Shown here one piece after another: positions 1-64,000 of a DNA stretch of 64,000 bases. The DNA lies in the NCBI GenBank assembly GCA_963710375.1, contig CAVPZX010000003.1, forward strand, positions 256,001-320,000, in the 5' to 3' direction. Under the pieces are notes generated by a model. The model was not told the DNA's origin. It saw only the letters and a program-made list of their open reading frames with translations, and did no database searches. The position numbers and the translations under genes were made by a program. How positions within the stretch are numbered: position 1 is the stretch's first letter; every line of letters starts with the position of its first letter. This DNA is from Nitrospirota bacterium (lineage in GTDB: Bacteria; Nitrospirota; Thermodesulfovibrionia; Thermodesulfovibrionales; Dissulfurispiraceae).

Positions 1-1691
1 GGTTGTCGCTTTCGATCTCATCGAGTTCATTCTCCATTTTTGCAGTAAACCCCATGTCAATCAGCTCAGGGAACTTGTCCACCAGCAGGTCATTGACGAC
101 TATCCCCAGTTCTGTCGGAAAAAATCTTTTATCTTCGTTTTTCTCCACATATTTCCTGTCCTGGATCGTGGAGAGTATCGCCGCATATGTACTCGGCCTG
201 CCGATGCCTTTTTCTTCCAGCGTCTTTACAAGGGTGGCTTCAGTATAACGCGGCGGAGGCTGGGTAAAATGCTGAACAGTTTTTATCTCCTTCTGCCTGA
301 GCGTTTCTTTTTCTTTTAACTTGGGTAGTATTGCTCCTTCTTCATCCTCAATGTCATCTCTGCTTTCCGTATAGAGGGCCATGAAGCCGGGGAACCTTAT
401 TACTGTGCCTGATGCTCGCAACTCGGTCCCCTTCAGCTCAACTCCCTCTGATCTCAAACCGATTATAAATGTTGTCTGCTCAAGCTGGGCCGGACTCATC
501 TGGCTTGCGATGAATCTGTTCCATATCAGACTGTAGAGATTAAATTGGTCCTTGCTTAAGAAAGGTTTTACTGTTTCAGGGGTCTTGTCAGGATATGTGG
601 GCCTGATCGCCTCATGTGCATCTTGCGCAGACCCCTTGCTTTTGTAGTAAGGTGGTTTTTCAGGCACGTACTCATTCCCGAAGTTTTTAATTATGAGCTC
701 ACGGGCCCATTGCTGGGCTTCGGGCGCGATCCGAAAAGAGTCGGTCCTCATATACGTGATCAATCCTGCCGAGCCCTCTTTGCCCAGCTCAACCCCTTCA
801 TAGAGCTGCTGGGCCACCATCATTGTTTTCTTCACAGGAAACCTCAGCCGCCGGGAGGCTTCCTGCTGGATCGTGCTTGTGATGAATGGCGGAGCAGGGG
901 GCCTCTTTCGCAGTTTTTGCTCTATAGAAGAGAGGAAAAGCTCTTTTGATTTAATGTCGTCGGCTATATCCTGCGCCATCGCAGCATCGGTAATCAGAAA
1001 ACGCTTGCCTTCCTGTTCCTCGCGGTTTATGACCAGCGCATCCCTGTATTTATAAAGGCGGGCCATGAAATCCGCGCCCTGACCGTGTTCCGCACAAAGC
1101 AGCGCCTCGATGGTCCAGTATTCTTCCTTGTTAAAAGACTCTATTTCACGCTCTCTGTCTACGACGATTTTTACCGCAACTGACTGCACTCTGCCTGCAC
1201 TTAAACCCCTTCTGACTTTTTTCCAAAGAAAGGGACTTAGTTTATAGCCTACCAGCCTGTCAAGGATTCTCCTGGCCTGTTGTGCTTCTACCTTATGGAT
1301 ATCGATATCGCCCGGATTCTGTATGGCCTCCCTGACAGCTTTAGCGGTTATTTCATGAAAGGTAACACGTTTGACCTTGCCCTTATTGCCGGGAGATTTT
1401 ATATCTTCAGCTATATGCCAGGCAATTGCTTCTCCCTCACGGTCAGGGTCGGTAGCCAGATATATTACATCTGCTTTTTTCGCCTCGCTTTTGAGTCTCT
1501 TTCAATACCTTTTCCTTGCCCGCAATGGTCACGTACTGAGGCAGGAAATTATTTTCCACATCGACCCCCAGCTCTTTTTTAGGCAGGTCTTTAACATGCC
1601 CGACCGAGGCCTTTAACACGAACTCTTTTCCCAGTATCTTATTTATGGTCTTGGCCTTTGCCGGAGACTCAACGATTACAAGAGACCTCAA
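1..1691 (-). CDS. topA: DNA topoisomerase I (runs off left edge; +1 frameshift at ~1496, probably a sequencing error)
   Basis: N-terminus [16 protein letters not shown] (TOPRIM). Removing one base at 1496 gives ...[29 protein letters not shown]. Downstream frame contains [14 protein letters not shown] and [12 protein letters not shown] start with GAGGAGG RBS. Confidence 0.95.
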
Positions 1692-1703
1692 ATGCGCACC
1701 TCC

Positions 1704-1988
1704 TCAGTTCCAGGTTATGTGTCGTCCACCGCCGAAAACAAACGCATAAACTTCTTCGGTCTCAAGGTCGGTATCTTTCATAAGTATATAGGAAAGAAGG
1801 GCCCTGATGGTGTCAAGTTCCGTCTCATCGATATATTTTGTGAGTTCAAGAGTTATGAGCTCTTCCTTTACTGTTAAAAAATCTATGTCAAAGGCGCTGA
1901 CCTTTTTCAGCATATCGTCAGCATCGTATCCCTTGTCAATGAGTTCTTTTGCAAGAACTCTCAGCACATCTATCAATCGTTTTGCCAA
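1704..1988 (-). CDS. Small acidic hypothetical protein, Smg/DUF494-like by position
   Basis: 94 aa ORF with AGGAGG RBS, lying between dprA and topA where smg usually sits; family assignment is by synteny only. Confidence 0.6.
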   Translation of the reverse strand: MAKRLIDVLRVLAKELIDKGYDADDMLKKVSAFDIDFLTVKEELITLELTKYIDETELDTIRALLSYILMKDTDLETEEVYAFVFGGGRHITWN

Positions 1989-2012
1989 AAATGTCCTCCT
2001 AGTGCGTCATAC

Positions 2013-3140
2013 TTAAACTATAGAAAAATTGTTACCGGCTGTCTGGCGGACTATTCCCTTCATTTCAAGTCCGAGCAAAAGTCCTGAAAGACGGGCAGCG
2101 GGTATCTTGAGTTCTCTTACAATATGGTCTATATGCTTTGAATCGCTCCCCAAAATATTACATATTGCCTTTTCTTCATCATTTATTTCAAGTCGTGCAG
2201 ATGGGGGCACTGAAAAGTCTTTGACTTTTAACATACCTTTTATCTGCGGCGACAAGTCCTCTATTATGTCTTCAGCACTTTGAACAGGTTTGGCCCCCAT
2301 CTTGATTAAACTATTGGTCCCCCGGGCATTGCCGGACGTGATATTACCGGGAACGGCAAATATCTCCTTGCCTTGCTCCAGTGCGAACCTGGCAGTAATA
2401 AGTGACCCACTCCGCGCTGTTGCCTCCACTACAAGCACTCCGAGGGAAAGCCCGCTTATCAGTCTGTTTCTCCTGGGGAAGTTTTCTCTCAGGGGAGGCG
2501 TCCCCAAAGGGAATTCACTCATCACGCATCCAGACCTGGAAAGGGCCGTCATCAGTTCTTTGTTCTCCGCAGGGTAGCAGACATCGAGACCGCAGCCCAG
2601 CACCGCAATGCTTCTGCCGCCTGCTTTCAGTGCTCCGGAGTGGGAGACGGTATCTATGCCCCGGGCCATGCCGCTGACAATAGTAAGCCCTGCACAAGCT
2701 AGTTCGTATGACAGGTCTGCGGAGATCTTTCTGCCGTAATCGCTCATGTCCCTGGAACCTACCATGGCGAGTGCGAAACGGTCATCCTCTGCAAGGTCTC
2801 CTTTTATATAAAGAATTGCAGGGGCATTGTCCAGATGGCTTAGGGGCTCGGGATATTCTTTATCGAAGAGCGTGATAATTCGTATGTTGTGTTGTTCAGC
2901 TTCTTTTATCTCCCTGTCAATTCTGTCCCACGCCTTAAATTCCTTTATCCTTTTTGCTTTTGATTCGCTTATTTTGCCAACAGAGGACAACTCAGAAAGT
3001 CCTGCGTCAAATACGGCTTCCGGAGTATGGAATGCCGAAAGAAGCCGCCCTGTGGTAACGGGCCCTATGTCCTCAATAAAGGAAAGGGCAAGGAGGAATT
3101 TCAAGTCATTTATATTCTGTGAAGGGATCTTTTTTTTCAT
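2013..3140 (-). CDS. dprA: DNA-protecting protein DprA (Smf)
   Basis: VSGMARGIDT, FPRRNRLISGLS and VVEATARSGSLITA motifs; C-terminal winged-helix region. Confidence 0.95.
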   Translation of the reverse strand: MKKKIPSQNINDLKFLLALSFIEDIGPVTTGRLLSAFHTPEAVFDAGLSELSSVGKISESKAKRIKEFKAWDRIDREIKEAEQHNIRIITLFDKEYPEPLSHLDNAPAILYIKGDLAEDDRFALAMVGSRDMSDYGRKISADLSYELACAGLTIVSGMARGIDTVSHSGALKAGGRSIAVLGCGLDVCYPAENKELMTALSRSGCVMSEFPLGTPPLRENFPRRNRLISGLSLGVLVVEATARSGSLITARFALEQGKEIFAVPGNITSGNARGTNSLIKMGAKPVQSAEDIIEDLSPQIKGMLKVKDFSVPPSARLEINDEEKAICNILGSDSKHIDHIVRELKIPAARLSGLLLGLEMKGIVRQTAGNNFSIV

Positions 3141-3156
3141 ATTGTCTGTAAGACAG

Positions 3157-4359
3157 CTATTTGTTTGAAGGCGCTGCTTTTAACCTTAGTGCGTTGAGTT
3201 TGATGAACCCTTCGGCATTTTTCTGATTATATACCTTTTCCGCCTCGAACGTTGCAAGTTCCGGGTTGTAAAGCGAATAGGGGGATTTTCTGCCGGCAAC
3301 CATACAATTCCCTTTATATAATTTAAGCCGGACCGTACCGGTGACATTTTTCTGTATACCGTCCATCAGCGTCTGCAATGCCTCCCTTTCGGGCGCAAAC
3401 CAGTAACCGTAATAAACAAGCTCTGCATATTTAGGAATCAACGAGTCCCTCATATGCAGTACCTCTCTGTCAAGCGTTATTGATTCCAGCGCCCTGTGGG
3501 CAGTGTGGAGGACGGTCCCGGCAGGAGTTTCGTAAACGCCTCTGGATTTTATGCCTACATACCTGTTCTCTACTATGTCTATTCTCCCAATGCCGTTTTC
3601 ACCCGCTATAGTATTGAGCTTTTCAAAAAGGGCAACCGGAGACATAGTCCTGCCGTCAATGCCTGCAGGATCACCTTCCTTATAGTCGATCTCAATATAG
3701 CGCGGCGTGTCGGGCGCCTTTTCAGGAGACACCATCATGGTATACATATCTTCAGCGGGTTCTGCCCAGGGGTCTTCCAGTATGCCGCCTTCATAACTGA
3801 TATGAAAGATGTTCCTGTCGGTGCTGTACGGTTTCTCTTTTGTGACAGGCACCGGAATTCCATGACTCGCAGCGTACTCCATGAGCGACTGCCGTGAGTT
3901 GAATGACCATTCGCGCCACGGTGCGATGACAGTTATATCGGGTTTGAGTGCGTAATAAGTAAGCTCAAACCGGACCTGATCATTTCCTTTGCCGGTTGCA
4001 CCGTGAGCTACGGCATCCGCCTTCTCTTTCAGCGCTACAGCCATTTGTTTTTTCGCTATCAAAGGACGCGCAATTGAGGTGCCGAGCAGGTACGTGCCTT
4101 CATAGATAGCATTTGCGCGAAGCATGGGGAAAATATACTCACGCACGAATTCCTCCCGCAGGTCTTCAACATATGCCTTGACAGCACCGGTTTTAAGCGC
4201 TTTTTCGTGGACGGCTTTCAGATCTTCACCCTGGCCAAGGTCTGCACAGAAAGCAATGACCTCGGCCTTGTAGGTTTCGATCAGCCACTTTATTGCGATA
4301 GAAGTATCAAGACCTCCGGAATAAGCAAGCACAACCTTTTTAACCATTTTGTTCTCCAT
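3157..4359 (-). CDS. argG: Argininosuccinate synthase
   Basis: [37 protein letters not shown]. Confidence 0.97.
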
Positions 4360-4479
4360 TCATTTTAAGTTTGCAGTTCTTGTGTCAAGTTCTAAGGATT
4401 CATACACCTTATCATAAAAAAGAATTTTTTGTGAAGTCGGACTTTTGCCTTTAGCCTTTTGCCTGTATTATAATTTGTT

Positions 4480-5322
4480 ATGGAAACGATACGCATGCCA
4501 CGCATAATGCAGGAAACTTCAAAAAGACATCTTTGCAAGGGAAAAACAATTGGTTTTGTTCCGACAATGGGCGCTTTGCATGAGGGACATATGGGCCTTA
4601 TAAAGAGGGCCAAAAGCGAGAATGATATTGTAGTAGTCAGTATTTTTGTCAATCCCTTGCAGTTCGGAGCCGGAGAAGATTTGGGCAGGTATCCAAGGGA
4701 CATCGACAATGATAGGGAGAAATTGCGGTCATCGGAAGCAGATATTCTATTTGTCCCTGAGGATAAAATCTTCTACCCGGATGGGTTCGCTTCTCATGTT
4801 ACAGTAGAAGGTATTTCAGGCCGGCTTTGCGGGGCTTTCAGACCCGGTCATTTCTCCGGTGTGGTTACTGTGGTTTGTAAGTTATTCAATATTGTAAAAC
4901 CGACGAGGGCATATTTTGGGCAGAAGGACTTCCAGCAGACTGTTGTTGTCAATAGGTTGGTAGAGGACCTGAGTATGGATATTGAAGTAGTAACATGCCC
5001 GACTGCGCGTGAGAGTGACGGTCTTGCCATGAGTTCGAGAAACACATACCTGAGTGCCGACGAACGAGCGGCAGCGACTGTTTTGTACAAGGCCCTGATG
5101 TTTTCTTCAAAGATGATTAAAACCGGCGCTAGCGGGCCGGAAGAGGTGAAGAACAAACTTACAGCAATGCTCAGGGCAGAACCGCTTGTTTGCGATATTC
5201 AATACGCGGGCGTCTATGATCCAGAGACCCTTGTCGAACTCAATGAGTTCAAGCAGCGGAACCTCGTGGCTGCGGCGATCAATATCGGCGGTACCCGGCT
5301 GATTGATAATGTGCTAGCTTAA
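4480..5322 (+). CDS. panC: Pantoate--beta-alanine ligase
   Basis: FVPTMGALHEGH, FGQKDFQQ, GLAMSSRN, RLIDN. Confidence 0.97.
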   Translation: METIRMPRIMQETSKRHLCKGKTIGFVPTMGALHEGHMGLIKRAKSENDIVVVSIFVNPLQFGAGEDLGRYPRDIDNDREKLRSSEADILFVPEDKIFYPDGFASHVTVEGISGRLCGAFRPGHFSGVVTVVCKLFNIVKPTRAYFGQKDFQQTVVVNRLVEDLSMDIEVVTCPTARESDGLAMSSRNTYLSADERAAATVLYKALMFSSKMIKTGASGPEEVKNKLTAMLRAEPLVCDIQYAGVYDPETLVELNEFKQRNLVAAAINIGGTRLIDNVLA

Positions 5323-5431
5323 AGCAGGCTAAGGTTAAGGTTTAGGTTAAGATAAAAGAAAAACCAAAAAATAACTTCTTATTTTTAAGCTTTATCTCTG
5401 TCTTAACCTTAGCCTTAACCTTTACCTGCTT
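5322..5431. repeat. Inverted pair of short hexamer tandem repeats (AAGGTT-like / AACCTT-like) between the convergent panC and glgC; likely bidirectional terminator
   Basis: aagcaggctaaggttaaggtttaggttaaga ... tcttaaccttagccttaacctttacctgctt. Confidence 0.65.
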
Positions 5432-5434
5432 TTT

Positions 5435-6658
5435 TTACATCGATGTTTTTACTACTTTAGGGATTACCACAATACCGCCGGGACTTACATGAAACCTTTT
5501 CCTGTCCTCCTCGATGTCATACCCTATCACTGTGTCCGAGGGTATGTATACTTCCTTGTCGATAATTGCCCTGCGGATTTTCGCGTGTCTCCCGATCTCG
5601 ACATTCTCCATCAGAATAGATTCTTCTACATGGGCCCAGCTGTTTACTCTTACATTCGGCGATAGAATGGAATTCTGGACCCTCCCCCCGCTTATTATAC
5701 AGCCGTCGCAGACTGTGGAATCAAGCGCGATGCCCAGTCTCCCCCCTTTATATTCCTGGGCGAAGACGAACTTTGCGGGAGGCCCCTGCACTTTGCGCGT
5801 ACGAATAGGCCAGCTATTGTCATAAAGGTTTAACAGAGGGTCAACCGAACAGAGATCCATGTTGGCCTCCCAATATGCGTCAAGCGTTCCGACATCACGC
5901 CAGTATTTGGCCGCCTTTTTGTTTTCATCTTTAAAATTGTATGCGAAGAGCCGTCCTTTTTTAAGCAGGTCCGGGATGATATCTCTGCCAAAATCATGCG
6001 CAGTCAACATAGCAGCATCCTTTTTAAGTTCTTCGATAATCATATCGGTGTTGAAGAAGTAAACGCCCATGGATGCTACGCACCGGTCCTTATTGTGCGG
6101 AATTGTCTTGGGTTTCTCAGGCTTTTCTTCAAAGCCGATTATTTGCCAGTCATCGTCAACCTCCATTACGCCCAGGGAGGATGCCATCTTCTTATCTACC
6201 TCTATCGCCGCAACCGTACCGATTGCACCCTTTTCCTTGTGGAAGGCCAACATTTCCGAGTAGTCCATCTTATAGATATGGTCTCCTGAAAGGATGATGA
6301 GATAGGGAGGCGCCTCCTTTTCGATAAAATATATGTTTTGATATACAGCATCGGCGGTACCCGCGTACCACTGCTCGCTGACCCGTTGCTGGGGAGGGAT
6401 GGAGATGAAGAATTCGTTTAACTCGGGATTAAAGAGAGTGGCCCAACCGAGGGCAAGGTGACGGTCCAGCGAGAGCGATTTGTATTGCGTGATGACAGCC
6501 ATCTTTCTGATATTGGAATTGAGACAGTTGCTCAATGTGAAATCGATTATGCGGTATTTGCCTCCGAAAGGGACTGCGGGCTTTGCACGGTGGATGGTCA
6601 GGGGATGCAGGCGCTCTCCTTTGCCGCCTGCCAGGATAATTGCCAGCACATCCTTCAT
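5435..6658 (-). CDS. glgC: Glucose-1-phosphate adenylyltransferase
   Basis: [50 protein letters not shown]; start set at MKDVLAII (6658). Confidence 0.96.
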
Positions 6659-6745
6659 CTCGCTGTCTCTTATAACCGACTGCATGAAGAAATGTTATCA
6701 GTGCCAGGCGCAAGTGTCAAGTGTTCTGTGTGTTATAATTTTAGT

Positions 6746-8077
6746 ATGAGTGACAATAAAAAGGCTGTTTTTTGGGGGCTTCTGCTTTTTCTTTTTCCAT
6801 TCCTTTTATGGATTGTTGGTTACGCGTCCCGCATTTCCGCTGGAACTGAAGGCGCAGGGACACCTGCTAAAAAAGTGCTTTTAATTACTGTGAACGGTAT
6901 TATCAATCCCGTTGCTTCAGAGTATATCGGGGGAGCCGTCAAGCAGGCATCGGATATGAAAGCAGAGGCGCTGATTATTGAGCTTGATACGCCGGGAGGC
7001 CTCGACAGTTCGATGCGCAGCATTGTGAGGGATATCTTGGGTTCTGCTGTGCCTGTTGTTGTCTATGTTGCGCCGAGCGGTGCGCGCGCGGGATCGGCGG
7101 GAGTTTTTATTACGCTGGCAGCCCACATCGCTGCCATGGCACCCGGGACAAATATCGGGGCGGCTCACCCTGTTCAGATGGGAGAGAAGATGGAGAAGGT
7201 CATGTCGGAAAAAGTGACCAATGACGCTGCCGCCTTCATAAGAACGATTGCAGCCCAGCGGGGGAGGAATGCGAGCTGGGCTGAAGATGCGGTTCGGAAG
7301 AGTGTTTCAATTACGGAAACCGAGGCTTTGAATCTTGGGGTAATTGATCTGGTTGCAAAGGATGTTGCGGCCTTGCTTTCAGAAATTGACGGCAGAAAAG
7401 TAACAACTGTTACCGGAGAACACGTGCTGAAGACAGCCGGAGCCAAAATTGTCGAGCGCCAAATGAACTTGAGGAATAAGATATTGGACCTGATCAGCAA
7501 CCCCAATGTGGCCTATATACTGATGCTCCTCGGTTTTTACGGCCTTTTCTTTGAATTCACGAATCCGGGTGCGATCTTCCCGGGAGTAATGGGTGGAATT
7601 TGTCTTATCCTCGGATTTTATGCTCTGCAGACTTTGCCGGTGAATTATGCCGGATTGATGCTTATTATTATGGGCATTGTTCTTTTCATCCTTGAAGTGA
7701 AAATCATATCTCACGGCATTCTTACTATCGGCGGCGTAATGGCGCTTGTCTTCGGATCGCTCATGCTTTTCGAATCTTCATCGCCATTGTTCAAACTCTC
7801 AATTGCCGTCATAGTTCCGGTTGTTCTTGTCACAACCCTCTTGTTTGTATTAACGGTCAGGCTTGCCTACAAGGCATTCAGAAAAAGGCCGCTTACCGGT
7901 GCTGAGAGTCTTATCGGTCTCGAAGGTACGGCGTGGTCCGATATTACGCCTCAAGGGGGTACCGTTCGTGTTCATGGCGAATTGTGGTCTGGCTGGTCTG
8001 AAGAGCATGTTCCGAAAGGCAGCGCTGTTGTCGTCGAAGCGGTACATGGACTTAAAATAAAGGTCAGAAGAGGGTAG
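6746..8077 (+). CDS. nfeD: NfeD family membrane-bound serine protease (ClpP class)
   Basis: [30 protein letters not shown] region and C-terminal OB domain (VHGELW). Start at ATG 6746; the longer called ORF overlaps glgC. Confidence 0.9.
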
Positions 8078-8099
8078 CGGGTCAGTCTGACCCACTACC
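8073..8099. repeat. 27-bp hairpin resembling a collapsed family-D element; supplies the nfeD TAG stop
   Basis: ggtagcgggtcagtctgacccactacc matches both termini of the 54786-54958 element (ggtagtgggccagt...ctggcccactacc). Confidence 0.55.
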
Positions 8100-8152
8100 C
8101 GGCGGTTCTTCCTTGAAAAAATAGTTAAACCTTCCTTACAATAGACGTCAGT

Positions 8153-9115
8153 ATGAAAGCCCTTGTCACCGGTGCAACAGGTTTTATCGGGAGCCACCTT
8201 ACCAATGCTCTCATAAGCAAAGGTTTTAGTGTCACCTGCCTGGTAAGGAACACGTCGGATGTAAGCTATATTGAAGACCTGAATGTCAGACTGGTGAAGG
8301 GCGATTGTACCCATAAGGAGTCTTTATATGAGGCTGTGGCCGGGGTTGATTATGTCTTCCATCTTGCGGGATTGACAAAGGCGTGTTCCGAAGCGGCTTT
8401 TGTAGAAGCAAATGTAAAAGGCACCGAGAACATCCTGCAGGCTGTGCTCGAAAACAATAGCGGCATCAAGCGCTTTGTTTATATGAGCAGTCTTGCGGCC
8501 GCTGGTCCGAGCAGCGATGGGGTCCCGCTGAAAGAGGATTGTTCTACGGCCCCTGTTTCACTCTACGGGAAATCCAAGCTGGCTGGGGAGCAATTTGTCC
8601 TGAAGCACAGGAACGATGTACCTGTTGTTGTCATCAGGCCTCCTGCCGTATACGGACCGCGGGACAAAGACTTGCTTGTTTTTTTCAAGATGGTAAAGGC
8701 GGGCCTTGCGCCCATGTGGGGTAGCAGCCATTATTCTTTTATATATATTGAAGACTTGATACATGGTATACTACTCTCTGCACTTGACCAAAATGCCGGG
8801 GGGGAGATTTTTTTTATGTCTGACGGCGTCATTTACTCCTCTGATGATATTATTAATGCAGTAGCCGATGCGGTCCAGAAGCGGCCTGTAAAATTCAAAA
8901 TCCCGCGATTTGCCATGTCTGTCGCAGGGTTGATTTCAGAACGGTATGGCAAGTCGTCAATTATTAATGCCGACAAGATACGGGAACTCAGGTATTCAGA
9001 CTGGATATGCGACATGTCAAAAGCAGCAGAGAGGCTGAAATTTAAGCCTCAGGTAAAAATCAAGGAAGGAGCAAGGTGGACATTTGATTGGTACAGGATC
9101 CATCAGTGGCTATGA
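8153..9115 (+). CDS. NAD-dependent epimerase/dehydratase (extended SDR); candidate sphingolipid 3-keto reductase
   Basis: TGATGFIG Rossmann motif and YGKSK catalytic motif; stop overlaps the spt start (ATGA). Confidence 0.8.
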   Translation: MKALVTGATGFIGSHLTNALISKGFSVTCLVRNTSDVSYIEDLNVRLVKGDCTHKESLYEAVAGVDYVFHLAGLTKACSEAAFVEANVKGTENILQAVLENNSGIKRFVYMSSLAAAGPSSDGVPLKEDCSTAPVSLYGKSKLAGEQFVLKHRNDVPVVVIRPPAVYGPRDKDLLVFFKMVKAGLAPMWGSSHYSFIYIEDLIHGILLSALDQNAGGEIFFMSDGVIYSSDDIINAVADAVQKRPVKFKIPRFAMSVAGLISERYGKSSIINADKIRELRYSDWICDMSKAAERLKFKPQVKIKEGARWTFDWYRIHQWL

Positions 9116-10302
9116 CCGAAACAGTCGATATATTTGAAAAGTGTTTTAAGTTTACACAAGCAAAGGAACTGCAGCATGCCGGGCTCTATCCGTTTTTCAG
9201 GATTATCGAGAGCGCGCAGGACCCCGAAGTTATTTTGAATGGACGGAAGATGATAATGGTGGGCTCGAATAATTACCTTGGCCTTACAAATCATCCGAAA
9301 GTAAAAGAAGCGGCGATAGAGGCGATAAAGAAATACGGGACAGGATGCGCCGGTTCCCGTTTTCTCAACGGAACATTGGATATTCATGTAAAGCTGGAGG
9401 AAAAGCTTGCCAGGTTTATGAGGAAGGAGTCGGCGCTTGTTTTTTCTACCGGATTTCAGGTGAACCTCGGAGTAATATCGGCTCTGGTGGGCAAGGATGA
9501 TGTGGTAATTATAGATAAGATGGACCATGCCAGTATCGTCAACGGCTGCAAATTATCGTATGGTGAGGTCAGGCGGTTCAAACACAATGATATGTCGGAT
9601 CTCGATAGAGTATTTTCCGACAATAACGGACGGGGTAAGATGCTGGTCGTTGATGGAGTGTTCAGCATGGAGGGAGATATTGCAGACCTGCCTGAAGTAG
9701 TGCGGATAGCACGTAAATACGGCGCCCGTGTTATGGTGGATGACGCTCACGGAATCGGAGTTCTCGGGAAGACCGGACGCGGGACTGTAGAACACTTCGG
9801 CATGGAAAAAGATGTGGATCTTATTATGGGCACTTACAGCAAGTCGCTCGCTTCCATCGGAGGTTTTATTGCCGGCGACGAGGATGTCGTGCAATATATC
9901 AAGCATTTCGGACGTTCATTGATTTTCAGTGCCAGTCCGCCGCCCGCCTCTGTAGCAGCGGTGAGTGCTGCCATCGACATTATAGAGAGCGAACCCGAGA
10001 GGCGAGCGAGACTATGGAAAAATACCCATACGATGATGCAGGGTTTTACAGAGCTCGGGTTTCAGACCGGACCCAGTCAGACGCCTGTGATACCAATCAT
10101 AGTCGGAGAGGACGAAACAGCTTTCCGCGCCGTGATTATGCTTCAGGAGGAAGGTGTGTTTGCCAATGTCGCTGTCTCTCCAGCAGTGCCGCAGGGGAAG
10201 GCGCTTATCAGGACAAGCTATATGGCTACGCATACGGATGAGCAACTTTCGCGCGTACTCGAAGCCTTTAAGAAAGTAGGTAAGTCATTGGGGCTTATAT
10301 AA
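9112..10302 (+). CDS. spt: Alpha-oxoamine synthase, serine palmitoyltransferase-like
   Basis: GSNNYLGL, DGVFSMEGD, DDAHG, PLP-lysine motif GTYSKSLASIGG (SKS type of bacterial Spt), N-terminal LYPFFR. Confidence 0.75.
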   Translation: MTETVDIFEKCFKFTQAKELQHAGLYPFFRIIESAQDPEVILNGRKMIMVGSNNYLGLTNHPKVKEAAIEAIKKYGTGCAGSRFLNGTLDIHVKLEEKLARFMRKESALVFSTGFQVNLGVISALVGKDDVVIIDKMDHASIVNGCKLSYGEVRRFKHNDMSDLDRVFSDNNGRGKMLVVDGVFSMEGDIADLPEVVRIARKYGARVMVDDAHGIGVLGKTGRGTVEHFGMEKDVDLIMGTYSKSLASIGGFIAGDEDVVQYIKHFGRSLIFSASPPPASVAAVSAAIDIIESEPERRARLWKNTHTMMQGFTELGFQTGPSQTPVIPIIVGEDETAFRAVIMLQEEGVFANVAVSPAVPQGKALIRTSYMATHTDEQLSRVLEAFKKVGKSLGLI

Positions 10303-11441
10303 TGAATCGAGCCGGGGCCGAGATCGAGGTCAGAGAATCAGGGACAAAGAGTGACCTAAAGGCCTTTATAAAATTTCCATTTTCTCTTTACGCGAGAGAC
10401 CCTTATTTTGTCCCCCAGTTAGTGCGGGACATGAAAACCCACTATTCCACCAGTAACCCTTTTTTAAGGCAGGCTGAAGTCAAATTTTTTATGGCCTTTA
10501 AAAACGGGCTGCCTGCCGGTCGCATTGTTTCCATTATCAACCCTGAGCATAATAGTTATCATAAGGATAACGCCGGCTTTTTCGGTTTTTTTGAGAGCGT
10601 CAACGATTCTCGTGTTGCAGACGCCCTTCTCAGGACCGTCTACGATGAACTGAGGAAAAAGGGCATGAATATAATGCGGGGTCCGATGAATTTCTCGACC
10701 AATGACGAATGCGGATTCCTTATTGAGGGGTTTGACAGTGCCCCGGTGCTCATGATGTCGTACAACCCGCCTTATTATAACAAGCTGATGGAAGGCTGGG
10801 GGATGTCGAAAGCCAAGGACCTCTACGCGTATAATTATGCGTTTACCGGCACTCCACCAGAAAAGGTCGTGAGGGTCGCTGCGCTGGCTGAAAAAAAAGG
10901 GATAGCGGCAAGGCCTATCAACATGAAAAATTTCTTGGCCGATATGCAATTGTTCAAGGATATTTATAATTCTTCATGGAAGGACAACTGGGGATTTATT
11001 CCGCTCTCTGATGAAGAAATTTCCTATAGTGCTGAAAGGATGAAGCCCCTGGTTGTGCCTGAGTTCACTCTGATTGCTGAAAAGGATGGAGAACCTGTCG
11101 GTTTTCTAGGGTTCTTGCCGGATTTTAATTCAGTGTTAAAGCATATGCACGGCAAGCTCACACCTGTAACACTGCTGAAAGCGCTGTATTTCTCAAAAAG
11201 AATCACCTCGCTCAGGGTACTTCTCTATGGAATCAAACCGGAGTACAGAAACCGTGGCGTTGATGCTCTGCTCCTTGCGGAGGGTTATAAGAATATCGTG
11301 AAGCGGGGCGGGTACAGGAATGTAGAATTTTCGTGGATTCTTGAGGACAACCTCAGGGTGCAAAGGATAATCGAACTATTCGGGGGATTGTTATACAAGA
11401 AATACAGAATATACGAAAAGAAAATAGGCGATGGGCAATAG
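10302..11441 (+). CDS. GNAT-fold N-acyltransferase, bacterial ceramide synthase (bCerS)-like
   Basis: GFFGFFES, GPMNFSTNDECG.LIEGF, YNPPYY, NWGFIP, EFSWILEDN, KKYRIYEK; translationally coupled to spt. Confidence 0.7.
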   Translation: MNRAGAEIEVRESGTKSDLKAFIKFPFSLYARDPYFVPQLVRDMKTHYSTSNPFLRQAEVKFFMAFKNGLPAGRIVSIINPEHNSYHKDNAGFFGFFESVNDSRVADALLRTVYDELRKKGMNIMRGPMNFSTNDECGFLIEGFDSAPVLMMSYNPPYYNKLMEGWGMSKAKDLYAYNYAFTGTPPEKVVRVAALAEKKGIAARPINMKNFLADMQLFKDIYNSSWKDNWGFIPLSDEEISYSAERMKPLVVPEFTLIAEKDGEPVGFLGFLPDFNSVLKHMHGKLTPVTLLKALYFSKRITSLRVLLYGIKPEYRNRGVDALLLAEGYKNIVKRGGYRNVEFSWILEDNLRVQRIIELFGGLLYKKYRIYEKKIGDGQ

Positions 11442-11534
11442 GCCAAAGACAATAAAAGAGACAGAGCCTTTTCCTTTGCCTATTGCCTTTCTATCCCTTT
11501 ATATTTATTAATAAATTGTGATATCTTAGTAATA

Positions 11535-12542
11535 ATGTCAAAATTACTGAAAGAGCGCAGGGAAGAACTGGGGAAAGAACTTCGGACTATTGCTGAAGTG
11601 ACCCGCATAAAAGGCGCCTATCTCAGGTCAATAGAAGAGGAAGAGTTCGATAAGCTTCCAGTTGAGGTTTATACAAGGGGATACATTAGAGAATATGCTG
11701 AATTTCTTGGTATCCCTGTGGACATCGCAATCGAGCCTTACGAAAAATATCTTCGGGAGAATAAGGCAGGTAAAGAAAAAGAGACTTATAACGGAAAAAC
11801 AGTGGCTACTTTTACAAGGGAGGTAGCTGAAAGCCTTGATGCTTTTAAAGTCCAAGGCGATATGGAAGATGTGGACATGCTGCTCGTACCTGAGGGTGCT
11901 TTCAGTCGCTCTCGCAAGACGTTCCCTTTCAAAATCTTATGGATTGTTCTTGCTGTCGCTATTGCGGCGGGCATATACTTTTTTTTGCCTGCAAGGAAAA
12001 ATACACCACCTGCAACACATGGGAATGAACAGACTGTGCAGGTCCCCTGGACGTCATCGCCGCCGTCATCCTGGAACCCACAACCTCCTATACAGTCACC
12101 GGAGCATGCTACCCATGTCCCGGAGATGAACAAATCACTGGAGAAACCTTCTGTACCAAAGGACGCAAAGGACAGGTTGGCATCAAAGCAGGAAAAGCCT
12201 CAATTGCAGGGTGAAAAGATCGCAACGGCTAAAAAGAAGCATATGCTCAATATTTATGCCACTGATAGAGTGTGGATAAGGGTTGTTATAGACGGCACTG
12301 AAAATAAGCAGATGCTTTTGTATAAGGGGGACAAGGTGAGTTTCGGGGCCAATGAGTCTCTCGTTCTTACTGTTGGAAATGCCGCAGGTGCAAAGATTAA
12401 CTTTGACGGTAAATCTTTTGAAGACCTCGGCGCCGAAGGTCAAGTGGTGAGATTTAACTTCCCTCATTCCACCTTACCACAGCCTGAACCCCCTTCGGAA
12501 CCTGTACCTTCCCTAGAAGCGCCCGAGACCTCTGAGCGCTGA
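11535..12542 (+). CDS. rodZ: RodZ-like HTH/TM/DUF4115 cell-shape protein
   Basis: N-terminal HTH (TRIKGAYLRSIEE...YTRGYIREYAEFLG), one TM helix, C-terminal VWIRV..DG...VGNAAG. Confidence 0.85.
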   Translation: MSKLLKERREELGKELRTIAEVTRIKGAYLRSIEEEEFDKLPVEVYTRGYIREYAEFLGIPVDIAIEPYEKYLRENKAGKEKETYNGKTVATFTREVAESLDAFKVQGDMEDVDMLLVPEGAFSRSRKTFPFKILWIVLAVAIAAGIYFFLPARKNTPPATHGNEQTVQVPWTSSPPSSWNPQPPIQSPEHATHVPEMNKSLEKPSVPKDAKDRLASKQEKPQLQGEKIATAKKKHMLNIYATDRVWIRVVIDGTENKQMLLYKGDKVSFGANESLVLTVGNAAGAKINFDGKSFEDLGAEGQVVRFNFPHSTLPQPEPPSEPVPSLEAPETSER

Positions 12543-12570
12543 TCATTCCATCATGTATCAACAGGATTAG

Positions 12571-14694
12571 TTGCCGATGATTACAAAAGAGTTCCTTGCA
12601 TCATCTTTCCGGGAAAAGGTCACCAGGCCGCTCAGATTCAATGATATCGTTTTATTGCTGGATCTCTCACCTTCTGAAAGACGCAAACTTAAACGGTTGC
12701 TGAGGGAAATGGTCGGTGAGGGGACTATTGTAAGGACGAGAAACGGACTTTACGGTCCTGCTGAAGAGATGAATCTTGCAACCGGGTATTTTGAGGCCCA
12801 CCGTGACGGATACGGATTCGTAATCTCTGAACAGCCCGGGGAGCGGGATATTTTTATCCCGGCACGGGCCACGCTCGGAGCGATGAACAATGACAGGGTC
12901 ATGGCCCGTATTGAGCAGCGGCATCGGCGCGAAGGCAGGATAATACGGGTACTTGAACGTTCTCATACAAGGATAGCCGGGACCTTCGAGGCAGGCAGAT
13001 CGGCGTCATACATAAAACCGAAGAACAGGTCAGTGCCGTTTGACCTGTATGTAGCACCGCGCGATGCAGGCAAAGCCATGAGTGGTGATAGTGTTATTGC
13101 CGAGATAATAAGCTATCCTACCGATAAACGCCCACCGGCCGGGCGTGTCGTTAAAGTCCTGAAAAAGCCCGAAACACCTTTGGATGAAGTCGAACTTATC
13201 ATTGATGAAATGAATCTGCCGCGAAGATTTCCTTCCGAAGTGCTTGAAGAGGCACATGCGCTTTATGAGCAGTCGCAGGAAGAACTTGATGGAAAATCAA
13301 AATCGCGGAGAAGGACCGATCTTCGCAATCTCCCGACAGTTACCATTGACGGGGAAAAGGCAAAGGATTTCGATGATGCGGTGTCCATAGAGAAAACAGA
13401 AGGCGGTTACCGCCTCTGGGTCCATATCGCGGATGTCGGGTATTATGTGCGGTGGGGCTCAATTATTGATCTGGAGGCCCGAAAGAGAGGGACGAGCGTA
13501 TACTTCCCGGACAGGGTCATCCCCATGCTCCCGCCGGAGCTGTCCGAAGACCTCTGCAGTCTGCGGCCGGCAGAAGACCGGCTTGCTTTTAGTGTTGAAA
13601 TGGAATTCGGGACACGGTCTGATGTCAGGTCTGTCCGGTTCTATCCAAGTCTTATCAGAAGCGACGAGCGGATGACTTACACATCCGTGAAGAAAATTCT
13701 CATTGATCATGACCCGGAAGAGCGCAGGCGCTATCATCATCTTATTGATAAATTCGAGCTCATGGGTGCACTGTGCAATGCGCTCAAAGAGAAGAGACTT
13801 AAACGTGGCAGCCTTGATTTTGATCTGCCTGAACCTGAGGTGCTCCTTGATATGCAGGGCAACCTCGAAGCGATAATAAAAACTGAGAGGAATTTCGCTC
13901 ACATGATCATAGAGGAGTTCATGATCGCGGCAAATGAGGCGGTCGCGGAGTATGTTGAAAGGCTTGATGTTCCGTTTCTTTACAGAGTGCATGAGGAACC
14001 CGACCCCTTGAAACTCGAAAACATTGTGAAAATGATGAATACCTTGGGCATAATCAGGAGCAATAAGGGATTAAAACCGCGTGATTTTCCTGCGCTGCTA
14101 AGACAAATAAGCGGTAAGCCGGAAGAGGAGATCCTTAACCATATGATTCTGAGAAGCCTAAAACAGGCACGCTATAGTCCTGTTAACGCGGGGCATTTCG
14201 GACTTGCCTCCGGCTCCTATACTCATTTCACTTCACCGATCCGAAGGTATCCGGACCTTGTTGTCCACAGGATTTTGAGGGCTGTGCTCCAAAAAAATCA
14301 GTTGAGCGACCGCCAGACGAAGGAACTCGGGTCGCTTTTGCCTGATGTTGCATTTACCTCATCCAAAACTGAGCGGCAGGCAGATGAGGCTGAGAGGGTT
14401 GTTTTGAAAGCCATGAGAGTGTGGCTTATGCGGGATAAGGTAGGCGATGAATTCGAGGGCACAATCATATCGGTAATGCCCCATGGTTTGAGGGTGCGGC
14501 TCAAAGATTATTATGTCGAAGGACTGCTCCACATTTCCTTCATGACCGATGACTTCTACCGGTACGATGAAAAGGAAATGAGCCTTTACGGTGTTCACAA
14601 AAAAACGAAATTGGGCCTTGGTAAAAGTCTGACAGTCAGAATTGACAAGATCGATATGCAAGAAAGAGAAATACTCTTCGGGTTAGTCTTATAG
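12571..14694 (+). CDS. rnr: Ribonuclease R
   Basis: TIDGEKAKDFDDA, HFTSPIRRYPDL, C-terminal S1 domain. Confidence 0.96.
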   Translation: MPMITKEFLASSFREKVTRPLRFNDIVLLLDLSPSERRKLKRLLREMVGEGTIVRTRNGLYGPAEEMNLATGYFEAHRDGYGFVISEQPGERDIFIPARATLGAMNNDRVMARIEQRHRREGRIIRVLERSHTRIAGTFEAGRSASYIKPKNRSVPFDLYVAPRDAGKAMSGDSVIAEIISYPTDKRPPAGRVVKVLKKPETPLDEVELIIDEMNLPRRFPSEVLEEAHALYEQSQEELDGKSKSRRRTDLRNLPTVTIDGEKAKDFDDAVSIEKTEGGYRLWVHIADVGYYVRWGSIIDLEARKRGTSVYFPDRVIPMLPPELSEDLCSLRPAEDRLAFSVEMEFGTRSDVRSVRFYPSLIRSDERMTYTSVKKILIDHDPEERRRYHHLIDKFELMGALCNALKEKRLKRGSLDFDLPEPEVLLDMQGNLEAIIKTERNFAHMIIEEFMIAANEAVAEYVERLDVPFLYRVHEEPDPLKLENIVKMMNTLGIIRSNKGLKPRDFPALLRQISGKPEEEILNHMILRSLKQARYSPVNAGHFGLASGSYTHFTSPIRRYPDLVVHRILRAVLQKNQLSDRQTKELGSLLPDVAFTSSKTERQADEAERVVLKAMRVWLMRDKVGDEFEGTIISVMPHGLRVRLKDYYVEGLLHISFMTDDFYRYDEKEMSLYGVHKKTKLGLGKSLTVRIDKIDMQEREILFGLVL

Positions 14695-14696
14695 CT

Positions 14697-14879
14697 ACAT
14701 TATTCATAAATTTATACAAGAAGCAGTCAGGCCACAGTGCTTCACTCATTCTCGCAAGGCATCCAGCCTTGCTCCGAGGCTATGACAGCCTGTGTCACCG
14801 TCCTTGGTGTCACTTAGGCTGTCAAAGTCCGCTCAGCACCATGTCCCGCCTGCTTCTTGTATAAATTTATGAATAATGT
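14697..14879. mobile_element. MITE-like palindromic element, family A, copy 1
   Basis: 30-bp perfect TIR acattattcataaatttatacaagaagcag; near-identical copy at 37710-37898; TAG on both flanks. Confidence 0.85.
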
Positions 14880-14886
14880 GGGTTAG

Positions 14887-15756
14887 ATGGAAATGACACA
14901 ATCATTAAAACATAAACTTGATAGGTTTTACAGTGACTACGACTTCCAGGGACGTATCGCGCATGATCCCATAGAGTTGCCGCATCAGTATACAAGACCT
15001 GAGGATATCGAAATAAGCGGCTTTATCGCCTCCTGCTTCGCTTATGGCAAAGTAACGCTGTTTAAGCCGGTGGTTAAAGCTCTTCTGAGCAGGATGGGTC
15101 CGAGTCCCAGCGACTTTCTTCTTCATTTTAATGTCAGCAGCCAGAGAGACCTCTTTGCCGGGTTGCGTTACCGTTTTAACAGGAACGATGATTTTATAGG
15201 TCTACTATATGTATTAAGCAGAGTTCTCAGGAAGTATGGCAGCCTGGAGTCTGCCTTTAAACAGCACTACAGAAAGAGTGATTCTTCTGTAGAAGGGGGG
15301 CTGGCCGGGCTTATCGATATTTTTTTGGGCCTGGATATGGCTGCAGTATATGGAAACGATATGAGAAGGGAAGGGCTGCTTCAATTTTTCCCTTCCCCTT
15401 CGCGCGGCAGCGCCTGCAAGCGAATGAATATGTTCTTGCGATGGATGATACGGGACCGTGATATCGATTTCGGAATATGGAAGGGAATTCCAAAAAATAA
15501 ACTTGTCATCCCTCTTGACGTGCATATCGCGCGCATTTCACGATGCCTGGGTTTCACCCGGAGGTCGGCACAGGATTGGAAAACTGCGGTAGAAATAACC
15601 GAATCTCTTAAAACGATGGACCCGGAAGATCCCCTCAAATATGATTTTGCCCTGTGTCACCAGGGTATAGCCGGGGTGTGCAGTTCCATGCACTGCGCTG
15701 AGTGTGCACTGTTTGGCAAGGCAGACAATGATGTGGGAAAAACAGGCAGAACATGA
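14887..15756 (+). CDS. TIGR02757/DUF2400 family protein (HhH-GPD-like)
   Basis: DPIELPH, SACKRMNMFLRWMIR, PLDVHIAR, DPLKYDFALCH. Confidence 0.85.
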   Translation: MEMTQSLKHKLDRFYSDYDFQGRIAHDPIELPHQYTRPEDIEISGFIASCFAYGKVTLFKPVVKALLSRMGPSPSDFLLHFNVSSQRDLFAGLRYRFNRNDDFIGLLYVLSRVLRKYGSLESAFKQHYRKSDSSVEGGLAGLIDIFLGLDMAAVYGNDMRREGLLQFFPSPSRGSACKRMNMFLRWMIRDRDIDFGIWKGIPKNKLVIPLDVHIARISRCLGFTRRSAQDWKTAVEITESLKTMDPEDPLKYDFALCHQGIAGVCSSMHCAECALFGKADNDVGKTGRT

Positions 15757-16091
15757 TATGGAAAATCACAAATAAGCAAACGCGCCTTTACCTGATTAGC
15801 GCTGTGATACTACTGTTTGGTTTGGGTAGTTCCGTCCTGATTTATCTGACAGCTGAGAATGATTCGGACAATGCTCTGGATTTTGAGAATTCCAAGATTT
15901 ATTTGCATGATCTGGAACTATATGGAGGAAAGGCGAATGTGCTTGCCCATGATTTCAGGACCTGGCTTGTCGGTTTATGGCATGGGAAATCCCTGGCATA
16001 CACAATAGCCTGCATTACCCTTGTTATATCATTTGGGATTTTCTTCGTTGCCAGGCACCTGCCGCCCGATTCGAAATCTGGCCACCGATGA
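15753..16091 (+). CDS. Small two-TM membrane protein
   Basis: 112 aa ORF with two hydrophobic segments; ATGA overlap with the upstream gene. Confidence 0.7.
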   Translation: MIWKITNKQTRLYLISAVILLFGLGSSVLIYLTAENDSDNALDFENSKIYLHDLELYGGKANVLAHDFRTWLVGLWHGKSLAYTIACITLVISFGIFFVARHLPPDSKSGHR

Positions 16092-16336
16092 ATGCGCTAA
16101 TAAAGCAAATTTTGCGCTGACCACCTGTTATGTGAAGCTACGTATAACACCTGACAGTCCACATATTTTCCTATTGATTAAAGCCGCGGATTACTGTTAG
16201 AAATATATAAAGTTGACAGAGGCGTAAATTTACGGTGGTGGAGCGGAAACAGAGGGAATTGGGATCCCCCTCCATCGAGCCAGCAATCACCAGCAAGCCG
16301 GTATCTGCCAGCTCATGTTAAACTATAGGAGACGCA

Positions 16337-17074
16337 ATGGAGACAACACTCAGCCCATATATTACGATTCAATATGATAATCCTGCTCACCAAGAAATGC
16401 TTGTAAAACATATGGCTGAGTCTACAAAAAAAGATGAGATGTTAAAGACATGGGAACATTTATTAGATTCTGATTCAAAGGAATGTAAAGTTCAGAAATA
16501 TTTAGAGCGTTTCCCATATTTTCTCCCAGGGCTTTATGATTATCACAATGGACCTCGCAGAGGTGTCATAATCTCTAAATTTCCTTTTGGCAATGATTAC
16601 GAATCAGACTTTGCATTCGTAACTCTTAATTCGATGATGTTACAATTTACCTTCGTTGAAATAGAGCGCCATAGGAAAAAGATATTTAATAGGAATTCAT
16701 CCTTCACCCAAGACTTTAATCATTCTCTGCAACAGATACGAGACTGGAAACTGTGGGGAGAGAAAAATATTGAAATTCTTTTATCTATGTGTGCAGATTT
16801 GTTTCAGGGTTATAACATAAAGAACGATCATAAGACAGTTCGATGTTATTTGGTGTATGGGCGGAGGGACGAAGTAGAATCCTCTCAGTTGAGAAAAGAA
16901 AAGTGGAGTACTGTTGCAATATCGAATGAGAAAAGTATTGTTGTATCGACATACGATCGCCTTACTGCGAATGTTGCTATTCTACCGACTGATCGTATAC
17001 AACATAATCTTGCAGTTTGTAGATACAAAAAGCGCGGTTTCTTTCTAATGGCAGATAGATTGAGAAATAACTAA
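16337..17074 (+). CDS. Shedu (SduA C-terminal / DUF4263)-like nuclease
   Basis: E..VQKYLE.FP, KFPFGNDYESDF, FVEIE, HSLQQIRDW, VYGRR and TYDRL pattern recognised by eye; AGGAG RBS; AT-rich. Confidence 0.7.
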   Translation: METTLSPYITIQYDNPAHQEMLVKHMAESTKKDEMLKTWEHLLDSDSKECKVQKYLERFPYFLPGLYDYHNGPRRGVIISKFPFGNDYESDFAFVTLNSMMLQFTFVEIERHRKKIFNRNSSFTQDFNHSLQQIRDWKLWGEKNIEILLSMCADLFQGYNIKNDHKTVRCYLVYGRRDEVESSQLRKEKWSTVAISNEKSIVVSTYDRLTANVAILPTDRIQHNLAVCRYKKRGFFLMADRLRNN

Positions 17075-17186
17075 CAAATCGCTTATTTGGACGTCTTCAT
17101 GGGAGGTGTGATGTGTGCGGGATTTCAGGGAGAACTTCCTGAAGCCGCATCCTTCACTCATGATATAATTCCTCATTGGAGGCGGC

Positions 17187-17819
17187 ATGAACAAGATGAG
17201 GAGACCAATCGAATCTGCGGTTCTGGTGAGGCACAAGAGAATCAGTGCTCTGGAACCTATTTTCCTACAATGGATTAATATCAATCAAGAGTACTGTAAT
17301 ACCTATGTAGGCGAAGACTGTCCATACTGGTATAACGAGCGTGCGGCTATTAGTATCTTGGCTGGAGCAGTGTGGAAATCTGGCGCTTTAGCTTTAGAAG
17401 AATTTAACTCAAATAAGAAATATAAAAAATCTCATTATTCAGGCAGGGCCGATCTATGGTTTGCTTTTGATAAAAAAAGGCAGTATTTAATAGAGGCAAA
17501 ATATGATAGATTTTCGCTTTCTTCTAATTCCGGGAAAATGCTCGAAAAGAGAATTGCTGAAAATATTGATCTTGCATTTCATGATGCGAAGAAGTCTAAA
17601 GAAGATGCTTGCCTCTTGCTGGGTGTTGCGTTCATTGTGCCCTACATCTCCCCATCTGCTCAGGCTAATGAAAAACGGATGTTGGCTGATTTCTATAAGC
17701 TCATAAGAAACATGCCGAATGATTTCTTGACGCTATATGTCAACCCTCATGAGATGAAAGACGAAGAATATGGATATTCATACCCTTGCATTGCGATAGT
17801 AGGAGATGTGGTCTCATAA
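17187..17819 (+). CDS. Hypothetical protein with PD-(D/E)XK nuclease-like motif
   Basis: YWYNERA..SILAGA.W, GRADLW......IEAK; GGAGG RBS. Confidence 0.6.
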   Translation: MNKMRRPIESAVLVRHKRISALEPIFLQWININQEYCNTYVGEDCPYWYNERAAISILAGAVWKSGALALEEFNSNKKYKKSHYSGRADLWFAFDKKRQYLIEAKYDRFSLSSNSGKMLEKRIAENIDLAFHDAKKSKEDACLLLGVAFIVPYISPSAQANEKRMLADFYKLIRNMPNDFLTLYVNPHEMKDEEYGYSYPCIAIVGDVVS

Positions 17820-17850
17820 CGTGCCAAGGGGAAGCCTCTATAGGAGTAAG

Positions 17851-18445
17851 ATGTTTAAAAAGATTTGGGAACTGATAAGTAACAACAGACTGCTATCCGC
17901 TCTTATTGTTATGGCCATAGGTGGTTTTATCAAACTTTTCGGCCCGGGTTTATTTTCCTGGCTTACAAAGGTTCTTTCAGTTGAATACAAGAATCCTCTC
18001 TGGCTCCTTATACTGTTTCACTGCTTAGTCGCAGCTATATTATTCATCGTGCTTCTGTTGATCCTGCGCCGTCGTTATGCAACGAGACATAACCCCGAGC
18101 CTGACTACCAAGATGACTCCCGAGCCTGACTGGAAAAAATATACAGAAGACGATTTCATCGGTATGCACTGGTCGTGGAATTATTTCGGTGACAATAAAT
18201 ACCCTAATAATTTAAAGCCGCGATGTCTACAATGCCACTTCCCCCTTGAAAATATTTTTGCCCATGACGTAAAAGGCATCTTCATTTCTTTTTTTAAATG
18301 TCCTAATGAGCAATGTCAGTACGAATGCGACCCCTTTCAGGGCACGCAAGACAATCTGTTTGAGAAAGTAAGAAAACAAATAGATGGGAATATTTATACT
18401 GGCGCTTATAAGCAAAAAATCAAGAACCATAAGGAGGACAGTTGA
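17851..18445 (+). pseudogene. Two-TM protein with C-terminal Cys-cluster domain, split by a 25-bp insertion
   Basis: Both ORFs contain PEPD encoded by the 13-bp direct repeat cccgagcctgact (18094, 18119). Deleting 25 bp fuses them in frame (HNPEPDWKKY). CLQC and CPNEQC in the C-terminal part. Confidence 0.6.
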
Positions 18446-18661
18446 CGTCAGCCCTTGATGTTTGATAATTCGACCCTGCCAATTTTCAATAGAAACTATC
18501 AGTCTGGCTCGGTCTCACTCTACTACGCACTTCTGTAGAGGAAGTCATTCTGAAATGAACACCTCGGTCGATGGCATTTATCACCCGGCTACCAGCTTGT
18601 CTAAGTTAACAAAGTGAACACCGTCCCATCTGTACCTATAGCATGGATACGACCCTCTTAG

Positions 18662-18889
18662 CTATTTCCCTTGTGTGAATTTTTCAAATTGATGGTCCTG
18701 TCCGAAAAATAAACGTTCTTGTAATATGATGCAGTCTGCGAGATTCAGGACCCAAAAATAATCCGGTTTTAATCTCCTGGATTTAACAAAGAAACCAACT
18801 TCCTCACCGCTTTGGCAGGCAACAAAAGCATAATTATCACTATGGTCAATAACAAGAAAGCGTTCTGTTTTATCTTTGAATGATCCCAT
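18662..18889 (-). CDS. Small hypothetical protein
   Basis: 75 aa ORF with strong AAGGAGG RBS. Confidence 0.55.
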   Translation of the reverse strand: MGSFKDKTERFLVIDHSDNYAFVACQSGEEVGFFVKSRRLKPDYFWVLNLADCIILQERLFFGQDHQFEKFTQGK

Positions 18890-19220
18890 AAAACCTCCTT
18901 TTTGAAAGGAATTTTAAAGATATTCATTTTTAGCTTAAAACAGAAACCTTATTTAATCATATCATACTATGACGAGCACTTTACGTCTACTTAAAAGTAT
19001 TTTGCTGGTTCACTACCCGCGCTACAAAAATGAGAGAATGTCGGGAAAAGCATGCCTTATCTATTTCCTGTCCCGCAAAATAAAATAATCATGTTGCTTT
19101 TGTCGCTTATTAGTGTTATTAATAGGTGGGGTTTTTTAAGCCTCAATTAGGATCGCCGGTGACCGCGGGCATTTTGTCTTTGGTTTTTTTATTTCGTATC
19201 ATAAGGAGAATAATAGCACT

Positions 19221-19418
19221 ATGAAGGGAACAGTAAAGTGGTTTAATGACTCAAAGGGATTCGGATTTATTACAGCTGAAGATGGAAGCGATGTTTTTGT
19301 CCATCATACCTCTATCATGGGAGAGGGCTTCAAGTCGCTTGCCGAGGGTGATCAGGTGTCTTTCGATGTCGAAAAGGGCCCCAAAGGACCAAAGGCTATC
19401 AACGTAGTAAAACAATAG
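19221..19418 (+). CDS. Cold-shock protein (CspA family)
   Basis: [22 protein letters not shown] (RNP1/RNP2). Confidence 0.97.
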
Positions 19419-19435
19419 AAGAATCGGAGAAGGCA

Positions 19436-19471
19436 GAAAATAAGGCGGGTCGGCCGGCCCGCCTTATTTTC
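19436..19471 (+). terminator. Intrinsic terminator after the csp gene
   Basis: gaaaataaggcgggtc-ggcc-ggcccgccttattttc hairpin with T-run. Confidence 0.8.
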
Positions 19472-19748
19472 AGGGCAAAAGGCTCTAGATCACATTGCAT
19501 CAACGATTATCCTGCATGGACTACCTTACTGAACAGACAAGAATAGTGCCAAATTCAACAATTATCATTTGAAACTATCATAGCAAACCGTCTGCTTGCC
19601 GGTCTCAGTTCCTGTGAGCTATACGATTTCTACTCGTAGTCTACTTTACAACTGTCTATAAAGGGAAGCTTAAGCTTACGATATGGTATCTAAGTTAATC
19701 CAGGAATGAATCTGAACTGACGCAATAATAATCGTGTATAATAATTTC

Positions 19749-20258
19749 ATGCCGAAAGGAAAAAGCCTGTACGAAGAACTGTTGACAGTTTTAAACCGCC
19801 AGAAGGTTAGATATTTAGTTGTCGGTGGAGTGGCTGTGAATTTGTATGGGATTGAGAGAATGACGGGCGATATCGATATTATCATTGAAATGTCCCCGGC
19901 TAACTTAGAGAGGTTCTTGGATGCCGCTCAGCTGCTTAAGCTAAAGCCCTCCATCCCGGTTAAGTACAAGGACATCACCCTAGAATCGATAGCTAAGTGG
20001 CGTCGGGAGAAGGACATGATCGCACTTCGTCTAATCCATTCCCAAAACCAGATGCTTATTCTTGACCTTGTGTTCGACGATACTGTTTCGTTTGAGGAGG
20101 CCTTCAGCCTACGAGAAACATTTCGTATCGGGCACATCTCGTTCCCTGTTATGTCTATCAACGACCTTATTAAGATGAAACAGGGAGTGGCAAGAGAACA
20201 GGATATCGCGGACGTGTATCATCTGAAACGCCGAAGGGAGGTTGATAGTGACAGGTAA
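19749..20258 (+). CDS. Nucleotidyltransferase-fold protein
   Basis: YLVVGGVAV..YG..R.T.DID, L..MK....R.QD..D motifs. Confidence 0.8.
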   Translation: MPKGKSLYEELLTVLNRQKVRYLVVGGVAVNLYGIERMTGDIDIIIEMSPANLERFLDAAQLLKLKPSIPVKYKDITLESIAKWRREKDMIALRLIHSQNQMLILDLVFDDTVSFEEAFSLRETFRIGHISFPVMSINDLIKMKQGVAREQDIADVYHLKRRREVDSDR

Positions 20259-20424
20259 GTTACTTATCTATTACCGTTCAGCAGAGCAAATAGCAAGCTA
20301 TCAGAAAGTCCCGGTCCGGACAAAATTTCTTATGCTTGAGGAGTCTGCTAAATTCTTCACAAAAGTTAAGCGAGCGCGGAAACAAAAATCCAGTCGAACA
20401 ATCTCACCATCCCGCAACAAATAA
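20242..20424 (+). CDS. Small basic protein overlapping the nucleotidyltransferase gene (possible partner)
   Basis: 60 aa ORF overlapping the 3' end of the NTase gene; GGGGAGG upstream. Confidence 0.45.
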   Translation: MIVTGKLLIYYRSAEQIASYQKVPVRTKFLMLEESAKFFTKVKRARKQKSSRTISPSRNK

Positions 20425-20659
20425 AAAATACCCGCAGGTGGACCGAAAGTCAACTGTGAGCATTTCCGGTTATATTCTATCGCACACATTTTTTATGCTC
20501 TTGGATGAAAAATCCCTTCAACATAATTAACTCCGGCATGGACTTCTCAAGAATAGGCTGGTATGAATAAATACTACCAATAGGTCGAGCCTGATGTCAA
20601 TTACGGGTTACATTTAATGGATGATTAACTGTTTGTCGTGCTACGTGGCATTTTCTTTG

Positions 20660-20705
20660 GTGATGATCACGACCGCTGATGAAACTTCAGCGGTCGGACC
20701 ATCAC
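20660..20705. terminator. Hairpin between convergent transcription units
   Basis: gtgatg..cgaccgctga-tgaaact-tcagcggtcg..catcac. Confidence 0.55.
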
Positions 20706-20741
20706 TAAATAAATAACTTCCCTTACCCCCAAACCACGCAG

Positions 20742-21323
20742 CTATTGCGGCGGCGCGTAGGGGGGCCCTGGTGGAGGAGGTGGAGGAGCCGGGTAGACCG
20801 GCTGTTCAGAGTTAAGATCGGGTGGTGGTGGAGGTGGAGGAGGTGGCATTCTTCTGACACGACTGGCCGGCGCCATCGCTCCTGGAACCTGGTTGCCCTT
20901 GGCATACATGCACTGCGTATAAGCTATATCGTACCGACGCTGTGCCTCCCAGCCATAAACCCGTCCTGCGTTTGCTCCTGAGGCGGTCCCTACAAGAAGA
21001 CCACTTCCTGCTCCTATGGCTGCGCCCGTGCCTGCATGGCCTGCGGCTGCTCCGATGGCTGCGCCCAAGCCGGCGCCGATGACCGTGCCGACGGCAGCCC
21101 CTGTGACGGTATTCTGATTGGCCGTTTGTTGAGGGGACTCTCCGATCTGCTGTGAAGCCCATTGCCTGCAGACGGCGTCATCAGCCTGAAATTGCTCGAA
21201 CGACTTTCCGGTGCCCGGCAGCACCGAAACGCTTGGACCTATAGGCACCGTCGCACATCCGCTGACCATCAATATAACCGGCAATATCAGAATGGAAAAG
21301 ATGTTAAGTATGCGTTTCATCAT
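20742..21323 (-). CDS. Glycine-zipper lipoprotein with proline-rich tail
   Basis: Lipobox VSGC, GAAVGTVIGAGLGAAIG zipper, YTQCMYAKG, poly-Pro C-terminus; GGAGG RBS. Confidence 0.85.
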   Translation of the reverse strand: MMKRILNIFSILILPVILMVSGCATVPIGPSVSVLPGTGKSFEQFQADDAVCRQWASQQIGESPQQTANQNTVTGAAVGTVIGAGLGAAIGAAAGHAGTGAAIGAGSGLLVGTASGANAGRVYGWEAQRRYDIAYTQCMYAKGNQVPGAMAPASRVRRMPPPPPPPPPDLNSEQPVYPAPPPPPPGPPYAPPQ

Positions 21324-21327
21324 TTCT

Positions 21328-21756
21328 TTACCTCCCCTGGTACGGTGGGGCCTGAGCTGGTTCCCCATGAGACTCATAGTCTGGTGGTGTTGAAGGCGGC
21401 GCAACCTTCATCCATCCGCCAGGACACTTTTTCACATAAGGGTAATAGCCCTGAGGATTGCCGCAGAAATACCAGTAGCTCTGTTCCTCTTGTTGAGGGG
21501 CCGGCTGGACATATTGCTGAGGCTGCTGCTGGACAACAACAGGTGGAGCCGCATAGTAAGGATTGTAGCCGCCATAGTACGGATAGTACGGAGGTCCCCA
21601 CAACCACGGATCCCAGCCCCATCCCGGGCCTATCCAAACGCCTCCTCTCCAACCGCCGCCCCAGTGGCCACGGTCCCATGCTTGCCCGGGCAGTGCGCTT
21701 GCTAAAAGCAGCGCAAAAACAACGAAGATAACAACAAAAATTTTTTTCATTTCCAC
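21328..21756 (-). CDS. Secreted Gly/Trp/Pro/Tyr-rich protein
   Basis: Signal peptide, WGGGW/PYY repeats, YWYFC..PQGYYPYV..CP.GW motif. Confidence 0.8.
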   Translation of the reverse strand: MEMKKIFVVIFVVFALLLASALPGQAWDRGHWGGGWRGGVWIGPGWGWDPWLWGPPYYPYYGGYNPYYAAPPVVVQQQPQQYVQPAPQQEEQSYWYFCGNPQGYYPYVKKCPGGWMKVAPPSTPPDYESHGEPAQAPPYQGR

Positions 21757-21925
21757 ACTCCTTTACGGTTTAGATATACTTGTTCATTACTATATGAGCA
21801 GATTCGTCCTCTCCTCTTAATTTTATAGTCGATAAACAAAAGCAGAAGGTTACACTAATAAAATCATGGCTGCTAACTCCTCCTAATTAAATTATTTCAT
21901 TAACTAAAGGTTCCGTCAACTTTTA

Positions 21926-22105
21926 GGGCTCGCGAATAAATAACTTGCACATTGATGCATCTCAGATTTAGGCCATCTTTGCCCGATCCTCAGTCGTAAA
22001 ATCCTCAACGTAGCTGTGCTACGCCTGCGGTTTTGCTCAGTCGGATCAGCCAAACCTGACCCAAGTCTGAGCGCCTGAATGCACAAGTTATTTATTCGCG
22101 AGCCC
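21926..22105. mobile_element. MITE-like palindromic element, family B, intergenic copy
   Basis: TIR gggctcgcgaataaataacttg; 180 bp; about 8 substitutions from the inverted copy at 46519-46698. Confidence 0.9.
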
Positions 22106-22106
22106 T

Positions 22107-22136
22107 TTGACAAACAGCAGGTATTTTTAGTAAGTT
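22107..22136 (+). promoter_or_regulatory. Sigma70-type promoter of hemW
   Basis: TTGACA-N18-TAAGTT, 7 nt before ATG 22144, directly abutting the family-B element end. Confidence 0.5.
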
Positions 22137-22143
22137 GAAGGTC

Positions 22144-23277
22144 ATGGTACATTATCTTTACATCCATATCCCATTCTGCATTGCAAAATGCGACTATTGC
22201 GATTTTTATTCTATTCCTATTGGCCGCTCCGGCGCGGATGAGTCCTGGAAATACGTATATGCCCTTTTGAAGGAAATGGAGCTGAGACGTGATATTGCAG
22301 GCGATCTCAAGACAGTCTACCTTGGCGGAGGCACCCCAACGCTCTTTTCCTCTGAGCAGGTAGCTGCTATTTTGTCAGGGGTAAGGGAAATTTTTTCCAT
22401 AGCCTCCGGGGCTGAAATAACTATTGAGGCGAACCCGGGAACAGTTTCCGAAAGGCAGCTGGCTGCTTTAAGGGAAACCGGCATCAACCGCATTAGTATT
22501 GGGATGCAATCTCTTTCAGACCGGGAGCTTTGCACTCTTGGCCGAAGTCATACTGAGGAGGATTCGTTTGCTGCGGTAAGCGCTGCAAGAAAGGCCGGCT
22601 TCGATAATATCTCGCTTGATTTGATATACGGGATTCCGGGTCAGCATATGGATATATGGGAAAATACAATGAGTAGGGCGCTTGAGTTTTTTCCAGAGCA
22701 CGTGTCGGCCTATGAGCTTACGCCGGAAGAGAGCACGCTCCTGCATGCCAACCTGGCAAGAGGCGTTTATGCGCTGCCGGATGAATCGCTTGTCATTGAA
22801 ATGTATTATGCGGCGCTCGAAAAAATGAAGGCGCATAGGTATCTTCATTATGAGATATCAAACTTTGCAAAAGCGGGATATGAATCTGTTCATAATATCA
22901 ACTACTGGGACCGGGGGGAATACCTCGGAGTTGGCGCAGGCGCGCACTCTTTTTTTAAAGGCAAACGGTCAGGCAACATCCGTGACCTCGACAGTTATAT
23001 GGAATCGATCAATAGTTCGGTGATGCCGGTGAACGAGGAGATAGCTGTTACGGAACAGGATGAGTTTAACGAAATGATTTTTCTCGGATTACGGAAGACT
23101 GAAGGGATCGATATGCGACTCATACCTGACAAAGAGAGGTTGTTGAAAAACAAGGCCGTGGATGCCCTGAAGCGCCACGGCCTTATCAAGATCGAAGACT
23201 GCTACCTCCGCCTTACATTGGAAGGTCTTGTCATGAGTACAGAAGTAATGGTCCAGATACTCAGCGAAAATCGGTGA
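22144..23277 (+). CDS. hemW: Radical SAM heme chaperone HemW (HemN-like)
   Basis: LYIHIPFCIAKCDYCDF, GGGTP, EANP, YEISNF, HNINYW. Confidence 0.9.
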   Translation: MVHYLYIHIPFCIAKCDYCDFYSIPIGRSGADESWKYVYALLKEMELRRDIAGDLKTVYLGGGTPTLFSSEQVAAILSGVREIFSIASGAEITIEANPGTVSERQLAALRETGINRISIGMQSLSDRELCTLGRSHTEEDSFAAVSAARKAGFDNISLDLIYGIPGQHMDIWENTMSRALEFFPEHVSAYELTPEESTLLHANLARGVYALPDESLVIEMYYAALEKMKAHRYLHYEISNFAKAGYESVHNINYWDRGEYLGVGAGAHSFFKGKRSGNIRDLDSYMESINSSVMPVNEEIAVTEQDEFNEMIFLGLRKTEGIDMRLIPDKERLLKNKAVDALKRHGLIKIEDCYLRLTLEGLVMSTEVMVQILSENR

Positions 23278-23340
23278 AGGGGAGCTAACGCCTTTTCGCA
23301 GGTTCTCCCTTTCTCCCCTTCTCCGATTCTGATGATCTCT

Positions 23341-24828
23341 TTATTTCGTACCTTTAGCCGGCACAGTTATGTACTGTCGAACGCCGCCCCTCACGATCAG
23401 CGCCAGTACGTCCTGATTGCTCTCAATGCCGGCTATCGCTTTAGTGTATTCTTTTGTATTGGGTACCGGTTTCCGGTTTATTTCGAGCAGGACATCACCT
23501 TTATTGATGATACCGAGGGCGGGGCTGTCCTCATCGATATTGCTCACTATAACGCCCCGGTCCTTTCCGCTGATATTCAGCTTCTGACGATATTCATCAG
23601 TGAGGTCCTGAACTGAAACTCCCCTTAAAGCATTATCGATCGTAACATTCGGGATGACCGCAGTCTCAACAGGCAGTTCACCGATAGTAACATTTGCAGT
23701 CAGGAGATTGCCTTCCCGGATCATCTTTACAGCCACCTGTCTGCCCGGTTTAGTTTCAGCAACCATATTTTTAAAATGGTAGGGATCGTTTATCTTTTTG
23801 CCGTCGTATTCGACCACAACATCGCCACCTTTCATCCCGGCTTTAGCAGCGGGGCCTCCATCTGTAACATCTACCAGCAAGACGCCGTTATCATCTTTTA
23901 ATCCGAACTGCCTGGCAAGGTCAGCGGTGAGCGGCTGTATCTGAACGCCAAGCCAGCCTCGCACCACTTTGCCCTGGCTGATAATGCTGTCCATCACATT
24001 CTTGACCATATTTGCAGGAATTGCAAACCCAATCCCCTGATAGCCCCCGCTGGTGCTGAATATTGCATTGGTTACGCCTATCACCTCACCCTTTACATTC
24101 ACCAATGGGCCTCCGGAATTACCGGGATTTATTGCCGCATCAGTCTGGATGAAATTCTCATAATCGCTTATTCCCATACCCTCCCTTCCGACCGCGCTTA
24201 TGATTCCCATGGTAACACTGTGGCTCAGGCCGAAAGGGTTGCCGACCGCGAGTATCATTTCACCCGGTCTTATTTTATCGGAATTGCCCCATGGAATGGT
24301 GGGCAGGTTTTTTTCATTGATCTTGATCACAGCAACATCTGTTCGTGAATCCATACCGATAACCTTGCCCTTGTATGGCTCCTTGTTATTAGCGAGTTTG
24401 ACGACTATATCCTCGGCGCCTTCAATGACATGGTTGTTTGTAATGATATAGCCGTCAGACGTTGCTATAAATCCAGAACCGAGGCTCGCAACTTTTCTCT
24501 TCTGAGCTTCCTCTGGACCTTCCCCGAAAAACTTTTTGAAAAAGGGGTCATTGAAAAATGGGTTTGCCGGAGCTTTAACTGTTCGGGTTGTCGAGATATT
24601 TACTACGGCAGGCGTGACCCTTTCCGCAACTTTTGCCATCGCATCTCCGATTTTTGTCAGGAGTTCCGTCGCATCTTTGTCCGAAATCTCAGCTCTGACC
24701 GGGACCGGGAGCACGAGGCCAAGTGACAGGAAAAGGAACAGGCACGCTGCGAGCCCTGTTAAAGCCTCGCGGCGTATGCTTGCAAAGATTAATCTGTATT
24801 TCATGGATTCCCTCCGTATAATGTTCAT
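23341..24828 (-). CDS. degQ: Do/DegQ family serine endoprotease with two PDZ domains
   Basis: TNNHV, QTDAAINPGNSGG, RGWLGV; signal/TM segment. Confidence 0.9.
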   Translation of the reverse strand: MNIIRRESMKYRLIFASIRREALTGLAACLFLFLSLGLVLPVPVRAEISDKDATELLTKIGDAMAKVAERVTPAVVNISTTRTVKAPANPFFNDPFFKKFFGEGPEEAQKRKVASLGSGFIATSDGYIITNNHVIEGAEDIVVKLANNKEPYKGKVIGMDSRTDVAVIKINEKNLPTIPWGNSDKIRPGEMILAVGNPFGLSHSVTMGIISAVGREGMGISDYENFIQTDAAINPGNSGGPLVNVKGEVIGVTNAIFSTSGGYQGIGFAIPANMVKNVMDSIISQGKVVRGWLGVQIQPLTADLARQFGLKDDNGVLLVDVTDGGPAAKAGMKGGDVVVEYDGKKINDPYHFKNMVAETKPGRQVAVKMIREGNLLTANVTIGELPVETAVIPNVTIDNALRGVSVQDLTDEYRQKLNISGKDRGVIVSNIDEDSPALGIINKGDVLLEINRKPVPNTKEYTKAIAGIESNQDVLALIVRGGVRQYITVPAKGTK

Positions 24829-26237
24829 AATGCTCTTATTGTGAATTTTAACGCCTCAACTGTATTTTTATCAATACGGTAGCGCTCATCGGCGCGGTAT
24901 CCCACGACCCAGACAATCTCTTTATCGCTGAGCAGCAGGGGTATGCTGTCCCTTAGGTCTCTCGGCACCTTCTCGTCCACAAAATAGTCCTGGATTTTCT
25001 TTTTTTTCCCGAAGCCGGAAGGATAAAAATAGTCTCCGGGTCTCCGTGAACGGATTTGAAGCGGGAAACGGAGTTTGCCTGCGTCAAACACAGCCTTCTG
25101 CCTGCCGTCACCACCCTCAAATTCCCCTCCTGCGAAGGGGGCATTTGTAGGGGTCGGCTCGCGGATATCAATAGATGTGCAACTGAGCACAACGGATGTC
25201 TCTCTTATGAAAACATCTCCGGGACCCTCTATAATATGCGTTTCTAATGCCGCGGGATGATCGGAAGAGATGGTAAGGGTTGAATACCCCTTTATTGCCC
25301 GGACGCCTCTGGGCAGGTAAAGCCTGTCGCCTGAATGACCTGATTTTACCAAATCGAGCAGGGCTTCTATATGTATAAAACCTATTCCACGGAGTCCTTC
25401 TACAGCTCTCACTGCTCTCCTGATAATTCTCCTCACGAGTGCTTTGTCCATTCTTTCGATGGGTAATATGAACAACTCAATGGCGGTATCGGTCTTCCTG
25501 GATATTAATTTCATCAGGGCTTTCGTTGTCTGCAGTTCAAGGTAATCGTCCTCCTCTCTGCAGATATCGGCAGTCCTGCCAATTGTTATAGTCATATCGG
25601 GCCCCAGGTCTTTTAATGCCGGCATGACTGTGCGCCTGATCTTGTTCCTCATATATTTGTCTTCCAGGTTGGATGAATCAACCAGGAAACCGATTTTTTG
25701 AGTTTCGAGAAAGCGTTCTATCTCTTTTCTTTCGACGCCGATTATCGGTCGGATAATATTCTTTCTGACAGGCGGGATGCCAGAAAGACCCAAAGTTCCA
25801 GCCCCTCTAAGGAGCCTCATAATGACGGTCTCCGCCTGGTCATCTGCTGTATGGCCGAGTGCGATCTTAGCGGCCCCGGCAGTATGGGCGGCTTCATTGA
25901 GGGCCTTGTAGCGCAATTCCCTGGCAGCCTCCTGTTTGTTCAGGCCCTGCGCTTTCGCAAATGATTTAACATCGACGGATTTCACCGAAAAAGAGACATT
26001 AAGTGAAAGACATAACTTCTCGCAAAAAAAGATTTCAGCTGGAGTCTCCTCAGGCCTCAGCCCATGCTCTACATATGCGGCATATAAATTCATACCGAAG
26101 TGTTCTCTAAGGCTGTGGAGGACAACTAAAAGACAGACAGAATCGGGCCCTCCGGAAAGACCGGCAAGGACGCCGTCTCCATGTGAGAGCATGGAATGCT
26201 TCAGTATAGTATCTTTGGTCTTCGCAATAATATCCAT
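24825..26237 (-). CDS. tilS: tRNA(Ile)-lysidine synthetase
   Basis: SGGPDS, ARELRY, GHTADDQAET, RNKIR, C-terminal R.RRPGD domain. Confidence 0.95.
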   Translation of the reverse strand: MDIIAKTKDTILKHSMLSHGDGVLAGLSGGPDSVCLLVVLHSLREHFGMNLYAAYVEHGLRPEETPAEIFFCEKLCLSLNVSFSVKSVDVKSFAKAQGLNKQEAARELRYKALNEAAHTAGAAKIALGHTADDQAETVIMRLLRGAGTLGLSGIPPVRKNIIRPIIGVERKEIERFLETQKIGFLVDSSNLEDKYMRNKIRRTVMPALKDLGPDMTITIGRTADICREEDDYLELQTTKALMKLISRKTDTAIELFILPIERMDKALVRRIIRRAVRAVEGLRGIGFIHIEALLDLVKSGHSGDRLYLPRGVRAIKGYSTLTISSDHPAALETHIIEGPGDVFIRETSVVLSCTSIDIREPTPTNAPFAGGEFEGGDGRQKAVFDAGKLRFPLQIRSRRPGDYFYPSGFGKKKKIQDYFVDEKVPRDLRDSIPLLLSDKEIVWVVGYRADERYRIDKNTVEALKFTIRAL

Positions 26238-26261
26238 TATCTGATTATATAGTACACGAAC

Positions 26262-26386
26262 GGGCAATAGGCAATAAAACGTGAATAGTGAAAGGTGAAT
26301 GGTGAATCTAATCGGCTAAAGGCAAAAAGCAAAACAAGATGTCTTTAGTTTTTAACTATTCACCATTCACGTTTCACTATTCACCC
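26262..26386. repeat. Inverted arrays of heptamer tandem repeats (GTGAATA/GTGAAAG vs TATTCAC)
   Basis: gtgaatagtgaaaggtgaatggtgaat ... tattcaccattcacgtttcactattcac. Confidence 0.7.
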
Positions 26387-26451
26387 TGTCTTCTTTGCTG
26401 GTCCGGTTTACAATTCCTTTGTTTAATTGATATTATACATGTTGAATTTTT

Positions 26452-26544
26452 GGAGAGGTGGCCGAGCCGGTCGAAGGCAGCCGCCTGCTAAGCGGTTGTG
26501 GGGGTCACACCTCACCCAGGGTTCGAATCCCTGCCTCTCCGCCA
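26452..26544 (+). tRNA. tRNA-Ser(GCT)
   Basis: GGAGAGG acceptor stem, anticodon loop CTGCTAA, long variable arm, GTTCGAATC T-loop, encoded CCA; upstream TTTACA-N18-TATTAT. Confidence 0.97.
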
Positions 26545-26645
26545 TAAAGAATTAATTACGAATTAAGAATTAATGTTTTTTCCACGATTATTCATTCCTA
26601 ATTCTTAATTCGTAAATTTTTAATTTAATGAAAGGGAGGTACTTT

Positions 26646-27239
26646 ATGAGAAGGTTTGTAAAAATAATGTTAATCGCGCTTGTGCTGACAGGTATGGTCT
26701 CGGGTTGTAAAAAAGGGGAAGAGCATGCTGCAACGAATATGCCGCCGCAGATGCCGGCAGCCCCGATGGGCCAAATGCCTCAACAGCTGCCTGCTGCTCC
26801 GCTGGGCCAGGACCATGGGCAGATGCCTCTTCAGTCTCCGATGCCGCCTCATGGTGATGCAGCCGGCATGGCGCCCAAAGTGGAGAGGAGCGTTGTTGTT
26901 CCGAATGAGGTTAAAGGGAAGTGGAGCAAAGTTGTACTGGATGTAATGGACAAGGGATCTAACAAGTCCGAAGAATTCAGTGTAAAACTAAACTCTGAAT
27001 TTAAGATACCGAATAGTGACCTAAAAGTAATGGTCGGCGACTTTCTTCCCGACTTTATAATCACCGGCAGCTCCCTTACTTCATCAAGCAACAAACCAAA
27101 TAATCCGGCGGTGAAGGTAGAGGTATTTGAGGGAGGTAAAAGCATATTCAAGGGTTGGCTGTACGCAAAGTTCCCTACCATGCACCCCTTCGAGCACCCA
27201 AAATATGCGATAACTCTTAAAGAAGGCGTGAAGAGTTAA
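26646..27239 (+). CDS. Lipoprotein with Pro/Met-rich linker and DUF2155-like C-terminal domain
   Basis: Lipobox VSGC; IFKGWLYAKFP.MHPFEHPKY; GGGAGG RBS. Confidence 0.75.
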   Translation: MRRFVKIMLIALVLTGMVSGCKKGEEHAATNMPPQMPAAPMGQMPQQLPAAPLGQDHGQMPLQSPMPPHGDAAGMAPKVERSVVVPNEVKGKWSKVVLDVMDKGSNKSEEFSVKLNSEFKIPNSDLKVMVGDFLPDFIITGSSLTSSSNKPNNPAVKVEVFEGGKSIFKGWLYAKFPTMHPFEHPKYAITLKEGVKS

Positions 27240-27249
27240 AAAAGGGAAT

Positions 27250-27831
27250 ATGTCTACCTACATCTCGCTTGGTAAAGCACCGGAAAGTCCTGAGGAGAGG
27301 GCGTTGCTTCTCGCAAAGAAAGCGCATATGGAAGAACACATGGCCGGCCTTCAGCTTACCCAGGCACAAAAGAGAATGGTCGATTTCTTGATTTCCCGAA
27401 AAGGCTATGACGACAATGACCTCGAGATCAATCAGGACTTCACCTTTGAATTGCCTGGATGCTCTTTTGTTGTCCGGGCCGACATTATTGTCAGGATCGA
27501 GGGAAAGCGCCTTTTCACTGTTAAATGTGTTATGAGTTCAATGGAATCATGGGAGAGGCACTCAGTGGCTTTTGGACGTGTTGCAGATGTGTATCAGATT
27601 CCTTATGCTGTAATAACGGACAGCGAGGATGCCGGAATGATATCTACTGCAGATGGTACACTGGTAGCACAAGGGCTTGATGCTATTCCATCGAGGCAGG
27701 AGGCTGAACGCATGCAGGGAGAGACAAAGTTCAAGGCTTGTCCCTCAGAGAGAGTGGAAAAGGAGAAAAGGATCCTGTATGCCTTTGAAGCCATTAAATG
27801 CACCAATACATTAATCAATCCTGAAGGCTGA
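27250..27831 (+). CDS. Stand-alone type I restriction enzyme HsdR N-terminal-like domain protein
   Basis: FL..RKGY, ADIIV, QIPYAVITD, GLDAIPSR pattern; no hsdM/hsdS nearby. Confidence 0.6.
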   Translation: MSTYISLGKAPESPEERALLLAKKAHMEEHMAGLQLTQAQKRMVDFLISRKGYDDNDLEINQDFTFELPGCSFVVRADIIVRIEGKRLFTVKCVMSSMESWERHSVAFGRVADVYQIPYAVITDSEDAGMISTADGTLVAQGLDAIPSRQEAERMQGETKFKACPSERVEKEKRILYAFEAIKCTNTLINPEG

Positions 27832-27890
27832 AAAACCTTTCCCTTTTGCCTTTAGCCATTCGCCTTTAGCCATTTTTTATAGGAGATGCA

Positions 27891-28989
27891 GTGAAACTTG
27901 CGATCATAGGGCTCTCAAACGCGGGAAAGACAACAGTTTTTAATGCCCTGACCGGGCAGAGTCTCGATGCCACAATCTATCCTACAGTCAGCGGCGAGCC
28001 AAACTTCGGTGTAGTCAAAGTCCCTGACGAGAGAATCGAAAGACTCGCCGAAATCTATAAACCCAAGAAAGTTACTTATGCCACGGTTGAATATATAGAT
28101 TATATAGGACTAACAAAAGGCGATCTAGCACAGAACAGAAAGGTTTTTGATCTTATCAAGGATGTTGACGCCATTGTTCACGTAGTCAGGGCTTTTGAGG
28201 ATGATGCTGTTTCACATCCCATGAATGATATAAACCCTTTGCGGGACATAGAGACGCTGGAACTTGAGCTTGTGTTCGGCGATCTGGAATTTGTGGATAA
28301 AAGGCTTGAACGCATGGACGAGGGCGCAAAAAAAGGCAAAAAACCGAACGAGGCTGAAAAAAAGCTTCTTCGGAAATGTAAGGATGCCCTCGAAAAAGAG
28401 GTCCCGCTCAGGAATGTGCAGTTTGACGAGGAAGAGCAAAAACTGATGAGGCCGCTTCAATTCATTTCAACGAAACCCGAGGTTATTGTGATAAACACAG
28501 TCTGAAGGCGACTTGAACAGCGGTAAGTCAGACACGCTGCAGTCTTCGGTAGAAAACTATGTAGCGGAGAAGGGCCTGGCAGAGACAACAAAAGTGATAA
28601 CGCTATGCGGGAAGATCGAGATGGAGATAGCGCAGCTCTCTGGTGATGAGGCAAAGGCATTTCTGGAAGATCTGGGGATAGAGGAGCCGGCCCTTAAGAA
28701 GCTTATAAAAGTCAGCTACGACCTGTTGGGCCTCATTTCGTTTCTTACTGCCGGAGAGGATGAGGTGAGGGCGTGGACCATAACAAAAGGGACAGGCGCC
28801 CAGAAAGCTGCAGGGAAAATACATTCAGACATAGAACGGGGCTTTATTCGTGCAGAACTTGTCAGTTACGATGACTTTATTGCCGACGGCGGTATGTCTG
28901 CGGCCAGGGACAGAGGCCACCTGCGGCTTGAAGGAAAGACGTATGAAGTAAAGGACGGGGACATCATCAATTTCAGATTTAATGTATAG
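27891..28989 (+). CDS. ychF: Redox-regulated ATPase YchF (+1 frameshift at ~28501, probably a sequencing error)
   Basis: GLSNAGKTT, VKVPDER, FLTAGEDEVRAW, GKIHSDIERGFIRAE, FRFNV. Removing T28501 restores INTAEGDLNSG. Confidence 0.93.
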
Positions 28990-28992
28990 GGC

Positions 28993-29010
28993 CCGCATTA
29001 TTCATAAATT
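28993..29010. repeat. Solo terminal inverted repeat of MITE family A
   Basis: ccgcattattcataaatt is identical to the 18-bp end of the 37710 element; no partner end found. Confidence 0.6.
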
Positions 29011-29247
29011 GTAAAAGATAGAACCTGACCTGTCAGTCAATGTCAGAGCGAGTGTGAATTTCCGCTTCCTATAGGAAGGATATCGCAAAGTCGGAAAGGC
29101 ATTCAACTTCTCAGCGTCGCGTGTCGCGAGCTTGCGTTCGGTGCGACGACGCAAACACCGTCCGGAATAGAAGACCCGTAGTCTTAACATTTGTATTGAA
29201 GTTTTCTATACAACAGTGTATTGTAAAAGTGTATAAGGAGGTGTCCT

Positions 29248-29529
29248 ATGGCACAGGCACAAAGGAAGGAAGCCGTATCCATCAACATACGCGCCAAAGC
29301 GGAACAACGCGATCTCATCGACCAGGCCGCCGAACGGCTTGGTCGAAGCCGGTCAGATTTTATGCTTGGCGCTGCCTGCCGAGAAGCGGAAGACGTGCTG
29401 CTTGACCAGGCGTTTTTCACGGTCAATGCTGGAACCTTCGCCAAGTTTCAGGCGATGCTTGACCGGCCTTTACCGCCGACCGACAAGCTACGCCGGTTGC
29501 TCAAGACGAAAGCTCCCTGGGACAAATGA
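29248..29529 (+). CDS. DUF1778 ribbon-helix-helix antitoxin (TacA/AtaR-like)
   Basis: INIRA....RDLIDQAA..LGRSRSDFML.AA...AEDVLLDQ. Confidence 0.92.
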   Translation: MAQAQRKEAVSINIRAKAEQRDLIDQAAERLGRSRSDFMLGAACREAEDVLLDQAFFTVNAGTFAKFQAMLDRPLPPTDKLRRLLKTKAPWDK

Positions 29530-30038
29530 CAGCCTTTGTTCTAACGCCTCCGTCGCCAATTTCAGCCGATCACGTCCTTGACGGTTTTGAATGCGGAGAG
29601 CCGTCACTGGATGAATGGCTGAAAAAGCGGGCGCTCAAGAACCATGCTTCAGGAGCCTCACGTTGCTTTGTCATTTGCCATGGTGCGGATGTTGTAGGCT
29701 ATTACAGTTTGTCTGCAGGGGCAATCAGACATGAATCGGTCACTAAGGCACTACGGCGCAATATGCCTGATCCACTGCCGGTGCTGGTGCTTGGCCGGTT
29801 GGCGATTGACCGGCGTTATCACAACCAAGGCCTTGGCAGCGCGCTGCTACGCGATGCCATGATTCGCGCCGTCAAAGTCTCTTACGATGCGGGCATATTC
29901 GCACTCATGGTTCATGCGTTGTCGGAACAGGCCAGGCGTTTCTATCTTTCGCGAGGTTTCGTAGAGTCACCGTTTCAGCCGATGACGCTTATGACGACTT
30001 TGGCAACAGTGCGCTCCATTCTGGCCGAACCAAATTGA
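29526..30038 (+). CDS. GNAT acetyltransferase toxin (TacT/AtaT-like)
   Basis: FECGEPSLDEWL, RRNMPDPLPV..LGRLA, QGLGSALL, FY...GF. Confidence 0.92.
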   Translation: MTAFVLTPPSPISADHVLDGFECGEPSLDEWLKKRALKNHASGASRCFVICHGADVVGYYSLSAGAIRHESVTKALRRNMPDPLPVLVLGRLAIDRRYHNQGLGSALLRDAMIRAVKVSYDAGIFALMVHALSEQARRFYLSRGFVESPFQPMTLMTTLATVRSILAEPN

Positions 30039-30053
30039 CCCCAAGAACTATGA

Positions 30054-30961
30054 TCATTGACAGCAGTATCGCGCAAGGCCATTTTGATGCGGCTTTCGAT
30101 GAAGGTTTCTATGCACATTCTTTCGGGTTATTACAACAGTTACCCAACGTCCGTCGAAATATTTTTCCGATAATTTCAGGCCCTGCTTTTCCATGGCCTC
30201 TATTACGTCATCTTCCTGGCCTGACAGCATCCCTGACATAAGTGCAATACCTGCATTGTCCAGGCAGGGCGCCAGGTCAGGGGCTATGCGTATCAGTATC
30301 TCCGACATCAAATTCGCTGCTATGAAATCAAAAGTGCCGCATCCGGGACTGACAGTCCCTTCCCGGACTACGATATTTTCGAGATTATTAAGCTTTATGT
30401 TCCTCTGTGAGGCAACGATGGCAAGAGGGTCGATGTCCAGACCGAGGACATGGCGAAATCCCAGCTTAGAGGCTGCTATTGCAAGTATGCCGGTGCCTGT
30501 GCCGACATCCAGAAATCTGTCTCTGGCGTAGTTTAGCGCGAACCGTTCTATTAGCATGAGGCAGGTCCTGGTGGTTTCATGGTGACCGGTCCCAAAAGCC
30601 ATTCCGGGATCTATAATGAGATTGATGCGGCCCTCTTTCCTGTTTTCCCAGGGGGGAGAATAGAGAAGCGTTTGCCGGCATCGATGGGCACGAATTTCTT
30701 TTTCCACGACTCGTTCCAGTCTCTCTCCGAGACGAAAACGTAATCGAAGGAGATGACACGTTCCAAACCGGCATCTTCAAGTATTGCATCGCACAATGCC
30801 AGTTCATCAATGATACGGCTGATGCCCAGGGTATCCGGGAAATACGCTACGATGCGGGTTTCATGCTCGATAATGCCCAGACAGCCTGCCGCCGAAATCC
30901 TATGCACCAGCGCATCACGTGATTCGTCAGGCAGCGTGATACTAAATTCGTAATATCCCAA
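30054..30961 (-). CDS. prmA: Ribosomal protein L11 methyltransferase (-1 frameshift in G6 run 30651-30656)
   Basis: DWNESWKKKF, PPWE, IDPGMAFGTGHHETT, LDVGTGTGILAI. Adding one base restores ILPPWE. Confidence 0.92.
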
Positions 30962-30962
30962 T

Positions 30963-31988
30963 TTATTTTATACTCGTGCCGATACTCCCCACTATATTCA
31001 TTCCCTTTACTCTATTAATCTCCTGCTGCATGTCGTTGACTTTCTTTGATAGTTCTGCTATAGTGTTCTTCTGTTCCTGAACAACCCTTGTCAATACAGC
31101 AACTATATCCATCGGACTCAGACCTTTCCTGTCTTTTGTTGCCACAAGTTCGGGAACATCCTCTGCAATAAAACCGACATGTGTGTCTTCTTTGTCTGTC
31201 TTGTAATTAAATTTTACGGGGCTCAGCCCGTCCAACACATGATCAGCCTCTTCCGTTGTCAGTGTCTTAATATTTTCCTTGTATGCCCTGCTTGATGCGT
31301 TGTTCCACGTATTTCCGTCCGAATAAGCTCCGCTGGCCCCGGCCAGTTGCAACAGATGACCTGGACTTGGTTCGGGGATGCCGCTGCCGGTATCTCCGCC
31401 GATGCCGACATTGCCGTTTGAAGTTATTACCATTCTTTCGAGCCTGGGGAACCCGGTTGAAAGTGTCTCAAACACAAGTTTTGTCGGCACACTGCCGGGT
31501 ATGCCGGGTGTACCGGGTATAACAGTGCCATCCACTTTAGCGGTAAAGCCAGCGGCATTCACAAAGTTTGCTCCGTCATATCCGGCGAATACGAAAAATC
31601 CCACCCTGTCTCCAAGTGCAACGACTGTTGGTGATGACTGCGTACCCCTCGCAAACCTGAAATTACCGCCGCCGCCCCATGTCACAGTAGTGGCAGGTGA
31701 TACAGGTAATCCGTAAGAATCCATGACGAACTCGGTATTATTGCTGTTTGAAGAAGCGTAGAATAGACTCCCTGACGGACCGTTAAAGGTACTGCTGTTG
31801 AGCCGTAAGGTGCCATCGTCAGCGGCTGCGAATTCTATATTATTTCCGGAGTCAGTAACTATCAGCCTGTCGGTGCTGTGCGCCCAATTAGGGCTTACAA
31901 AAATCACAAGACCTATGGCAGCCATGTATAAAACTGGGTACCACCTTGACTTAATTGTCTTTGTCCTTGCAAGAGTATTCTCTCTCAT
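30963..31988 (-). CDS. Secreted protein with C-terminal peptidase S74 (intramolecular chaperone) domain and coiled coil
   Basis: Signal peptide; SSRAYKENI, PVKFNYK, GFIAEDVPELV, LTRVVQEQ. Confidence 0.85.
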   Translation of the reverse strand: MRENTLARTKTIKSRWYPVLYMAAIGLVIFVSPNWAHSTDRLIVTDSGNNIEFAAADDGTLRLNSSTFNGPSGSLFYASSNSNNTEFVMDSYGLPVSPATTVTWGGGGNFRFARGTQSSPTVVALGDRVGFFVFAGYDGANFVNAAGFTAKVDGTVIPGTPGIPGSVPTKLVFETLSTGFPRLERMVITSNGNVGIGGDTGSGIPEPSPGHLLQLAGASGAYSDGNTWNNASSRAYKENIKTLTTEEADHVLDGLSPVKFNYKTDKEDTHVGFIAEDVPELVATKDRKGLSPMDIVAVLTRVVQEQKNTIAELSKKVNDMQQEINRVKGMNIVGSIGTSIK

Positions 31989-32011
31989 TTTTGTTCTCCT
32001 TTGTTGTCTTT

Positions 32012-32620
32012 CTATTGAATTACTATGTTCTTGACAGTCACTGTCCCACTGCTGACTGTTAGTGACCCCATAATTATCGAATCTGAGCTATCGGTCAAAA
32101 AGCTGCTATCATATCCACCTATAAGGGCAACTGATATATCTTTGCCGCAATCGAGAGTTTGCAAATACGGACCAAACTCAATCTGAATGGTATCCCCGCT
32201 CACAGCAGAGTTGTATGCACTTTGAATCGAGGATTGAGTTCCTGAGATTGGCACTTGTATTATATTGTTGGGTGAATTCACGACCACCGTTCCTTTCATG
32301 CCACAACAGCTGCAGTGATACTGGCAATTGTATGGATAGGTCCCGGCCTGGGTAAATGGGTGACTGAAGCTATGCTGCGGCAATAAATCTCCGGAGTTGA
32401 AGATCCCATCCGTTCCGCAACCTGAGCCGCTGGTAACAGTGTGAACTTCGCTGCCATTATTGGTCCAGAGCACCGTATCGCCGACTGTAACGGTGACAGG
32501 TATAAGGGGGAATTGATCATCAATCACAGACACATTTACTATTGCGGCATCGGAAAGGGAAGCGTGCAGAAAACAAAATATGATGCTTGCCAAGATATTT
32601 AGTAATAAAAACTTTCTCAC
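32012..32620 (-). CDS. Secreted cupredoxin (plastocyanin/azurin-like) with extra C-terminal domain
   Basis: Signal peptide; GDTV.WTN....HTVTSG, FSHPF..AGTYPYNCQYH....GMKG.VVV; GTG start with GAGGAGG. Confidence 0.8.
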   Translation of the reverse strand: MRKFLLLNILASIIFCFLHASLSDAAIVNVSVIDDQFPLIPVTVTVGDTVLWTNNGSEVHTVTSGSGCGTDGIFNSGDLLPQHSFSHPFTQAGTYPYNCQYHCSCCGMKGTVVVNSPNNIIQVPISGTQSSIQSAYNSAVSGDTIQIEFGPYLQTLDCGKDISVALIGGYDSSFLTDSSDSIIMGSLTVSSGTVTVKNIVIQ

Positions 32621-32747
32621 TTTAACCCTCCTCGGCATATAGTGCAAAAATAGAATGTGTTTAAAGCATAGCGCATCAATGGATATTGTCAAGCCTCATT
32701 TTTTTAACAGATATGACCGACGTAATATATAATTATCATTGGAGATT

Positions 32748-34049
32748 ATGAGACTAAAAATACTTCTCGTTAATCCATGGATATACGATTTTGCGGCCTT
32801 TAACTTGTGGGCCAGGCCGCTGGGACTCTTCAGGGTTGCCGAATATCTAAGCTCTTTTGATACAGAGCTTTTTCTTATCGATTGCACCGGCTCGTGCACA
32901 GCGGGGCGTTTCGGCACGGGTAAATACAGCGCCGAAACGGTAAATAAGCCGTCACTCCTGGAAGCCGTTCCTAGAACATTCAAGCGGTACGGCATGGGCA
33001 CCGATGAGTTTGTCCGGCAGGTAAAAGCCGCAATGCCTTTTGACGCGGTCATGATGACCTCTGTTATGAGTTACTGGTATCCCGGTGTGCAAAAGGCGAC
33101 GGAGATGATAAGGGAGTTGGCAGGAGATGTGCCTGTAATTCTCGGCGGCATTTATGCGACGCTCTATCATGAGCATGCTGTAAATGCCTCCGGTGCTGAT
33201 TTTATCTTCAGGGGGCCGCTAACTGAAGGTCTCAACTTTGCCCTCTCTACTTTTGGCTTCAAGCTCAAAAAAAAGGGGGACAATATATCCTATTACAACC
33301 TTAATTTTTACGCTGGTTCCCCTTTTGCACCGCTCCTTACCTCGACAGGCTGTCCTTTCAGGTGCGCCTATTGCGCATCTGAACTGCTGTCCGGCGCAAA
33401 GTACTGCAGGCGTTCGCCAGGCGAGGTATTGACTGAGATAGCGGAACTTCACGACAAGGGCGCCAGGGACTATGCCTTTTATGATGATGCCCTGCTTTAT
33501 GATGCCGGCAATCATGCCAAGCCGATACTGAATGGTATTGCCGCTTCCGGGTTGCATGCGCGATTTCATACGCCTAACGGACTCCACGCGCGGTTTGTAG
33601 ATGAAGATATTGCGCTGCTGATGCGGCAGGCCGGGTTTAAAACCGTCAGATTCGGCCTTGAGACAGTTGACCTGCACAGACAGCATGATACCGGGGCCAA
33701 AGTGACGAACACTGACCTGGAAAGGGCGGTGGCACTGTTCAAACAATGTGGTTTTACAAAAAATGAGCTTGGCGTTTACCTGATGTACGGGCTGCCTGGG
33801 CAGGACTTCTCTGAAGTCATAGAGGGTGTCAGCTTCTTGCAGACGCTCGGTGTCAAAATATACCTTGCGGAATTTTCACCTGTCAGAGGTACGCGATCAT
33901 GGAACGAACTGATACAAAATGGCATTATAGACGATACACTGGACCCGCTGCTTACCAATAATACAGTCTTCCCATTTCTCTATTCAGGGTATGATGCCGG
34001 AGCGGTGCAATCGTTAAAGCTTGACGTTAAAGGTTACAATCAGATGTAA
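32748..34049 (+). CDS. Cobalamin-binding-domain radical SAM protein
   Basis: LLVNPWIYDF, GGIYATL, GCPFRCAYC, FYDDALL, HTPNGLH. Confidence 0.88.
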   Translation: MRLKILLVNPWIYDFAAFNLWARPLGLFRVAEYLSSFDTELFLIDCTGSCTAGRFGTGKYSAETVNKPSLLEAVPRTFKRYGMGTDEFVRQVKAAMPFDAVMMTSVMSYWYPGVQKATEMIRELAGDVPVILGGIYATLYHEHAVNASGADFIFRGPLTEGLNFALSTFGFKLKKKGDNISYYNLNFYAGSPFAPLLTSTGCPFRCAYCASELLSGAKYCRRSPGEVLTEIAELHDKGARDYAFYDDALLYDAGNHAKPILNGIAASGLHARFHTPNGLHARFVDEDIALLMRQAGFKTVRFGLETVDLHRQHDTGAKVTNTDLERAVALFKQCGFTKNELGVYLMYGLPGQDFSEVIEGVSFLQTLGVKIYLAEFSPVRGTRSWNELIQNGIIDDTLDPLLTNNTVFPFLYSGYDAGAVQSLKLDVKGYNQM

Positions 34050-34129
34050 TAAAAATCTTGCAGTTATTTTATAATATCAATCCTATGATAGTATTGTAAA
34101 TATCAGCTCAGGAGTTGTAAAAAGGACTA

Positions 34130-34909
34130 ATGGCAAAGATTATCAGGATATTAGGGGCATGGGTGTTGTCGAAGTTAAGGACAATGGGGAGAATGCTCAT
34201 CTTTTTAGCTGAATCGATTTATCTTATTTTTGTGCCTCCTTTTAAATTCCGTTATCTTTTTCGACAGATCAGGTTTTTCGGCACGAAGTCATTGATTGTC
34301 ATAATCCTCACCGGAGCATTTACCGGGATGGTCCTTGCTATTCGACTCTTTTATACGTTAAGGAAATTCGGTTCGGATGCATTGCTTGGACCAGCGGTCG
34401 CGCTCAGCCTGATACGCGAACTTGGACCGGTGATTTCCGCGCTAATGATCACTGGCAGGGCAGGTTCTGCTCTGACAGCGGAGATCGGCATTATGAGAAT
34501 ATCGGAGCAGATAGATGTACTGACGACCATGGCTCTTAACCCGCTCAGATACCTGAGCGTGCCGAATATTGTGGCGGCTGTCATCGTATTTCCCCTGCTT
34601 GCGGCTATATATGATGTGGTCGGTATTTATGGAGGATACCTTGTAGGAGTTAAGCTGCTCGGCTTGAGTTCCGGGACATATTTCTCCCAGATGGAGCATT
34701 TTCTCGAAATGTCGGATATCAGGATGGGTATTTATAAGTCACTGAGTTTCGGAGTCATTGTATCCTGGGTATCCTGTTATAAAGGGTACCATACGGATGA
34801 TACAGGCTACGGAGCAGAGGGCGTGAGCAAGTCAACAACAGATGCTGTTGTTATGTCCTCAGTCCTTATCCTTATATGGGATTATTTCATCGGCTCTGTT
34901 TTGATATGA
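34130..34909 (+). CDS. mlaE: MlaE family lipid-asymmetry ABC permease
   Basis: RELGPV..ALM..GRAGSA.TAEIG.MR..EQID. Confidence 0.95.
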   Translation: MAKIIRILGAWVLSKLRTMGRMLIFLAESIYLIFVPPFKFRYLFRQIRFFGTKSLIVIILTGAFTGMVLAIRLFYTLRKFGSDALLGPAVALSLIRELGPVISALMITGRAGSALTAEIGIMRISEQIDVLTTMALNPLRYLSVPNIVAAVIVFPLLAAIYDVVGIYGGYLVGVKLLGLSSGTYFSQMEHFLEMSDIRMGIYKSLSFGVIVSWVSCYKGYHTDDTGYGAEGVSKSTTDAVVMSSVLILIWDYFIGSVLI

Positions 34910-34922
34910 AGGTAAAAGCGCA

Positions 34923-35663
34923 ATGATCGAAATTATCGACATCGAGAAATCCTTTAACGGGCAAAAAGTGCTGCAAGGAGTAAACTTGACAATAGCCGAC
35001 AGGGAGGTTATGGCTATTATAGGGGAAAGCGGAGGCGGGAAAACAGTGCTTCTGCGGCACATAATAGGGCTGATGAAGCCGGATAAAGGCAGCATACTGG
35101 TAGACGGTGCTGACATTTCAGTGATGAGCAATAAAGATCTCGATAAGGTGAGGGACAAATTCGGCATTGTATTTCAGGGCAGCGCGCTCTTCGATTCCAT
35201 GACCGTATTTGAGAATGTAGTTTTTCCTTTAAGAGAAAAGACCGATTACGATGAAAAAGAGATACTCGACAGGGGCAGACAAGCCCTTGAGGATGTCGGC
35301 CTGAGCGGGATCGAAGACAAATACGCTTCTGAGATAAGCGGCGGCATGAAACGGCGGGTGGCGCTCGCCCGCGCGTTGATTATAGGGCCGACTACTATTT
35401 TTTTTGACGAGCCTACAACAGGCCTTGATCCGATAATTATGAATACCATTCACCGGCTTATTAGTAAGACTCATAAAAAATACGGCTTTACCGGAATAAT
35501 TGTAAGTCATGAGATACCGGAGATCTTTGATGTTGCCGATAAAGTAGCCATGCTCTATGGCGGGCGTATAATAGCTTCTGGCACGCCGCGTGAGATATGC
35601 CGGGTCGATGACCCCTTTGTCAGTCAGTTTGTAGGAACATGTCATTATGAGGATGTCGAATAA
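34923..35663 (+). CDS. mlaF: MlaF family ABC ATPase
   Basis: GESGGGKT, ISGGMKRRVALARA, DEPTTGLDP. Confidence 0.93.
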   Translation: MIEIIDIEKSFNGQKVLQGVNLTIADREVMAIIGESGGGKTVLLRHIIGLMKPDKGSILVDGADISVMSNKDLDKVRDKFGIVFQGSALFDSMTVFENVVFPLREKTDYDEKEILDRGRQALEDVGLSGIEDKYASEISGGMKRRVALARALIIGPTTIFFDEPTTGLDPIIMNTIHRLISKTHKKYGFTGIIVSHEIPEIFDVADKVAMLYGGRIIASGTPREICRVDDPFVSQFVGTCHYEDVE

Positions 35664-35700
35664 ACATAATTTTTATTAATAGAGTTACCGGAGGTCTGAA

Positions 35701-36144
35701 ATGAAAAAGTTTGATGCAGAACTATCAGCTGGGTTTTTCCTGCTGCTCGGCATTATTGCGCTTGCATTTATTTCCATAAGGCTTGGTAACCTCGATCTGA
35801 TCGGCAGGGGCGAATATACGGTATATGCCGAGTTTGAGAAGGCCGGAGGGATAAAGACAGACGCGGCTGTCGAGATTGCAGGGGTTGAGGTGGGAAAGGT
35901 CAAAAGCATACGCCTCGATAAGAATTATGAAGCATTGACCGAACTTATTATCAGCGACAAAGTCAAAATACAGGAAGATGCCATTGCATCAATAAAGACA
36001 AAAGGTCTCATCGGTGAAAAGTATATTTCGATAAGTCCGGGCGGATCGGACAAAGTGCTGGCAAATGGAGGGAGGATAAGGGAAACTGAAGCTCCCATCG
36101 ATATAGAGGATGCTATATCCAAATACATCTACGGTAAAGTTTAA
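35701..36144 (+). CDS. mlaD: MlaD (MCE domain)
   Basis: V.IAGVEVGKV, KTKGLIGEKYISISPGG. Confidence 0.95.
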   Translation: MKKFDAELSAGFFLLLGIIALAFISIRLGNLDLIGRGEYTVYAEFEKAGGIKTDAAVEIAGVEVGKVKSIRLDKNYEALTELIISDKVKIQEDAIASIKTKGLIGEKYISISPGGSDKVLANGGRIRETEAPIDIEDAISKYIYGKV

Positions 36145-36236
36145 AGACCGTGAAAAGTGAATAGTGAAAAGTGAATCGTAAAATAATAGCACCCTGATGT
36201 ACAACATTCAACGCAGTACGATTTTAAGGAGGTTTT

Positions 36237-36863
36237 ATGAAGTTGAAGAGTTTGCTCCATAATGTTTTATCCGGATGTCTGATTGCCTTGTCGCTTGTTG
36301 CTGTTGCCTATGCAGGTGAGCCTACCGCGCTGGTAAAACAGACTACCGATAAGGTCTTAGAAATTTTGAAGAATAAGGAAATGAAGAAGCCTGGAAAAAC
36401 CCAAGAGCGCAGGGCGGCTATACGCAAGACAATAAGCGAGCGCTTTGATTTTGAAGAAATGGCTAAACGTTCTCTGGCCAGGTACTGGAACCAGAGGACT
36501 CCTGATGAAAAGAAAGAGTTTGTTGCATTGTACACCGATCTCCTCGAACGCACATATATCAGGAAGATTGAGACCTATACGGATGAGCAATTCATCTATG
36601 GAGAAGAGACGGACGAAGGAGACTATGCCACTGTCAGGACGAAGATTATTACAAACAAGGGTGCTGACGTGCCTATTGAGTACAGGATGCAAAAGAAGAA
36701 CGGCAGTTGGTCAGTCTATGACGTTGTGATAGAGGGAGTAAGCCTGGTCAACAACTACAGGAACCAGTTCAATCAAATAATGCATTCCGGCTCGTATGAA
36801 ACACTTGTAAAGAAACTGAAAAACAAACAGGTAGAGGGACGGGCTGAAGACAGGGAAAAATAA
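36237..36863 (+). CDS. mlaC: MlaC periplasmic phospholipid-binding protein
   Basis: FDFEEMAKRSL, W.VYDVVIEGVSLVNNYR.QF. Confidence 0.95.
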   Translation: MKLKSLLHNVLSGCLIALSLVAVAYAGEPTALVKQTTDKVLEILKNKEMKKPGKTQERRAAIRKTISERFDFEEMAKRSLARYWNQRTPDEKKEFVALYTDLLERTYIRKIETYTDEQFIYGEETDEGDYATVRTKIITNKGADVPIEYRMQKKNGSWSVYDVVIEGVSLVNNYRNQFNQIMHSGSYETLVKKLKNKQVEGRAEDREK

Positions 36864-36878
36864 CCGGGTCTTCAATGA

Positions 36879-36916
36879 TCGGAAGACGGAAGAACATACA
36901 TTCTTCCGCCTTCCGA
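36879..36916. terminator. Hairpin between convergent mlaC and the 36934 gene
   Basis: tcggaagacggaagaa-cataca-ttcttccgccttccga. Confidence 0.7.
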
Positions 36917-36933
36917 AAAGAGCTGCACGAAGC

Positions 36934-37632
36934 TTATGCTATCAAGTTCAAAGTATTGCTGCCGCTTTGAGCTCCAATACCGAAGAGTGAAGCAATATAG
37001 GAAATAGTGTTGCTGCTCGTAGAGTTTTGGGCTTGATTGTTGTTACTTGAAAGGTCACTTATTACTTTACTTAACGCTGTCGACAAGGTTGAGCTTTGCG
37101 AAGAGGTCCCCTGGTTCTGGGTTGCCGATGTCAACGCACTCTGAAGGGCCTGCAGGTCAGTTTGAAGATTCTGCATGGCACTGGTAGAGCTGCCGTTGGC
37201 TTCCATATGATGGTGATGATGGCGGCGGTGGTTTTGTGTGGCAGAGGTCATGTCAGTCAGGACTTGATTCAACGCCTGTGCCAGGGTTGAGTTTCCCGTT
37301 GTGCTTTGCGAAGAGGTCCCCTGGTTCTGGGCTGCCGATGTCAACGCACTCTGAAGGGCCTGCAGATCAGTTTGAAAATTCTGCATATTGCCGTTTACTG
37401 AGTTCTGGGTCTGATTGTTATTGCTCGCCGACTGACTCTGCGTGGTGCCGGTAATGTCATTTAGTACCTGAGATAACTGTTGTGTCAACGCGCCTTCGGA
37501 CAACGTAACCTGGTCTTGATTGCCTGAACTCAACGCACTCTGCAGGGCATTTAAGTCTGTGCTCAAATTCCTGAAATCTGACCTTACAGAATTCTGAGTC
37601 TGATAAATGTTGCCGACTGATTGTACAGTCAT
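36934..37632 (-). CDS. Low-complexity Q/S/T/N-rich protein with internal repeat and poly-His
   Basis: Repeat MQNxQTDLQALQSALTSAxQNQGTSSQS twice, RRHHHHHM; AAGGAGG RBS; sigma54 promoter upstream. Confidence 0.8.
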   Translation of the reverse strand: MTVQSVGNIYQTQNSVRSDFRNLSTDLNALQSALSSGNQDQVTLSEGALTQQLSQVLNDITGTTQSQSASNNNQTQNSVNGNMQNFQTDLQALQSALTSAAQNQGTSSQSTTGNSTLAQALNQVLTDMTSATQNHRRHHHHHMEANGSSTSAMQNLQTDLQALQSALTSATQNQGTSSQSSTLSTALSKVISDLSSNNNQAQNSTSSNTISYIASLFGIGAQSGSNTLNLIA

Positions 37633-37678
37633 ATTTTAACCTCCTTCCTATGGTAATAGATTAAGCCATAAGGAAAGC

Positions 37679-37694
37679 TGCAAATTGTGTGCCA
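37679..37694 (-). promoter_or_regulatory. Sigma54 (-24/-12) promoter
   Basis: TGGCACACAATTTGCA on the minus strand (GG-N10-GC), about 46 nt upstream of the ATG at 37632. Confidence 0.8.
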
Positions 37695-37709
37695 TAGAAG
37701 GGAAGGCTA

Positions 37710-37898
37710 ACCGCATTATTCATAAATTTATACAAGGAGCAGTCAGGCCACAGTGCTTCACTCATTCCCGCAAGGCATCCAGCCTTGCTCCGAGGCTATG
37801 ACAGCCTGCGTCACCATCCTTGGTGTCGCTTAGTCTGTCAAAGTCCGCTCAGCACCATGTCCCGCCTGCTCCTTGTATAAATTTATGAATAATGCGGT
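37710..37898. mobile_element. MITE-like palindromic element, family A, copy 2
   Basis: 33-bp perfect TIR accgcattattcataaatttatacaaggagcag; CTA direct repeat on the flanks. Confidence 0.88.
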
Positions 37899-37927
37899 CT
37901 AAAATAACAGGTTTACCAACCAGGAAC

Positions 37928-37977
37928 AGGAAATATTTTCCTATTTGCAATCTGGATCAGGAAATTTTCTCCTGATC
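37928..37977. promoter_or_regulatory. Pair of imperfect palindromes (AGGAAA..TTTCCT-like); candidate enhancer-binding-protein sites
   Basis: aggaaatattttcct and gatcaggaaattttctcctgatc, upstream of the sigma54 promoter. Confidence 0.4.
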
Positions 37978-38042
37978 AGCAATGTAGGAATGCTCCTCAG
38001 GAGTCAGGGGACCCCTGAGGAAATTTATTGATTTTCTTAATC

Positions 38043-39125
38043 CTACGGGGCCTTGACCAGGACAAGAATATTCTGATCAGCTGTATTACTTACTGTTGCA
38101 CAGACCACTGTATTTGTGTCAGCACTTATACCGCACTGCATGGCGCTGCCGCCTGATGGGGTCATGGTAAACGAGCCGTTTGCATTAACCGAGTAAGTGC
38201 CTAAACTGGTCGAAGACTGGTTTGCCGCAGTAGCATTGTTTAATGTCCCGACTGACGTGAAGTTACCTTGTCCGTCAAATGTTAGATTGCCGGTTTGCGA
38301 GTTGAAGCCGCCATTTGTATCGCCTTCAACCATATAATACTTGCCTTTGAGGCTTGCGTTTGAGTACCCGCCCGAGCCGGCCTTTACCATTACGGCAACA
38401 TTCTGATAAGTTGTAGCACTTACAGTTGAACAGACAGCGGTGTTTGTGTCTGCACTCAAGCCGCAGTTCATAACACTGCCGGAAGTCCCGGTAAGGGTAA
38501 ACGCACCGTTGGGATTGACCGCGTATGTGCCGGTATCGTTGTCAGTCTGGTTTGCCCCGGTGCCGGTGGAACTGCCCATGGTCCCAGTGAACGTACCGTT
38601 GCCTTTGCCATCAAATGTCATGCTTCCGAACTCCGCGGTGAAGCCTGCGGACTCATCCAAACTTGCCAAATAATATGTGCCGCTAAGGTTTGCGTTTGAT
38701 AACCCGCTCGATGCGGCCTTTACCAAAACGTTGATGCTCTGGTAAGTCTTGTTGCTCACACTCGCGCAGACAGCGGTGTTTGTGTCTGCGCTCAAGCCGC
38801 AGTTTGTCACACCGCCGGAAGTCCCTGTAAGAGTAAACGAACCATTGGCACTGACTGAATAAGTGCCTGAATCACTTTCAGCCTGGTGTGCCCCGGATGA
38901 ACTGCTGTAATTCCCCGTATACGTACCGTTGCCTTTACCATCGTATGTTGAATCACCGAATTCCCCAACAATGCCCCCGGATTGGTCCAGACTGGCCGTA
39001 AAAAAAGTACCGTTCAGGTTTGCATTATTAAATGAAGAGTTTGAGCTTGATGACCCTCCTCCGCAGGCTGTTAATAGCAATAAAGTCAATACCGGGATCA
39101 AAAACACTAAGTTTCTTACCCTCAT
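38043..39125 (-). CDS. Lipoprotein with three ~110-aa beta-rich repeats
   Basis: Lipobox LTAC-GGGSSS; repeats NAxLxG.Y/F...DG.GN...GTYxV..NG.FT..CG.SADTNT.VC. Confidence 0.85.
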   Translation of the reverse strand: MRVRNLVFLIPVLTLLLLTACGGGSSSSNSSFNNANLNGTFFTASLDQSGGIVGEFGDSTYDGKGNGTYTGNYSSSSGAHQAESDSGTYSVSANGSFTLTGTSGGVTNCGLSADTNTAVCASVSNKTYQSINVLVKAASSGLSNANLSGTYYLASLDESAGFTAEFGSMTFDGKGNGTFTGTMGSSTGTGANQTDNDTGTYAVNPNGAFTLTGTSGSVMNCGLSADTNTAVCSTVSATTYQNVAVMVKAGSGGYSNASLKGKYYMVEGDTNGGFNSQTGNLTFDGQGNFTSVGTLNNATAANQSSTSLGTYSVNANGSFTMTPSGGSAMQCGISADTNTVVCATVSNTADQNILVLVKAP

Positions 39126-39208
39126 CACAAACCCCCTATTTTCTTGCCGTGTCCAAGATTCAAAGAATCCTGCATTAAAAACTAACAAATCAAATCCGCG
39201 CAATGGTG

Positions 39209-40186
39209 TCAATCCAAAAACGGACTAAGGAGCAGTCCGCCGGCCGCCTGGTTCGCGTTGAAGCCGCGGTCGAGCTTTAGCGGGGAGCCCTTGCCTAGAT
39301 TGCGCTCGAATATATCACTGTAGTTGCCGACGGCAGAGATTACCCGGCGCTGCCAATTCTTGTCGAGACCCAACTCCGGCGCATAGACAGGCATTGCCCT
39401 GGCGCCTCCGTCATACCACTTTGTTTCCGGCCTTTCTCCGCTTATCAGCGTATGCACTGTCCATGCGACTATCGCGGACCATTGCGCGTCTGCTGTTCCG
39501 GTTGCGGCAATAACAGGGTAGGCGGACAACGTCTCCGGTAGGATGCGGTTTGTCATACCTTTTTTGACCGGTGTGAGCCGTGTCATTGCCAGGGTCGTTG
39601 TCTCATCTGCGACAGCATCGCAATTCTGCACATTGTAACTATCATTCATCTCCCCGTCCTCAGAGAACGGAGCAGGCATAAATTCATTGTGAAGGTTGTC
39701 GAAATAGTTCTTAAGGCTGCGCTCGACAGTGGATGCGATCATAAAGCAGATCTTCTTCCCGGACAGGTCTCCGACATGCTGCGCAGGCGAAGTGGACGGC
39801 ACCATCACAGAATGGGATTCTAAAAAGACTGTAGGGCCCGGCGTGATCTTGCCTGCAACTTCCAGAGCGTTTATCTCAAGTCCGGTGAGAAAATAGACGT
39901 CATCCTGTTGGTTCCGAATTGCCTCGACCTGCTTCAGAGTTTCGAAGTCGCCGTATTCGATCTTTTCGGGCGACCCCAGCACTGCCGCGGCAATAGCCCG
40001 GCAAACATCGACATTGAGTCCTGCCCAGCGGCCATTTCCGTCCTTGCCGGCAAGACCCGGACGTTCAAGGCTGCTGCAACGTACCACGCCCCGCGCCTTC
40101 ACCCGTTCGACTATCGAGCCTGCCCTTGCATTCTGGACCGGGAAGCAGACCGCGAACAAAACCAGTAAGGTTAATAAAATTTGCAT
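39209..40186 (-). CDS. Orphan amino-acid ABC substrate-binding protein (AapJ/BztA-like)
   Basis: VKARG.VRC, G.W.G..VD.CRAIAAAVLG, VGNY.DIFERNLG.GSPL.LDRG.N; no permease or ATPase adjacent. Confidence 0.8.
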   Translation of the reverse strand: MQILLTLLVLFAVCFPVQNARAGSIVERVKARGVVRCSSLERPGLAGKDGNGRWAGLNVDVCRAIAAAVLGSPEKIEYGDFETLKQVEAIRNQQDDVYFLTGLEINALEVAGKITPGPTVFLESHSVMVPSTSPAQHVGDLSGKKICFMIASTVERSLKNYFDNLHNEFMPAPFSEDGEMNDSYNVQNCDAVADETTTLAMTRLTPVKKGMTNRILPETLSAYPVIAATGTADAQWSAIVAWTVHTLISGERPETKWYDGGARAMPVYAPELGLDKNWQRRVISAVGNYSDIFERNLGKGSPLKLDRGFNANQAAGGLLLSPFLD

Positions 40187-40271
40187 ATGTCCTCCCCAAT
40201 AATATAAACAGTCGGAATGCGGGGAACAGGTCTTGATCTGACCCCCGCATTCCATTCCTGTTTCTTCCTAA

Positions 40272-42398
40272 CTAATTATTCGCTGATACGGTGCTCGGCA
40301 ACGGGTTGAACCCTGCAGGCGGCGCAAAGTCCTGCGTCTGACCCGGCGGTAAAACCGGGGTGATCCCGATAGCCTGGCAACCGGTTCCGCCGTAGTGAGG
40401 GAACGTACTCACGACGCTTGCCGGAAGCGAGGCAAGCGAGGACGAAAGCGGAGGAGTTATTCCCTGCAGGCGGTTTTGATCAAAGCCCGACAGCAGGCTG
40501 TCGGTAATCGTCGAGTTGATGTCGCGCGGCCCAAGGTATTGCTGCGTGAACGTGGACCCGGCCGGGGCAAACTGGTTGAACATGGTGGAGTTGCCCAGAT
40601 GCAGGGCCAATTCCTCATTAGGCAGAGAGGCGAGAGGGGGCAGGCCGAAGATCGTATTGATCGTCTGTATTATTGCATTGTGGTCCCCTTCGACATGGGA
40701 GACGGAATGAGCCTTAGCGTAGGGCGAGATCATTATCAGGGGTATGCGGATCCCGCGGGAAAGTGGATAACCGTCAGGCCCGTAAGAAAGGATCCGAGGC
40801 GGGACGTGATCGTAGAATCCATCCGACTCATCGTATGTTATGATGATCAGGCTCTGGCTCCAGATATTGGGATTTGACGCCACCGCGTTTATGACATTGG
40901 CTGCCATGGCCTCGCTAAGCTGGCGGTCGGTGTAAGAAGGATGGTCGTCGTCGCCGGCCTTGGCCGCCTGGATTGTGCTGATCTGGGCCGCGGTGTAATT
41001 GGCGGTGTTACTTATGGTAGGCTTCACGCCCATCTGGTTCTGGTAGCCTCCGCGGATGTAAAAAATGCCGCCATTTGGCAGTGTCTTGTTTGTCATGTCG
41101 TTGAAGAAGTCTGTGATACCTTTGAAGCTTCCACGCTGCGAAGGGTTGTTGGCAAGATAACCGAAGTACTGGGGCCCCTGATGATGGCTGACATAGGCCA
41201 GGTGCGTGGCTGTCCCGCCGGTATCGGATGACTCGAGGTCGTAACCCTCCTGGTACCAGCGCCAGTTAACGGGAGTACTGCCGTAGGCCTGGATGTAAGG
41301 GATATCCTGCTGGATGTCGGGCGTGTCGAAAGTCGGGTTCAGGTCCTGCGCCATGTTCGCAGTGACATTTGTGCCCAACGCAGTCAGCAGCACATTTGCA
41401 AAGGTCAGGTTCACCTCAATGTTGCTGTTAGAGTAGCCGTCATTAACGTTCTTAGGCTGTATTGTTGCGAGAGGCGTCGGGTCGAACTGGGAGCCGTAAA
41501 AAGGCTGATGATCTCCAACCATCGGTGTCCCGACTGTTGTCCCCGATCCGGTTGTGCCGCTGGTAGCAGTGGCTGTATAAGTCACGCCCGGAGAGAATGT
41601 GCCGTTTGTTCCCGGATGCAAGACCCACTGTGTTTCGCCTGACTGCCCGGCTATCATTGCAACAGCATTTGGAGATGAAGGCGTATCCTCCGTGGCGAAG
41701 ATATTGTCAAAGATAGTGAAGTTGTTTGCCCACTGCCAGAAGAAAGGAATTGTATTACAGTCGATATGAGACATCACGAGACGCGCGAACTGTGTGCCCT
41801 CTGCAGCGTTCGCAGTGCCGCCCGATCTCGCAAAGCGGTTATACTCGTCATAGGAGAACTGGTCCATTTGAGCTTGCGGCGTACCATTTACGACTTTCGC
41901 GTCTATCTTGATCGGGATCCCGTTAAGAAACCCGTTGGCGGGTGTGGCGACATTATGACCGTGGTCAACACTGTCAACTACGTTGGAATTTTGTTGAGGC
42001 CCGATAAGGAACGGCGTGACCGTGACTGTGTTGCCGTTAACGTCGGTATAAGTCTGGGTATAGCCCAGCGTGTTGGCGGCTGAGCGGGGGTTCACACCGT
42101 CCGAGTACAGGCCGTTGACGCCTGGGAATGTGCCGTACTCATTGTCGAAAGAGTGGTTCTCGTTGAAGATGACAAACACATATTTGATCTTCTGCTGCAG
42201 CAGCGCCACAAGCTGGGCATTCGTCAGACTGGAGGACGATCCCGGAGGATTGAAGAATCGTGAGACCTCCTTATCGCCGCCGGGCTGGGCTGTGACGGTC
42301 GGAGTCAACTGGTCGGCTGAAGCAGCCGGGATAATGGCGGCCTGCGACAGCAAGGCTGATGCGGCCAGGGCAAGACAGAATTTTGTAAACCTTCTCAT
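40272..42398 (-). CDS. Secreted phosphoesterase-family protein (phospholipase C / acid phosphatase)
   Basis: Signal peptide; IKYVFVIFNENHSFDNEYGTFPG, ITYDESDGFYDHVPP, GIRIPLIMISPYAK. Confidence 0.9.
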   Translation of the reverse strand: MRRFTKFCLALAASALLSQAAIIPAASADQLTPTVTAQPGGDKEVSRFFNPPGSSSSLTNAQLVALLQQKIKYVFVIFNENHSFDNEYGTFPGVNGLYSDGVNPRSAANTLGYTQTYTDVNGNTVTVTPFLIGPQQNSNVVDSVDHGHNVATPANGFLNGIPIKIDAKVVNGTPQAQMDQFSYDEYNRFARSGGTANAAEGTQFARLVMSHIDCNTIPFFWQWANNFTIFDNIFATEDTPSSPNAVAMIAGQSGETQWVLHPGTNGTFSPGVTYTATATSGTTGSGTTVGTPMVGDHQPFYGSQFDPTPLATIQPKNVNDGYSNSNIEVNLTFANVLLTALGTNVTANMAQDLNPTFDTPDIQQDIPYIQAYGSTPVNWRWYQEGYDLESSDTGGTATHLAYVSHHQGPQYFGYLANNPSQRGSFKGITDFFNDMTNKTLPNGGIFYIRGGYQNQMGVKPTISNTANYTAAQISTIQAAKAGDDDHPSYTDRQLSEAMAANVINAVASNPNIWSQSLIIITYDESDGFYDHVPPRILSYGPDGYPLSRGIRIPLIMISPYAKAHSVSHVEGDHNAIIQTINTIFGLPPLASLPNEELALHLGNSTMFNQFAPAGSTFTQQYLGPRDINSTITDSLLSGFDQNRLQGITPPLSSSLASLPASVVSTFPHYGGTGCQAIGITPVLPPGQTQDFAPPAGFNPLPSTVSANN

Positions 42399-42873
42399 GG
42401 TAAACCTCCGATAATATTCTGATTTGGCTTGATTGAAATAGTATTGTTCTTCTTTCAGCGGACTTGATGTATCCTCCTTTCCTCCTTACTTATGATTTCT
42501 CAGGTTGTTGTTTGTTACAAAATTGGCCATAAATATTGTGACCGACTGCTTCCTTACGAAAATGTCACCCCCCTTTATGCAGGCCGGTTTATTAGGTATC
42601 TTTGTAAACAAGACGTGGAAATGATGTCTGGAACTAGGACTAGATTATCAGGACTCTGTTACAGGAAAATTAATTAGAAGTTACGTTTTCATTAAGAATA
42701 TTGAGTCGATAAAAACCAGTTGGTTAAAGGCAATTCTTCCAGCTCAAGTAAATACTTATTAATACATGAAGATAAAATAATCCATAAAAAATGGCCCATT
42801 GACTTGCATGTTCATGTAATGGTAGCCTTGAAAGAGTTGCCGATAGAATAATAGGATTTGGGGAGAAATCAAC

Positions 42874-43299
42874 ATGTTCCTTAGCAATCGTCTATCAAAT
42901 GAAAAAGGATTTACGCTTATAGAATTGCTCGTAGTCCTTGTCATCCTGGGGCTTTTGGCAGCACTGGTAGGTCCCCAGCTTTTCCCAAAACTGGGCAAGG
43001 GAAAACAGTCTGCTGCAAAAGCCCAGATCGAGCTGTTTGGACAGGCGCTCGACCAGTTCCGGCTGGATGTCGGGAGATACCCCACCTCTCAAGAGGGACT
43101 TGCTGCACTGGTAACCAATTCCGGCATTGATAAATGGGAGGGGCCGTATCTTAAAAAGGGGTTGCCGAACGATCCCTGGGGAAGGCCATACATTTACACT
43201 TGCCCGGGCACTCATGGGGAATACGATATTGTTTCCTATGGCAGAGACGGTAATCCCGGCGGCGAGGGCGAAGACAAGGATGTTGTAAGTTGGGAATAG
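42874..43299 (+). CDS. gspG: T2SS-1 major pseudopilin
   Basis: G|FTLIELLVV, LDQFRLDVGRYP, DPWGRPY. Confidence 0.95.
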   Translation: MFLSNRLSNEKGFTLIELLVVLVILGLLAALVGPQLFPKLGKGKQSAAKAQIELFGQALDQFRLDVGRYPTSQEGLAALVTNSGIDKWEGPYLKKGLPNDPWGRPYIYTCPGTHGEYDIVSYGRDGNPGGEGEDKDVVSWE

Positions 43300-43331
43300 T
43301 TTTGCTTACTACCGGTATGTAAAGACCGTCA

Positions 43332-44846
43332 ATGATAAAAGATATACCCTATGTAAAACTGGAGGATATGCCTAAGGTCCCATTTGTCTATAACGGCATA
43401 TCCTCCCGTTTTATCCGCGAAAACAGGATAGTTCTTCTCGACTTCAAAAATAATATACTCAGCGTGGCAATGGCAAATCCCGAAGACAGCTCAACCATCG
43501 ATGCGCTCAGGGTTGCAACGTCCGCAAATATAAAAGTCTTCGGTATCGATGCCGCCGTTTTAGAAGAATACTCATCCAAACTTTATGGGCAGGAATCTCA
43601 GAATATTAACAGGATTATCGAGGAGATCGGCGACAAGAGCGGACTTGAGTTCCTCAGGGATGATGAGGAAGACGTCGGTCATCTTAAAGACCTGGCCTCC
43701 GAGGCCCCTATAATCAAATTGGTCAACATGATAATTGTAAGGGCTGTCGAAAACAGGGCCAGCGATATACACATCGAACCTTTTGAGGATGAACTGAAAG
43801 TCAGGTACCGCATCGACGGTATCCTTCATGATATAGAGTCGGTGCCCAAAAGGCTGCAGGCGGCTATCACCTCGAGAATAAAGCTTACTGCAAAGCTGAA
43901 TATCGCCGAGCGGCGATTGCCGCAGGACGGCCGCATTCGGCTTAAAGTCGGCGAAAAAGAGATCGATTTGCGCATCTCCACCGTACCGGTTCTCTACGGT
44001 GAAAGCGTGGTGATGAGGATCCTTGATAAAGAGAGTGTTATCGTAGACCTTGAGCGTCTCGGCTTCTTCCCTGAAACGCTTCACGCTTTTGAGCAGCTGA
44101 TCAGCAAGCCGAACGGCATCATACTGGTCACCGGACCGACCGGGAGCGGGAAGACCACAACGCTTTACGGCGCCCTGGACAAGATAAACTCCCCTGATAA
44201 AAAGATCATCACTGTTGAAGACCCGGTAGAATACCAGCTCAAGGGAATCAACCAGATACAGGTCAAGCCTCAAATAGGTCTGAATTTTTCGAATACGCTC
44301 CGGCACATTGTCCGGCAGGACCCTGACGTCATTATGATAGGAGAAACCAGGGACCTTGAAACGGCCCAGATAGCCATACAGGCTGCCCTCACCGGTCATC
44401 TCGTCTTCTCAACACTGCACACTAATGACGCACCCAGCGCAATCACGAGGCTCCACGACATGGGGGTAGAGCGTTTTTTACTTTCTTCCACCATTCGCGG
44501 CATTCTCGCCCAGAGACTTGTGCGTGCAATCTGTCCATCATGCAAAGAGCCTGATACCGCATCGGCCGGGGCGGAGCGCGATACGCTCCATATCCAGGGG
44601 GCGTACAGAAGCAACGGATGCGAGCAATGCGCCTTTACCGGCTACCGTGGCAGGATAGGAATATTTGAACTCATTGTGGTGGATGATGACCTGCGTAATC
44701 TTATTATGCAGGATGTTGATTCAAACAAGATCAGGGAATTGGCGCGGCGCAATGGTATGAAGACATTGCTTGAAGATGGCACAGAAAAGATAAAGGCCGG
44801 CATAACTACTCTCGGCGAACTGCTCAGGGTAACGCAGGACGGCTGA
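43332..44846 (+). CDS. gspE: T2SS-1 ATPase
   Basis: [28 protein letters not shown], CxxC...CxxC. Confidence 0.95.
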   Translation: MIKDIPYVKLEDMPKVPFVYNGISSRFIRENRIVLLDFKNNILSVAMANPEDSSTIDALRVATSANIKVFGIDAAVLEEYSSKLYGQESQNINRIIEEIGDKSGLEFLRDDEEDVGHLKDLASEAPIIKLVNMIIVRAVENRASDIHIEPFEDELKVRYRIDGILHDIESVPKRLQAAITSRIKLTAKLNIAERRLPQDGRIRLKVGEKEIDLRISTVPVLYGESVVMRILDKESVIVDLERLGFFPETLHAFEQLISKPNGIILVTGPTGSGKTTTLYGALDKINSPDKKIITVEDPVEYQLKGINQIQVKPQIGLNFSNTLRHIVRQDPDVIMIGETRDLETAQIAIQAALTGHLVFSTLHTNDAPSAITRLHDMGVERFLLSSTIRGILAQRLVRAICPSCKEPDTASAGAERDTLHIQGAYRSNGCEQCAFTGYRGRIGIFELIVVDDDLRNLIMQDVDSNKIRELARRNGMKTLLEDGTEKIKAGITTLGELLRVTQDG

Positions 44847-46039
44847 TGGCAATTTTCTCCTACAGGGCGACATCCCGCGACGGTGCAATCAGCGGCGGGT
44901 TCATCGAAGCGCTGGATGAAGCCGCGGCCCTTGAGCAGCTCAAGTCATCCGGCGTTATCCCGTTAAAGATACTTGCCCAGTCAGAAGATAAAAAAAAACG
45001 GTTTTCCCTGCGCTCCTCAGGGGCCGATCTCGGAATCTTTACCACTGAACTCTCTGCGTTGCTCAATGCGGGCCTCCCGCTTGACAGGAGCCTCAGTATA
45101 TTGTCCGAAATATCCGGGAGCGGAGAGATGAAACGGGTTACGCAATCCATTGTCAAATCGATTCGTGAGGGAAGCTCTTTTTCTGATGCCCTGCAGCGCC
45201 AGCCCGACGTTTTTCCAAGACTTTATGTGAACATGATACGGGCTGGGGAGGCCGGGGGTGTTGTAAATGTGGTACTCGATAAATTAAATGAATTTCTGGA
45301 GTCGTCCAAAGAATTAAAAGACAGCATAGTTTCCGCGATGATCTATCCTGTGATACTGATATTCACAGGCGGCGCATCAGTCGTGGTCCTCCTCACTTAT
45401 GTGCTTCCCAAGTTTACGGTCATATTTAAAGAACTGGGGACCTCTCTGCCCCTTCCAACTCAGATACTGCTCATCGTCAGTGATATTTTAAGATCATACT
45501 GGTGGATTGTTGCATCAGCGGCGGCAGCAGTGTGGATTATATTCAAGAGTTATATTAAATCAGCCAAAGGCAGATATAAATTCGATGCGTTCAAACTTAA
45601 ACTTATGAGGGATATCATCACAAAAATAGAGACCGCCCGCTTTTGCAGGACGCTGGGGACGCTCCTCCAGAGCGGGGTCCCGTTGCTTCAGGCAATGTCC
45701 AATGCAAAGGATGTAATAAACAACCAGGTTATCGCCTCTTCCATCGATGCCGTATCCAAAGGCGCCAGGGAAGGGAAGGGCATTGCTGAGCCGCTTGCCG
45801 CCGCGCAGGTGTTTCCGCAACTCGCGCTCTCGATGGTCAAGGTAGGGGAAGAAACAGGGCAATTGGATACAATGCTGCTGAAGGTTGCCGCCGCATATGA
45901 GAAAAGCCTTAAAGCCTCAGTCAAGCGGCTTATCAGCTTTATGGAACCTGCCATGATCCTTGGAATGGGCCTGGTGATCGGGTTTATAGTAATCTCAATG
46001 CTGATGGCGATATTCAGCATAACAGATCTTCCGTTTTAG
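44846..46039 (+). CDS. gspF: T2SS-1 inner-membrane platform protein
   Basis: AGLPL..SL, AGEAGG, MIYP, VGEETG, EP; three TM segments. Confidence 0.95.
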   Translation: MAIFSYRATSRDGAISGGFIEALDEAAALEQLKSSGVIPLKILAQSEDKKKRFSLRSSGADLGIFTTELSALLNAGLPLDRSLSILSEISGSGEMKRVTQSIVKSIREGSSFSDALQRQPDVFPRLYVNMIRAGEAGGVVNVVLDKLNEFLESSKELKDSIVSAMIYPVILIFTGGASVVVLLTYVLPKFTVIFKELGTSLPLPTQILLIVSDILRSYWWIVASAAAAVWIIFKSYIKSAKGRYKFDAFKLKLMRDIITKIETARFCRTLGTLLQSGVPLLQAMSNAKDVINNQVIASSIDAVSKGAREGKGIAEPLAAAQVFPQLALSMVKVGEETGQLDTMLLKVAAAYEKSLKASVKRLISFMEPAMILGMGLVIGFIVISMLMAIFSITDLPF

Positions 46040-46043
46040 CTGG

Positions 46044-46508
46044 GTGTTTCAGGTGGCCCGCTCAGATTGCCCATCTATCAATAGACAAGGTTTTACGCTC
46101 CTCGAATTGATGATCGTGCTTTTTCTCATTTCGCTCATAATGGGACTCTCGGCGGTTTATTTTTCCAACGCAATGCCGTCAACCAAGCTTAATGCTGCAG
46201 TCAGGGAACTGTCTGCAACGATCCGTTATGCCCGAACACTTGCAATGATCGACGGCAAGCTCCAGACATTAAACATTGACCTCGATGCAAAAAGATACGG
46301 CATAGAAGGGCGCGGGTATAAAGACATCGATTCCGGGATAACAATAATGGCGCTCGATCCTTTTGCAGGAGAGGTGCGCAATGGAACATACCGTCTTATG
46401 TTTCAAGCGTCAGGAGGGGTGCAGGGAGGGACGATTGTCCTGGGCAGCGGGAAAAAGAAAGTCAGTATCGGACTTGATCCGGTTGTAGGATCAGTGGTAG
46501 TGAAATGA
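46044..46508 (+). CDS. gspH: T2SS-1 minor pseudopilin H
   Basis: G|FTLLELMIVL; operon position. Confidence 0.85.
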   Translation: MFQVARSDCPSINRQGFTLLELMIVLFLISLIMGLSAVYFSNAMPSTKLNAAVRELSATIRYARTLAMIDGKLQTLNIDLDAKRYGIEGRGYKDIDSGITIMALDPFAGEVRNGTYRLMFQASGGVQGGTIVLGSGKKKVSIGLDPVVGSVVVK

Positions 46509-47071
46509 ATAATGTAAAGGGCTCGCGAATAAATAGCTTGTGCATTCAGGCGCTCAGATTTAGGTCAGATTTGGCTGATCCGACTGAGCAAAACCGCAGG
46601 CGTAGCAGAGCTACGTTGAGGATTTTGCGATTGAGGATCGGGCAAAGATGGCCTGAATCTGAGATGCATCAATGTGCAAGTTATTTATTCGCGAGCCCAG
46701 AAGGCTTTACGCTTCTTGAAATCCTTGTTGCACTCGCCCTGCTGAGCATAGCCTTACTGGTTATAGTGCAGCTTTTCTCCGCTGACCTGCGAGGCATATC
46801 TGTCTCGGACGATTACGTCGTTGCTGTTGCGACTGCAGAGTCCAGGATGAGGGAACTGCTTGACGATGATAAGCTTTCCGAGAAGAACTTGAGCGAGTAT
46901 ACCGATGATGGATACCGGATAGATACCTCTGTGAAAGAGTCGCTCACGGACAGGACCGAAAACTTACAGGTCAGAATCTTTGATATAGGACTAGCCGTTC
47001 ATTGGAGAAAATGGGGACGGGACAGGTCTGTCACCCTTAGGACCCTGAAAGTAATGAAGAAGGAACTATAA
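46505..47071 (+). CDS. gspI: T2SS-1 minor pseudopilin I with a 60-aa MITE-derived insert in its leader
   Basis: G|FTLLEILVALALL preceded by a 67-aa leader; ATG overlaps the gspH stop. Confidence 0.85.
   Translation: MNNVKGSRINSLCIQALRFRSDLADPTEQNRRRSRATLRILRLRIGQRWPESEMHQCASYLFASPEGFTLLEILVALALLSIALLVIVQLFSADLRGISVSDDYVVAVATAESRMRELLDDDKLSEKNLSEYTDDGYRIDTSVKESLTDRTENLQVRIFDIGLAVHWRKWGRDRSVTLRTLKVMKKEL
46519..46698. mobile_element. MITE-like element, family B, in frame within the gspI leader
   Basis: 180 bp with TIR gggctcgcgaataaata; reverse complement of 21926-22105; no stop codon in the gspI frame. Confidence 0.92.
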
Positions 47072-47716
47072 ATGCTTTCGACAAACCCTAATCGGGAACA
47101 TGGCTTTACGCTCCTTGAGTTGATGATATCCATTACTTTGATCGTGTTTATCCTTCTGATTGCAGGCACGGCCATCCGGCTTGGGTTGCGGTCGGTAGAC
47201 TCCGGAGAAAAGAGGATCGAATCACTCGAAAGATTCAGGGCCTCGCTAAATATCATTGATGCCCAGGTACAATCAGAACTGACGGTGCCGATGCAGGAAA
47301 ACGCCGGGAAGCACATCGTATTTCTGGGTGACGGCGAATCTATGCAATTCCCAAGCAATTTTTCCCTGTGGGGCAATCAGCCGGGATATGTTACCGTGTC
47401 GTATAAGGTGGCGCAGGACCAGTGGGGGAAACAGGACCTGTATGTTGAAGAAAGCGGCATAGGCGTTTCAGGCAAGGGGGAGGTGAAGCTCTTCGAGTTT
47501 TTTGACCGGATTTATTTTGATTATTTCTACAAAGATCCCAAAGAAGAAAAGGGCAGTTGGGTCGAAGAATGGACAACTACCGACGCTGTGCCTGAGAAGA
47601 TCCGTCTGCATCTTGTCAACGGAGAACGGGAAATGTCGTTTATCATTCCTATGAAAATGAGGGACCTCATCGTCAGGGCCGGTGCTGTTGCAGGGGCCAA
47701 TGCAGGGAGCCACTAG
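47072..47716 (+). CDS. gspJ: T2SS-1 minor pseudopilin J
   Basis: G|FTLLELMISI; C-terminal W.EEW....P..IRL. Confidence 0.85.
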   Translation: MLSTNPNREHGFTLLELMISITLIVFILLIAGTAIRLGLRSVDSGEKRIESLERFRASLNIIDAQVQSELTVPMQENAGKHIVFLGDGESMQFPSNFSLWGNQPGYVTVSYKVAQDQWGKQDLYVEESGIGVSGKGEVKLFEFFDRIYFDYFYKDPKEEKGSWVEEWTTTDAVPEKIRLHLVNGEREMSFIIPMKMRDLIVRAGAVAGANAGSH

Positions 47717-48672
47717 TGATAATGAAAGGTTTTTATAGCACGCAAAAAGGCCTGGCGTTATTTGTGGTCTTGTGGGTACTGGCCCTTCTGATGGTCACTG
47801 TACTCTCTTTCTCTTTTGTGACGAGGACAGAAACACATGCAACCCTTGGGTTCAAAGATACGGCGGAAAGGAAGTTCCTGGCCGAGGCCGGTATTGAACG
47901 GGCGATTATCGAGATTCTTTACCGCCAAAAAAATATGGCTAATCCGATAACCCTGGAGGGTCCTGAACCCTGGAAGGCTGACGGTACTGTGTATAGCGGA
48001 CAGTTGGGTGAAGGGTCTTATACAGTAAGCATTGTGGGAGAGGCCGGCAAATTAGATATTAATAAGGCGCCTGAGGTATTATTTAAAAACCTGCTTTTAA
48101 ACGCCGGGGTCAAGGAGGATGAAGCCGATATAATAGCGGACTCTGTAATGGATTGGAAAGACCCCAGTGGCTTGACGCGCCTCCACGGCGCCGGGAGCGA
48201 TTATTATTTGTCGCTGCCGGTCCCCTATAATATTAAGGGAGCTGATTTTGATACGCTCGAGGAGCTTCTGCTTGTGAAGGGAGTGACTCCTGCCTTACTT
48301 TATGGAGACAGCACTAAAAAAGGTATTATCGATTCCCTCACCGTGAATGGGTTGCCGGTAATTAATCTCAATTATGCGCCGAAGGAGGTTTTAATGGCTG
48401 TTCCAGAAATGGCTGCTGATACAGCTGATAATATAATCCAGTTCCGGCACGATCAAACCATACAGAATGTCCAGGAGGCCCTGGTGGGCGCCAATTACCA
48501 GCTGATGGCCCCTTTTATCACTGCAGGGGAAGGGAATGTCTTTACTATAGATTCGGTAGGGCACAAAGGAAACGAAAAAACAGGTTATCCTATCAGGGCA
48601 ACTGTAATGATAGAAAGTGTTAACAAATACAGATATCTGTATTACAAATCCCCAGCATACAAAGAACAATAA
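47716..48672 (+). CDS. gspK: T2SS-1 minor pseudopilin K
   Basis: G|LALFVVLW (no E5), E.GKLDIN, IADSVMDW, EELLLVKG, INLN.A. Confidence 0.9.
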   Translation: MIMKGFYSTQKGLALFVVLWVLALLMVTVLSFSFVTRTETHATLGFKDTAERKFLAEAGIERAIIEILYRQKNMANPITLEGPEPWKADGTVYSGQLGEGSYTVSIVGEAGKLDINKAPEVLFKNLLLNAGVKEDEADIIADSVMDWKDPSGLTRLHGAGSDYYLSLPVPYNIKGADFDTLEELLLVKGVTPALLYGDSTKKGIIDSLTVNGLPVINLNYAPKEVLMAVPEMAADTADNIIQFRHDQTIQNVQEALVGANYQLMAPFITAGEGNVFTIDSVGHKGNEKTGYPIRATVMIESVNKYRYLYYKSPAYKEQ

Positions 48673-48679
48673 GAGAGAA

Positions 48680-50217
48680 ATGGAAGCTATAAGAAAAATA
48701 ACTTCATTTGTCTTTGACACAGCCTCCGGGGTGAAGAAAATTACCATCCCCTTAAGGAATGCGCTTACGTTCAGTGCCGCTGATGAACGTATATCATACA
48801 AGAAAGAGCTTTGCGTAGCCATTGAAAAGACCGGCGTGTCCTTAGCATACGGGACGCGGTTCTTATCATCCCTCTCGGTCAAAGGGATGAGGCATTACCA
48901 TTACTCGTCTGCTGAGCATGCCTACCCTCAGCCAAAAGAAGCGGCATCGTCAGTAGTATTGGCCATTAGCGAATTCGGTGCTGTGGGGGCCGGTATTATT
49001 CTAAGCATTCCCAAATCCTGGGCAATTGTAAGAATCGTTGAATTTCCAGTAACGGTCAAGGAGAATATATCGGATGTCGTTACCTATGAGCTGGACCGGC
49101 TTTTCCCTTTCAGCCCCGAAGAGGCTTTTTATGACTTCATCATAACCGGCGAAACTCCTGATAATATCACTTTGGCCATTGCCGCATCAAAGGCTGATCT
49201 GATCAAATCCTATTGTGCAGCTCTTGCAGATGAGAGACTCAGTGTGGACAGGGTCACTTTAAACCTCACTTCCATAGGGTCATTGTGCCGCTCTCTCCAC
49301 AAAAATAGAGATGCCCTCTTTATCGAAACCGATAGCGATGAATATGAGGGCGCACTGTTCCTTGACACTCCCTGGCAGGGGTTGTGAGCGGCAGGTTTTC
49401 TGCTGATGACGATGCATCAAGGGCCGACATAATTTCGGCTGAGATGAGACCGCTTATCGATACCGCAAAAAGGCGTGATAACGACCCTCGTCTGTTTGCC
49501 CTGCTGCGTGGCTCCCCCGCCTTAAAAGAAAGACTCAGGACATCTCTTGCATTTCCCGTATCGCTCCTTGATGAGATTGATACCGGGCTCGGCCTCAGTT
49601 CCGGGCAAAAGAATGTCCTTTACGCGGCAGCAGGCGGTGTGATGGAATCGTTGCAGCCGGGACACCAAAAGCTGAATCTCCTCTCAAGGGGCCTGCATGA
49701 GAGAGCAAAAACACCTATGGGATTGACAGCCGTGCTTGTGGCGCTTTTAATGGTGTTATGGATAATGTGCGAGCTTGCGCCAATACGGGTTGAAACAAAA
49801 CGACTCAGGGAAATTGAGGGCCAGATAAAAATCCGCAAGAGCGGAATGAAGGATTGGGAAACGCTCAAAAACCAAATAGATGCCATCAACAGTGAGGTTG
49901 AAACAATCAACGGCTTTAAGGAAAACAGGCCGATGACACTGACTATTCTCAAAGAGCTCACTGAAGTACTACCTAGATCGGCGTGGCTGACAAGAGTGAA
50001 CATTGGCCAATCAACGGTCAACATCGAAGGCTATTCAACAAGCTCCGCCTCGGAACTCCTGTCAAGGCTTGAGGCATCAAAACATCTGGGAAAGGCTGAA
50101 TTTGCCTCTCCCACATTCAGGGATGTTCGTATGATGGCAGACCGCTTTAACATAAAAATGGAGATAAGGGGAGCCAAAGAAATGAAAGTGGCGCCGCATA
50201 AAGATGATAAAAAGTAA
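48680..50217 (+). CDS. gspL: T2SS-1 GspL / PilM-PilN-like protein (-1 frameshift at ~49370)
   Basis: FP..VKEN...V.YELDR.FPF in the first ORF; LNLL + TM + PilN-like domain in the second. Adding one C at 49370-49372 joins them (DTPLAGVVSG). Confidence 0.75.
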
Positions 50218-50755
50218 ACTGCTGGTCTTTGCAATTCCACTGATGACGATACTCTTCATTCTTGTAGTGTACCGGTACGGCTACCAGGGAATACATGCAG
50301 AGGTGGCCTCCCTGAAAGATGCCGAGGTATCCAGAACCAAAACGCTCGCGAAATATATGGCTCTTTTTGGGGAAAAACCGGAGATGGAGAAGCAACTGGC
50401 CTCACTGAAAGAGGAACGAAGGGCGGATAACTCAAAGCTTGTAGAAGGCCAGACTCCGTCAATCGCGGCAGCAGCACTACAGGAGACTGTAAACCAAATG
50501 ATTACCGCCCCGGGGGGGACCATCTTAAGCCAGCGGGTAGGGAAGCCTGAGACATTCGGCAAATTCACACTGATAACTATCAGCATGGATATAACACTGC
50601 CCGACGTACGGGCACTGGCAGATATTCTATATACCATCGAGACGCGGACTCCTTACCTCGTTGTAAAAGAAATTGATGTGCGGGTCGCTAACTTTAAAGA
50701 ACCTAAGTCGCTGGCGGTCAAGCTGGACATATCAGCGCTTACAAGCAGGAAATGA
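50204..50755 (+). CDS. gspM: T2SS-1 GspM / PilO-like protein
   Basis: N-terminal TM, AAAALQ, L..ILY.IE...PYL.V; position after gspL. Confidence 0.75.
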   Translation: MIKSKLLVFAIPLMTILFILVVYRYGYQGIHAEVASLKDAEVSRTKTLAKYMALFGEKPEMEKQLASLKEERRADNSKLVEGQTPSIAAAALQETVNQMITAPGGTILSQRVGKPETFGKFTLITISMDITLPDVRALADILYTIETRTPYLVVKEIDVRVANFKEPKSLAVKLDISALTSRK

Positions 50756-51333
50756 TAATGGGCTACCTGATGAAGAGCGTCAATCTGCTTAATATTCTAC
50801 TGGCGGCAGCCGCAGTTGCTGCGGCGCACTATATTGTTTCCCCCGCTATCAATAAGGAGAAAAATTTTTTTCCTCCTGCGGTGAAGACGGCTCCGGTACC
50901 GGCAGCGGCCGAGGAACAGAAACAAAAGGCCGGGAAAGAACCTGCCGCGCCTCCAACCGACTTCATGCTGATCGCGGACCAGAATCTCTTTCATCCCGAG
51001 AGGAAGATCCCTGTTGACAAACCACAGTCTGCGCAGCCTCCGCCAAAGCCGGAACTGGTATTGTTCGGTACATTAATAACCGGTAACACGCGCGTAGCCT
51101 ATGTTGATGACATAAAGTCACCGCTGACCACGCCCGGAAGGGGCAAGCGGATGAGGGTGCTTAAAATAGGAGATATGGTGGGGGATTTTACGCTCAAAGT
51201 GATCGATCCTGATAAGATTATTTTAGTGAGAGGAAGTGAAGTCATGACGGTCGATCTCTCAGATCTTAAAGGGAAGAGACAGAATACGGTGGGAGCGCCT
51301 AACCCTCATGTAAATCCCAATGTACGGCGATAA
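50752..51333 (+). CDS. T2SS-1 accessory bitopic protein (GspC HR / PilP-like, no PDZ)
   Basis: TM, Pro-rich linker, NLFHPER, L.L.GT.I, GD.VG.F.L..I. Confidence 0.6.
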   Translation: MIMGYLMKSVNLLNILLAAAAVAAAHYIVSPAINKEKNFFPPAVKTAPVPAAAEEQKQKAGKEPAAPPTDFMLIADQNLFHPERKIPVDKPQSAQPPPKPELVLFGTLITGNTRVAYVDDIKSPLTTPGRGKRMRVLKIGDMVGDFTLKVIDPDKIILVRGSEVMTVDLSDLKGKRQNTVGAPNPHVNPNVRR

Positions 51334-51344
51334 CAGCTTGACCC

Positions 51345-53069
51345 TTACTTGGAAGGCTCTTTGTTGACGGAGTCACCAGGCTGTTTGATGAACTCATTCA
51401 GCTTCATATCTTTAGTGTCGCCTTTAAGCCTGTCAAGATAATCCGTTGTTACCTTACCCGCTTCCTGCTGATTCTTGATCACATGCGGCGTAAGCAAGAC
51501 AATTATTTCCGTTTTTGTCCTTGTGATATTCCTGGATCCAAAGAGGTATCCCAGTATAGGAATATCCATGAGATACGGTATGCCTGATACGTTTGTTTCC
51601 TTGTTATCCTGTATGAGGCCCCCGATTACAATGGTCTGGCCGTCATTTACCACAACGTTTGTTTGCGCAGCACGCTTTGTAAAGACAAACTGTTGAGTAC
51701 CCAACACAGTTTGTGTATTGGCCTCCGTCACCTCTTGCGACACCTCCAGGCCGACAATTCCGCTCTCATTGATCTGGGGCTTTACTTTCAGTATTGTGCC
51801 GACGTCCTGATACTGGATTGTCAACAGGACGCTGCCGCTCGTGGTACTTGCAGTTACATTCGTCATCTGCGAGGTGGCGATTGGCACCTGACTGCCTATC
51901 TGTATCTTTGCCTCAAGGTTATCAGCCGCAATGATATGTGGAGAGGCCAGTATGGTGACCAGATCATTCGAAGCCATGGTATTAAGCAGCGCCTTCACAT
52001 TGCCTGCAACATCGGTGGCCGCATATGAGAAGCCTGGATATCCCGCCGACAATGGAGTGGCATTCAGCAAATTTGAGTTTTGTCCTATCTGCCCATTAAC
52101 ATCAATAGGTCTTGAAAAAGGCTTGGTTTTGATACTTGTAGTGTTTGACAAGACCCATTCCAGGCCGAATTGAAAATCCTTTGTGAGGGTCACTTCAGCT
52201 ATAAGCACTTCTATCATGACCTGACGAGGGGGTGTGTCGAGTTTTTTTATAGTTTCTTCAATAAACTTATAATCATCCGGCGTAGCCAGAACGACCAGCG
52301 AATTGGTGATCTCATCAGCGTATACTTTGGTCTCTTTAGATACTAAACCATCGGTCCCTGCTGTAAAACCGGCACTCCCGCCTGTTGCAGGCGCTGTCGT
52401 CGAAGCCGGCTGTGGATGCCCGGCAGCGCCAGGGCCCGCAGGCGCCTCGGGTATAAACCTGCCTGGCGCTGCTGGTCCGGCAGCGCCGGAGAATATTGAC
52501 TGCAGGAGTGATGCGATATGTTTCGCCTTCGTGTTTTGCAGAGGATACACAAAAACTTGAGGTGTCGTGCCCGGTATTTCGTTAATGGGAGCAATCCTGT
52601 AAAGTCCTTTATCCTCGACGAAACCGGCGCCGTTCATTTTCAGCAGTACCCCTATAAGCGGAAGCACTTCGTCCCTCGTGACCGGAGTGACTGTTCTGAA
52701 ATTGACCCTCCCTCTAACCTTCGGGTCGATCATGTAGTTCACTTTAAGTATGTCACCAAAAACGGTTTGTATAACATCGAATATATCGGCGTCATCAAAA
52801 TTGAAACTTACGTCAGCTTTTTTTTCAGCTCCCGGCCGCCCGGCAGAAGGTGCGACAGGAGCCACTCTAGGGGGCGGCAGCTGCTCGCGCGATTGAGGTT
52901 GAAAAACGGGTTGGGTCTGGGCTGCAGCTGCAATTTGAGACCCCTGGGTTGTCGTCTCCTCCGCGCGTGAAGGTATCCCCGCTGAGGTAATGGCAACGAC
53001 AGAAAATAAGATACCAATAACTAATTGGATCAAAATTCCGCAACGTCTCTTCAAAAAGGAAACCTCCAC
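51345..53069 (-). CDS. gspD: Secretin GspD (short form), convergent with the T2SS-1 operon
   Basis: FNFDDADI N0 domain, LDTPPRQVMIEV.IAEV, GQTIVIGGLI, GIPYL.DIP.LG.LF. Confidence 0.92.
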   Translation of the reverse strand: MEVSFLKRRCGILIQLVIGILFSVVAITSAGIPSRAEETTTQGSQIAAAAQTQPVFQPQSREQLPPPRVAPVAPSAGRPGAEKKADVSFNFDDADIFDVIQTVFGDILKVNYMIDPKVRGRVNFRTVTPVTRDEVLPLIGVLLKMNGAGFVEDKGLYRIAPINEIPGTTPQVFVYPLQNTKAKHIASLLQSIFSGAAGPAAPGRFIPEAPAGPGAAGHPQPASTTAPATGGSAGFTAGTDGLVSKETKVYADEITNSLVVLATPDDYKFIEETIKKLDTPPRQVMIEVLIAEVTLTKDFQFGLEWVLSNTTSIKTKPFSRPIDVNGQIGQNSNLLNATPLSAGYPGFSYAATDVAGNVKALLNTMASNDLVTILASPHIIAADNLEAKIQIGSQVPIATSQMTNVTASTTSGSVLLTIQYQDVGTILKVKPQINESGIVGLEVSQEVTEANTQTVLGTQQFVFTKRAAQTNVVVNDGQTIVIGGLIQDNKETNVSGIPYLMDIPILGYLFGSRNITRTKTEIIVLLTPHVIKNQQEAGKVTTDYLDRLKGDTKDMKLNEFIKQPGDSVNKEPSK

Positions 53070-53344
53070 TTTATACCTGACTTAAATCGGGGATAAAAAT
53101 GTGCCGCATGCACAGGCAAGTATATCAAAAAAATGCAAAAAAAACATGCTGCGGAAAAGGATCAGTTTATTTTTGCTCTGTATCAATGTGATCTTTTAGT
53201 TCCTGTTGTTCCTCGTAGTCGATAATCATATTAACCGTTGAGGACAAAGCAATTTATAGAAAGGGCTTGACAATGACTTATCTTTTTTTCTATATTCTTT
53301 TTCTACCTGGGGTCCAGTGTCACGGCAAGGGGTATTCTACCGCA

Positions 53345-54253
53345 ATGAAAATAAGACTACATAACCTGTTTCCCGGTCCCGGGCTGCCTAAGGCGCTCAC
53401 GTCCAATTATCCAGGATTACTGACTGTCACTAACTGGCTTATGGGGTTTCTGCTGATATTTGTCGCCCTTATGCTTGTCAGGGACATTGTGGCCCTGTCA
53501 TTCAGAAAGGTGCAGGCGCCTGCGCGGGTCACTTCATATGCGGTCAGGGCCCCGAGGAAAAGCCTTCAGGAATATGCTTCTATTGTGAGGAACAATCCCT
53601 TTGGCGCACAGGGAGGAGAGCTGAAACAGCTTTCTGCTTCGGACGGAGAGTCTGCAGGATCCTACCTGTCCGGGCTCACCCTTGTGGGGACTGTTTCAGG
53701 TCCGCAGAAATATGGCTATGCAATTTTTGTGGACAAGAATAACAATCAGGAAGTATTTAAAATCGGAGATACCGTTCATGCCATGGGGATACTTCAGAGA
53801 GTTGAAAAGGACAAGGTTGTTCTTTTCGCTGTAGGCAGGGCGGTTGAGGTACCGATCATCGATGCTGTTTCCCAGGTTGACAGCGGCGCACCTCAGGGCG
53901 GACCTGCAACCCCTTTTGCCATGAACACCGGTGAAGGCAGCTATATTGTTGACCAGAGAAAGGTCAGGCAGGCGCTGGAACGGCCCGCGCAGATGATGAC
54001 GGATGCCCGGCTTCTGCCGAATGTGGTTAACGGCAAGCAGCAGGGTTTTTCAATAAGTGAAATTAAACCGAACGGCATCTATCAGAGCCTAGGACTCCAG
54101 AACGGCGATGTGCTTTTGCGCATTAATGATTTTAATATTTCGAGTACTGAGAACGCTCTGCAGGCGTTCATGGCATTAAAGGGTATGGACAAGGTGAATC
54201 TCGATATTATCAGGGGCGGAAACAAGATGACCATGAACTATATGATCAGATGA
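53345..54253 (+). CDS. gspC: T2SS-2 GspC with PDZ domain
   Basis: TM, NPFG, LTLVGTV HR domain, GLQNGDVL..IN PDZ. Confidence 0.88.
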   Translation: MKIRLHNLFPGPGLPKALTSNYPGLLTVTNWLMGFLLIFVALMLVRDIVALSFRKVQAPARVTSYAVRAPRKSLQEYASIVRNNPFGAQGGELKQLSASDGESAGSYLSGLTLVGTVSGPQKYGYAIFVDKNNNQEVFKIGDTVHAMGILQRVEKDKVVLFAVGRAVEVPIIDAVSQVDSGAPQGGPATPFAMNTGEGSYIVDQRKVRQALERPAQMMTDARLLPNVVNGKQQGFSISEIKPNGIYQSLGLQNGDVLLRINDFNISSTENALQAFMALKGMDKVNLDIIRGGNKMTMNYMIR

Positions 54254-54786
54254 CGCGAAACAACTTTTTATTGACTTTGGCATTGTTCATAAGCATCTCG
54301 TTTGCCTTTGTCCTGCCTGCCGGGGCTTCCGACAGCGGTTATGAGCTCGCGGCCGGGGCAGGAAAGGGCTTGAACGATCTCAAATCGACTGAGGGAATAA
54401 TCCTTGGGGCCTGGATAACGAGGCTTTCCCCCCTGTTTGAACTGAGGATAGAGCCGAATGTGGAATACATAGCTGCAAGATCCGACCAATCGATGGTGTT
54501 TTACGGTGTGGGCCCTGTTGTAAGGTTTGGCTCTTATGGACAGAGCATCAATCCCTTTTTGGATGCCGGATGTGGAGTGAGCATTGGTTCAAAATCGCAG
54601 ATTTTCGACAGGAATTTTGGAAGAGACTTTTTCTTCAGTCCTACTGCCGGCGCCGGCATCAAGTTCGGCAAGTCGGAAAGCGGAGTCAGCCTTTTTGCAC
54701 GGTGGGTGCATCACTCCAACGCCGGGTTGTTTCCTCCCAATGAGGGATTAGACTCGCTGTATCTGCTCCTGGGCTATAGATTTTAG
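54250..54786 (+). CDS. PagL-like (lipid A 3-O-deacylase family) outer-membrane beta-barrel
   Basis: Signal peptide, PFLDAGCG, HHSNAG...PNEG.D motif, terminal YRF. Confidence 0.75.
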   Translation: MTRNNFLLTLALFISISFAFVLPAGASDSGYELAAGAGKGLNDLKSTEGIILGAWITRLSPLFELRIEPNVEYIAARSDQSMVFYGVGPVVRFGSYGQSINPFLDAGCGVSIGSKSQIFDRNFGRDFFFSPTAGAGIKFGKSESGVSLFARWVHHSNAGLFPPNEGLDSLYLLLGYRF

Positions 54787-54958
54787 GTAGTGGGCCAGTT
54801 TGCTTTTTACTCTGTATCAATTAGCCGTTCAATTCAATCACTGGCCTGTATCGAGCATTATCTGTGGTCGCCACTTCTATAATATGTGGGCTCGGCGTTA
54901 CTCGCCCACTATTGATAACCCAGGTGATTCAGAGCAAAAAGCAAACTGGCCCACTACC
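54786..54958. mobile_element. MITE-like element, family D
   Basis: 29-bp TIR ggtagtgggccagtttgcttttt(a/g)ctctg with 1 mismatch, starting at the upstream TAG stop; a partial similar end at ~53163-53187. Confidence 0.8.
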
Positions 54959-55085
54959 AGATTTTAGATGAAATTGCTTTTTAGATGGGATAATAAATAT
55001 AATTATGGCGCTATGGCTTTTGTTTGTCCAGGGAGTCCACTGATAACAGTTACTGCTGTCAATACTATGCAGAAGGTCAACTAAA

Positions 55086-57269
55086 ATGAAAAAAATGAAG
55101 TCTTTGTTGTCTATTGTCACTATACAGCTGATATTTATTCTTTTTATTTCAGGGCTTTCGTTTGCTGCTCCTGTAAAGGACCAGAACCGGGAACAAAAGG
55201 TCGCTTTTAATTTTGTCGATGTCGACCTCGGCGCATTAACAAAGTTTATCAGTGAAATTACAAAGAAAAATTTTATATTCGACGACAGGGTGAAGGGTAA
55301 GATAACGATAGTCACCCCGGCTAAACTCAATATAGATGATGCGTTTAATTTGTTTGTATCAGTTCTTGAGCTCAAAGGTTTTACAGTTGTGCCTGCCGGT
55401 GTGGACGCGTATAAAATTATTCCTTCAGTTGAGGCAAAACAGAAGGGAATCAGGGTGATGGTTGACAGACAGCCGGTCAATGACAGTTATATTGTACGTC
55501 TTATCAAACTTAAGAATATCCCGCCGGACGATGCTTTGAAGCTACTGTCGCCTGTTGTTTCAAAGGATGGTTATATGTCCGCTTTCGGACCCGGAAACAT
55601 GCTGCTGGTTATCGATTCGGGATCGAACGTAGAAAAGATTCTCTCGATTATCGATACCGTAGACCAACCGAATATGCTTGAAGAGCCCGATATGGTTTTT
55701 CTGAAACACGCGAGCGCAGATGCGGTGGCTCGTATTATTACTGAAGGCATAAGCCGAGCCGCCAGACCGCAGCCCGGCGCAGTTGCCGGCGAGGCGAAGG
55801 CAATAGCTGATCCGAGGCTTAATGCCGTTGTCCTATTTGGTGACAGGGGGACGCGGGAATCGATGAAGTCGCTCATTAGGCTCCTCGACGTGCCGTCCCC
55901 GGAAGCGCAGGGGAGAATAAATGTCTATTTTCTCGAAAATGCGGATGCGGTCGAACTGGCTAAAGTCCTTCAGGACATGCTCAAGGGAGCGCAGGTAACT
56001 CGCCAGGCGCCGGCCGGAGCGCAAGGCGCCCCGGTTGTTCCTTTCGAGGCGGGCGGGGGCATCACCATTACTGCTGACAAAGCCACGAATTCCCTTGTTA
56101 TCGTCGCTTCATATGCTGATTATCAGAACCTGGTTTCTACAATAAAGAAGCTCGACCGCAGGAGGAGACAGGTTTTTGTAGAGGCCATGATCGCGGAGGT
56201 GTCCCTTAACGGACTGCTTCAGCTCGGCACAAACTTCCGCCTCGCTGCACAACAAAACGGGAATCCGGTCTTTATAGGCGGCGTAGGTCAAGTTAGCCAG
56301 ACGACACTCCAGAACATAGTAACCGGGCTGACAGGGCTAACCCTTGGTGGATTGGGCAATTACTATACTATTCCGCAAAGTTTTATTCCCGGGGCAACAG
56401 CTGCTCAGCAGGTGCCGGGCATTGCGGCAATCTTTCAGCTAAGCGATTTCAAGGATGTGGTAAATGTCATTTCTACCCCGCAGATACTTACCTCGGACAA
56501 CAAGGCGGCTGAAATACTCGTTGGCGAGAATGTCCCGTTCATAGCATCCAGAGAACAAAGTATAGCGACCAGCGGTACGGTAATTAATGACATACAGAGA
56601 CAGGATGTTGGAGTAAAGCTCCAGATAACCCCGCAAATTACTGAGGGAGATTACGTCAAGCTCGATATTTATCAGGAAATATCATCAATCGAGCAGGCGA
56701 GTGATACTATTCTGACAAGCGTAGGGCCGACCATTGACAAGCGCTCGACAAAGACCTCTGTTGTTGTCAAAGACGGCGACACTGTGGTCATCGGGGGGTT
56801 GATGCAGGATTCCACGGAGAATTCGATAACAAAGGCCCCCTGGTTTGGAGACATTCCACTTTTGGGCTGGCTTTTCAAAACAAAAAGCGTTACCAAGACA
56901 AAGACGGACTTGCTGGTCTTCATCACCCCTCATCTGCTCAAGAAAGAGGATAGTTTGGCGCAGATAACGAAAGACAAGCGGAATGAATTAATGCTGGGAG
57001 AACAAGAGTTAGGAGAACAAGAAAGCGGCACCAGAGTCACCGGTGAAATCTTTGTGAAGTTTAAGGATGGCGTAACTGCTGAAAAGGCCCTTATGCTGCT
57101 TTCCGAAAAAGGTATGATGGTGACGGGCTATTCAGGGAGCACAAATGTTTACAAGATAAAGATAAAAGAAGGGATGCCTGTAAATGATGCTGTTAAAGAA
57201 CTTTCCGGAATGCCTGATGTAATGAACGCCGCGCCTGACAACGGGGACAACCGGAAACTTCAGAAATGA
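55086..57269 (+). CDS. gspD: T2SS-2 secretin GspD with an extra C-terminal domain
   Basis: FNFVDVDL N0, three N-domains, LDRRRRQVFVEA.I.EV, VVIGGLM, DIPLLGWLFK. Confidence 0.95.
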   Translation: MKKMKSLLSIVTIQLIFILFISGLSFAAPVKDQNREQKVAFNFVDVDLGALTKFISEITKKNFIFDDRVKGKITIVTPAKLNIDDAFNLFVSVLELKGFTVVPAGVDAYKIIPSVEAKQKGIRVMVDRQPVNDSYIVRLIKLKNIPPDDALKLLSPVVSKDGYMSAFGPGNMLLVIDSGSNVEKILSIIDTVDQPNMLEEPDMVFLKHASADAVARIITEGISRAARPQPGAVAGEAKAIADPRLNAVVLFGDRGTRESMKSLIRLLDVPSPEAQGRINVYFLENADAVELAKVLQDMLKGAQVTRQAPAGAQGAPVVPFEAGGGITITADKATNSLVIVASYADYQNLVSTIKKLDRRRRQVFVEAMIAEVSLNGLLQLGTNFRLAAQQNGNPVFIGGVGQVSQTTLQNIVTGLTGLTLGGLGNYYTIPQSFIPGATAAQQVPGIAAIFQLSDFKDVVNVISTPQILTSDNKAAEILVGENVPFIASREQSIATSGTVINDIQRQDVGVKLQITPQITEGDYVKLDIYQEISSIEQASDTILTSVGPTIDKRSTKTSVVVKDGDTVVIGGLMQDSTENSITKAPWFGDIPLLGWLFKTKSVTKTKTDLLVFITPHLLKKEDSLAQITKDKRNELMLGEQELGEQESGTRVTGEIFVKFKDGVTAEKALMLLSEKGMMVTGYSGSTNVYKIKIKEGMPVNDAVKELSGMPDVMNAAPDNGDNRKLQK

Positions 57270-58775
57270 AAACGATTGATGTTGTACGGGACGAGGATAT
57301 TGAACTCGCGTTGATAAAGGAAATACCTCTCTCTTTCGCAAAAGGCAACATGGTCATGCCTCTTAGAAGAGAGAAGGGCAGCCTTGTCGGGGCTGTTGCA
57401 GATGAGAGGGGAATTTTTGCTTTATGCGACATTTCCAGGCTGTATAATCTGAAACCGCTGGCCTTGAGTATTTCGCCTTCTGCCCTTAATGATGCAATCA
57501 ATAAATATTACGGCCAGGCAGGTTCAGCCGAAGACGTTATGGACAACATTGCGGGTGATGACCTTTCGGCTGTAGCGACTGAATTTGAAAAACCGAGGGA
57601 CATCCTTGAACTTACCGAAGACGCCCCTATTATCCGGCTTCTGAATGCCATTTTGCAACAGGCGATCAAAGAGCGTGCAAGCGACATCCATATAGAGCCC
57701 TACGAACGGGAGCTGGATGTGCGTATGAGGGTTGACGGAATACTTCATAGAGTACTCGCCCCTCCCAAGATAATACAGGATGCATTGATAAGCAGGGTGA
57801 AAATCATGGCAAATCTCGATATAGCCGAGAAGCGGCTGCCGCAGGATGGTAGGATCAGGCTCATTGTCGGCGGCAGGGATATCGATATAAGGGTATCGAT
57901 TGTTCCGACCACCTACGGCGAGCGGGCAGTGCTGAGGCTTCTTGACAGAAAGCAGGGCGTTATCGGGTTATGGGAGATGGGTCTAGATGCAAACGATGAA
58001 CGTCGCATGGAGACCATGCTCCAGAGGACAAACGGCATTATACTTGTCACGGGACCAACGGGAAGCGGGAAAACTACAACCCTTTATGCAGCGTTGAACA
58101 GGATCCATACAGAGGCAAAGAATATCATTACAGTTGAGGACCCGGTGGAGTATCAGACTGAAAGGGATCGGCCAGATACATGTCAACCCGCGCGTGGGCC
58201 TTACGTTTGCGTCAGGGCTGAGATCAATTTTAAGGCAGGACCCGGATGTTATCATGCTGGGTGAGATTAGAGATTTCGAGACTGCCGAGGTTGCTATCCA
58301 GGCGTCACTCACCGGTCATCTCGTTCTCAGCACGCTTCACACTAATGACGCCCCTTCCGCCATTGCAAGGCTCATCGATATGGGCGTAGAGCCTTTTCTG
58401 GTTGCCTCGTCACTCGCCGGCGTCCTGGCCCAGAGGCTTGTCCGTGTCATCTGTCCTAACTGTAAAGAACCGTATGCGCCTGCAGAAGAAGAGTCGAAAT
58501 ACATTACCGCGCCGGTGCTTTACCGCGGCAGGGGATGTGACAAATGCAATAATAAGGGGTATATCGGGAGGACAGGCATATTCGAACTCCTTGACGTCAA
58601 CAATTCCATACGTCAGATGATTACAGGGAAGACCGATTCCCAAAGCATCAAGAATGTTGCGGTATCGGGAGGCATGAGAACACTGAGGATGGATGGTTTT
58701 GAAAAAGCTGTCAAAGGCGTTACGTCTATCGAGGAGGTCTTGAGGGTGACGCAAAAAGATTACGTAGAAAGCTAA
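57266..58775 (+). CDS. gspE: T2SS-2 ATPase (+1 frameshift at ~58157, probably a sequencing error)
   Basis: [16 protein letters not shown]. Removing A58157 restores EDPVEYQLKGIGQ, followed by LRQDPD and two CxxC. Confidence 0.93.
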
Positions 58776-58804
58776 ACCCGAGAAAGTCTTCACCGCGGAG
58801 ACCG

Positions 58805-58996
58805 GTGATTCAGACAGTGGACAAGGCTCCTGCGCTCAGACGCTGCGTCCTGACAGTTCCAAAGGCTTGTTCGCTACGGTCGCTAAACTCGCCCTGCGGG
58901 CTCAAACATAGCGACTGTTTAATGCTCTCTTCGCCAGGAACTGTGACCAGGACTCCGCGATTCGCTCCTGAGACTTGTCCACTGTCTGAATTGCGG
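58805..58996. mobile_element. MITE-like element with family-C-type termini, nested in a GAGAC/CTCTGTG repeat
   Basis: Termini gtgattcagacagtggacaag / cttgtccactgtctgaattgc; internal hairpins. Confidence 0.75.
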
Positions 58997-59113
58997 CACT
59001 GAGACGCCGAGACACAGGGATTTTTTAAAAATGTTTTAAAATAGAAAAGTCTTATAACTCTGTGCCTCTGTGGTTTAGTTTTTTTATAGCGCACTTAATG
59101 AATGAGGTGAAGG

Positions 59114-60289
59114 TTGCCTATTTTTCGTTATAGAGGATATAAGCCTGATGGGATTCGGGTATCCGGGACCGTCGAGGCGGATGGGCTTAAGGATGCTGTT
59201 TCAGCTGTCAGGAATCTTGACGTTTTTCCCAAAGAGGTCACCGAATACGTCCATGATGAAAAGAGGTTTTTGTTTGGGAAAAAACATGGCGATGCTCTCC
59301 CGACGGTTGCAAGGCAGCTCTCGACACTGTTGGCATCGGGGGTCCCCCTAGTAGAGGCGCTCAAGACGCTTTCCGAGGAAAGCACCGGATACTGGAAAGG
59401 TCTTCTTATCGATGTCAGGGAGAAAGTTTCTGCCGGGGCCAGTCTTTCACGCGCACTGGAAAGTTACACAGGGATTTTTCATGAATCCTTCATTACCATG
59501 GTATCTGCGGGTGAACAAAGCGGAACGCTTGACAGGGTACTGGACAGACTCGCCGGCTTTCTCGAAAAGCAGGCCTCGATAAAGTCGCAAGTAAAGATAG
59601 CGATGATCTATCCTGTAATGATGTTATTTGTTGGATTTGTTGTTATGTCTTTTCTTTTCACTTTTGTGATACCGAAGATCGTGAAGATATTCGAGGACAC
59701 AAAAAGCGCGCTTCCTTTTATTACCGTGGTCCTCATTGCAATAAGCAACTTCTTCGTGCATTACTGGTGGCTTATCGCCTGTCTTACGGCAGCGCTTGCC
59801 GCGGGTATCAGGAAAGTGTACAGGGAGCGTAGGGATTTAATCGATAAGGCAATGCTCAGGCTGCCGGGCAATGTAGTACAAAGCCTCTATTATACCCGCT
59901 TTTCGAGGACCCTAGGTTTTCTGCTCGAAGGAGGGCTGCCTATGCTGAGGGCGCTTGACCTTTCGGCAAAAGCAGTGGGTAACAGTGTTTATGAAAAAAG
60001 AATCAGGGATGCGGTAAAGAGAGTCGCAGAAGGGGCCAGTCTCTCCTCGTCACTGGAAGGGTTCCCTCCGGTATTGCTGCAGTTGATAGCCACCGGAGAG
60101 AAGAGCGGCAGGATAGTTGAGGTTCTGAATAAGGCTGCCGATTCCTATGAGGAGGTGTTCGGAAGGAGCGTCAAAAAGGCCCTTTCGCTGCTGGAGCCGG
60201 TAATGATTTTGGCAATGGGTTTTATTGTGAGCTTTATTGTACTTGCGGTCCTGCTGCCTATGTTCCAGCTTAATCAGATGGTGAAATAG
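59114..60289 (+). CDS. gspF: T2SS-2 platform protein
   Basis: RQLSTLL.SGVPL, AGEQSG.L, AMIYP, GEKSG, LLEP. Confidence 0.95.
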   Translation: MPIFRYRGYKPDGIRVSGTVEADGLKDAVSAVRNLDVFPKEVTEYVHDEKRFLFGKKHGDALPTVARQLSTLLASGVPLVEALKTLSEESTGYWKGLLIDVREKVSAGASLSRALESYTGIFHESFITMVSAGEQSGTLDRVLDRLAGFLEKQASIKSQVKIAMIYPVMMLFVGFVVMSFLFTFVIPKIVKIFEDTKSALPFITVVLIAISNFFVHYWWLIACLTAALAAGIRKVYRERRDLIDKAMLRLPGNVVQSLYYTRFSRTLGFLLEGGLPMLRALDLSAKAVGNSVYEKRIRDAVKRVAEGASLSSSLEGFPPVLLQLIATGEKSGRIVEVLNKAADSYEEVFGRSVKKALSLLEPVMILAMGFIVSFIVLAVLLPMFQLNQMVK

Positions 60290-60312
60290 AAGAAGGTATG
60301 TAAGGAGGAATT

Positions 60313-60774
60313 ATGAAGGATGGAAAAGAAATAATGCGTAAACCGTTTATCTTTAACTCGGGCTTCACGCTTCTTGAGATCATCGTCGTGGTATTCATTC
60401 TGAGCCTGCTAGTTGCGATTGTCGCACCGAAGATTATGGGGAAAACTGATGACGCAAAGATAGCCCAGGCCAAGGTGCAGATAAGAAATTTTGAGACCGC
60501 CCTCAAAATGTACAAACTCGATAACGGATCTTATCCGACAACCGAGCAGGGACTCGATGCGCTGATTAATAAGCCTGTGACAGGACAGATACCAACTGCG
60601 TACAGGGATGGCGGTTATCTTGAAGAGCACAAAATCCCGATGGATCCCTGGGGCAACCCTTACGTTTACCTCTCGCCCGGCGCACATGGTGATTTTGACA
60701 TTATCAGCTTTGGCGCCGATGGGAAAGAAGGCGGCGAAGGGAAGAATGCGGACATCGCAAATTACAATATGTGA
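60313..60774 (+). CDS. gspG: T2SS-2 major pseudopilin
   Basis: G|FTLLEIIVV, YKLDNG.YPTTEQGL.AL, DPWGNPY. Confidence 0.96.
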   Translation: MKDGKEIMRKPFIFNSGFTLLEIIVVVFILSLLVAIVAPKIMGKTDDAKIAQAKVQIRNFETALKMYKLDNGSYPTTEQGLDALINKPVTGQIPTAYRDGGYLEEHKIPMDPWGNPYVYLSPGAHGDFDIISFGADGKEGGEGKNADIANYNM

Positions 60775-61402
60775 GGGTTTTTCTGCAATTCAGACAGTAC
60801 GGGGTAATTTTTCTTTGCGAGCGATTAGCCCGCTAAGCCAGACCTGCTGTCTATACGGAATATCATCTATGTTCCAGTTATACATGTGGGCTCGGCGTTA
60901 CTCGCCCTTTGCAGATAACCCAGGCGCTCGACTGCAGAAAAACAACCCCGTACTGTCTGAATTGCAGAAAGGTTTTACCCTTCTGGAACTCCTGGTGGTG
61001 ATCTTTCTGGTTTCCCTGCTGATGGCTATTGTCTTTCCGTCCATGTATGGTGCGGAAGGGATAAGTTTGAAGTCTGATGCACAGAGGATAGCATCGGTGT
61101 TGAGGTATCTGAACGACAGCTCTATTACAACAAAAGATCCTTATTCTCTCACGTTCGATTTCGGGGGAAATACCATATCATGGAAAGGTCCTGATGTAGA
61201 GAAGACCGAACAGTTAAGGAGTCTGTCGTCGGTTGAGCTGCCTTCAAAGGGGAAGGTTGGTGAAGGCCAGGTGATCGTATCTTTCGGCCCGCTCGGGATA
61301 CAGGAAAACCTTGTGGTCCATCTGCGGCAGGCAGGGGAGACAATGATGGTAGTTTTCAATCAATTGAGCGGAAGGGCCGCAATAAAAACAGATGACCGGT
61401 GA
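60746..61402 (+). CDS. gspH: T2SS-2 minor pseudopilin H with a 65-codon MITE-derived insert in its leader
   Basis: ATG 60746 overlaps the gspG end (MRTSQITICEGF...); the frame stays open through the element to KG|FTLLELLVV. Confidence 0.8.
   Translation: MRTSQITICEGFSAIQTVRGNFSLRAISPLSQTCCLYGISSMFQLYMWARRYSPFADNPGARLQKNNPVLSELQKGFTLLELLVVIFLVSLLMAIVFPSMYGAEGISLKSDAQRIASVLRYLNDSSITTKDPYSLTFDFGGNTISWKGPDVEKTEQLRSLSSVELPSKGKVGEGQVIVSFGPLGIQENLVVHLRQAGETMMVVFNQLSGRAAIKTDDR
60780..60970. mobile_element. MITE-like element, family C, in frame within the gspH-2 leader
   Basis: 25-bp perfect TIR tttctgcaattcagacagtacgggg; GGTTTT direct repeat at 60776 and 60971 (195 nt apart). Confidence 0.88.
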
Positions 61403-61766
61403 CAGGACAGCTAACGGGTTTACTCTTCTAGAGGTCATGATTGCTCTGGCAATTATCGGAGGCGTACTCCTTACTCTTATCTACTCATTGAATTATCATC
61501 TCGGCATTGCGGGCAGGCACGAAGCGGTTACTATTGCAACGATGCTTGCGAAGGAAAAAATGGTTGATGCTGAATTGTCGCCCTTGAGCACAAGTGGAGA
61601 TTTTGAAGCGCCGTACGAGGCATTTCACTATAAGACTGATGTAACCGAGTCAGAGTTTCCGGGGTTTTCGGAGCTTTCAGTCACAGTTACCGCAGACAAA
61701 GAGAGCGTCACATTTTCAGAATTGATACACAATAACGTCAATGCATCACTTAATAATGCGACATAG
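61392..61766 (+). CDS. gspI: T2SS-2 minor pseudopilin I
   Basis: G|FTLLEVMIALAI. Confidence 0.88.
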   Translation: MTGDRTANGFTLLEVMIALAIIGGVLLTLIYSLNYHLGIAGRHEAVTIATMLAKEKMVDAELSPLSTSGDFEAPYEAFHYKTDVTESEFPGFSELSVTVTADKESVTFSELIHNNVNASLNNAT

Positions 61767-62391
61767 AAACAATCCTGTACTGTCTGAATTGCGGACTCAT
61801 AAGTCCTGTCACGGGTTTACGCTCATAGAGATGCTGCTCGCCATTGCGCTTTTATCCATCGTGCTGGTCGCTCTCTACGGCACTTTTTTCGTATCACAAA
61901 AGGCGATAGAGGGCGCTGACGATACCCTTGTGAGACTTCAGGAAGGCAGGACTGCTCTGGATATTTTACGCCGGGAACTTGCTTCCGCGGTTTTTAGCGG
62001 GAGTAACAACCTGACGCTTTTTACTATGAAGGAAACTGATATATATGATAAAAAGGTTTCGACGCTTTCATTTACCGCATTCTCTCCGTATATACCGGGA
62101 CTCGCGAATATACAATATTATGTGGAAGAAAGGAAGGGAAGGCTGGTCCTCCTGAAAAAAATAAATCCTTACTGGAACATTGACACAAATATGAAGGGCA
62201 CCGAAATTATCGATGATGTCGAAAGATTTACTGTTGAGAGCCTCTATAACGGACAATGGGTAAGCATCTGGGACACAGGAGAGACCGTTAAATTGCCTGA
62301 TGAACTCAGAGTTACGATTACGGTCCGTATTAGAGACAAGCTCATACCCCTTTTTGAGATCATCCGACCCAGGATAGGGAAGGCGATATGA
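61741..62391 (+). CDS. gspJ: T2SS-2 minor pseudopilin J (leader contains a family-C remnant)
   Basis: G|FTLIEMLLAI; W...WD....LP...RVTI. Confidence 0.88.
   Translation: MHHLIMRHRNNPVLSELRTHKSCHGFTLIEMLLAIALLSIVLVALYGTFFVSQKAIEGADDTLVRLQEGRTALDILRRELASAVFSGSNNLTLFTMKETDIYDKKVSTLSFTAFSPYIPGLANIQYYVEERKGRLVLLKKINPYWNIDTNMKGTEIIDDVERFTVESLYNGQWVSIWDTGETVKLPDELRVTITVRIRDKLIPLFEIIRPRIGKAI
61767..61794 (+). repeat. Remnant right end of a family-C element in the gspJ-2 leader
   Basis: aaacaatcctgtactgtctgaattgcgg vs aaacaaccccgtactgtctgaattgcag (60940-60967); both read NNPVLSEL. Confidence 0.75.
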
Positions 62392-63323
62392 GGGCGATGC
62401 ATAGAACTGCACGTAGTCCATTGAGGAGCCGCGCCAATAACTCAGACGGTATGGCCCTTATCATAACGCTGTTTGTCATTGCAATTATAACCACGCTTGT
62501 AGTCGAATTTGCCTACGGCGTTTATGTAAGCACCAATGCATTATATAACTGGCAGTCCTCGCAAAGGCTTTCTTATGTGGCCAAGTCAGCTGTCAGATTT
62601 GCCTCGTGGATCATCTCTGAAAACAGCAGCCAGGTTGCCTATACCTATCCCGGAACTATAGATATTGTCCGCAAGAAGCCTGTGCCAAGTTTTAGCGGGG
62701 ACCTGACGATAAGAATCGAGAATGAAAACATCAAGTTCAATCTGAACACACTCGTTTTTGCCAACGGGTCAGTGAACCGGCCGGCATATAATTCGCTTGT
62801 CAGGATGCTTAATGCCCTGAACCTTGATCCAGCTATCGCCGACCGGATAATCGATTGGACAGGTCCGGGTTCCGGACAGGTTATTTCCGATATTTCCAGC
62901 ACCAGAGCCAAATTGAAACATGCCCCTTTCGACAGTGTTGACGAGCTTCTCTCGGTTCCGGGGATAAGCAGGGCCGTTTATGACAGGCTTGTTCCCTATG
63001 TTACAATATACGGCAGCGGTGTTATCAATATTAACGGCGCCGAGGTTCCGGTGCTCATGTCTCTTTCAGACTCTGTTGACAGGGATATGGCTGAAAGGCT
63101 TGTGCAATACAGGGGAAACATTCCTTTTCAAGACGTTTCCGACATCGTGAAGGTGGCGGGTTTTGAAACGATAGGGGCCTCACTGATGGGAAGCATAACT
63201 GTGAAGGGAGACGTTTTTCGTGTTGTGGCAACGGCGACTGATGGAGGCATCAGGAAGATCGTCGAAAGCGTGCTTCAGGTGTCCGGCAGCAGTCCTGCCG
63301 TCATCTACTGGAAGGAAATTTAA
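62388..63323 (+). CDS. gspK: T2SS-2 minor pseudopilin K
   Basis: G|MALIITL, KFNLN, IADRIIDW, DELL.VPG, ININ.A. Confidence 0.9.
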   Translation: MRAMHRTARSPLRSRANNSDGMALIITLFVIAIITTLVVEFAYGVYVSTNALYNWQSSQRLSYVAKSAVRFASWIISENSSQVAYTYPGTIDIVRKKPVPSFSGDLTIRIENENIKFNLNTLVFANGSVNRPAYNSLVRMLNALNLDPAIADRIIDWTGPGSGQVISDISSTRAKLKHAPFDSVDELLSVPGISRAVYDRLVPYVTIYGSGVININGAEVPVLMSLSDSVDRDMAERLVQYRGNIPFQDVSDIVKVAGFETIGASLMGSITVKGDVFRVVATATDGGIRKIVESVLQVSGSSPAVIYWKEI

Positions 63324-63329
63324 TTTTAT

Positions 63330-64000
63330 ATGGGCATAACACTCTTTTTTGATTTAAAGGACGAACCCCTGCTGTATACGTTCGAAAAGAGCAAGGGAAC
63401 TTATATAAAAAAAGATGTGCTTCGCATATCGTTAAGCCCTGAGTATGAACCCGGGCTTGAGAGGATACCTCATGACATAGAGACATCATATGTGAGCGTG
63501 CCCCTGAACATGCTGAGCTTCCGTACCATTGAACTTCCTTTTTCGGACATGAAAAGGGTAAGGGAGGTGCTTCCTTTTGAACTCGATAATCTCATTCTCG
63601 GTGGCTCAGGGGTTATTGTTTTTGACGCGCGCATCCTGAAGGAGCGCGAGGGCACATATAAATTTCTGGCCGTCTGCATGATGAAGGATTCTCTCAGCAA
63701 ACTGCTGGATGGTTTCAGGCGGAAGGGCATCGATATAAAAACGGTCACATCTATAGATCTGGTTTCTGCGTTTGATGCTTTTTCATCTGAGGACGAGATT
63801 GCGGACCTGCTGATGCACCAGTCTCCAGGGTCTTTGAGTGCTGAAGACCGCATAGCCGTAGCTGCCCATGAAATGGCTGCCCCGGCAATTGACCTAAGGA
63901 GGGGAGAGTTTACCTACAAGGGCGATACCGAAAAGGCGAGGAAATCTTTAAAATACACTCTGGTGTTCGGCGTGCTGCTGATACTGCTCCTTGTTTCGGA
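63330..64000 (+). CDS. gspL: T2SS-2 GspL (truncated by window end)
   Basis: Frame from ATG 63330 reads ...LSFRTIELPFSDMKRVREVLPFELD...IDLRRGEF then a TM start; not in the ORF track because it has no stop. Confidence 0.8.
   Translation, partial: MGITLFFDLKDEPLLYTFEKSKGTYIKKDVLRISLSPEYEPGLERIPHDIETSYVSVPLNMLSFRTIELPFSDMKRVREVLPFELDNLILGGSGVIVFDARILKEREGTYKFLAVCMMKDSLSKLLDGFRRKGIDIKTVTSIDLVSAFDAFSSEDEIADLLMHQSPGSLSAEDRIAVAAHEMAAPAIDLRRGEFTYKGDTEKARKSLKYTLVFGVLLILLLVS

Follow-up and report, generated by a model that had tools for sequence, protein, structure and literature searches.

Described bacterial routes to ceramide

The ceramide pathway of Caulobacter crescentus comprises Spt (CC_1162), the reductase CerR, also called epi (CC_1164), and the ceramide synthase bCerS, also called aca (CC_1154), together with AcpR (CC_1163) and AasR (CC_1165). 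The founding paper is said to be that of Stankeviciute et al., published in 2022. The proteins YghO and epi of E. coli BL21(DE3) are homologues of CC_1154 and CC_1164, respectively, with activities that were only proposed in the work describing them (PMC9386255). More broadly, Spt-like genes have been reported from about 40 phyla, and the Black Sea "Spt-like clade B" contains Spt-like genes from 38 phyla with cerR and bcerS nearby (PMC11334938).

The gene trio described below fits this clade B description. Nitrospirota has 0 occurrences in the main text of PMC11334938, and the supplements of the roseoceramide paper hold one "Nitrospirota bacterium" row and no Thermodesulfovibrio. Another report already credits Thermodesulfovibrio with the genetic potential for this pathway, and correlates glycosphingolipids with Thermodesulfovibrionia reads in subsurface fluids, although these are community correlations only (PMC10667739). 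No lipid study of a cultured Thermodesulfovibrio was found in literature listings, which does not prove its absence. The pathway is established and has already been predicted for this lineage.

A compact operon of three overlapping genes

Three open reading frames on the same strand fill exactly positions 8153-11441 of the window, the 64-kb stretch of DNA that was analysed. The first (8153..9115, + strand) encodes an extended SDR of 320 aa, predicted to be a CerR/epi-type NAD(P)H-dependent reductase. The second (9112..10302, + strand) encodes an alpha-oxoamine synthase (AOS) of 396 aa, a predicted serine palmitoyltransferase (SPT) of the Bacteroidota/delta-proteobacterial type, and the third (10302..11441, + strand) encodes a tandem-GNAT N-acyltransferase of 379 aa from the YghO/bCerS family, a predicted bacterial ceramide synthase. 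The SDR and AOS genes share a 4-nt overlap (ATGA, 9112-9115), and the AOS and GNAT genes a 1-nt overlap (TAATG, at 10302). Because of these overlaps, the layout fits translational coupling, as had been proposed in an earlier reading of the sequence only. A TTG at 9088 was rejected as the AOS start codon because it lies 8 codons too early relative to homologue alignments; homologues align from the ATG at 9112, which is thus taken as the start.

The operon is flanked by nfeD upstream and rodZ downstream, with genes that we take to be glgC and rnr, as judged from their translations, located further out. Its surroundings are housekeeping genes, none of which serves tailoring, transport, or regulation. 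The same contiguous SDR-AOS-GNAT order recurs in 54 of the 65 fetched loci whose sequence extends 2.3 kb or more beyond the GNAT gene on the upstream side, which excludes a chance origin of the arrangement.

The same three enzyme families operate in Caulobacter, a correspondence drawn for the GNAT protein and the SDR through BL21 YghO and epi. The Caulobacter Spt belongs to the Rhodobacterial subgroup, whereas the Spt in the window belongs to the Bacteroidota/delta-proteobacterial one. Furthermore, the window operon has no acpR or aasR and no cpg or lptFG2 neighbours, and its three genes form one overlapping unit. It likewise differs from the aasR-epi-acpR-spt/yghO cluster of E. coli BL21(DE3), which carries acpR, aasR, copies of lptFG, and a divergent yghO. 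In two fetched Bacteroidales loci, neither bcerS nor cerR lies next to spt, whereas the window has all three genes joined.

A sigma70-type promoter-like element, TTGAAA-18-TACAAT (8113..8142, + strand), matches the consensus at 10 of 12 positions. It ends 10 nt ahead of the SDR start codon, which lacks a Shine-Dalgarno sequence. Sites of this grade are weak evidence when taken alone, given that 14 were counted in 6.1 kb, compared to 7.6 +/- 2.3 in shuffled sequence. However, a TTGA starting at -46 to -36 relative to the SDR start codon is present in 34 of 54 loci from related, and hence not independent, genomes; five control windows have it in 2-5 of 54. The SDR start is preceded by SD-like words in 4 of these 54 loci. 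A transcript of the operon's own, nearly leaderless, is predicted to start from this element, near 8149, and the three proteins are likely made together from it. A scan of the locus sequence revealed no convincing terminator after the GNAT gene.

The alpha-oxoamine synthase resembles serine palmitoyltransferases

The AOS matches Pfam Aminotran_1_2 and carries the motif GTYSKSLASIGG at residues 240-251, where K244, within GTYSKS, is the predicted PLP lysine. Its best match in the PDB is the SPT of Sphingobacterium multivorum (SmSPT; 8GUH and 3A2B), with 443 bits over residues 8-391, ahead of Thermus AONS/KBL (351 bits), E. coli-type Kbl (277-287 bits), cysteate acyltransferases (247-262 bits), and BioF (160-231 bits). 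When the 22 active-site residues of SmSPT named in PMC10196870 and PMC13692747 are read on the PDB-search alignment, 20 are identical in the AOS, the two departures being Ser53 to Asn and Met271 to Ile. The canonical SPT motif GTFSKS, which is also that of SmSPT and Bacteroidales Spt (NF047600), becomes GTYSKS through a change of Phe to Tyr, with Thr241, Ser243, and Lys244 retained. This Tyr242 is present in all six Nitrospirota rows of the tree alignment.

The Tyr242 replacement might be read as a sign that the same three-step chemistry uses an amino acid other than serine, which would yield either a 1-deoxyceramide, from alanine or glycine, or, from cysteate, a lipid of the sulfonolipid type. 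SmSPT itself accepts Ala and Gly with lower efficiency (PMC10196870), and 1-deoxy- and sulfono-ceramides correlate in the Black Sea with anaerobes bearing Spt-like genes (PMC11334938). The cysteate fatty acyltransferases (CFAT, SulA, and CapB; 28EH and 7U7H) do share the fold and the condensation chemistry of the AOS, but their structures score far below that of SPT. Where the cysteate enzyme has Ala82, Tyr115, Cys141, Ala249, and Lys280, the AOS has SPT-type Ser82, Phe115, Ser243, and Ala274, with positions matched on the basis of SmSPT numbering alone. The AOS also retains Asn118, equivalent to Asn117 of SmSPT, and the HAS motif after His139. A main substrate other than serine therefore seems improbable, and serine remains the favoured one.

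Family scores could also suggest a BioF or Kbl identity for the PLP enzyme, with an unrelated sugar epimerase and an acetyltransferase as its neighbours. The AOS does score 404 bits with the bioF model and 415 with a Kbl model, and it is the top match in the genome for E. coli Kbl (39%), there seemingly being no other Kbl. However, these values lie below the respective cut-offs (TIGR00858, 404 vs 426; NF005394, 415 vs 460; TIGR01822, 340 vs 493) and far below the score with the Spt model NF047600. Its SKS motif and AGSRF loop are of the SPT type, and the three genes are present or missing together across genomes. Phylogeny, which the sequence-only reading had named as a way to check its assignment, places the AOS inside the SPT clade with support of 100/99, in a tree of 22 rows built without HemA, CqsA, or cysteate acyltransferase references. 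AU tests reject its grouping with Kbl (p=0.00033) or with BioF (p=0.0015). Moreover, the genome has a separate, true bioF on another contig (G000:C2:102750-103886), which scores 440 bits against the cut-off of 426. The BioF/Kbl reading is very hard to sustain and can be considered largely refuted already.

Within the tree, the AOS forms a clade with the Bacteroides and Parabacteroides Spts (support 98/98), which are 49% and 56% identical to it, respectively, and which both clear the NCBIfam Spt cut-off. The available NCBIfam Spt models are lineage-specific, and the AOS falls below the cut-off of each: 566 bits vs 640 for the Bacteroidota model NF047600, 431 vs 500 for NF047599, and 347 vs 670 for NF047603. 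Nevertheless, NF047600 is its best NCBIfam family by more than 110 bits, and a Thermodesulfovibrio-labelled Spt orthologue also remains under that cut-off with 595 bits. The spt of E. coli BL21 has the AOS as its best match in the genome (42%). Overall, the family relationships point to an SPT of the Bacteroidota/delta-proteobacterial type, an enzyme that would catalyse the corresponding condensation. A plasmid-borne AOS from Priestia, 54% identical, has no bCerS or CerR neighbour, so enzymes of the Spt clade occur also outside such operons.

These results bear on two expectations regarding annotation. The prediction that this gene would be misannotated as bioF is only partly right, since both the bioF and the Spt scores fall short of their cut-offs, and NCBIfam would thus assign neither name. 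It is true that no biotin genes are adjacent, but this observation cannot separate the two possibilities, since no bio genes adjoin the real bioF of this genome either; bioA, bioB, and bioD-like genes are spread over three other places.

The tandem-GNAT protein as a predicted ceramide synthase

The third protein matches Pfam Acetyltransf_1 (E 3e-7, residues 224-357), and its AlphaFold2 model (pLDDT 92.8) shows two GNAT domains in tandem and superimposes on the tandem GNAT fold of 7Q3A with a Z of 23.7 and an rmsd of 3.5 A over 304 residues. Together with the Pfam matches of the other two proteins, this model agrees with the initial identification of the genes as an extended SDR, an AOS, and a GNAT-fold protein. 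The protein is the sole match in the genome to BL21 YghO, with 34% identity over 373 aa (E 6e-70), and it aligns with the N-acyltransferase of a Sphingomonas cluster at 32% (E 4e-59). It also passes the bCerS family filter (E <= 1e-30, coverage >= 50%) applied in PMC11334938. A 66%-identical GNAT is encoded by Dissulfurispira thermophila, a cultured relative that bears the operon. Orthologues from several phyla share 32 invariant columns over 9 sequences, and the protein lacks a transmembrane segment. A sequence search of the PDB yielded no relatives for this protein, and an NCBIfam search found no family at E 0.001. On the strength of these matches, it is predicted to be a bacterial ceramide synthase of the YghO/bCerS family.

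The reductase and the order of the last two steps

The SDR matches Pfam Epimerase (E 2e-40) and has the Rossmann motif TGATGFIG, with S112/S113 and Y138xxxK142 forming, with N87, a tetrad that is invariant in 8 aligned rows. An Arg32 after the second strand is also invariant, a feature that makes NADPH the probable cofactor. The SDR is the best match in the genome to BL21 epi (31%, E 3e-38; the runner-up is HpnA-like, E 5e-14) and to Sphingomonas epi (E 1e-38, runner-up 2e-26). With BL21 proteins standing in for those of Caulobacter, the homologue search suggested at the outset returns the GNAT protein and the SDR as the genome's best matches. Genes of Streptomyces and Rubrobacter spt clusters have these same two proteins as their top matches in the genome. 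The SDR tree resolves no CerR clade, and it places the SDR in an open group (89/99) together with the HpnA-like protein of the genome and another SDR. Orthology to CerR/epi is established less firmly than that of the GNAT protein, and the reduction reaction is a prediction from these relationships.

There are two views regarding when this reduction might occur. In the order favoured by Caulobacter findings, acylation precedes reduction, which is consistent with the accumulation of oxidised ceramide upon deletion of cerR and with the periplasmic location of CerR in that organism (PMC11087976). In a eukaryote-like order, a cytoplasmic SDR would make sphinganine from 3-ketosphinganine before the GNAT protein acylates it, as proposed by Olea-Ozuna et al. 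(cited in PMC9386255 and PMC11324152). Nothing in the SDR sequence directs periplasmic export: it opens with the Rossmann strand, lacks both a signal peptide and a transmembrane segment, and reaches a maximum hydropathy of 1.16. However, the epi proteins of E. coli and Sphingomonas likewise start directly at the Rossmann strand, so the lack of a signal peptide is not peculiar to this SDR. The reduction-first variant of the pathway is a serious minority possibility, and the Caulobacter order is modestly favoured.

A proposed pathway and its missing neighbours

Because its three genes match enzymes used by other bacteria, the cerR-spt-bcerS operon likely makes dihydroceramide, on which sphingolipids are built, by the known bacterial route. 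In the first step, the PLP enzyme would condense L-serine with a long-chain acyl thioester to give 3-ketosphinganine and CO2. The tandem-GNAT protein would then add a second acyl chain to the amine, and the extended SDR would use NAD(P)H to reduce the 3-keto group. Each of the proteins is predicted to be soluble or peripheral.

Certain components of the described systems were sought elsewhere in the genome. A dedicated AcpR was rejected, as the only PF00550 matches are AcpP, encoded in the fab cluster, and an ACP domain fused within an AMP-binding protein of 891 aa. With no stand-alone ACP besides AcpP, the condensation step probably draws its acyl chain from acyl-CoA or from the housekeeping acyl-ACP. 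A search of the genome with BL21 AasR returned only generic AMP-binding proteins (25-27%). A convergent ketoacyl synthase gene accompanies 24 of 80 related loci but is not beside the operon here, and was discarded as a required part; the ketoacyl synthase matches in this genome are only of the FabF type (38-51%).

Addition of a head group would be encoded elsewhere, a candidate being the gene for a PAP2_3 (AUR1-like) membrane protein on contig C2 (G000:C2:657913-658797). Of 66 genomes that have bcerS or the operon, among them G230 (described below), 50 hold an AUR1-like PAP2, as does 1 of the 5 without; three of these five belong to one family. These counts led us to reject a strict tie between the two.

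Distribution across the order and beyond

Of the 71 genomes of the order, the same 65 have orthologues of Spt and of the SDR, and family tallies give bCerS in 58 of 62. The genes are single-copy, with Spt identities of 63-84%, and they are clustered also, in other gene orders, in Balneolota, Aureispira, Streptomyces, and Rubrobacter. Since most genomes of the order carry the same genes, the trio, though genuine, is an unremarkable instance of a known pathway.

The Streptomyces case raises the question of whether such a trio could make an N-acyl amino-alcohol metabolite that is not a membrane lipid. A similar trio adjoins a condensation-domain gene on a Streptomyces plasmid, and its SDR is the best match of the SDR studied here among the plasmid collection (42%). 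In contrast, the genes of the order are widespread, single-copy, and embedded in a housekeeping setting, which fits a core envelope function. A specialized metabolite is consequently a highly unlikely product, and a membrane sphingolipid is preferred.

If lipid analysis confirms this product, a widespread and mostly uncultured Nitrospirota group would join the proven sphingolipid producers, which would help to assign ceramides in subsurface fluids. The compact, AcpR-free trio would also be a handy kit for examining the acyl donor and for settling which of the last two steps comes first, a point under dispute. A far broader proposal, whose parts are rather doubtful when taken together, is that members of this order are near-universal sphingolipid makers that use a Bacteroidota-type Spt without AcpR, complete the three reactions in the cytoplasm with genes read from a short-leader promoter, and employ an unlinked AUR1-like PAP2 to form phosphoceramide. 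Such lipids would exist beside LPS and hopanoids in one cell, and these bacteria would be a main source of unexplained ceramides in anoxic subsurface and hot-spring samples.

All three genes are unmatched in five genomes (G042, G050, G153, G236, and G249). In G230, Spt and the SDR are absent and bCerS is kept; this bCerS gene sits at the start of a contig, so the loss is probably an assembly gap.

Operon structure and expression signals

The predicted ceramide operon in the window is a genuine feature of an already known type. Excerpts of earlier work extend Spt-like genes to 40 phyla (PMC11334938), place a ceramide cluster in one Nitrospirota genome (PMC11789144), and credit Thermodesulfovibrio with sphingolipid genetic potential (PMC10667739, citing Sohlenkamp and Geiger 2016 and Stankeviciute 2022). 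The sequence-only reading had described three genes in a coupled layout, and ORF and domain searches recover these on one strand: an extended SDR (8153-9115), an alpha-oxoamine synthase or AOS (9112-10302), and a GNAT-domain protein (10302-11441), with the stop codon of each upstream gene running into the next start codon, first as ATGA and then as TAATG. The source genome (3.19 Mb, 9 contigs) is 98.8% complete. Several of its core genes are split into two ORFs each, which suggests that the assembly has indel errors: ychF, into N-terminal GTPase and C-terminal halves (window 27891-28989), a type II secretion gspE (window 57266-58775), and the housekeeping fabF (contig C8, 111911-113162). Unlike these, the three operon genes are intact.

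A TTGAAA-18-TACAAT element lies upstream of the SDR, with 10 nt between its end and the start codon. Of 54 related loci, 34 carry TTGA at -46 to -36, compared with 2-5 for control windows, and just 4 have SD-like words. These signals suggest that the operon has its own predicted, nearly leaderless promoter.

The AOS as a predicted serine palmitoyltransferase

Sequence comparisons identify the AOS as an SPT-type enzyme. Its best match among solved structures is the Sphingobacterium multivorum SPT (443 bits), with lower scores for Thermus AONS/KBL (351), Sphingomonas-type SPTs (289-307), Kbl (258-287), cysteate acyltransferases (247-262), and BioF (160-231). When the active-site residues named in excerpts of PMC10196870 and PMC13692747 are read on the alignment with the S. 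multivorum enzyme, 20 of 22 are identical (including Asn52, Ala79-Gly80-Ser81, Phe114, Asn117, His138, Ser185, Asp210, His213, Thr241, Ser243, Lys244, and Phe272-Ser273-Ala274), and the differing positions are Ser53 and Met271. The motif G-T-F-S-K-S, SPT-characteristic according to an excerpt of PMC10196870, carries Tyr in place of Phe in the query and five other Nitrospirota rows; AOS residues 240-251 are GTYSKSLASIGG.

The phylogeny against Spt, BioF, and Kbl references that the earlier reading had called for agrees with this assignment. In a 22-row IQ-TREE tree, which left out HemA, CqsA, and cysteate-enzyme references, the query clusters in one clade (100/99) with the Spts of E. coli BL21 and Sphingomonas, and in a subclade (98/98) with those of Bacteroides and Parabacteroides. 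These four references all pass NCBIfam Spt cut-offs; the query scores under that of NF047600 (566 vs 640). Trees that group the six Nitrospirota rows with Kbl (p=0.00033) or with BioF (p=0.0015) are rejected by AU tests. A Spt-clade AOS with a GTFSKS motif, 54% identical to the query, is also encoded on a Priestia megaterium plasmid (L124:5010-6224), with no bcerS or cerR neighbor within 5 kb.

The only other full-length AOS in the genome (contig C2, 102750-103886) passes the bioF cut-off (440 vs 426). Since E. coli BioA, BioB, and BioD also find best matches elsewhere (C2:1064514, C9:81685, and C4:155472), biotin synthesis is accounted for by predicted genes. The remark that no other biotin genes are adjacent to the operon holds, its flanking genes being nfeD and rodZ, but fails as an argument, as the neighbors of the genome's bioF are, as we take them from translations, mraZ-like and cysteine-desulfurase-like genes.

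The GNAT and SDR proteins

In excerpts, E. coli BL21 yghO and ECD_02852 are named homologs of Caulobacter CC_1154 and CC_1164 (PMC9386255), which are equated with CerS and CerR (PMC11324152). The best genome matches of BL21 epi, spt, and yghO are the window SDR, AOS, and GNAT, in support of the proposed reductase-Spt-bCerS identification, and cluster genes of Sphingomonas, Streptomyces, and Rubrobacter give the same pattern. The window GNAT is the sole genome match of YghO, at 34% identity across 373 aa (E 6e-70), and by this homology it is classed as a YghO/bCerS-family protein. Its AlphaFold2 model, built from a 103-sequence alignment (pLDDT 92.8), is a tandem GNAT with 7Q3A as the best structural match (Z 23.7, rmsd 3.5, 304 aligned), along with 5KF1 and 2WPW, all at no more than 15% identity. 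The predicted fold shows an acyltransferase scaffold and is silent on substrate.

The SDR has a Rossmann motif, an intact catalytic tetrad, and 26 invariant columns in common with seven cluster-linked SDRs. It is the first genome match of BL21 epi (E 3e-38; next E 5e-14), and its position among SDR groups is not settled by an SDR tree. The putative CerR-type assignment, made because of best matches, gene order, and co-distribution, is the least firm of the three.

Distribution among relatives

GNAT-seeded loci were fetched for the best 80 of 537 matches, and among the 65 with at least 2.3 kb upstream, 54 have contiguous SDR-AOS-GNAT order. Eight of the 11 deviating loci are from Balneolota, with spt-bcerS adjacent and the SDR nearby on the opposite strand; one unclassified locus has the SDR last, in another a gap separates spt from bcerS, and the remaining one has neither AOS nor SDR within 6 kb. 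Whole-genome searches find Spt and SDR orthologs in the identical 65 of 71 order genomes, and the GNAT in 55/61 relatives, 58/62 order genomes, and 98/201 phylum genomes, counts that describe conservation among non-independent relatives and carry no statistical test. The GNAT was likewise not found in five of the six order genomes lacking Spt and SDR; in the sixth it is present at a contig start. In three genomes of one family (f10), 12-16 kb separate bcerS from the SDR-spt pair. The GNAT's closest named homologs are labeled Nitrospirota, Thermodesulfovibrionales, or Dissulfurispiraceae, labels that suggest the same placement for the source genome. In a plasmid collection, 46 records match the GNAT, and in all four records inspected among the 40 matches listed, its relative has an AOS and an SDR alongside or close by.

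Some relatives have two tandem bcerS copies after spt (L069:4007-5110 and 6001-7101; G135, contig C73), from which different N-acyl chains could result. Among the 80 related loci (the best 80 of 537 matches), 24 encode a second beta-ketoacyl synthase close to the operon, for example convergent after bcerS (L083:6656-7912, minus strand); none is beside the operon in the source genome.

Predicted pathway and lipid context

What the analysis shows directly is which three families are present, that the genes are linked, and that they occur together. From established knowledge, Spt would form 3-ketosphinganine, bCerS would attach the N-acyl chain, and CerR would reduce C3. For Caulobacter, acylation before reduction is supported by an excerpt of PMC11087976, and others have proposed the reverse; both proposed routes are reviewed in PMC10191378, also excerpted. 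The Caulobacter order is somewhat favored for this organism. A Rhodobacterial AcpR route is unlikely because a profile search of the genome found no stand-alone ACP besides AcpP.

Because LpxC is present, the predicted ceramide lipids would accompany LPS rather than substitute for it. The genome may combine hopanoids with sphingolipids and LPS, given lpxC and what we take from translations to be a hopanoid-type cluster (contig C1, 105833-115132; squalene-hopene cyclase-like, HpnA-like SDR, radical SAM, RND transporter). A PAP2_3 (AUR1-like) membrane protein (contig C2, 657913-658797; minus strand of L129, 1438-2322) is a candidate ceramide head-group transferase. Orthologs occur in 51 of 71 order genomes (50/66 with the operon or bcerS, 1/5 without), and in G054 and G230 the gene directly adjoins bcerS on the opposite strand, a suggestive association that falls short of a strict link.

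Other features of the window and genome

A low-GC stretch (16337-18445; about 40% vs 47-48%) with small ORFs of unknown function includes a Shedu SduA_C domain protein (16337-17074; PF14082, E 1e-17) and looks like a small defense island. Window 43332-63323 presumably holds, from ORF translations, two tandem type II secretion-like sets (two each of gspE, gspF, and secretins; pseudopilins), of which one gspE was examined in Pfam. Contig C3 carries two copies of a cytochrome c biogenesis gene pair with identical BLAST scores (135305-137825 and 170894-173483), the result of a recent duplication or else of a repeat in the assembly.

Follow-up and report, generated by a model that had tools for sequence, protein, structure and literature searches.

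In-frame mobile repeats in type II secretion prepilin leaders: a probable refuge ahead of the host cleavage site

How palindromic mobile repeats can lie in frame within conserved pseudopilin genes, and persist there, is the question raised by two type II secretion clusters in the window, i.e. the whole 64,000-nucleotide stretch of Nitrospirota DNA analysed here. Cluster 1 (42874..53069) holds gspG, E, F, H, I, J, K, L, M and N with gspD on the other strand, and cluster 2 (53267..64000, + strand), which continues beyond the window end, holds gspC, a pagL-like gene and gspD, E, F, G, H, I, J, K and L. The window therefore contains ten pseudopilin genes (G, H, I, J and K, each twice). As an earlier note on this DNA had pointed out, three of the ten carry MITE-derived DNA before the G|F bond, namely gspI-1 (family B, full length), gspH-2 (family C, full length) and gspJ-2 (a family C remnant). 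All three score above cut-off for PF07963 and show Gly at -1, Phe at +1, Glu at +5 and the hydrophobic stretch of a class III signal peptide. We consider it probable that such repeats survive near-neutrally in prepilin leaders, since predicted peptidase cleavage would leave the mature pilin unchanged.

The gspI-1 gene (46505..47071, + strand; XpsI/GspI models) opens with an ATG that overlaps the gspH-1 stop. If translation starts at this ATG, the leader has 67 residues, with G|F at 46703-46708, and most of it is occupied by a 180-bp family B MITE (46519..46698, + strand) between 3-bp duplications (46516-46518 and 46699-46701). The insertion amounts to 180+3 = 183 nt, or 61 codons, and the frame is open from the 46505 ATG through the element to G|F. 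The in-frame leader peptide of about 60 residues proposed by the earlier note is thus borne out as an open frame, but the element also contains an in-frame ATG at 46664, so that the full 61-residue peptide may not be translated. Family B has 33-bp terminal inverted arms and no transposase, is present in 27 near-full copies in the source genome of the window (G000), and has a single open frame out of six, open in 11 of the 27. An intergenic copy at 21926..22105 (- strand) is 96% identical to that of gspI-1. The target-site duplication is 3 bp of TNA type; a 3-bp TNA duplication is an IS5-type trait. No long pair of family B ends that could mark an autonomous parent was found in G000, none was evident in five congeners, and a search of a further 150 genomes of the order did not turn up the exact end pattern. 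The computed RNA hairpin of the gspI-1 copy reaches -117.6 kcal/mol (z -13.7); an Rfam search of the window returned one tRNA only, and the MITEs match no known RNA family.

The second insertion is of a different family but has a comparable layout. The likely start of gspH-2 (60746..61402, + strand) lies inside the gspG-2 tail, the leader has 76 residues if started at the 60746 ATG, and the frame is open from there through a full-length, 185-bp family C MITE (60783..60967, + strand) to the true G|F at 60971-60976. A 10-bp duplication (60773-60782 and 60968-60977, identical at 7 of 10 positions) restores the K-G|F codons downstream of the element and leaves the first copy of the site stranded at 60773-60782. 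Element and duplication together make 185+10 = 195 nt, or 65 codons; a compensating extra base was ruled out, as the 10-bp duplication fits. Possible internal ATGs lie at 60869 and 60884, and the hairpin has a z of -7.3. Family C has 35-bp terminal inverted arms, no transposase and 11 copies in G000; its duplication is 9 bp in four of the 11 and 10 bp at gspH-2 and at loci L160, L167 and L181. Several 2.0-kb elements in genome G008 have two ends that match family C bases 1-117 and 114-185, and an ORF within one of them (530 aa) scores 276 bits on NF033551 (cut-off 270). On these matches family C is a deletion derivative of a 2.0-kb IS1182 element. In gspJ-2 (61756..62391, + strand), whose leader has 20 residues from 61756 with G|F at 61813, there remains a solo right terminal repeat of family C, common to family F (61767..61792, + strand), which matches over 26 bp, with 25 of 26 bases identical and an E of 7e-6 in a search of the genome.

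Elsewhere in the window there are five more full-length MITEs (14697, 21925, 37710, 54786 and 58805), all of them intergenic, as first described; they include a family D copy adjoining the pagL-like stop codon (54786..54958) and a family F copy between gspE-2 and gspF-2 (58805..58996), where gspF-2 retains its own start. G000 holds 142 MITE copies of seven families, of which none (0/142) lies in mature coding sequence. In five copies an open frame runs from a start upstream of the element into a gene. These five all precede a signal-peptide core, their hosts being gspI-1, gspH-2, an Fn3 lipoprotein, a metal-binding lipoprotein and an L,D-transpeptidase-like protein; the three non-pilin cases all lie in the n-regions of Sec or lipoprotein signals. 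The metal-binding lipoprotein has a second Met after the element, which is also present in the empty alleles. Three copies open in frame as far as a gene that has its own start downstream (C5:504390, C6:23627 and C2:226593) were taken as intergenic, as was L169, and C2:666606, C4:260224, C4:307663 and C6:103724, which overlap a called start and are ambiguous, were excluded. Starts, signal classes and genes were assigned by in-house scripts and by eye, rather than by SignalP or proteomics, and by this heuristic about 422 of 2,851 genes encode signal peptides. Enrichment, for which the earlier note had proposed a genome-wide test, was found: MITE DNA occupies part of the 75 nt before G|F in 4 of the 21 class III genes tested, against 2 of 2,651 75-mers taken from the interior of called genes, and one of these two is itself another signal-peptide insertion. 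MITE DNA before G|F in class III genes is thus more frequent than chance. The roughly 0.65 kb of prepilin leader in G000 holds two full MITEs where about 0.19 would be expected at intergenic density (a rough estimate), an excess that neutrality alone does not predict.

Related genomes supply the empty alleles that the insertion hypothesis calls for. Families B and C are multicopy and present in all five congeners searched. The gspH-2 and gspJ-2 alleles of G005 lack the insertions, the gspJ-2 leader there having 7 residues; the gspI-1 leaders of G005 and G002 are short and ATGA-coupled; and empty alleles were also found for all three non-pilin read-through cases. Within the source population no contig joint bypassing the gspI-1 or gspH-2 element was listed, and contigs break inside the elements. 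The congeners carry insertions of their own: full family B copies in G008 (gspI-2) and G003 (gspJ-2), remnants in gspH-2 of both genomes and in gspI-2 of G003, and, in a further prepilin gene of G008, a full-length family C insertion that again duplicated G|F. The counterpart of this last gene has a family B remnant in G000 and a full family B copy in P0026. Among the 43 full B/C copies at congener loci five are read through (three in prepilins, one in a Sec signal and one in a mature loop). A small set of genes has thus been hit repeatedly and independently, while gspF, L, M and N, whose starts overlap just as much but whose N-termini stay on the protein, are free of such insertions. Comparison of the alleles also indicates that leader insertions erode by frame-keeping deletions to remnants such as that of gspJ-2.

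A survey of 61 loci extends these observations, although its relatives are not independent and P values for the junctions are therefore overstated. Junctions at least 30 nt above baseline number 98 of 226 ahead of gspH, I, J and K against 17 of 160 controls, and a hairpin without a later start codon is found at 20 of the 226 against none of the 160. Junctions of at least 60 nt are stop-free in the pilin frame in 67 of 88 cases, as compared with 17 and 10 in the other two frames. Repeat or MITE DNA lies in the shortest possible leader of 29 of 226 minor and 1 of 43 major prepilins, and in 0 of 462 90-mers from mature stretches. The family B peptide has ten matches in the protein collection, seven of them with a recognisable partner and all seven, judged by eye, ahead of a signal peptide. 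A scan of the genome collection showed that prepilin leaders in several phyla contain heptamer repeats; true prepilin motifs make up 39 of 120 heptamer-plus-GF[TS] matches (baseline in G000, 16 of 295), and 36 of these 39 have no start after the repeat.

Mature coding sequence is nevertheless entered at times, and the earlier remark that no element was noticed there holds for the 142 MITEs of G000 but not for all repeats. A full family C copy lies in frame in a membrane-protein loop of G003 (L167). At least six G000 genes have short-unit hairpins in frame in mature loops, as do pilD itself and HemC-, MnmA- and QueC-like enzymes of other genomes; of 16 matches there, four are prepilins, two were judged by eye to have Sec or lipoprotein signals, and most of the others are cytoplasmic. 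Family B also sits at codon 4 of the single pyrC-like gene, where it measures 182 bp, a length upheld by contigs, and is out of frame. Strict exclusivity to prepilins or cleaved leaders is ruled out by these mature-loop copies and the pyrC insertion. The leader as a safe haven passed the comparative tests, but it is neither exclusive nor confined to prepilins; the haven, as read from sequence, is provided by cleavable signal peptides in general, and prepilins are the most used.

We propose the following mechanism. Non-autonomous hairpin elements would land in frame in the short prepilin leader, possibly aided, for family B, by the target, as T-AAA-GGN or T-GAA-GGN codons and the overlapping stop would supply TNA, purines and G. 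Both families, B and C, are seen to be open from a start coupled to the preceding gene. Ribosomes would read through the hairpin or restart at an internal ATG, PilD would process the long-leader product by cutting before the G|F bond, and the mature pilin would be unchanged, making the insertion nearly neutral. The insertions thus likely persist because the host peptidase would remove everything before G|F; Sec and lipoprotein signal n-regions would be used likewise, and no function of the element peptide is required.

Leaders of this kind have precedents. The available text of PMC10191384 describes the prepilin leader as cytoplasmic, variable in length and the sole part cut off, and the very long class III leaders of type IVb and Streptococcus sanguinis pilins as processed; those leaders vary in length as here, but are not reported in that text as mobile DNA. 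Rickettsia palindromic elements (RPE) are, in the portions available of PMC2229807 and PMC10969869, palindromic, multicopy, non-autonomous sequences of about 150-190 bp that are translated in frame and thought near neutral, a likeness that we draw by description. RPE peptides stay in the mature protein as described there, whereas here the three inserts precede G|F and copies of the long MITEs are almost confined to the segment expected to be cut off; family C, moreover, has an identified IS1182 parent. The portion available of the RPE review (PMC10969869) makes no mention of 'signal peptide', 'pilin' or 'leader'. The reading frames of the enterobacterial MITEs RU-1/ERIC and RU-2/YPAL are fused N-terminally, in YPO1552 within the predicted signal peptide; according to the available parts of PMC2759123 and PMC2229807, the proposal there is that the element contributes to a signal peptide with which a new protein is equipped. 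The elements described here instead enter existing leaders of conserved genes with empty alleles in congeners, and the argument made is one of removal and not of gain. In a search of largely open-access literature we found no description of mobile repeats in prepilin leaders. If the mechanism holds, a simple rule would describe where selfish repeats can persist inside genes, namely ahead of a host cleavage site, which would explain the very long, low-complexity prepilin N-termini common in environmental genomes and warns that the starts of such genes are easily mis-called. The natural leader variants of 7, 20, 67 and 76 residues could reveal how much leader a prepilin peptidase tolerates.

An unlikely variant is that the elements are effectively intergenic or translated only in part, the ribosome restarting at the internal ATG (46664; 60869 or 60884) so that a short leader is cleaved and no long peptide arises. 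At the out-of-frame insertions in pyrC and in a membrane protein gene, the ATG of family B shares its frame with the gene that follows, and the pyrC case implies that survival without cleavage, by restart at the element ATG, also happens; the hairpins are very stable, and a stop codon adjoins 8 of the 27 family B copies. Against it, all three full family B copies in prepilin leaders use the sole orientation and frame that is ever open, remnants retain the frame from the upstream start, some of them without an internal ATG (gspH-2 of G008), and many repeat-filled leaders lack any internal start.

That the elements actively target the codons of the prepilin cleavage site, letting the host peptidase remove them at the protein level, we hold to be rather improbable. 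Two unrelated families have repeatedly hit the same small set of genes, both prepilin insertions of family C duplicated G|F, the bases most often following the family B TNA target (purines, then G) match K/E-G codons, and the leader density noted above exceeds the intergenic one. However, 25 of 27 family B and 10 of 11 family C copies in G000 are at other sites, whose flanks are unrelated, the other family C duplications lack a GGNTTY consensus, and the purine-G bias equally fits contexts of a stop plus ribosome-binding site; as for density, intergenic DNA is not all neutral and leader remnants erode only in steps of three. Inteins and self-splicing introns are selfish inserts in conserved genes that are removed after transcription or translation, sparing the host. 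A bolder, doubtful possibility is a widespread, intein-like class of selfish DNA across several phyla, whose unrelated families have evolved length, one open frame and target choice for prepilin cleavage-site codons, rebuild the site and are excised at the protein level by the host peptidase with no splicing machinery. The long-leader ORFs gave only PF07963 in Pfam, with no Hint splicing domain found, and removal would rely on the host peptidase and on position in place of a catalytic domain. Were targeting true, a parasite would here be exploiting an enzyme of its host to have itself removed, by a route that would be new.

It is very unlikely that the insertions are kept because hairpins in the mRNA reduce or adjust the amount of minor pseudopilins as compared with the major one. 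The hairpins are strong, and repeat or MITE DNA in the shortest possible leader is commoner in minor (29 of 226) than in major prepilin genes (1 of 43 gspG), but the corresponding genes of close congeners are empty or contain different elements or eroded remnants, neither sequence nor position is conserved, and gspG leaders carry repeats in some relatives. Decay of the clusters, with insertions simply escaping selection, is scarcely credible and was largely ruled out, as the breaks that suggested it (gspL-1 near 49367 and gspE-2 at 58157) are absent from the contigs of all four runs and are assembly errors, and the insertions keep frame. Both clusters consequently look intact; a full-length pilD-like gene is present in G000, and the mature pilins are unbroken and 74-85% identical to their congener counterparts.

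The two type II secretion clusters of the window (C3:256001-320000 of a 3.19-Mb genome in nine contigs) contain ten pseudopilin genes, and the earlier note had placed MITE-derived DNA ahead of the prepilin peptidase cleavage site (G/F) in three of them. Sequence matches bear out all three. A 180-bp family B MITE lies at 46519-46698 in the leader of gspI-1, a 185-bp family C MITE at 60783-60967 in the leader of gspH-2, and the gspJ-2 leader contains 26 bp of the family C terminal repeat. Both families are true MITEs by size, long terminal inverted repeats, copy number (27 near-full copies of family B and 11 of family C in this genome) and strong RNA hairpins (z -13.7 and z -7.3, respectively). 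Family B duplicates 3 bp of target, of TNA type in most copies, beside its 180 bp and therefore adds 183 nt; a single frame of the six is open, in 11 of 27 copies, and this is the frame used in gspI-1. The family C duplication is usually 9 bp; at gspH-2 it is 10 bp (total addition 195 nt) and covers the -2, -1 and +1 codons of the cleavage site, so that a stranded copy of the site stands before the element and K-G/F after it. Family C derives by internal deletion from a 2.0-kb IS1182 that is intact in the congener G008; an autonomous parent of family B was looked for and not found. One whole IS1182 copy lies directly after gspM-2 in G008 (L094:12605-14501), and the congener G005 has a family C MITE close to the corresponding position. 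In many copies of families B and D, the two terminal repeats usually carry matching changes and the flanks often lengthen the hairpin, which suggests templated correction between arms.

Across the genome, 142 copies of seven MITE families were placed against 3,142 genes (home-made caller, 88% coding). In five of the 142, an open frame runs from a start before the element into the gene, namely in gspI-1, gspH-2 and the genes for an Fn3 lipoprotein, a metal-binding lipoprotein and an L,D-transpeptidase-like protein. All five precede a signal-peptide core, as judged by eye; a rough heuristic assigns a signal peptide to about 15% of genes (422/2,851). The metal-binding lipoprotein is a weak case because a second Met lies downstream of the element. 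The three non-pilin sites are empty in congeners, and the Fn3 lipoprotein site exists in full, eroded and empty states across genomes. The genome-wide mapping proposed earlier revealed enrichment before class III cleavage sites, with MITE DNA just ahead of G/F in 4 of 21 class III genes tested, against 2/2,651 internal 75-mers.

Congeners provided the empty alleles that the note had sought, as gspH-2 and gspJ-2 are both empty in G005. Full family B copies occur in gspI-2 of G008 and gspJ-2 of the congener G003. Each is in frame and was inserted at the stop codon of the upstream gene, which overlaps the pilin gene. Short in-frame family B remnants occur in gspH-2 of both genomes. A prepilin outside the window carries a family B remnant in the studied genome and G003, a full family B in the entry P0026 and a full family C in G008; these states show the route from full element to frame-keeping remnant. 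Five of the 43 full B or C copies counted among 54 congener loci, a top-scoring subset of matches, are read through: three in prepilins, one in a Sec signal and one in a mature loop. In the studied genome, none of the 142 copies lies in mature sequence.

An operon-internal control used 60 cluster stretches from relatives, with each junction taken as the distance between the stop codon of the preceding gene and the first conserved residue; since the relatives are not independent, the junction and leader counts are descriptive. The junctions of gspF-1 (n=26, -1 to 6 nt) and gspM-1 (24/26 between -14 and -4) are nearly fixed, and those of gspH, I, J and K vary widely, 98 of 226 being long against 17 of 160 controls. 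Hairpins without a later start codon occupy 20 of the 226 and none of the 160. Of the 88 junctions of at least 60 nt, 67 are free of stops in the pilin frame, compared with 17 and 10 in the other two frames. Repeat or MITE DNA is present even within the minimum leader of 29/226 minor and 1/43 major prepilins (17/61 loci), and in none of 462 mature 90-mers. These repeats are mostly hairpins of 7- or 8-nt units, not IS-derived MITEs.

The studied genome has 80 hairpins of 7-nt units (e.g. window 26281-26384 and 5321-5432) and many others built of units of 6, 8 or 9 nt. The purine-rich arm precedes the other, and most of these hairpins are intergenic. Translated, one arm is basic and the other hydrophobic, resembling a signal peptide; several overlap the signal peptides of FliP, TolB-, LolA- and LptE-like proteins and outer-membrane lipoproteins, and a third-cluster gspH-like leader (C5:194844, L035) is a short heptamer run.

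In-frame repeats are not exclusive to cleaved leaders. Short-unit hairpins lie in frame within mature loops of at least six genes of this genome, as well as in enzymes of relatives. A glycosylation island (C5:208991-216981, L038 in part) has five such genes, and the prepilin peptidase gene pilD itself holds an in-frame heptamer-repeat remnant in a loop (L071:1280-1340, minus strand). Two 182-bp family B copies sit out of frame at codon 4, in a pyrC-like gene (C3:387043-387224; L331:1244-1425) and a membrane-protein gene (C8:41937-42118). The element's ATG is in frame with the downstream gene in both, and family B may, judging by sequence, donate their start codons. The pyrC-like gene is single in the genome and the 182-bp length is upheld by contigs; because the insertion is out of frame, the gene, if working, must start inside the element. 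Two survival routes thus exist at the N-terminus: restart near the element end, which lengthens any protein by about a dozen residues, and read-through, which adds 40 to 65 and, in the studied genome, is seen only where a cleavage site follows. Either start is possible in gspI-1, and both yield an element-derived leader ending at G/F.

A genome-collection scan for two heptamer units followed by G-F-T/S codons gave at least 120 matches; of the 120 listed, 39 are true prepilin motifs, against a baseline of 16/295 such sites in one genome, the studied one, a comparison confounded by nearness to gene starts. Among the matches listed, the repeat is not followed by a start codon in 36 of these 39, and the records of the 39 include Nitrospira/Nitrospirota, Verrucomicrobia, Planctomycetota, Patescibacteria, Acidobacteriota, Armatimonadota, Thermodesulfobacteriota and Burkholderiales.

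The position, frame and duplication of the insertions, their empty alleles, recurrence and absence from uncleaved coupled starts are direct observations. The class III leader is described in PMC10191384 as cytoplasmic, variable in length and the sole part removed. We propose that ribosomes would translate through the hairpin or start within it, that the peptidase would process the resulting 67- and 76-residue leaders, and that the insertions would be near neutral. Dedicated targeting of prepilin leaders is a bold reading: two full copies lie in about 0.65 kb of leader where 0.19 would be expected at intergenic density (from our own estimated inputs), and the excess could arise without dedicated targeting from a mild target preference, slower erosion and constraint on part of the intergenic DNA. 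In-frame MITEs are already known among RPE and RU elements, with one case inside a predicted signal peptide (PMC2759123). In the literature searched, neither mobile repeats within prepilin leaders nor the use of cleaved leaders as a refuge was described; the proposal, drawn from sequence, has good comparative support.

The clusters might have been non-functional, as gspL-1 and gspE-2 are split at 49367 and 58157. The window sequence is found in soil metagenome runs of two studies, and both breaks are absent from the contigs of all four runs examined, which identifies them as single-base assembly errors; the genome also encodes a predicted full-length prepilin peptidase. A like error lies next to the pyrC-like gene, and a radical-SAM-like gene (C4:61754) is probably split by the same type of error. 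In cluster 2, a pagL-like lipid A deacylase gene (window 54250-54786) stands between gspC and gspD, and the secretin (window 55086-57269) has a C-terminal module resembling the fervidolysin prodomain.

Follow-up and report, generated by a model that had tools for sequence, protein, structure and literature searches.

A hairpin MITE in frame within the leader of the pseudopilin gene gspI in a Nitrospirota bacterium, with similar insertions in related genomes

Organization of the gspI locus

We analysed a stretch of 64,000 nucleotides of a Nitrospirota genome (hereafter the window), in which the minor pseudopilin gene gspI of a first T2SS operon contains a long hairpin. The features of the locus and an intergenic copy of the hairpin are as follows, in window coordinates.

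46044–46508, plus strand: gspH, the gene upstream of gspI
46505–46508, plus strand: ATGA, in which the start codon of gspI overlaps the stop codon of gspH
46505–47071, plus strand: gspI, minor pseudopilin ORF of 188 aa (67-aa leader and 121-aa mature part)
46505–46705, plus strand: extended class III leader, with 12 Lys/Arg and 6 Asp/Glu residues and no hydrophobic stretch
46516–46518, plus strand: left 3-bp flank AAA, probably a decayed copy of a TNA duplication, judging from the family
46519–46698, plus strand: 180-bp hairpin MITE (family B) with ISAzo13-type ends, open in one of six frames
46519–46546, plus strand: left arm of the terminal inverted repeat, in the predicted 28-bp outer stem
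46664–46666, plus strand: internal in-frame ATG within the stem, which would yield a 14-aa leader
46671–46698, plus strand: right arm of the terminal inverted repeat, from the same predicted fold
46699–46701, plus strand: right 3-bp flank AGA, which supplies the Glu codon before the Gly; probably the other decayed copy of the duplication
46703–46708, plus strand: prepilin peptidase site Gly/Phe predicted by motif models
21926–22105, minus strand: intergenic copy of the MITE, 95.6% identical, with the same frame also open

The gspI ORF contains no stop codon, and its neighbours match models of gspG, E, F, H, J, K and M. Its scores against the GspI/XpsI models lie below their curated cut-offs, and both the TIGR02532 prepilin motif, which starts at residue 67, and PF07963 score above theirs. 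Like class III signal peptides, the leader is hydrophilic (net charge +6, maximal hydropathy 0.13) and ends in Gly/Ala, followed by a hydrophobic stretch with Glu5. The element lengthens this leader from 6–7 to 67 residues, and the only open frame among its six is the one that gspI uses. A Pfam search with that open frame gave no match, nor did an Rfam scan of positions 46400–46800 at E≤1. The predicted fold of the element has a free energy of −113.8 kcal/mol (z −15.65; none of 200 shuffles as good), and its stem starts 14 bases past the gspI start codon.

An earlier note on this DNA, made from the sequence alone, had described an exact 180-bp insertion, in frame and stop-free, in the gspI leader, close to identical to the intergenic copy. 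Deleting positions 46519–46698 indeed restores the canonical short leader MNNVKEG/FTLLE (the slash marks the predicted cleavage site), the ORF is uninterrupted with its 67-residue leader, its ATG does overlap the gspH stop as ATGA, and alignment with the reverse complement of 21926–22105 recovers the 95.6% identity on the other strand. The size of 180 bp is correct as arithmetic but probably not as an event: since the family carries 3-bp TNA duplications, the insertion at gspI most likely comprised 183 bp. Deleting 183 bases also yields a canonical gspI leader. Relative to TNA, the AAA and AGA flanks would have lost the T on both sides, at a codon third position. Thus, the element and its frame had been correctly recognized, and the 3-bp duplication, the in-frame ATG at 46664 and the recurrence described below had been overlooked.

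Upstream of gspG, the minus strand carries a low-complexity Ser/Gln/His-rich ORF (36934–37632), a repeat-containing lipoprotein-like ORF (38043–39212) and a phosphoesterase-like ORF (40272–42398), all named by eye; they are possible secreted substrates.

A multicopy MITE family with ISAzo13-type ends

The element has the hallmarks of a MITE, being short, multicopy and bounded by terminal inverted repeats that form the 28-bp outer stem. The genome under study (G000; other G numbers denote the other genomes compared, and those named here as G001–G008 are members of the same genus) contains 27 full-length copies. Identical 3-mers flank ten of them, and ten of the 12 copies with TNA on both sides have matching flanks; in relatives, identical 3-mers flank 14 of 38 copies among the matches listed. 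Empty sites contain a single TAA in two comparisons, that of the 5'-nucleotidase gene of G000 with its filled counterpart in G005, and that of gspH-2 of G005 with G008. The family duplicates TNA, so each insertion adds 183 bases. Target-site duplication is hence a property of the family, and the flanks of the gspI copy itself read AAA/AGA. Near-full-length copies are present in seven of the nine other genomes of the genus, and none was found in the remaining 31 genomes searched.

The terminal 17–18 bases of the family also end genes for transposases of the PF07592 (ISAzo13) family, at L145 (E 7e-30), L129 and three sister loci. When species genomes were scanned for the terminal 18 bases, 41 loci emerged, several of which directly follow the C-terminus of an ISAzo13 transposase. 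Of 21 terminal bases, 19 agree with those of a complete 1309-bp Nitrospirota element, L178, flanked by TTA on both sides. Another autonomous element, L187, has TAA/TAA flanks, and those of L184 (TTA/TCA) are not an exact pair. The search for PF07592 transposases in G000 and 40 relatives returned none in the 41 genomes, and its controls were silent as well; across the phylum, ISAzo13 transposases are present in 41 of 401 genomes, including one of the 34 in the family. The gene-less hairpin was likely inserted by a borrowed transposase. Its likeness to the ISAzo13-family IS lies in the terminal 17–21 bases and the 3-bp TNA flanks; it differs in coding for no transposase, in measuring 180 bp rather than about 1.3 kb and in consisting entirely of one long hairpin. 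The mobile origin proposed in the earlier note, which rested on the single intergenic copy, is supported by the 27 full-length copies, the TNA duplications and the ends common to ISAzo13 elements.

Several other sequences with related ends came to light. In a Chromatiaceae genome, a 179-bp relative that shares these ends and is flanked by TAA/TTA exists in multiple copies (L130, L139, L140 and L142); the one in L140 harbours a further palindromic element. The 1353-bp span with matching ends at L142 was considered as an IS and rejected, as it consists of a copy of the 179-bp MITE, a gene and an unrelated repeat. Likewise, a pair of element ends 2.3 kb apart on contig C1 of G000 was discarded as an autonomous parent, as it encloses ordinary-looking genes. 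In G005, an ORF resembling an IS630 transposase by eye (L218:3-1016) lies about 240 bases from a family-B copy.

Leaders of gspI orthologues

The 180-bp element is absent from the gspI leaders of all close orthologues, so the gspI leader shows the presence/absence pattern at orthologous sites that is typical of MITEs. The closest orthologue (93% identity) has an 8-aa leader, MKQPESEG, that differs from the G000 leader, and the next ones have leaders of 8, 10, 11, 13 and 20 aa; a true empty allele of the 46519–46698 site was not found among them. The earlier note held that long leaders in orthologues lacking the repeat would speak against an insertion. That is partly what we find: the closest orthologues have short leaders (8–20 aa), and those of G001, G003 and G007 measure 34, 42 and 55 aa. 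As these three long leaders fold as hairpins (z −3.3, −6.0 and −4.2, respectively), they look like other repeats at the same place. Among ten long orthologous leaders tested, four had z below −3, and the best internal period was 7–8 bases in eight. In related genomes, many pseudopilin leaders consist of tandem words of 7–8 bases (L004, L006, L008, L010, L014 and L048–L050), and the same is seen in leaders L240, L245, L266, L267, L271 and L275.

Recurrent insertions in cleavable leaders

Full-length family-B copies are also found in two other prepilin genes. In the gspI gene of the second operon of G008 (gspI-2), the leader reads MTSE-(element)-PEG/F with perfect TGA/TGA flanks, and in gspJ-2 of G003 it reads MQHR-(element)-PKG/F, also in frame. 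All three full-length prepilin copies, including that of G000 gspI, are read in the same frame and end in P-(E or K)-G/F. A further full copy, in G005 (L218:1261-1440), occupies the basic N-terminal part of a Sec-type signal peptide, in frame with the upstream ATG. Its host is a 5'-nucleotidase-like protein, named by eye, whose G000 orthologue is empty.

Altogether, we examined 65 full-length copies: every one of the 27 in G000, plus 38 in relatives among the matches listed, up to 20 candidates per genome; this scope applies to the counts of full-length copies that follow. Only four of the 65 are intragenic, and all four reside in N-terminal cleavable leaders. These four are exactly 180 bp long and stop-free, as against 19 of the 61 others (P=0.013) and 10 of the 29 other copies matched for divergence. 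An open frame is a trait of the family consensus; hence, that the gspI copy is open shows no selection, as this copy is young, with five differences from the consensus. For two G000 copies (C6:23627 and C5:504392), the open frame continues into the downstream gene; since a Met codon and a purine-rich site come after the element, both were classed as intergenic.

Shorter remnants, of 45, 21, 21 and 24 bp, are in frame in the leaders of gspH, gspI and a gene of a third cluster, and they contain no in-frame ATG. A left-end remnant of family B occupies a minor pilin leader of G000 (C7:65009-65054); its G003 orthologue has a similar remnant, and its G008 orthologue a full copy of a second family instead.

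This second family, of 185 bp and unrelated to family B, thus occurs in a minor-pilin leader of G008 and is also represented in the second T2SS operon of the window:

60783–60967, plus strand: 185-bp second-family hairpin, in frame within the gspH leader and free of stops (ORF 60746–61402)
61777–61794, plus strand: terminal remnant of a second-family element, within the gspJ leader

Among 109 prepilin leaders from nine genomes of the genus, themselves part of 159 Pfam matches, 12 contain a copy or remnant of either family: nine of family B, at six different genes, and three of the second family. As kin share some insertion sites, the 12 leaders do not amount to 12 events. A pattern match in G077 was rejected as a further case, as the protein is not a prepilin. 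Judging from these comparisons, in-frame hairpin insertion is recurrent in pilin genes of related soil bacteria and is not a one-off.

Some observations concern the second family itself. At its left junction, the copy at 60783–60967 generates a decoy Glu-Gly-Phe that is not followed by a hydrophobic stretch, and some copies of the family have 9-bp direct flanks. The window has two more intergenic hairpin repeats, at 54790–54955 and 58790–59010, one with an inner segment and the other with the ends of this family; the latter is nested in a hairpin of tandem words. At the gspG/gspH junction of the second operon, gspH apparently starts within the last gspG codons in four genomes of the genus (L236-L239), so that the gspG stop codon itself would be the insertion target within the gspH leader.

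Proposed insertion, translation and removal of the element

We favour the following reading as the probable one, with some reserve: a gene-less 180-bp hairpin with ISAzo13 ends, likely moved by a borrowed transposase, lies in its only open frame in the gspI leader, is likely translated from the start that overlaps gspH as part of a 67-residue leader, and would be cleaved off by prepilin peptidase, which would leave mature GspI unchanged. The element would insert at TNA and duplicate it, as established for the family. Prepilin leaders often end in xxT-GAA-GGN or xxT-AAA-GGN, which offer a TNA with its T at a codon third position. The arithmetic and the three prepilin cases show that, where the T closes one codon and NA opens the Glu or Lys codon before Gly(−1), a forward insertion adds 183 bases, is read in the open frame, which only this phase allows, and rebuilds P-(E or K)-G/F. 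The phase of the E/K-G codons and the single open frame of the element explain why the cleavage site is rebuilt each time. Insertions that fall in a mature domain or in another phase are presumably purged.

Ribosomes would then initiate at the upstream ATG and traverse the hairpin. Read-through from the gspH-coupled ATG at 46505 is supported only indirectly, since all four leader copies are stop-free and the remnants are multiples of 3 devoid of in-frame ATG. Alternatively, translation might restart at the in-frame ATG of the element, at 46664, giving a 14-residue leader, with the upstream part bypassed or made as a by-product. That ATG belongs to the family consensus and is present in all three full-length prepilin cases, and a restart there would account for their common orientation and frame. 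Predicted pairing with an anti-Shine–Dalgarno motif is about equally weak for the two starts, at −3.4 kcal/mol for this ATG and −4.0 kcal/mol for the upstream one. However, it lies in the stem, with a mean unpaired probability of 0.15 as against 0.48 for the ATG at 46505. A restart would also leave unexplained why all four copies are stop-free upstream of it, and four remnants have lost the ATG yet stay in frame with the upstream start, as does the Sec-leader copy of G005. We therefore regard a restart as unlikely; the modelled accessibility and the ATG-less remnants favour the upstream ATG.

Once translated from 46505, the basic hydrophilic leader would, as expected from prepilin biology, remain in the cytoplasm and then be removed. 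Prepilin leaders are described, in the accessible text of PMC10191384, as variable in length, cytoplasmic by the positive-inside rule and the sole portion to be cleaved; the longest processed leader quoted in that of PMC5389465 has 18 residues. The genome has one prepilin peptidase gene, in the region C3:30099–30476. The element would survive in the leader because this part is likely translated and then cut off. Comparisons among relatives suggest that the hairpin subsequently shrinks by in-frame deletion, leaving scars of 21–45 bp.

Behind the older insertions, wherever the branch length permits a judgement, mature domains show purifying selection, with replacement to silent ratios of 1:8 for G008 gspI-2 and 6:19 for G003 gspJ-2. 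The branch of the mature gspI of G000 is too short to judge (two replacement and three silent changes). It could be argued that the insertion cripples gspI, through inefficient initiation, cleavage of the RNA in the long stem or inefficient processing, and persists only because it is recent and other T2SS operons are present. The copy is indeed young, the start codon precedes its stem by 14 bases, three gsp-like pseudopilin clusters occur in G000, and dN/dS with respect to the closest orthologue reaches 0.41 in gspI, compared with 0.09 in gspJ. Nevertheless, the four pairs compared all give a dN/dS of 0.24 to 0.41 for gspI of the first operon, and replacements are as numerous on the element-free L045 branch as on that of G000. 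The operon is moreover intact in short reads, the identical allele occurs in contigs of two studies, and the older insertions in relatives retain purifying selection. Loss of gspI function is thus quite improbable in our view, and we retain a translated, cleaved leader as the preferred reading.

Excess of leader insertions over a neutral expectation

We estimated how often leaders would be hit by chance with a crude neutral model that relies on ORF-based gene calls, takes all intergenic TNA as equally open and considers copies among the matches listed. In G000, roughly 30,000 TNA sites are intergenic, as against some 24 that lie in frame within leaders. Among the 38 relatives' copies, two leader insertions were observed for 0.015 expected; for all 65 copies, there were three for 0.026 expected, the three including the gspI copy that prompted the study. 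Leader insertions are thus roughly 100-fold above this crude estimate, among the matches listed. A flank-weighted target model was tried as a cause of the excess and rejected, since it did not raise the expected share of leaders. Tolerance alone seems too little for such an excess, and a junction preference or selection for the hairpin may contribute.

A more far-reaching proposal, which we put forward tentatively and consider doubtful, is that prepilin leaders are active MITE hot spots: two unrelated families of the genus would enter those of minor pseudopilins about 100 times more often than neutrally expected, be read as 60-residue throw-away peptides, collapse to scars and be retained for a low output of minor pseudopilins. 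According to this proposal, hairpins are kept because they set that low output, the overlapping genes leaving no other room for a regulatory RNA.

The related idea that selection maintains the hairpin to lower or tune how much minor pseudopilin is made in proportion to the major pseudopilin, the leader serving as a regulatory slot, appears still harder to sustain, and we give it little credence. In addition to the excess, it can draw on the occurrence of either family in 12 of 98 leaders of genes other than gspG and in none of the 11 gspG leaders, and on the different repeats that fill the same leaders in different species. The counts of 0 of 11 and 12 of 98 are, however, too few to separate; elements arrive, collapse and get replaced quickly, most orthologues have none, and the neutral estimate is crude enough that a junction preference would shrink the excess.

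Comparison with known repeats and leaders

The best-known parallel is the Rickettsia palindromic elements (RPEs), repeats fused in frame with ORFs, with nearly half of their copies in ORFs according to the accessible text of PMC10969869. The likeness extends to a palindrome of about 150–200 bp whose frame is open and which occurs in intergenic DNA as well as in frame within genes. RPEs nonetheless add a peptide to many unrelated proteins, whereas here 61 of 65 copies (those of relatives among the matches listed) lie outside genes and the other four in leaders. In-frame insertion in ORFs is thus common to both, at four of 65 copies here, and frequent insertion in many unrelated proteins is not. 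The element resembles an RPE in its form and placement and appears to work like one by analogy, and we do not file it as one.

The enterobacterial RU-2 is a MITE-like repeat that, as far as the accessible text of PMC2759123 describes it, lies in the predicted Sec signal peptide of one gene, YPO1552. Here, in contrast, the hydrophilic part of class III leaders is lengthened, recurrently, and the cleavage context is rebuilt. The palindrome quoted for a 24-member Geobacter family matches the central stem arms of our element; the available portions of PMC2700814 and PMC2996986 describe that family as intergenic, with no link to a transposase or to pilin leaders. The same portions report that other Geobacter families enter genes with no frameshift.

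As regards leader length, the type 4 pilins with long leaders (T4bP; Streptococcus sanguinis PilE1/E2) also have variable leaders, the longer ones being processed. The 67 residues of the gspI leader are far above the 18 given for S. sanguinis, and the consulted parts of PMC10191384 and PMC5389465 do not describe those leaders as repeat-derived. Repeats in prepilin leaders find no mention in the accessible text of PMC3119063, PMC5389465, PMC9208149 and PMC3543383, and a search by title and abstract, mostly outside the subscription literature, found no publication on them. In-frame insertion of MITEs in genes is already known; their confinement to cleavable leaders is the new aspect.

That a leader predicted to be cleaved can carry 60 foreign residues suggests that selection has a blind spot within genes, and the gspI case offers a direct test of the leader length tolerated by prepilin peptidase. 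It also implies that the start sites of pseudopilin genes are easily miscalled. A single element is available here as a dated series at defined sites (full length, 45 bp and 21–24 bp), and if the excess over the neutral expectation holds, targeting or selection would be at work.

Support for the assembly

The gspI junctions were examined in contigs from short-read runs of two studies, X3 being from the second and X1 possibly the source of the assembly; runs X7–X16, with small shares or none, were left out. In X3, X4 and X5, contigs extend from unique gspH DNA 48–74 bases into the element, and from 29–30 bases inside the element out into gspI, letter for letter as in the window and without any joint bypassing the element in full; X1 agrees at both junctions. 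The misassembly envisaged in the earlier note thus finds no sign at either junction, base for base, in four runs from two studies, which share an identical allele, the whole element itself being spanned by no short-read contig (the right overlap is just below the 31-base bridging rule). That the element was placed at gspI by an assembly error between repeat copies is very improbable: the window does have other errors, single-base indels at 49367 and 58157, and no short-read contig covers the full element, but the junctions are exact in all four runs, a joint skipping the element is absent, and equivalent leader insertions exist in other species.

Joints that skip 45–123 bases inside the element were considered as alleles of the gspI site and rejected, as they match other, shorter copies. 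One X1 joint connects positions 46699 and 60784; its 30-base side consists of repeat ends, we treated it as a repeat artefact, and no adjacent pair of elements of the two families that would account for it was found in G000. A third indel of the window, at 54881, differs in three of the four runs. The apparent frameshifts in gspL (49367, first operon) and gspE (58157, second operon) are single-base errors of the window in all four runs, and the first gsp operon is intact in the short reads, the gspL break being absent from each of them.

Follow-up and report, generated by a model that had tools for sequence, protein, structure and literature searches.

The locus described here raises the question of how a pre-pseudopilin gene can carry a mobile element in frame within its leader, and what becomes of the peptide that the element encodes. 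The window denotes the whole stretch of DNA that was analysed, 64,000 nucleotides in length. The gene lies in a type II secretion cluster with the gene order D-E-F-G-H-I-J-K, and a second type II secretion cluster is located upstream of it in the window. We call the encoded protein GspH-like because it is placed between gspG and gspI and its best family match is TIGR01708 (GspH equivalog), for which it scored 44.5 bits, below the cut-off of 80; the labels 'Family-C' and 'GspH-2' were those of an earlier sequence-only reading of this DNA. The explanation that we favour and consider probable is that insertion of a MITE added 65 codons to the gene, that translation begins at an ATG within gspG and that the prepilin peptidase cuts off a 76-residue leader at the second of two Gly-Phe pairs.

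60313-60774, plus strand: gspG, the major pseudopilin gene (PF08334, E 1.3e-43; TIGR01710 above cut-off)
60746-61402, plus strand: ORF of the gspH-like pre-pseudopilin, 218 aa, with a predicted 76-aa leader and a 142-aa mature part
60773-60782, plus strand: left target copy (10 bp), decayed, its Lys codon now Glu; it holds the non-cleavable first Gly-Phe
60783-60967, plus strand: 185-bp MITE of family A, with one open frame of six, no transposase and the shared ends of other copies
60783-60814, plus strand: left terminal inverted repeat, 32 bp, of which the outer 23 bp are perfect
60936-60967, minus strand: right terminal inverted repeat
60968-60977, plus strand: right target copy, with the predicted cleavage site Lys-Gly↓Phe

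The final 29 nt of gspG are shared with the start of the gspH-like gene, the gspG stop codon overlaps the left target copy, and the gspH start motif is kept in all nine orthologous loci compared, namely those of the genome studied (G000), three other genomes and five metagenome loci.

The element and its termini were defined by other copies. BLAST with 60780-60970 returned 11 near-full copies in G000, the one at 60783-60967 included, and the aligned copies start and stop exactly at positions equivalent to 60783 and 60967; loose ends were seen at 60783 and at 60966-60968 in contigs assembled from public runs. The sequence-only reading had described an element at 60780-60970 with perfect 25-bp terminal inverted repeats. 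The multi-copy element is real, but it measures 185 bp and not 191 bp, and the perfect inverted match that starts from 60780/60970 is 26 bp long because its outer 3 bp are target DNA that pairs by chance. A 61-codon open frame is its sole ORF content. A 16-bp end motif is common to 34 paired elements of 72-252 bp in G000. Duplications with no more than two mismatches were recognised at 21 of the 34 (9 bp in 12, 10 bp in 7, and 8 and 11 bp in one each), and the 13 elements without a duplication at this threshold include the gspH site. Element matches were found in 8/9 same-genus genomes and 0/31 other relatives. Features expected of a MITE were found: terminal inverted repeats, short length without a transposase, dispersed copies with shared ends, a target duplication and an empty orthologous site.

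Related sequences are scattered through the genome. Genome-wide and outside the full copies, the central part of the element (window 60879-60924) has many matches of 44-46 bp. Between gspE and gspF, at window 58803-58996, lies a 194-bp member of another subfamily that shares the end motif, and the spacer that holds it is 335 nt longer than in G005, one of the three other genomes. At the family-A copy G000:C2:435009-435193, the start codon of the following gene, whose N-terminus looks GTPase-like by eye, falls within the 9-bp duplication, which rebuilds this start downstream.

Comparison with G005 reconstructs the insertion. The G005 allele is empty and exactly 195 nt shorter, with an 11-residue leader ending in CKG↓F, so that neither a single-copy repeat nor a long leader shared by all orthologs is found here. 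The target reads AAGGGCTTTA in G005, and its two copies in G000 read GAGGGTTTTT and AAAGGTTTTA; 7/10 positions of the copies are identical today, with 3 mismatches. The duplication had been placed between 4 and 10 bp, and its length is now fixed at 10 bp by the empty site and by two relic alleles in which the element sequence begins after 10 bases. The insertion accordingly adds 185 + 10 = 195 nt in frame and lengthens the leader from 11 to 76 residues; the flanking GGTTTT motifs lie at 60776 and 60971, 195 nt apart as first noted, and the frame is open from the ATG at 60746 to the stop at 61402. The empty allele had been predicted to read CEG↓F, with a basic residue newly regenerated by the insertion, and this was contradicted by the natural allele. 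By comparison with G005, the Lys before the predicted cleavage Gly is ancestral and would have been copied with the target; the left copy lost its Lys because the same bases form the gspG stop codon, which is TAA in G005 and TGA in G000. Public-run contigs match both element junctions without differences and reach 30 bases into the element, with none spanning it. No empty allele was seen at the gspH site among the contigs of 4 public runs from 2 studies; these were 4 of 13 listed runs, and the best of them may be the source sample.

Other alleles point to erosion after insertion. Locus L051 is sister to G000 (branch support 99/100), and in it both element ends are fused, leaving an allele that is 144 nt shorter, still in frame, with a 28-aa leader devoid of internal ATGs. 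We read L051 as what erosion has left, still in frame, of the insertion seen in G000. Locus L055 holds a relic with the same right junction as G000, but an L055, G000 and L051 clade was rejected by the AU test (p-AU 0.016 for 12 rows, with L053 left out and long outgroup branches). One shared origin for the three is rejected on this basis, and the L055 relic would either stem from a separate insertion or go back to an old one that was lost elsewhere on several occasions. The upstream Phe is gone in both relic alleles (Gly-Ile and Gly-Cys there) and the downstream Gly-Phe is kept. The remaining five non-empty gspH alleles carry stubs of a second, unrelated family (family B). In the same operon, a further family-A remnant was found in gspJ.

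61767-61795, plus strand: relic of the family-A right end in the gspJ leader, in frame; the leader is 20 aa from the ATG at 61756

This gspJ leader is 39 nt longer than that of G005, and a full family-A copy is present in the gspJ ortholog P0003.

The reading frame is conserved throughout. Measured from the conserved overlapping ATGs, 25/25 gspH, gspI and gspJ leaders of the nine loci keep the frame and contain no stop; two additional slots fell outside locus L053. The leaders have 19 distinct lengths (8 gspH, 5 gspI and 6 gspJ), and all 16 length steps are divisible by 3; the probability of this is 2e-8 if the steps are free and independent, or 6e-7 with three dropped, values that are indicative only because related loci were treated as independent and family-B inserts are a multiple of 3 by their own length. 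The nearby spacers differ between G000 and G005 by indels of +181, +335, +1, -10, -1 and -1, none of which is a multiple of 3.

This conservation bears on whether the gene or operon is dispensable or decaying, with a frame left open by luck. The assembly carries one extra base in gspE at 58157, a +1 frameshift relative to three relatives, and the genome has a second secretion cluster; both would count for dispensability or decay. In addition, a search with the mature gspH part matched 33/41 genomes and, with the query used, close orthologs were present in only 3/9 same-genus genomes (G003, G005 and G008). The extra gspE base, however, is absent from the contigs of 4/4 public runs, so the frameshift is an assembly error. 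No further frame-breaking indel was found within the operon genes between G000 and G005, and the operon is intact. Together with the 25 in-frame leaders, these results make dispensability hardly credible.

The start codon is the next point to settle, since the element itself offers two more.

60869-60886, plus strand: two in-frame ATGs within the element (60869 and 60884), which would give 35- and 30-aa leaders

Both had been put forward as alternative starts, and both are indeed in frame. If translation started mainly at one of them, the rest of the insert would be an untranslated spacer and the same mature protein would result. The ATG at 60869 has a weak anti-SD match (-3.5 kcal/mol) and is the start used in the public gene call P0011, and two PilA isoforms are reportedly made from one Geobacter gene, which would count for such a restart. 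The ATG at 60746, on the other hand, pairs more strongly (-6.2 kcal/mol, against +0.9 at 60884), and its match is identical in 7/8 orthologs, the eighth being truncated. Both internal ATGs are also enclosed in the stem formed by the inverted repeats, and relic alleles without internal ATGs stay in frame with the upstream ATG. A restart within the element is possible but in our view doubtful, and we regard the ATG within gspG as the probable start of the 76-residue leader.

The properties of this leader are compatible with removal. It contains 8 K/R and 3 D/E and no membrane-like stretch, its best 19-residue hydropathy being 0.84 against 3.02 for the mature helix, and it is thus hydrophilic and net positive as in class III signal peptides. 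Only the second Gly-Phe looks like a working site, as had been noted from the sequence: Gly-1 (codon 60971-60973) and Phe+1 are followed by Glu+5 (codon 60986-60988) and a hydrophobic stretch, and both PF07963 and TIGR02532 (29.1 bits, cut-off 16.3) score above cut-off. At the first Gly-Phe, position +5 is Gln and a hydrophobic stretch is missing. In PMC10191384, prepilin leaders are described as hydrophilic, cytoplasmic, variable in length and cut after Gly or Ala, the cytoplasmic leader alone being removed from the prepilin, and it is from these properties that we infer cleavage at the second Gly-Phe. The genome has a prepilin peptidase gene, which scores above the PF06750 cut-off. The 76-residue leader is likely cut at this site to leave a normal mature pseudopilin, although most orthologous leaders have 6-44 residues and 76 is far above this range.

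A sequence of events can be proposed on these grounds. A non-autonomous 185-bp MITE would have entered the cleavable gspH-like leader and duplicated 10 bp of target, and translation would have continued from the conserved ATG within gspG. Insertion into the membrane and removal of the extended leader by the prepilin peptidase would still give the normal mature pseudopilin, and because the leader would face the cytoplasm and then be discarded, foreign sequence would be tolerated in it. Selection would purge only those insertions that break the frame, the gspG stop or the mature part, and the inserts would erode through in-frame deletions to short hairpin stubs. The leader is thus most likely a tolerated landing site rather than the place of a useful insertion.

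Nothing in the insert itself speaks for selection on its peptide. The frame is natively open in family A and is also open in 4/10 other copies, which are apparently non-coding, so the gspH copy alone says little about selection. A single open frame of six was rejected as an adaptation, as it appeared in 152/1000 shuffles of family A and 379/1000 of family B. With 6 synonymous and 7 non-synonymous codon changes, the gspH copy resembles the other copies, and no protein-level constraint was seen.

At the RNA level, the inverted repeats fold into a long stem (-114.3 kcal/mol, z -5.91) that follows directly on the gspG stop and falls precisely on the gspG/gspH junction, where it could lower expression. 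A known structured RNA family was rejected, with 0 Rfam matches in window 58000-63000 at E up to 1. The stem could have been domesticated, the hairpin or the long leader being kept to tune the minor pseudopilin against GspG; cleavage by RNase III or a slower rate of translation would be examples of how. Several relatives still have hairpin stubs at the same junction, and in Neisseria, transcripts are regulated by MITE stems through RNase III (PMC2229807). Against this, G005 does without any insert, the inserts of relatives vary in family and length and erode, and the insert carries no sign of protein-level constraint. We therefore find domestication very improbable.

The insertion into a tolerant leader, as we favour it, has parallels in other prepilin genes.

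46519-46698, plus strand: 180-bp MITE of family B, unrelated, in frame in the gspI leader of the other secretion cluster (ORF 46505-47071)

Family B has apparently 3-bp duplications and 27 full copies in G000. Its insert gives this gspI a 66-aa leader and is absent in the 7 orthologs examined. Among 17 prepilin-like genes in G000, two (the gspH-like gene and gspI) carry a full in-frame element in the leader and two carry relics. Full elements thus occur at 2/17 prepilin leaders and at 35/2202 other co-directional junctions (Fisher p 0.031), a test that is post hoc, counts the gspH finding itself and depends on a crude gene caller. A database search with the insert peptide returned 12 proteins of 119-382 residues, four of which are prepilins: the query's own protein, P0002, P0003 and P0009. 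P0002, encoded by a different gene in G008, is laid out in the same way, with Arg-Gly-Phe codons in its 10-bp duplication; P0003 and P0009 hold the element elsewhere within the leader, and in all three it lies in frame. By eye, the other eight matches comprise three with the element ahead of a normal start and five that look spurious. In several relatives, leaders of the first secretion cluster are occupied by repeats of other types, and tandem heptamer repeats and further hairpin repeats extend in frame across the pseudopilin leaders of relatives at L059, L060, L061, L062, L005, L009, L023 and L024.

Such recurrence could mean that the transposase prefers Lys/Arg-Gly-Phe-Thr-like codons, so that prepilin sites are hit above chance beyond the survival filter. 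The same register in G000/L051, in L055, with which a joint clade was rejected, and in P0002 would agree with this, as would the Fisher test within the limits given. We reason from the sequence that only four in-frame registers exist between the gspG stop and Gly-1 for a 10-bp duplication, which explains why the same one recurs. Against targeting, the 21 recognisable duplications in G000 are merely AT-rich (69%) and show no such shared motif by eye, P0003 and P0009 were hit elsewhere in the leader, and unrelated repeat families occupy the same leaders. Targeting of this kind is quite improbable. We also entertain, as speculative and unlikely, a broader proposal in which prepilin leaders would be a general host-cleaned refuge for MITEs, the peptide being removed like an externally supplied intein; family A would be partly specialised for it by its open frame and by 10-bp duplications that rebuild Lys/Arg-Gly-Phe, within a cycle of insertion and in-frame erosion.

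In-frame fusions of bacterial MITEs with genes are established, and the system is not a new one. Those described in PMC10969869 and PMC2229807 include Rickettsia palindromic elements (RPEs), ERIC, YPAL and the 107-bp Correia element. Like an RPE, family A is short, palindromic and present in several copies, contains an open frame and has entered a conserved gene in frame, probably with neutral effect. Unlike the RPE peptide, which stays in the mature protein, the insert here falls entirely ahead of a host cleavage site, and its predicted fate is removal. Family A also has a 9-10 bp duplication, and its empty and eroded alleles are known; the likeness is one of architecture, and no sequence kinship is claimed. 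The protein resembles the class III signal peptides of PMC10191384 in a hydrophilic, variable leader ending in Gly, Phe+1, Glu+5 and a hydrophobic stretch of 20-25 residues, and differs from the usual ones in a leader of 76 residues, to which the insertion contributed 65, and in a second, non-functional Gly-Phe. What differs from the known fusions is the niche, a host-cleaved leader. We found no paper on repeats in prepilin leaders in a search that covered main texts and few subscription papers; supplements and the remaining subscription papers, including their element lists, could hold cases. The natural series of empty, full and eroded alleles indicates that pseudopilin leaders gain and shed mobile DNA with the frame kept. 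If the 76-residue leader is processed, the prepilin peptidase would have little upper limit on leader length. Gene callers and pilin finders built around short leaders will put starts in the wrong place, as with P0011, or overlook pilins of this kind.

The source of mobilisation was sought among larger elements with the same ends. In G000, no paired end motifs lie more than 252 bp apart (within 3.5 kb), and a search for a cognate transposase with one query of the L080 type matched 0/10 genus genomes. Among other taxa, insertion sequences with an identical terminal 16 bp were found at least at L080/L081, L087/L088, L119 and L133 (80 of 119 loci examined). The element of L080/L081 is about 2.2 kb long with a perfect 9-bp duplication, and L080-type elements encode a DDE transposase of 529-607 aa (PF01609, DDE_Tnp_1) that passes no NCBIfam family cut-off. 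They share the 16-bp end with family A but, unlike it, carry a transposase, and DDE elements of 2.2-2.5 kb from other taxa with this end are likely candidates for the parents of family A. The transposases of L080/L081, L087/L088, L119 and L133 possibly form an unnamed or unmodelled IS group, and the L080-type elements may resemble the ISMae2 subgroup (ISNCY).

An autonomous parent of another type, IS1182, was rejected: the 2-kb elements in G008 are IS1182 copies inserted into pre-existing MITEs. The IS1182 of G008 scores above cut-off, is 1810 bp long, ends in sequences of its own and made a 4-bp duplication within the MITE.

60896-60899, plus strand: CGTT site within the MITE, the IS1182 target in G008 copies and empty here

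Five IS1182 copies (L041-L043, L046, L047, G008) sit at the same CGTT of five different MITE copies. The IS1182 copies differ from each other by 0-1 of 1810 bases and their host MITEs by 10-19 of 185. A MITE hairpin appears to be the target of this IS1182, whose transposase is also found at L044 and L045. In another family-A copy (G000:C2:213007-213232), a 41-bp hairpin mini-element lies within a few bases of the IS1182 site, and a sequence similar to it is nested in the leaders of L055 and P0009.
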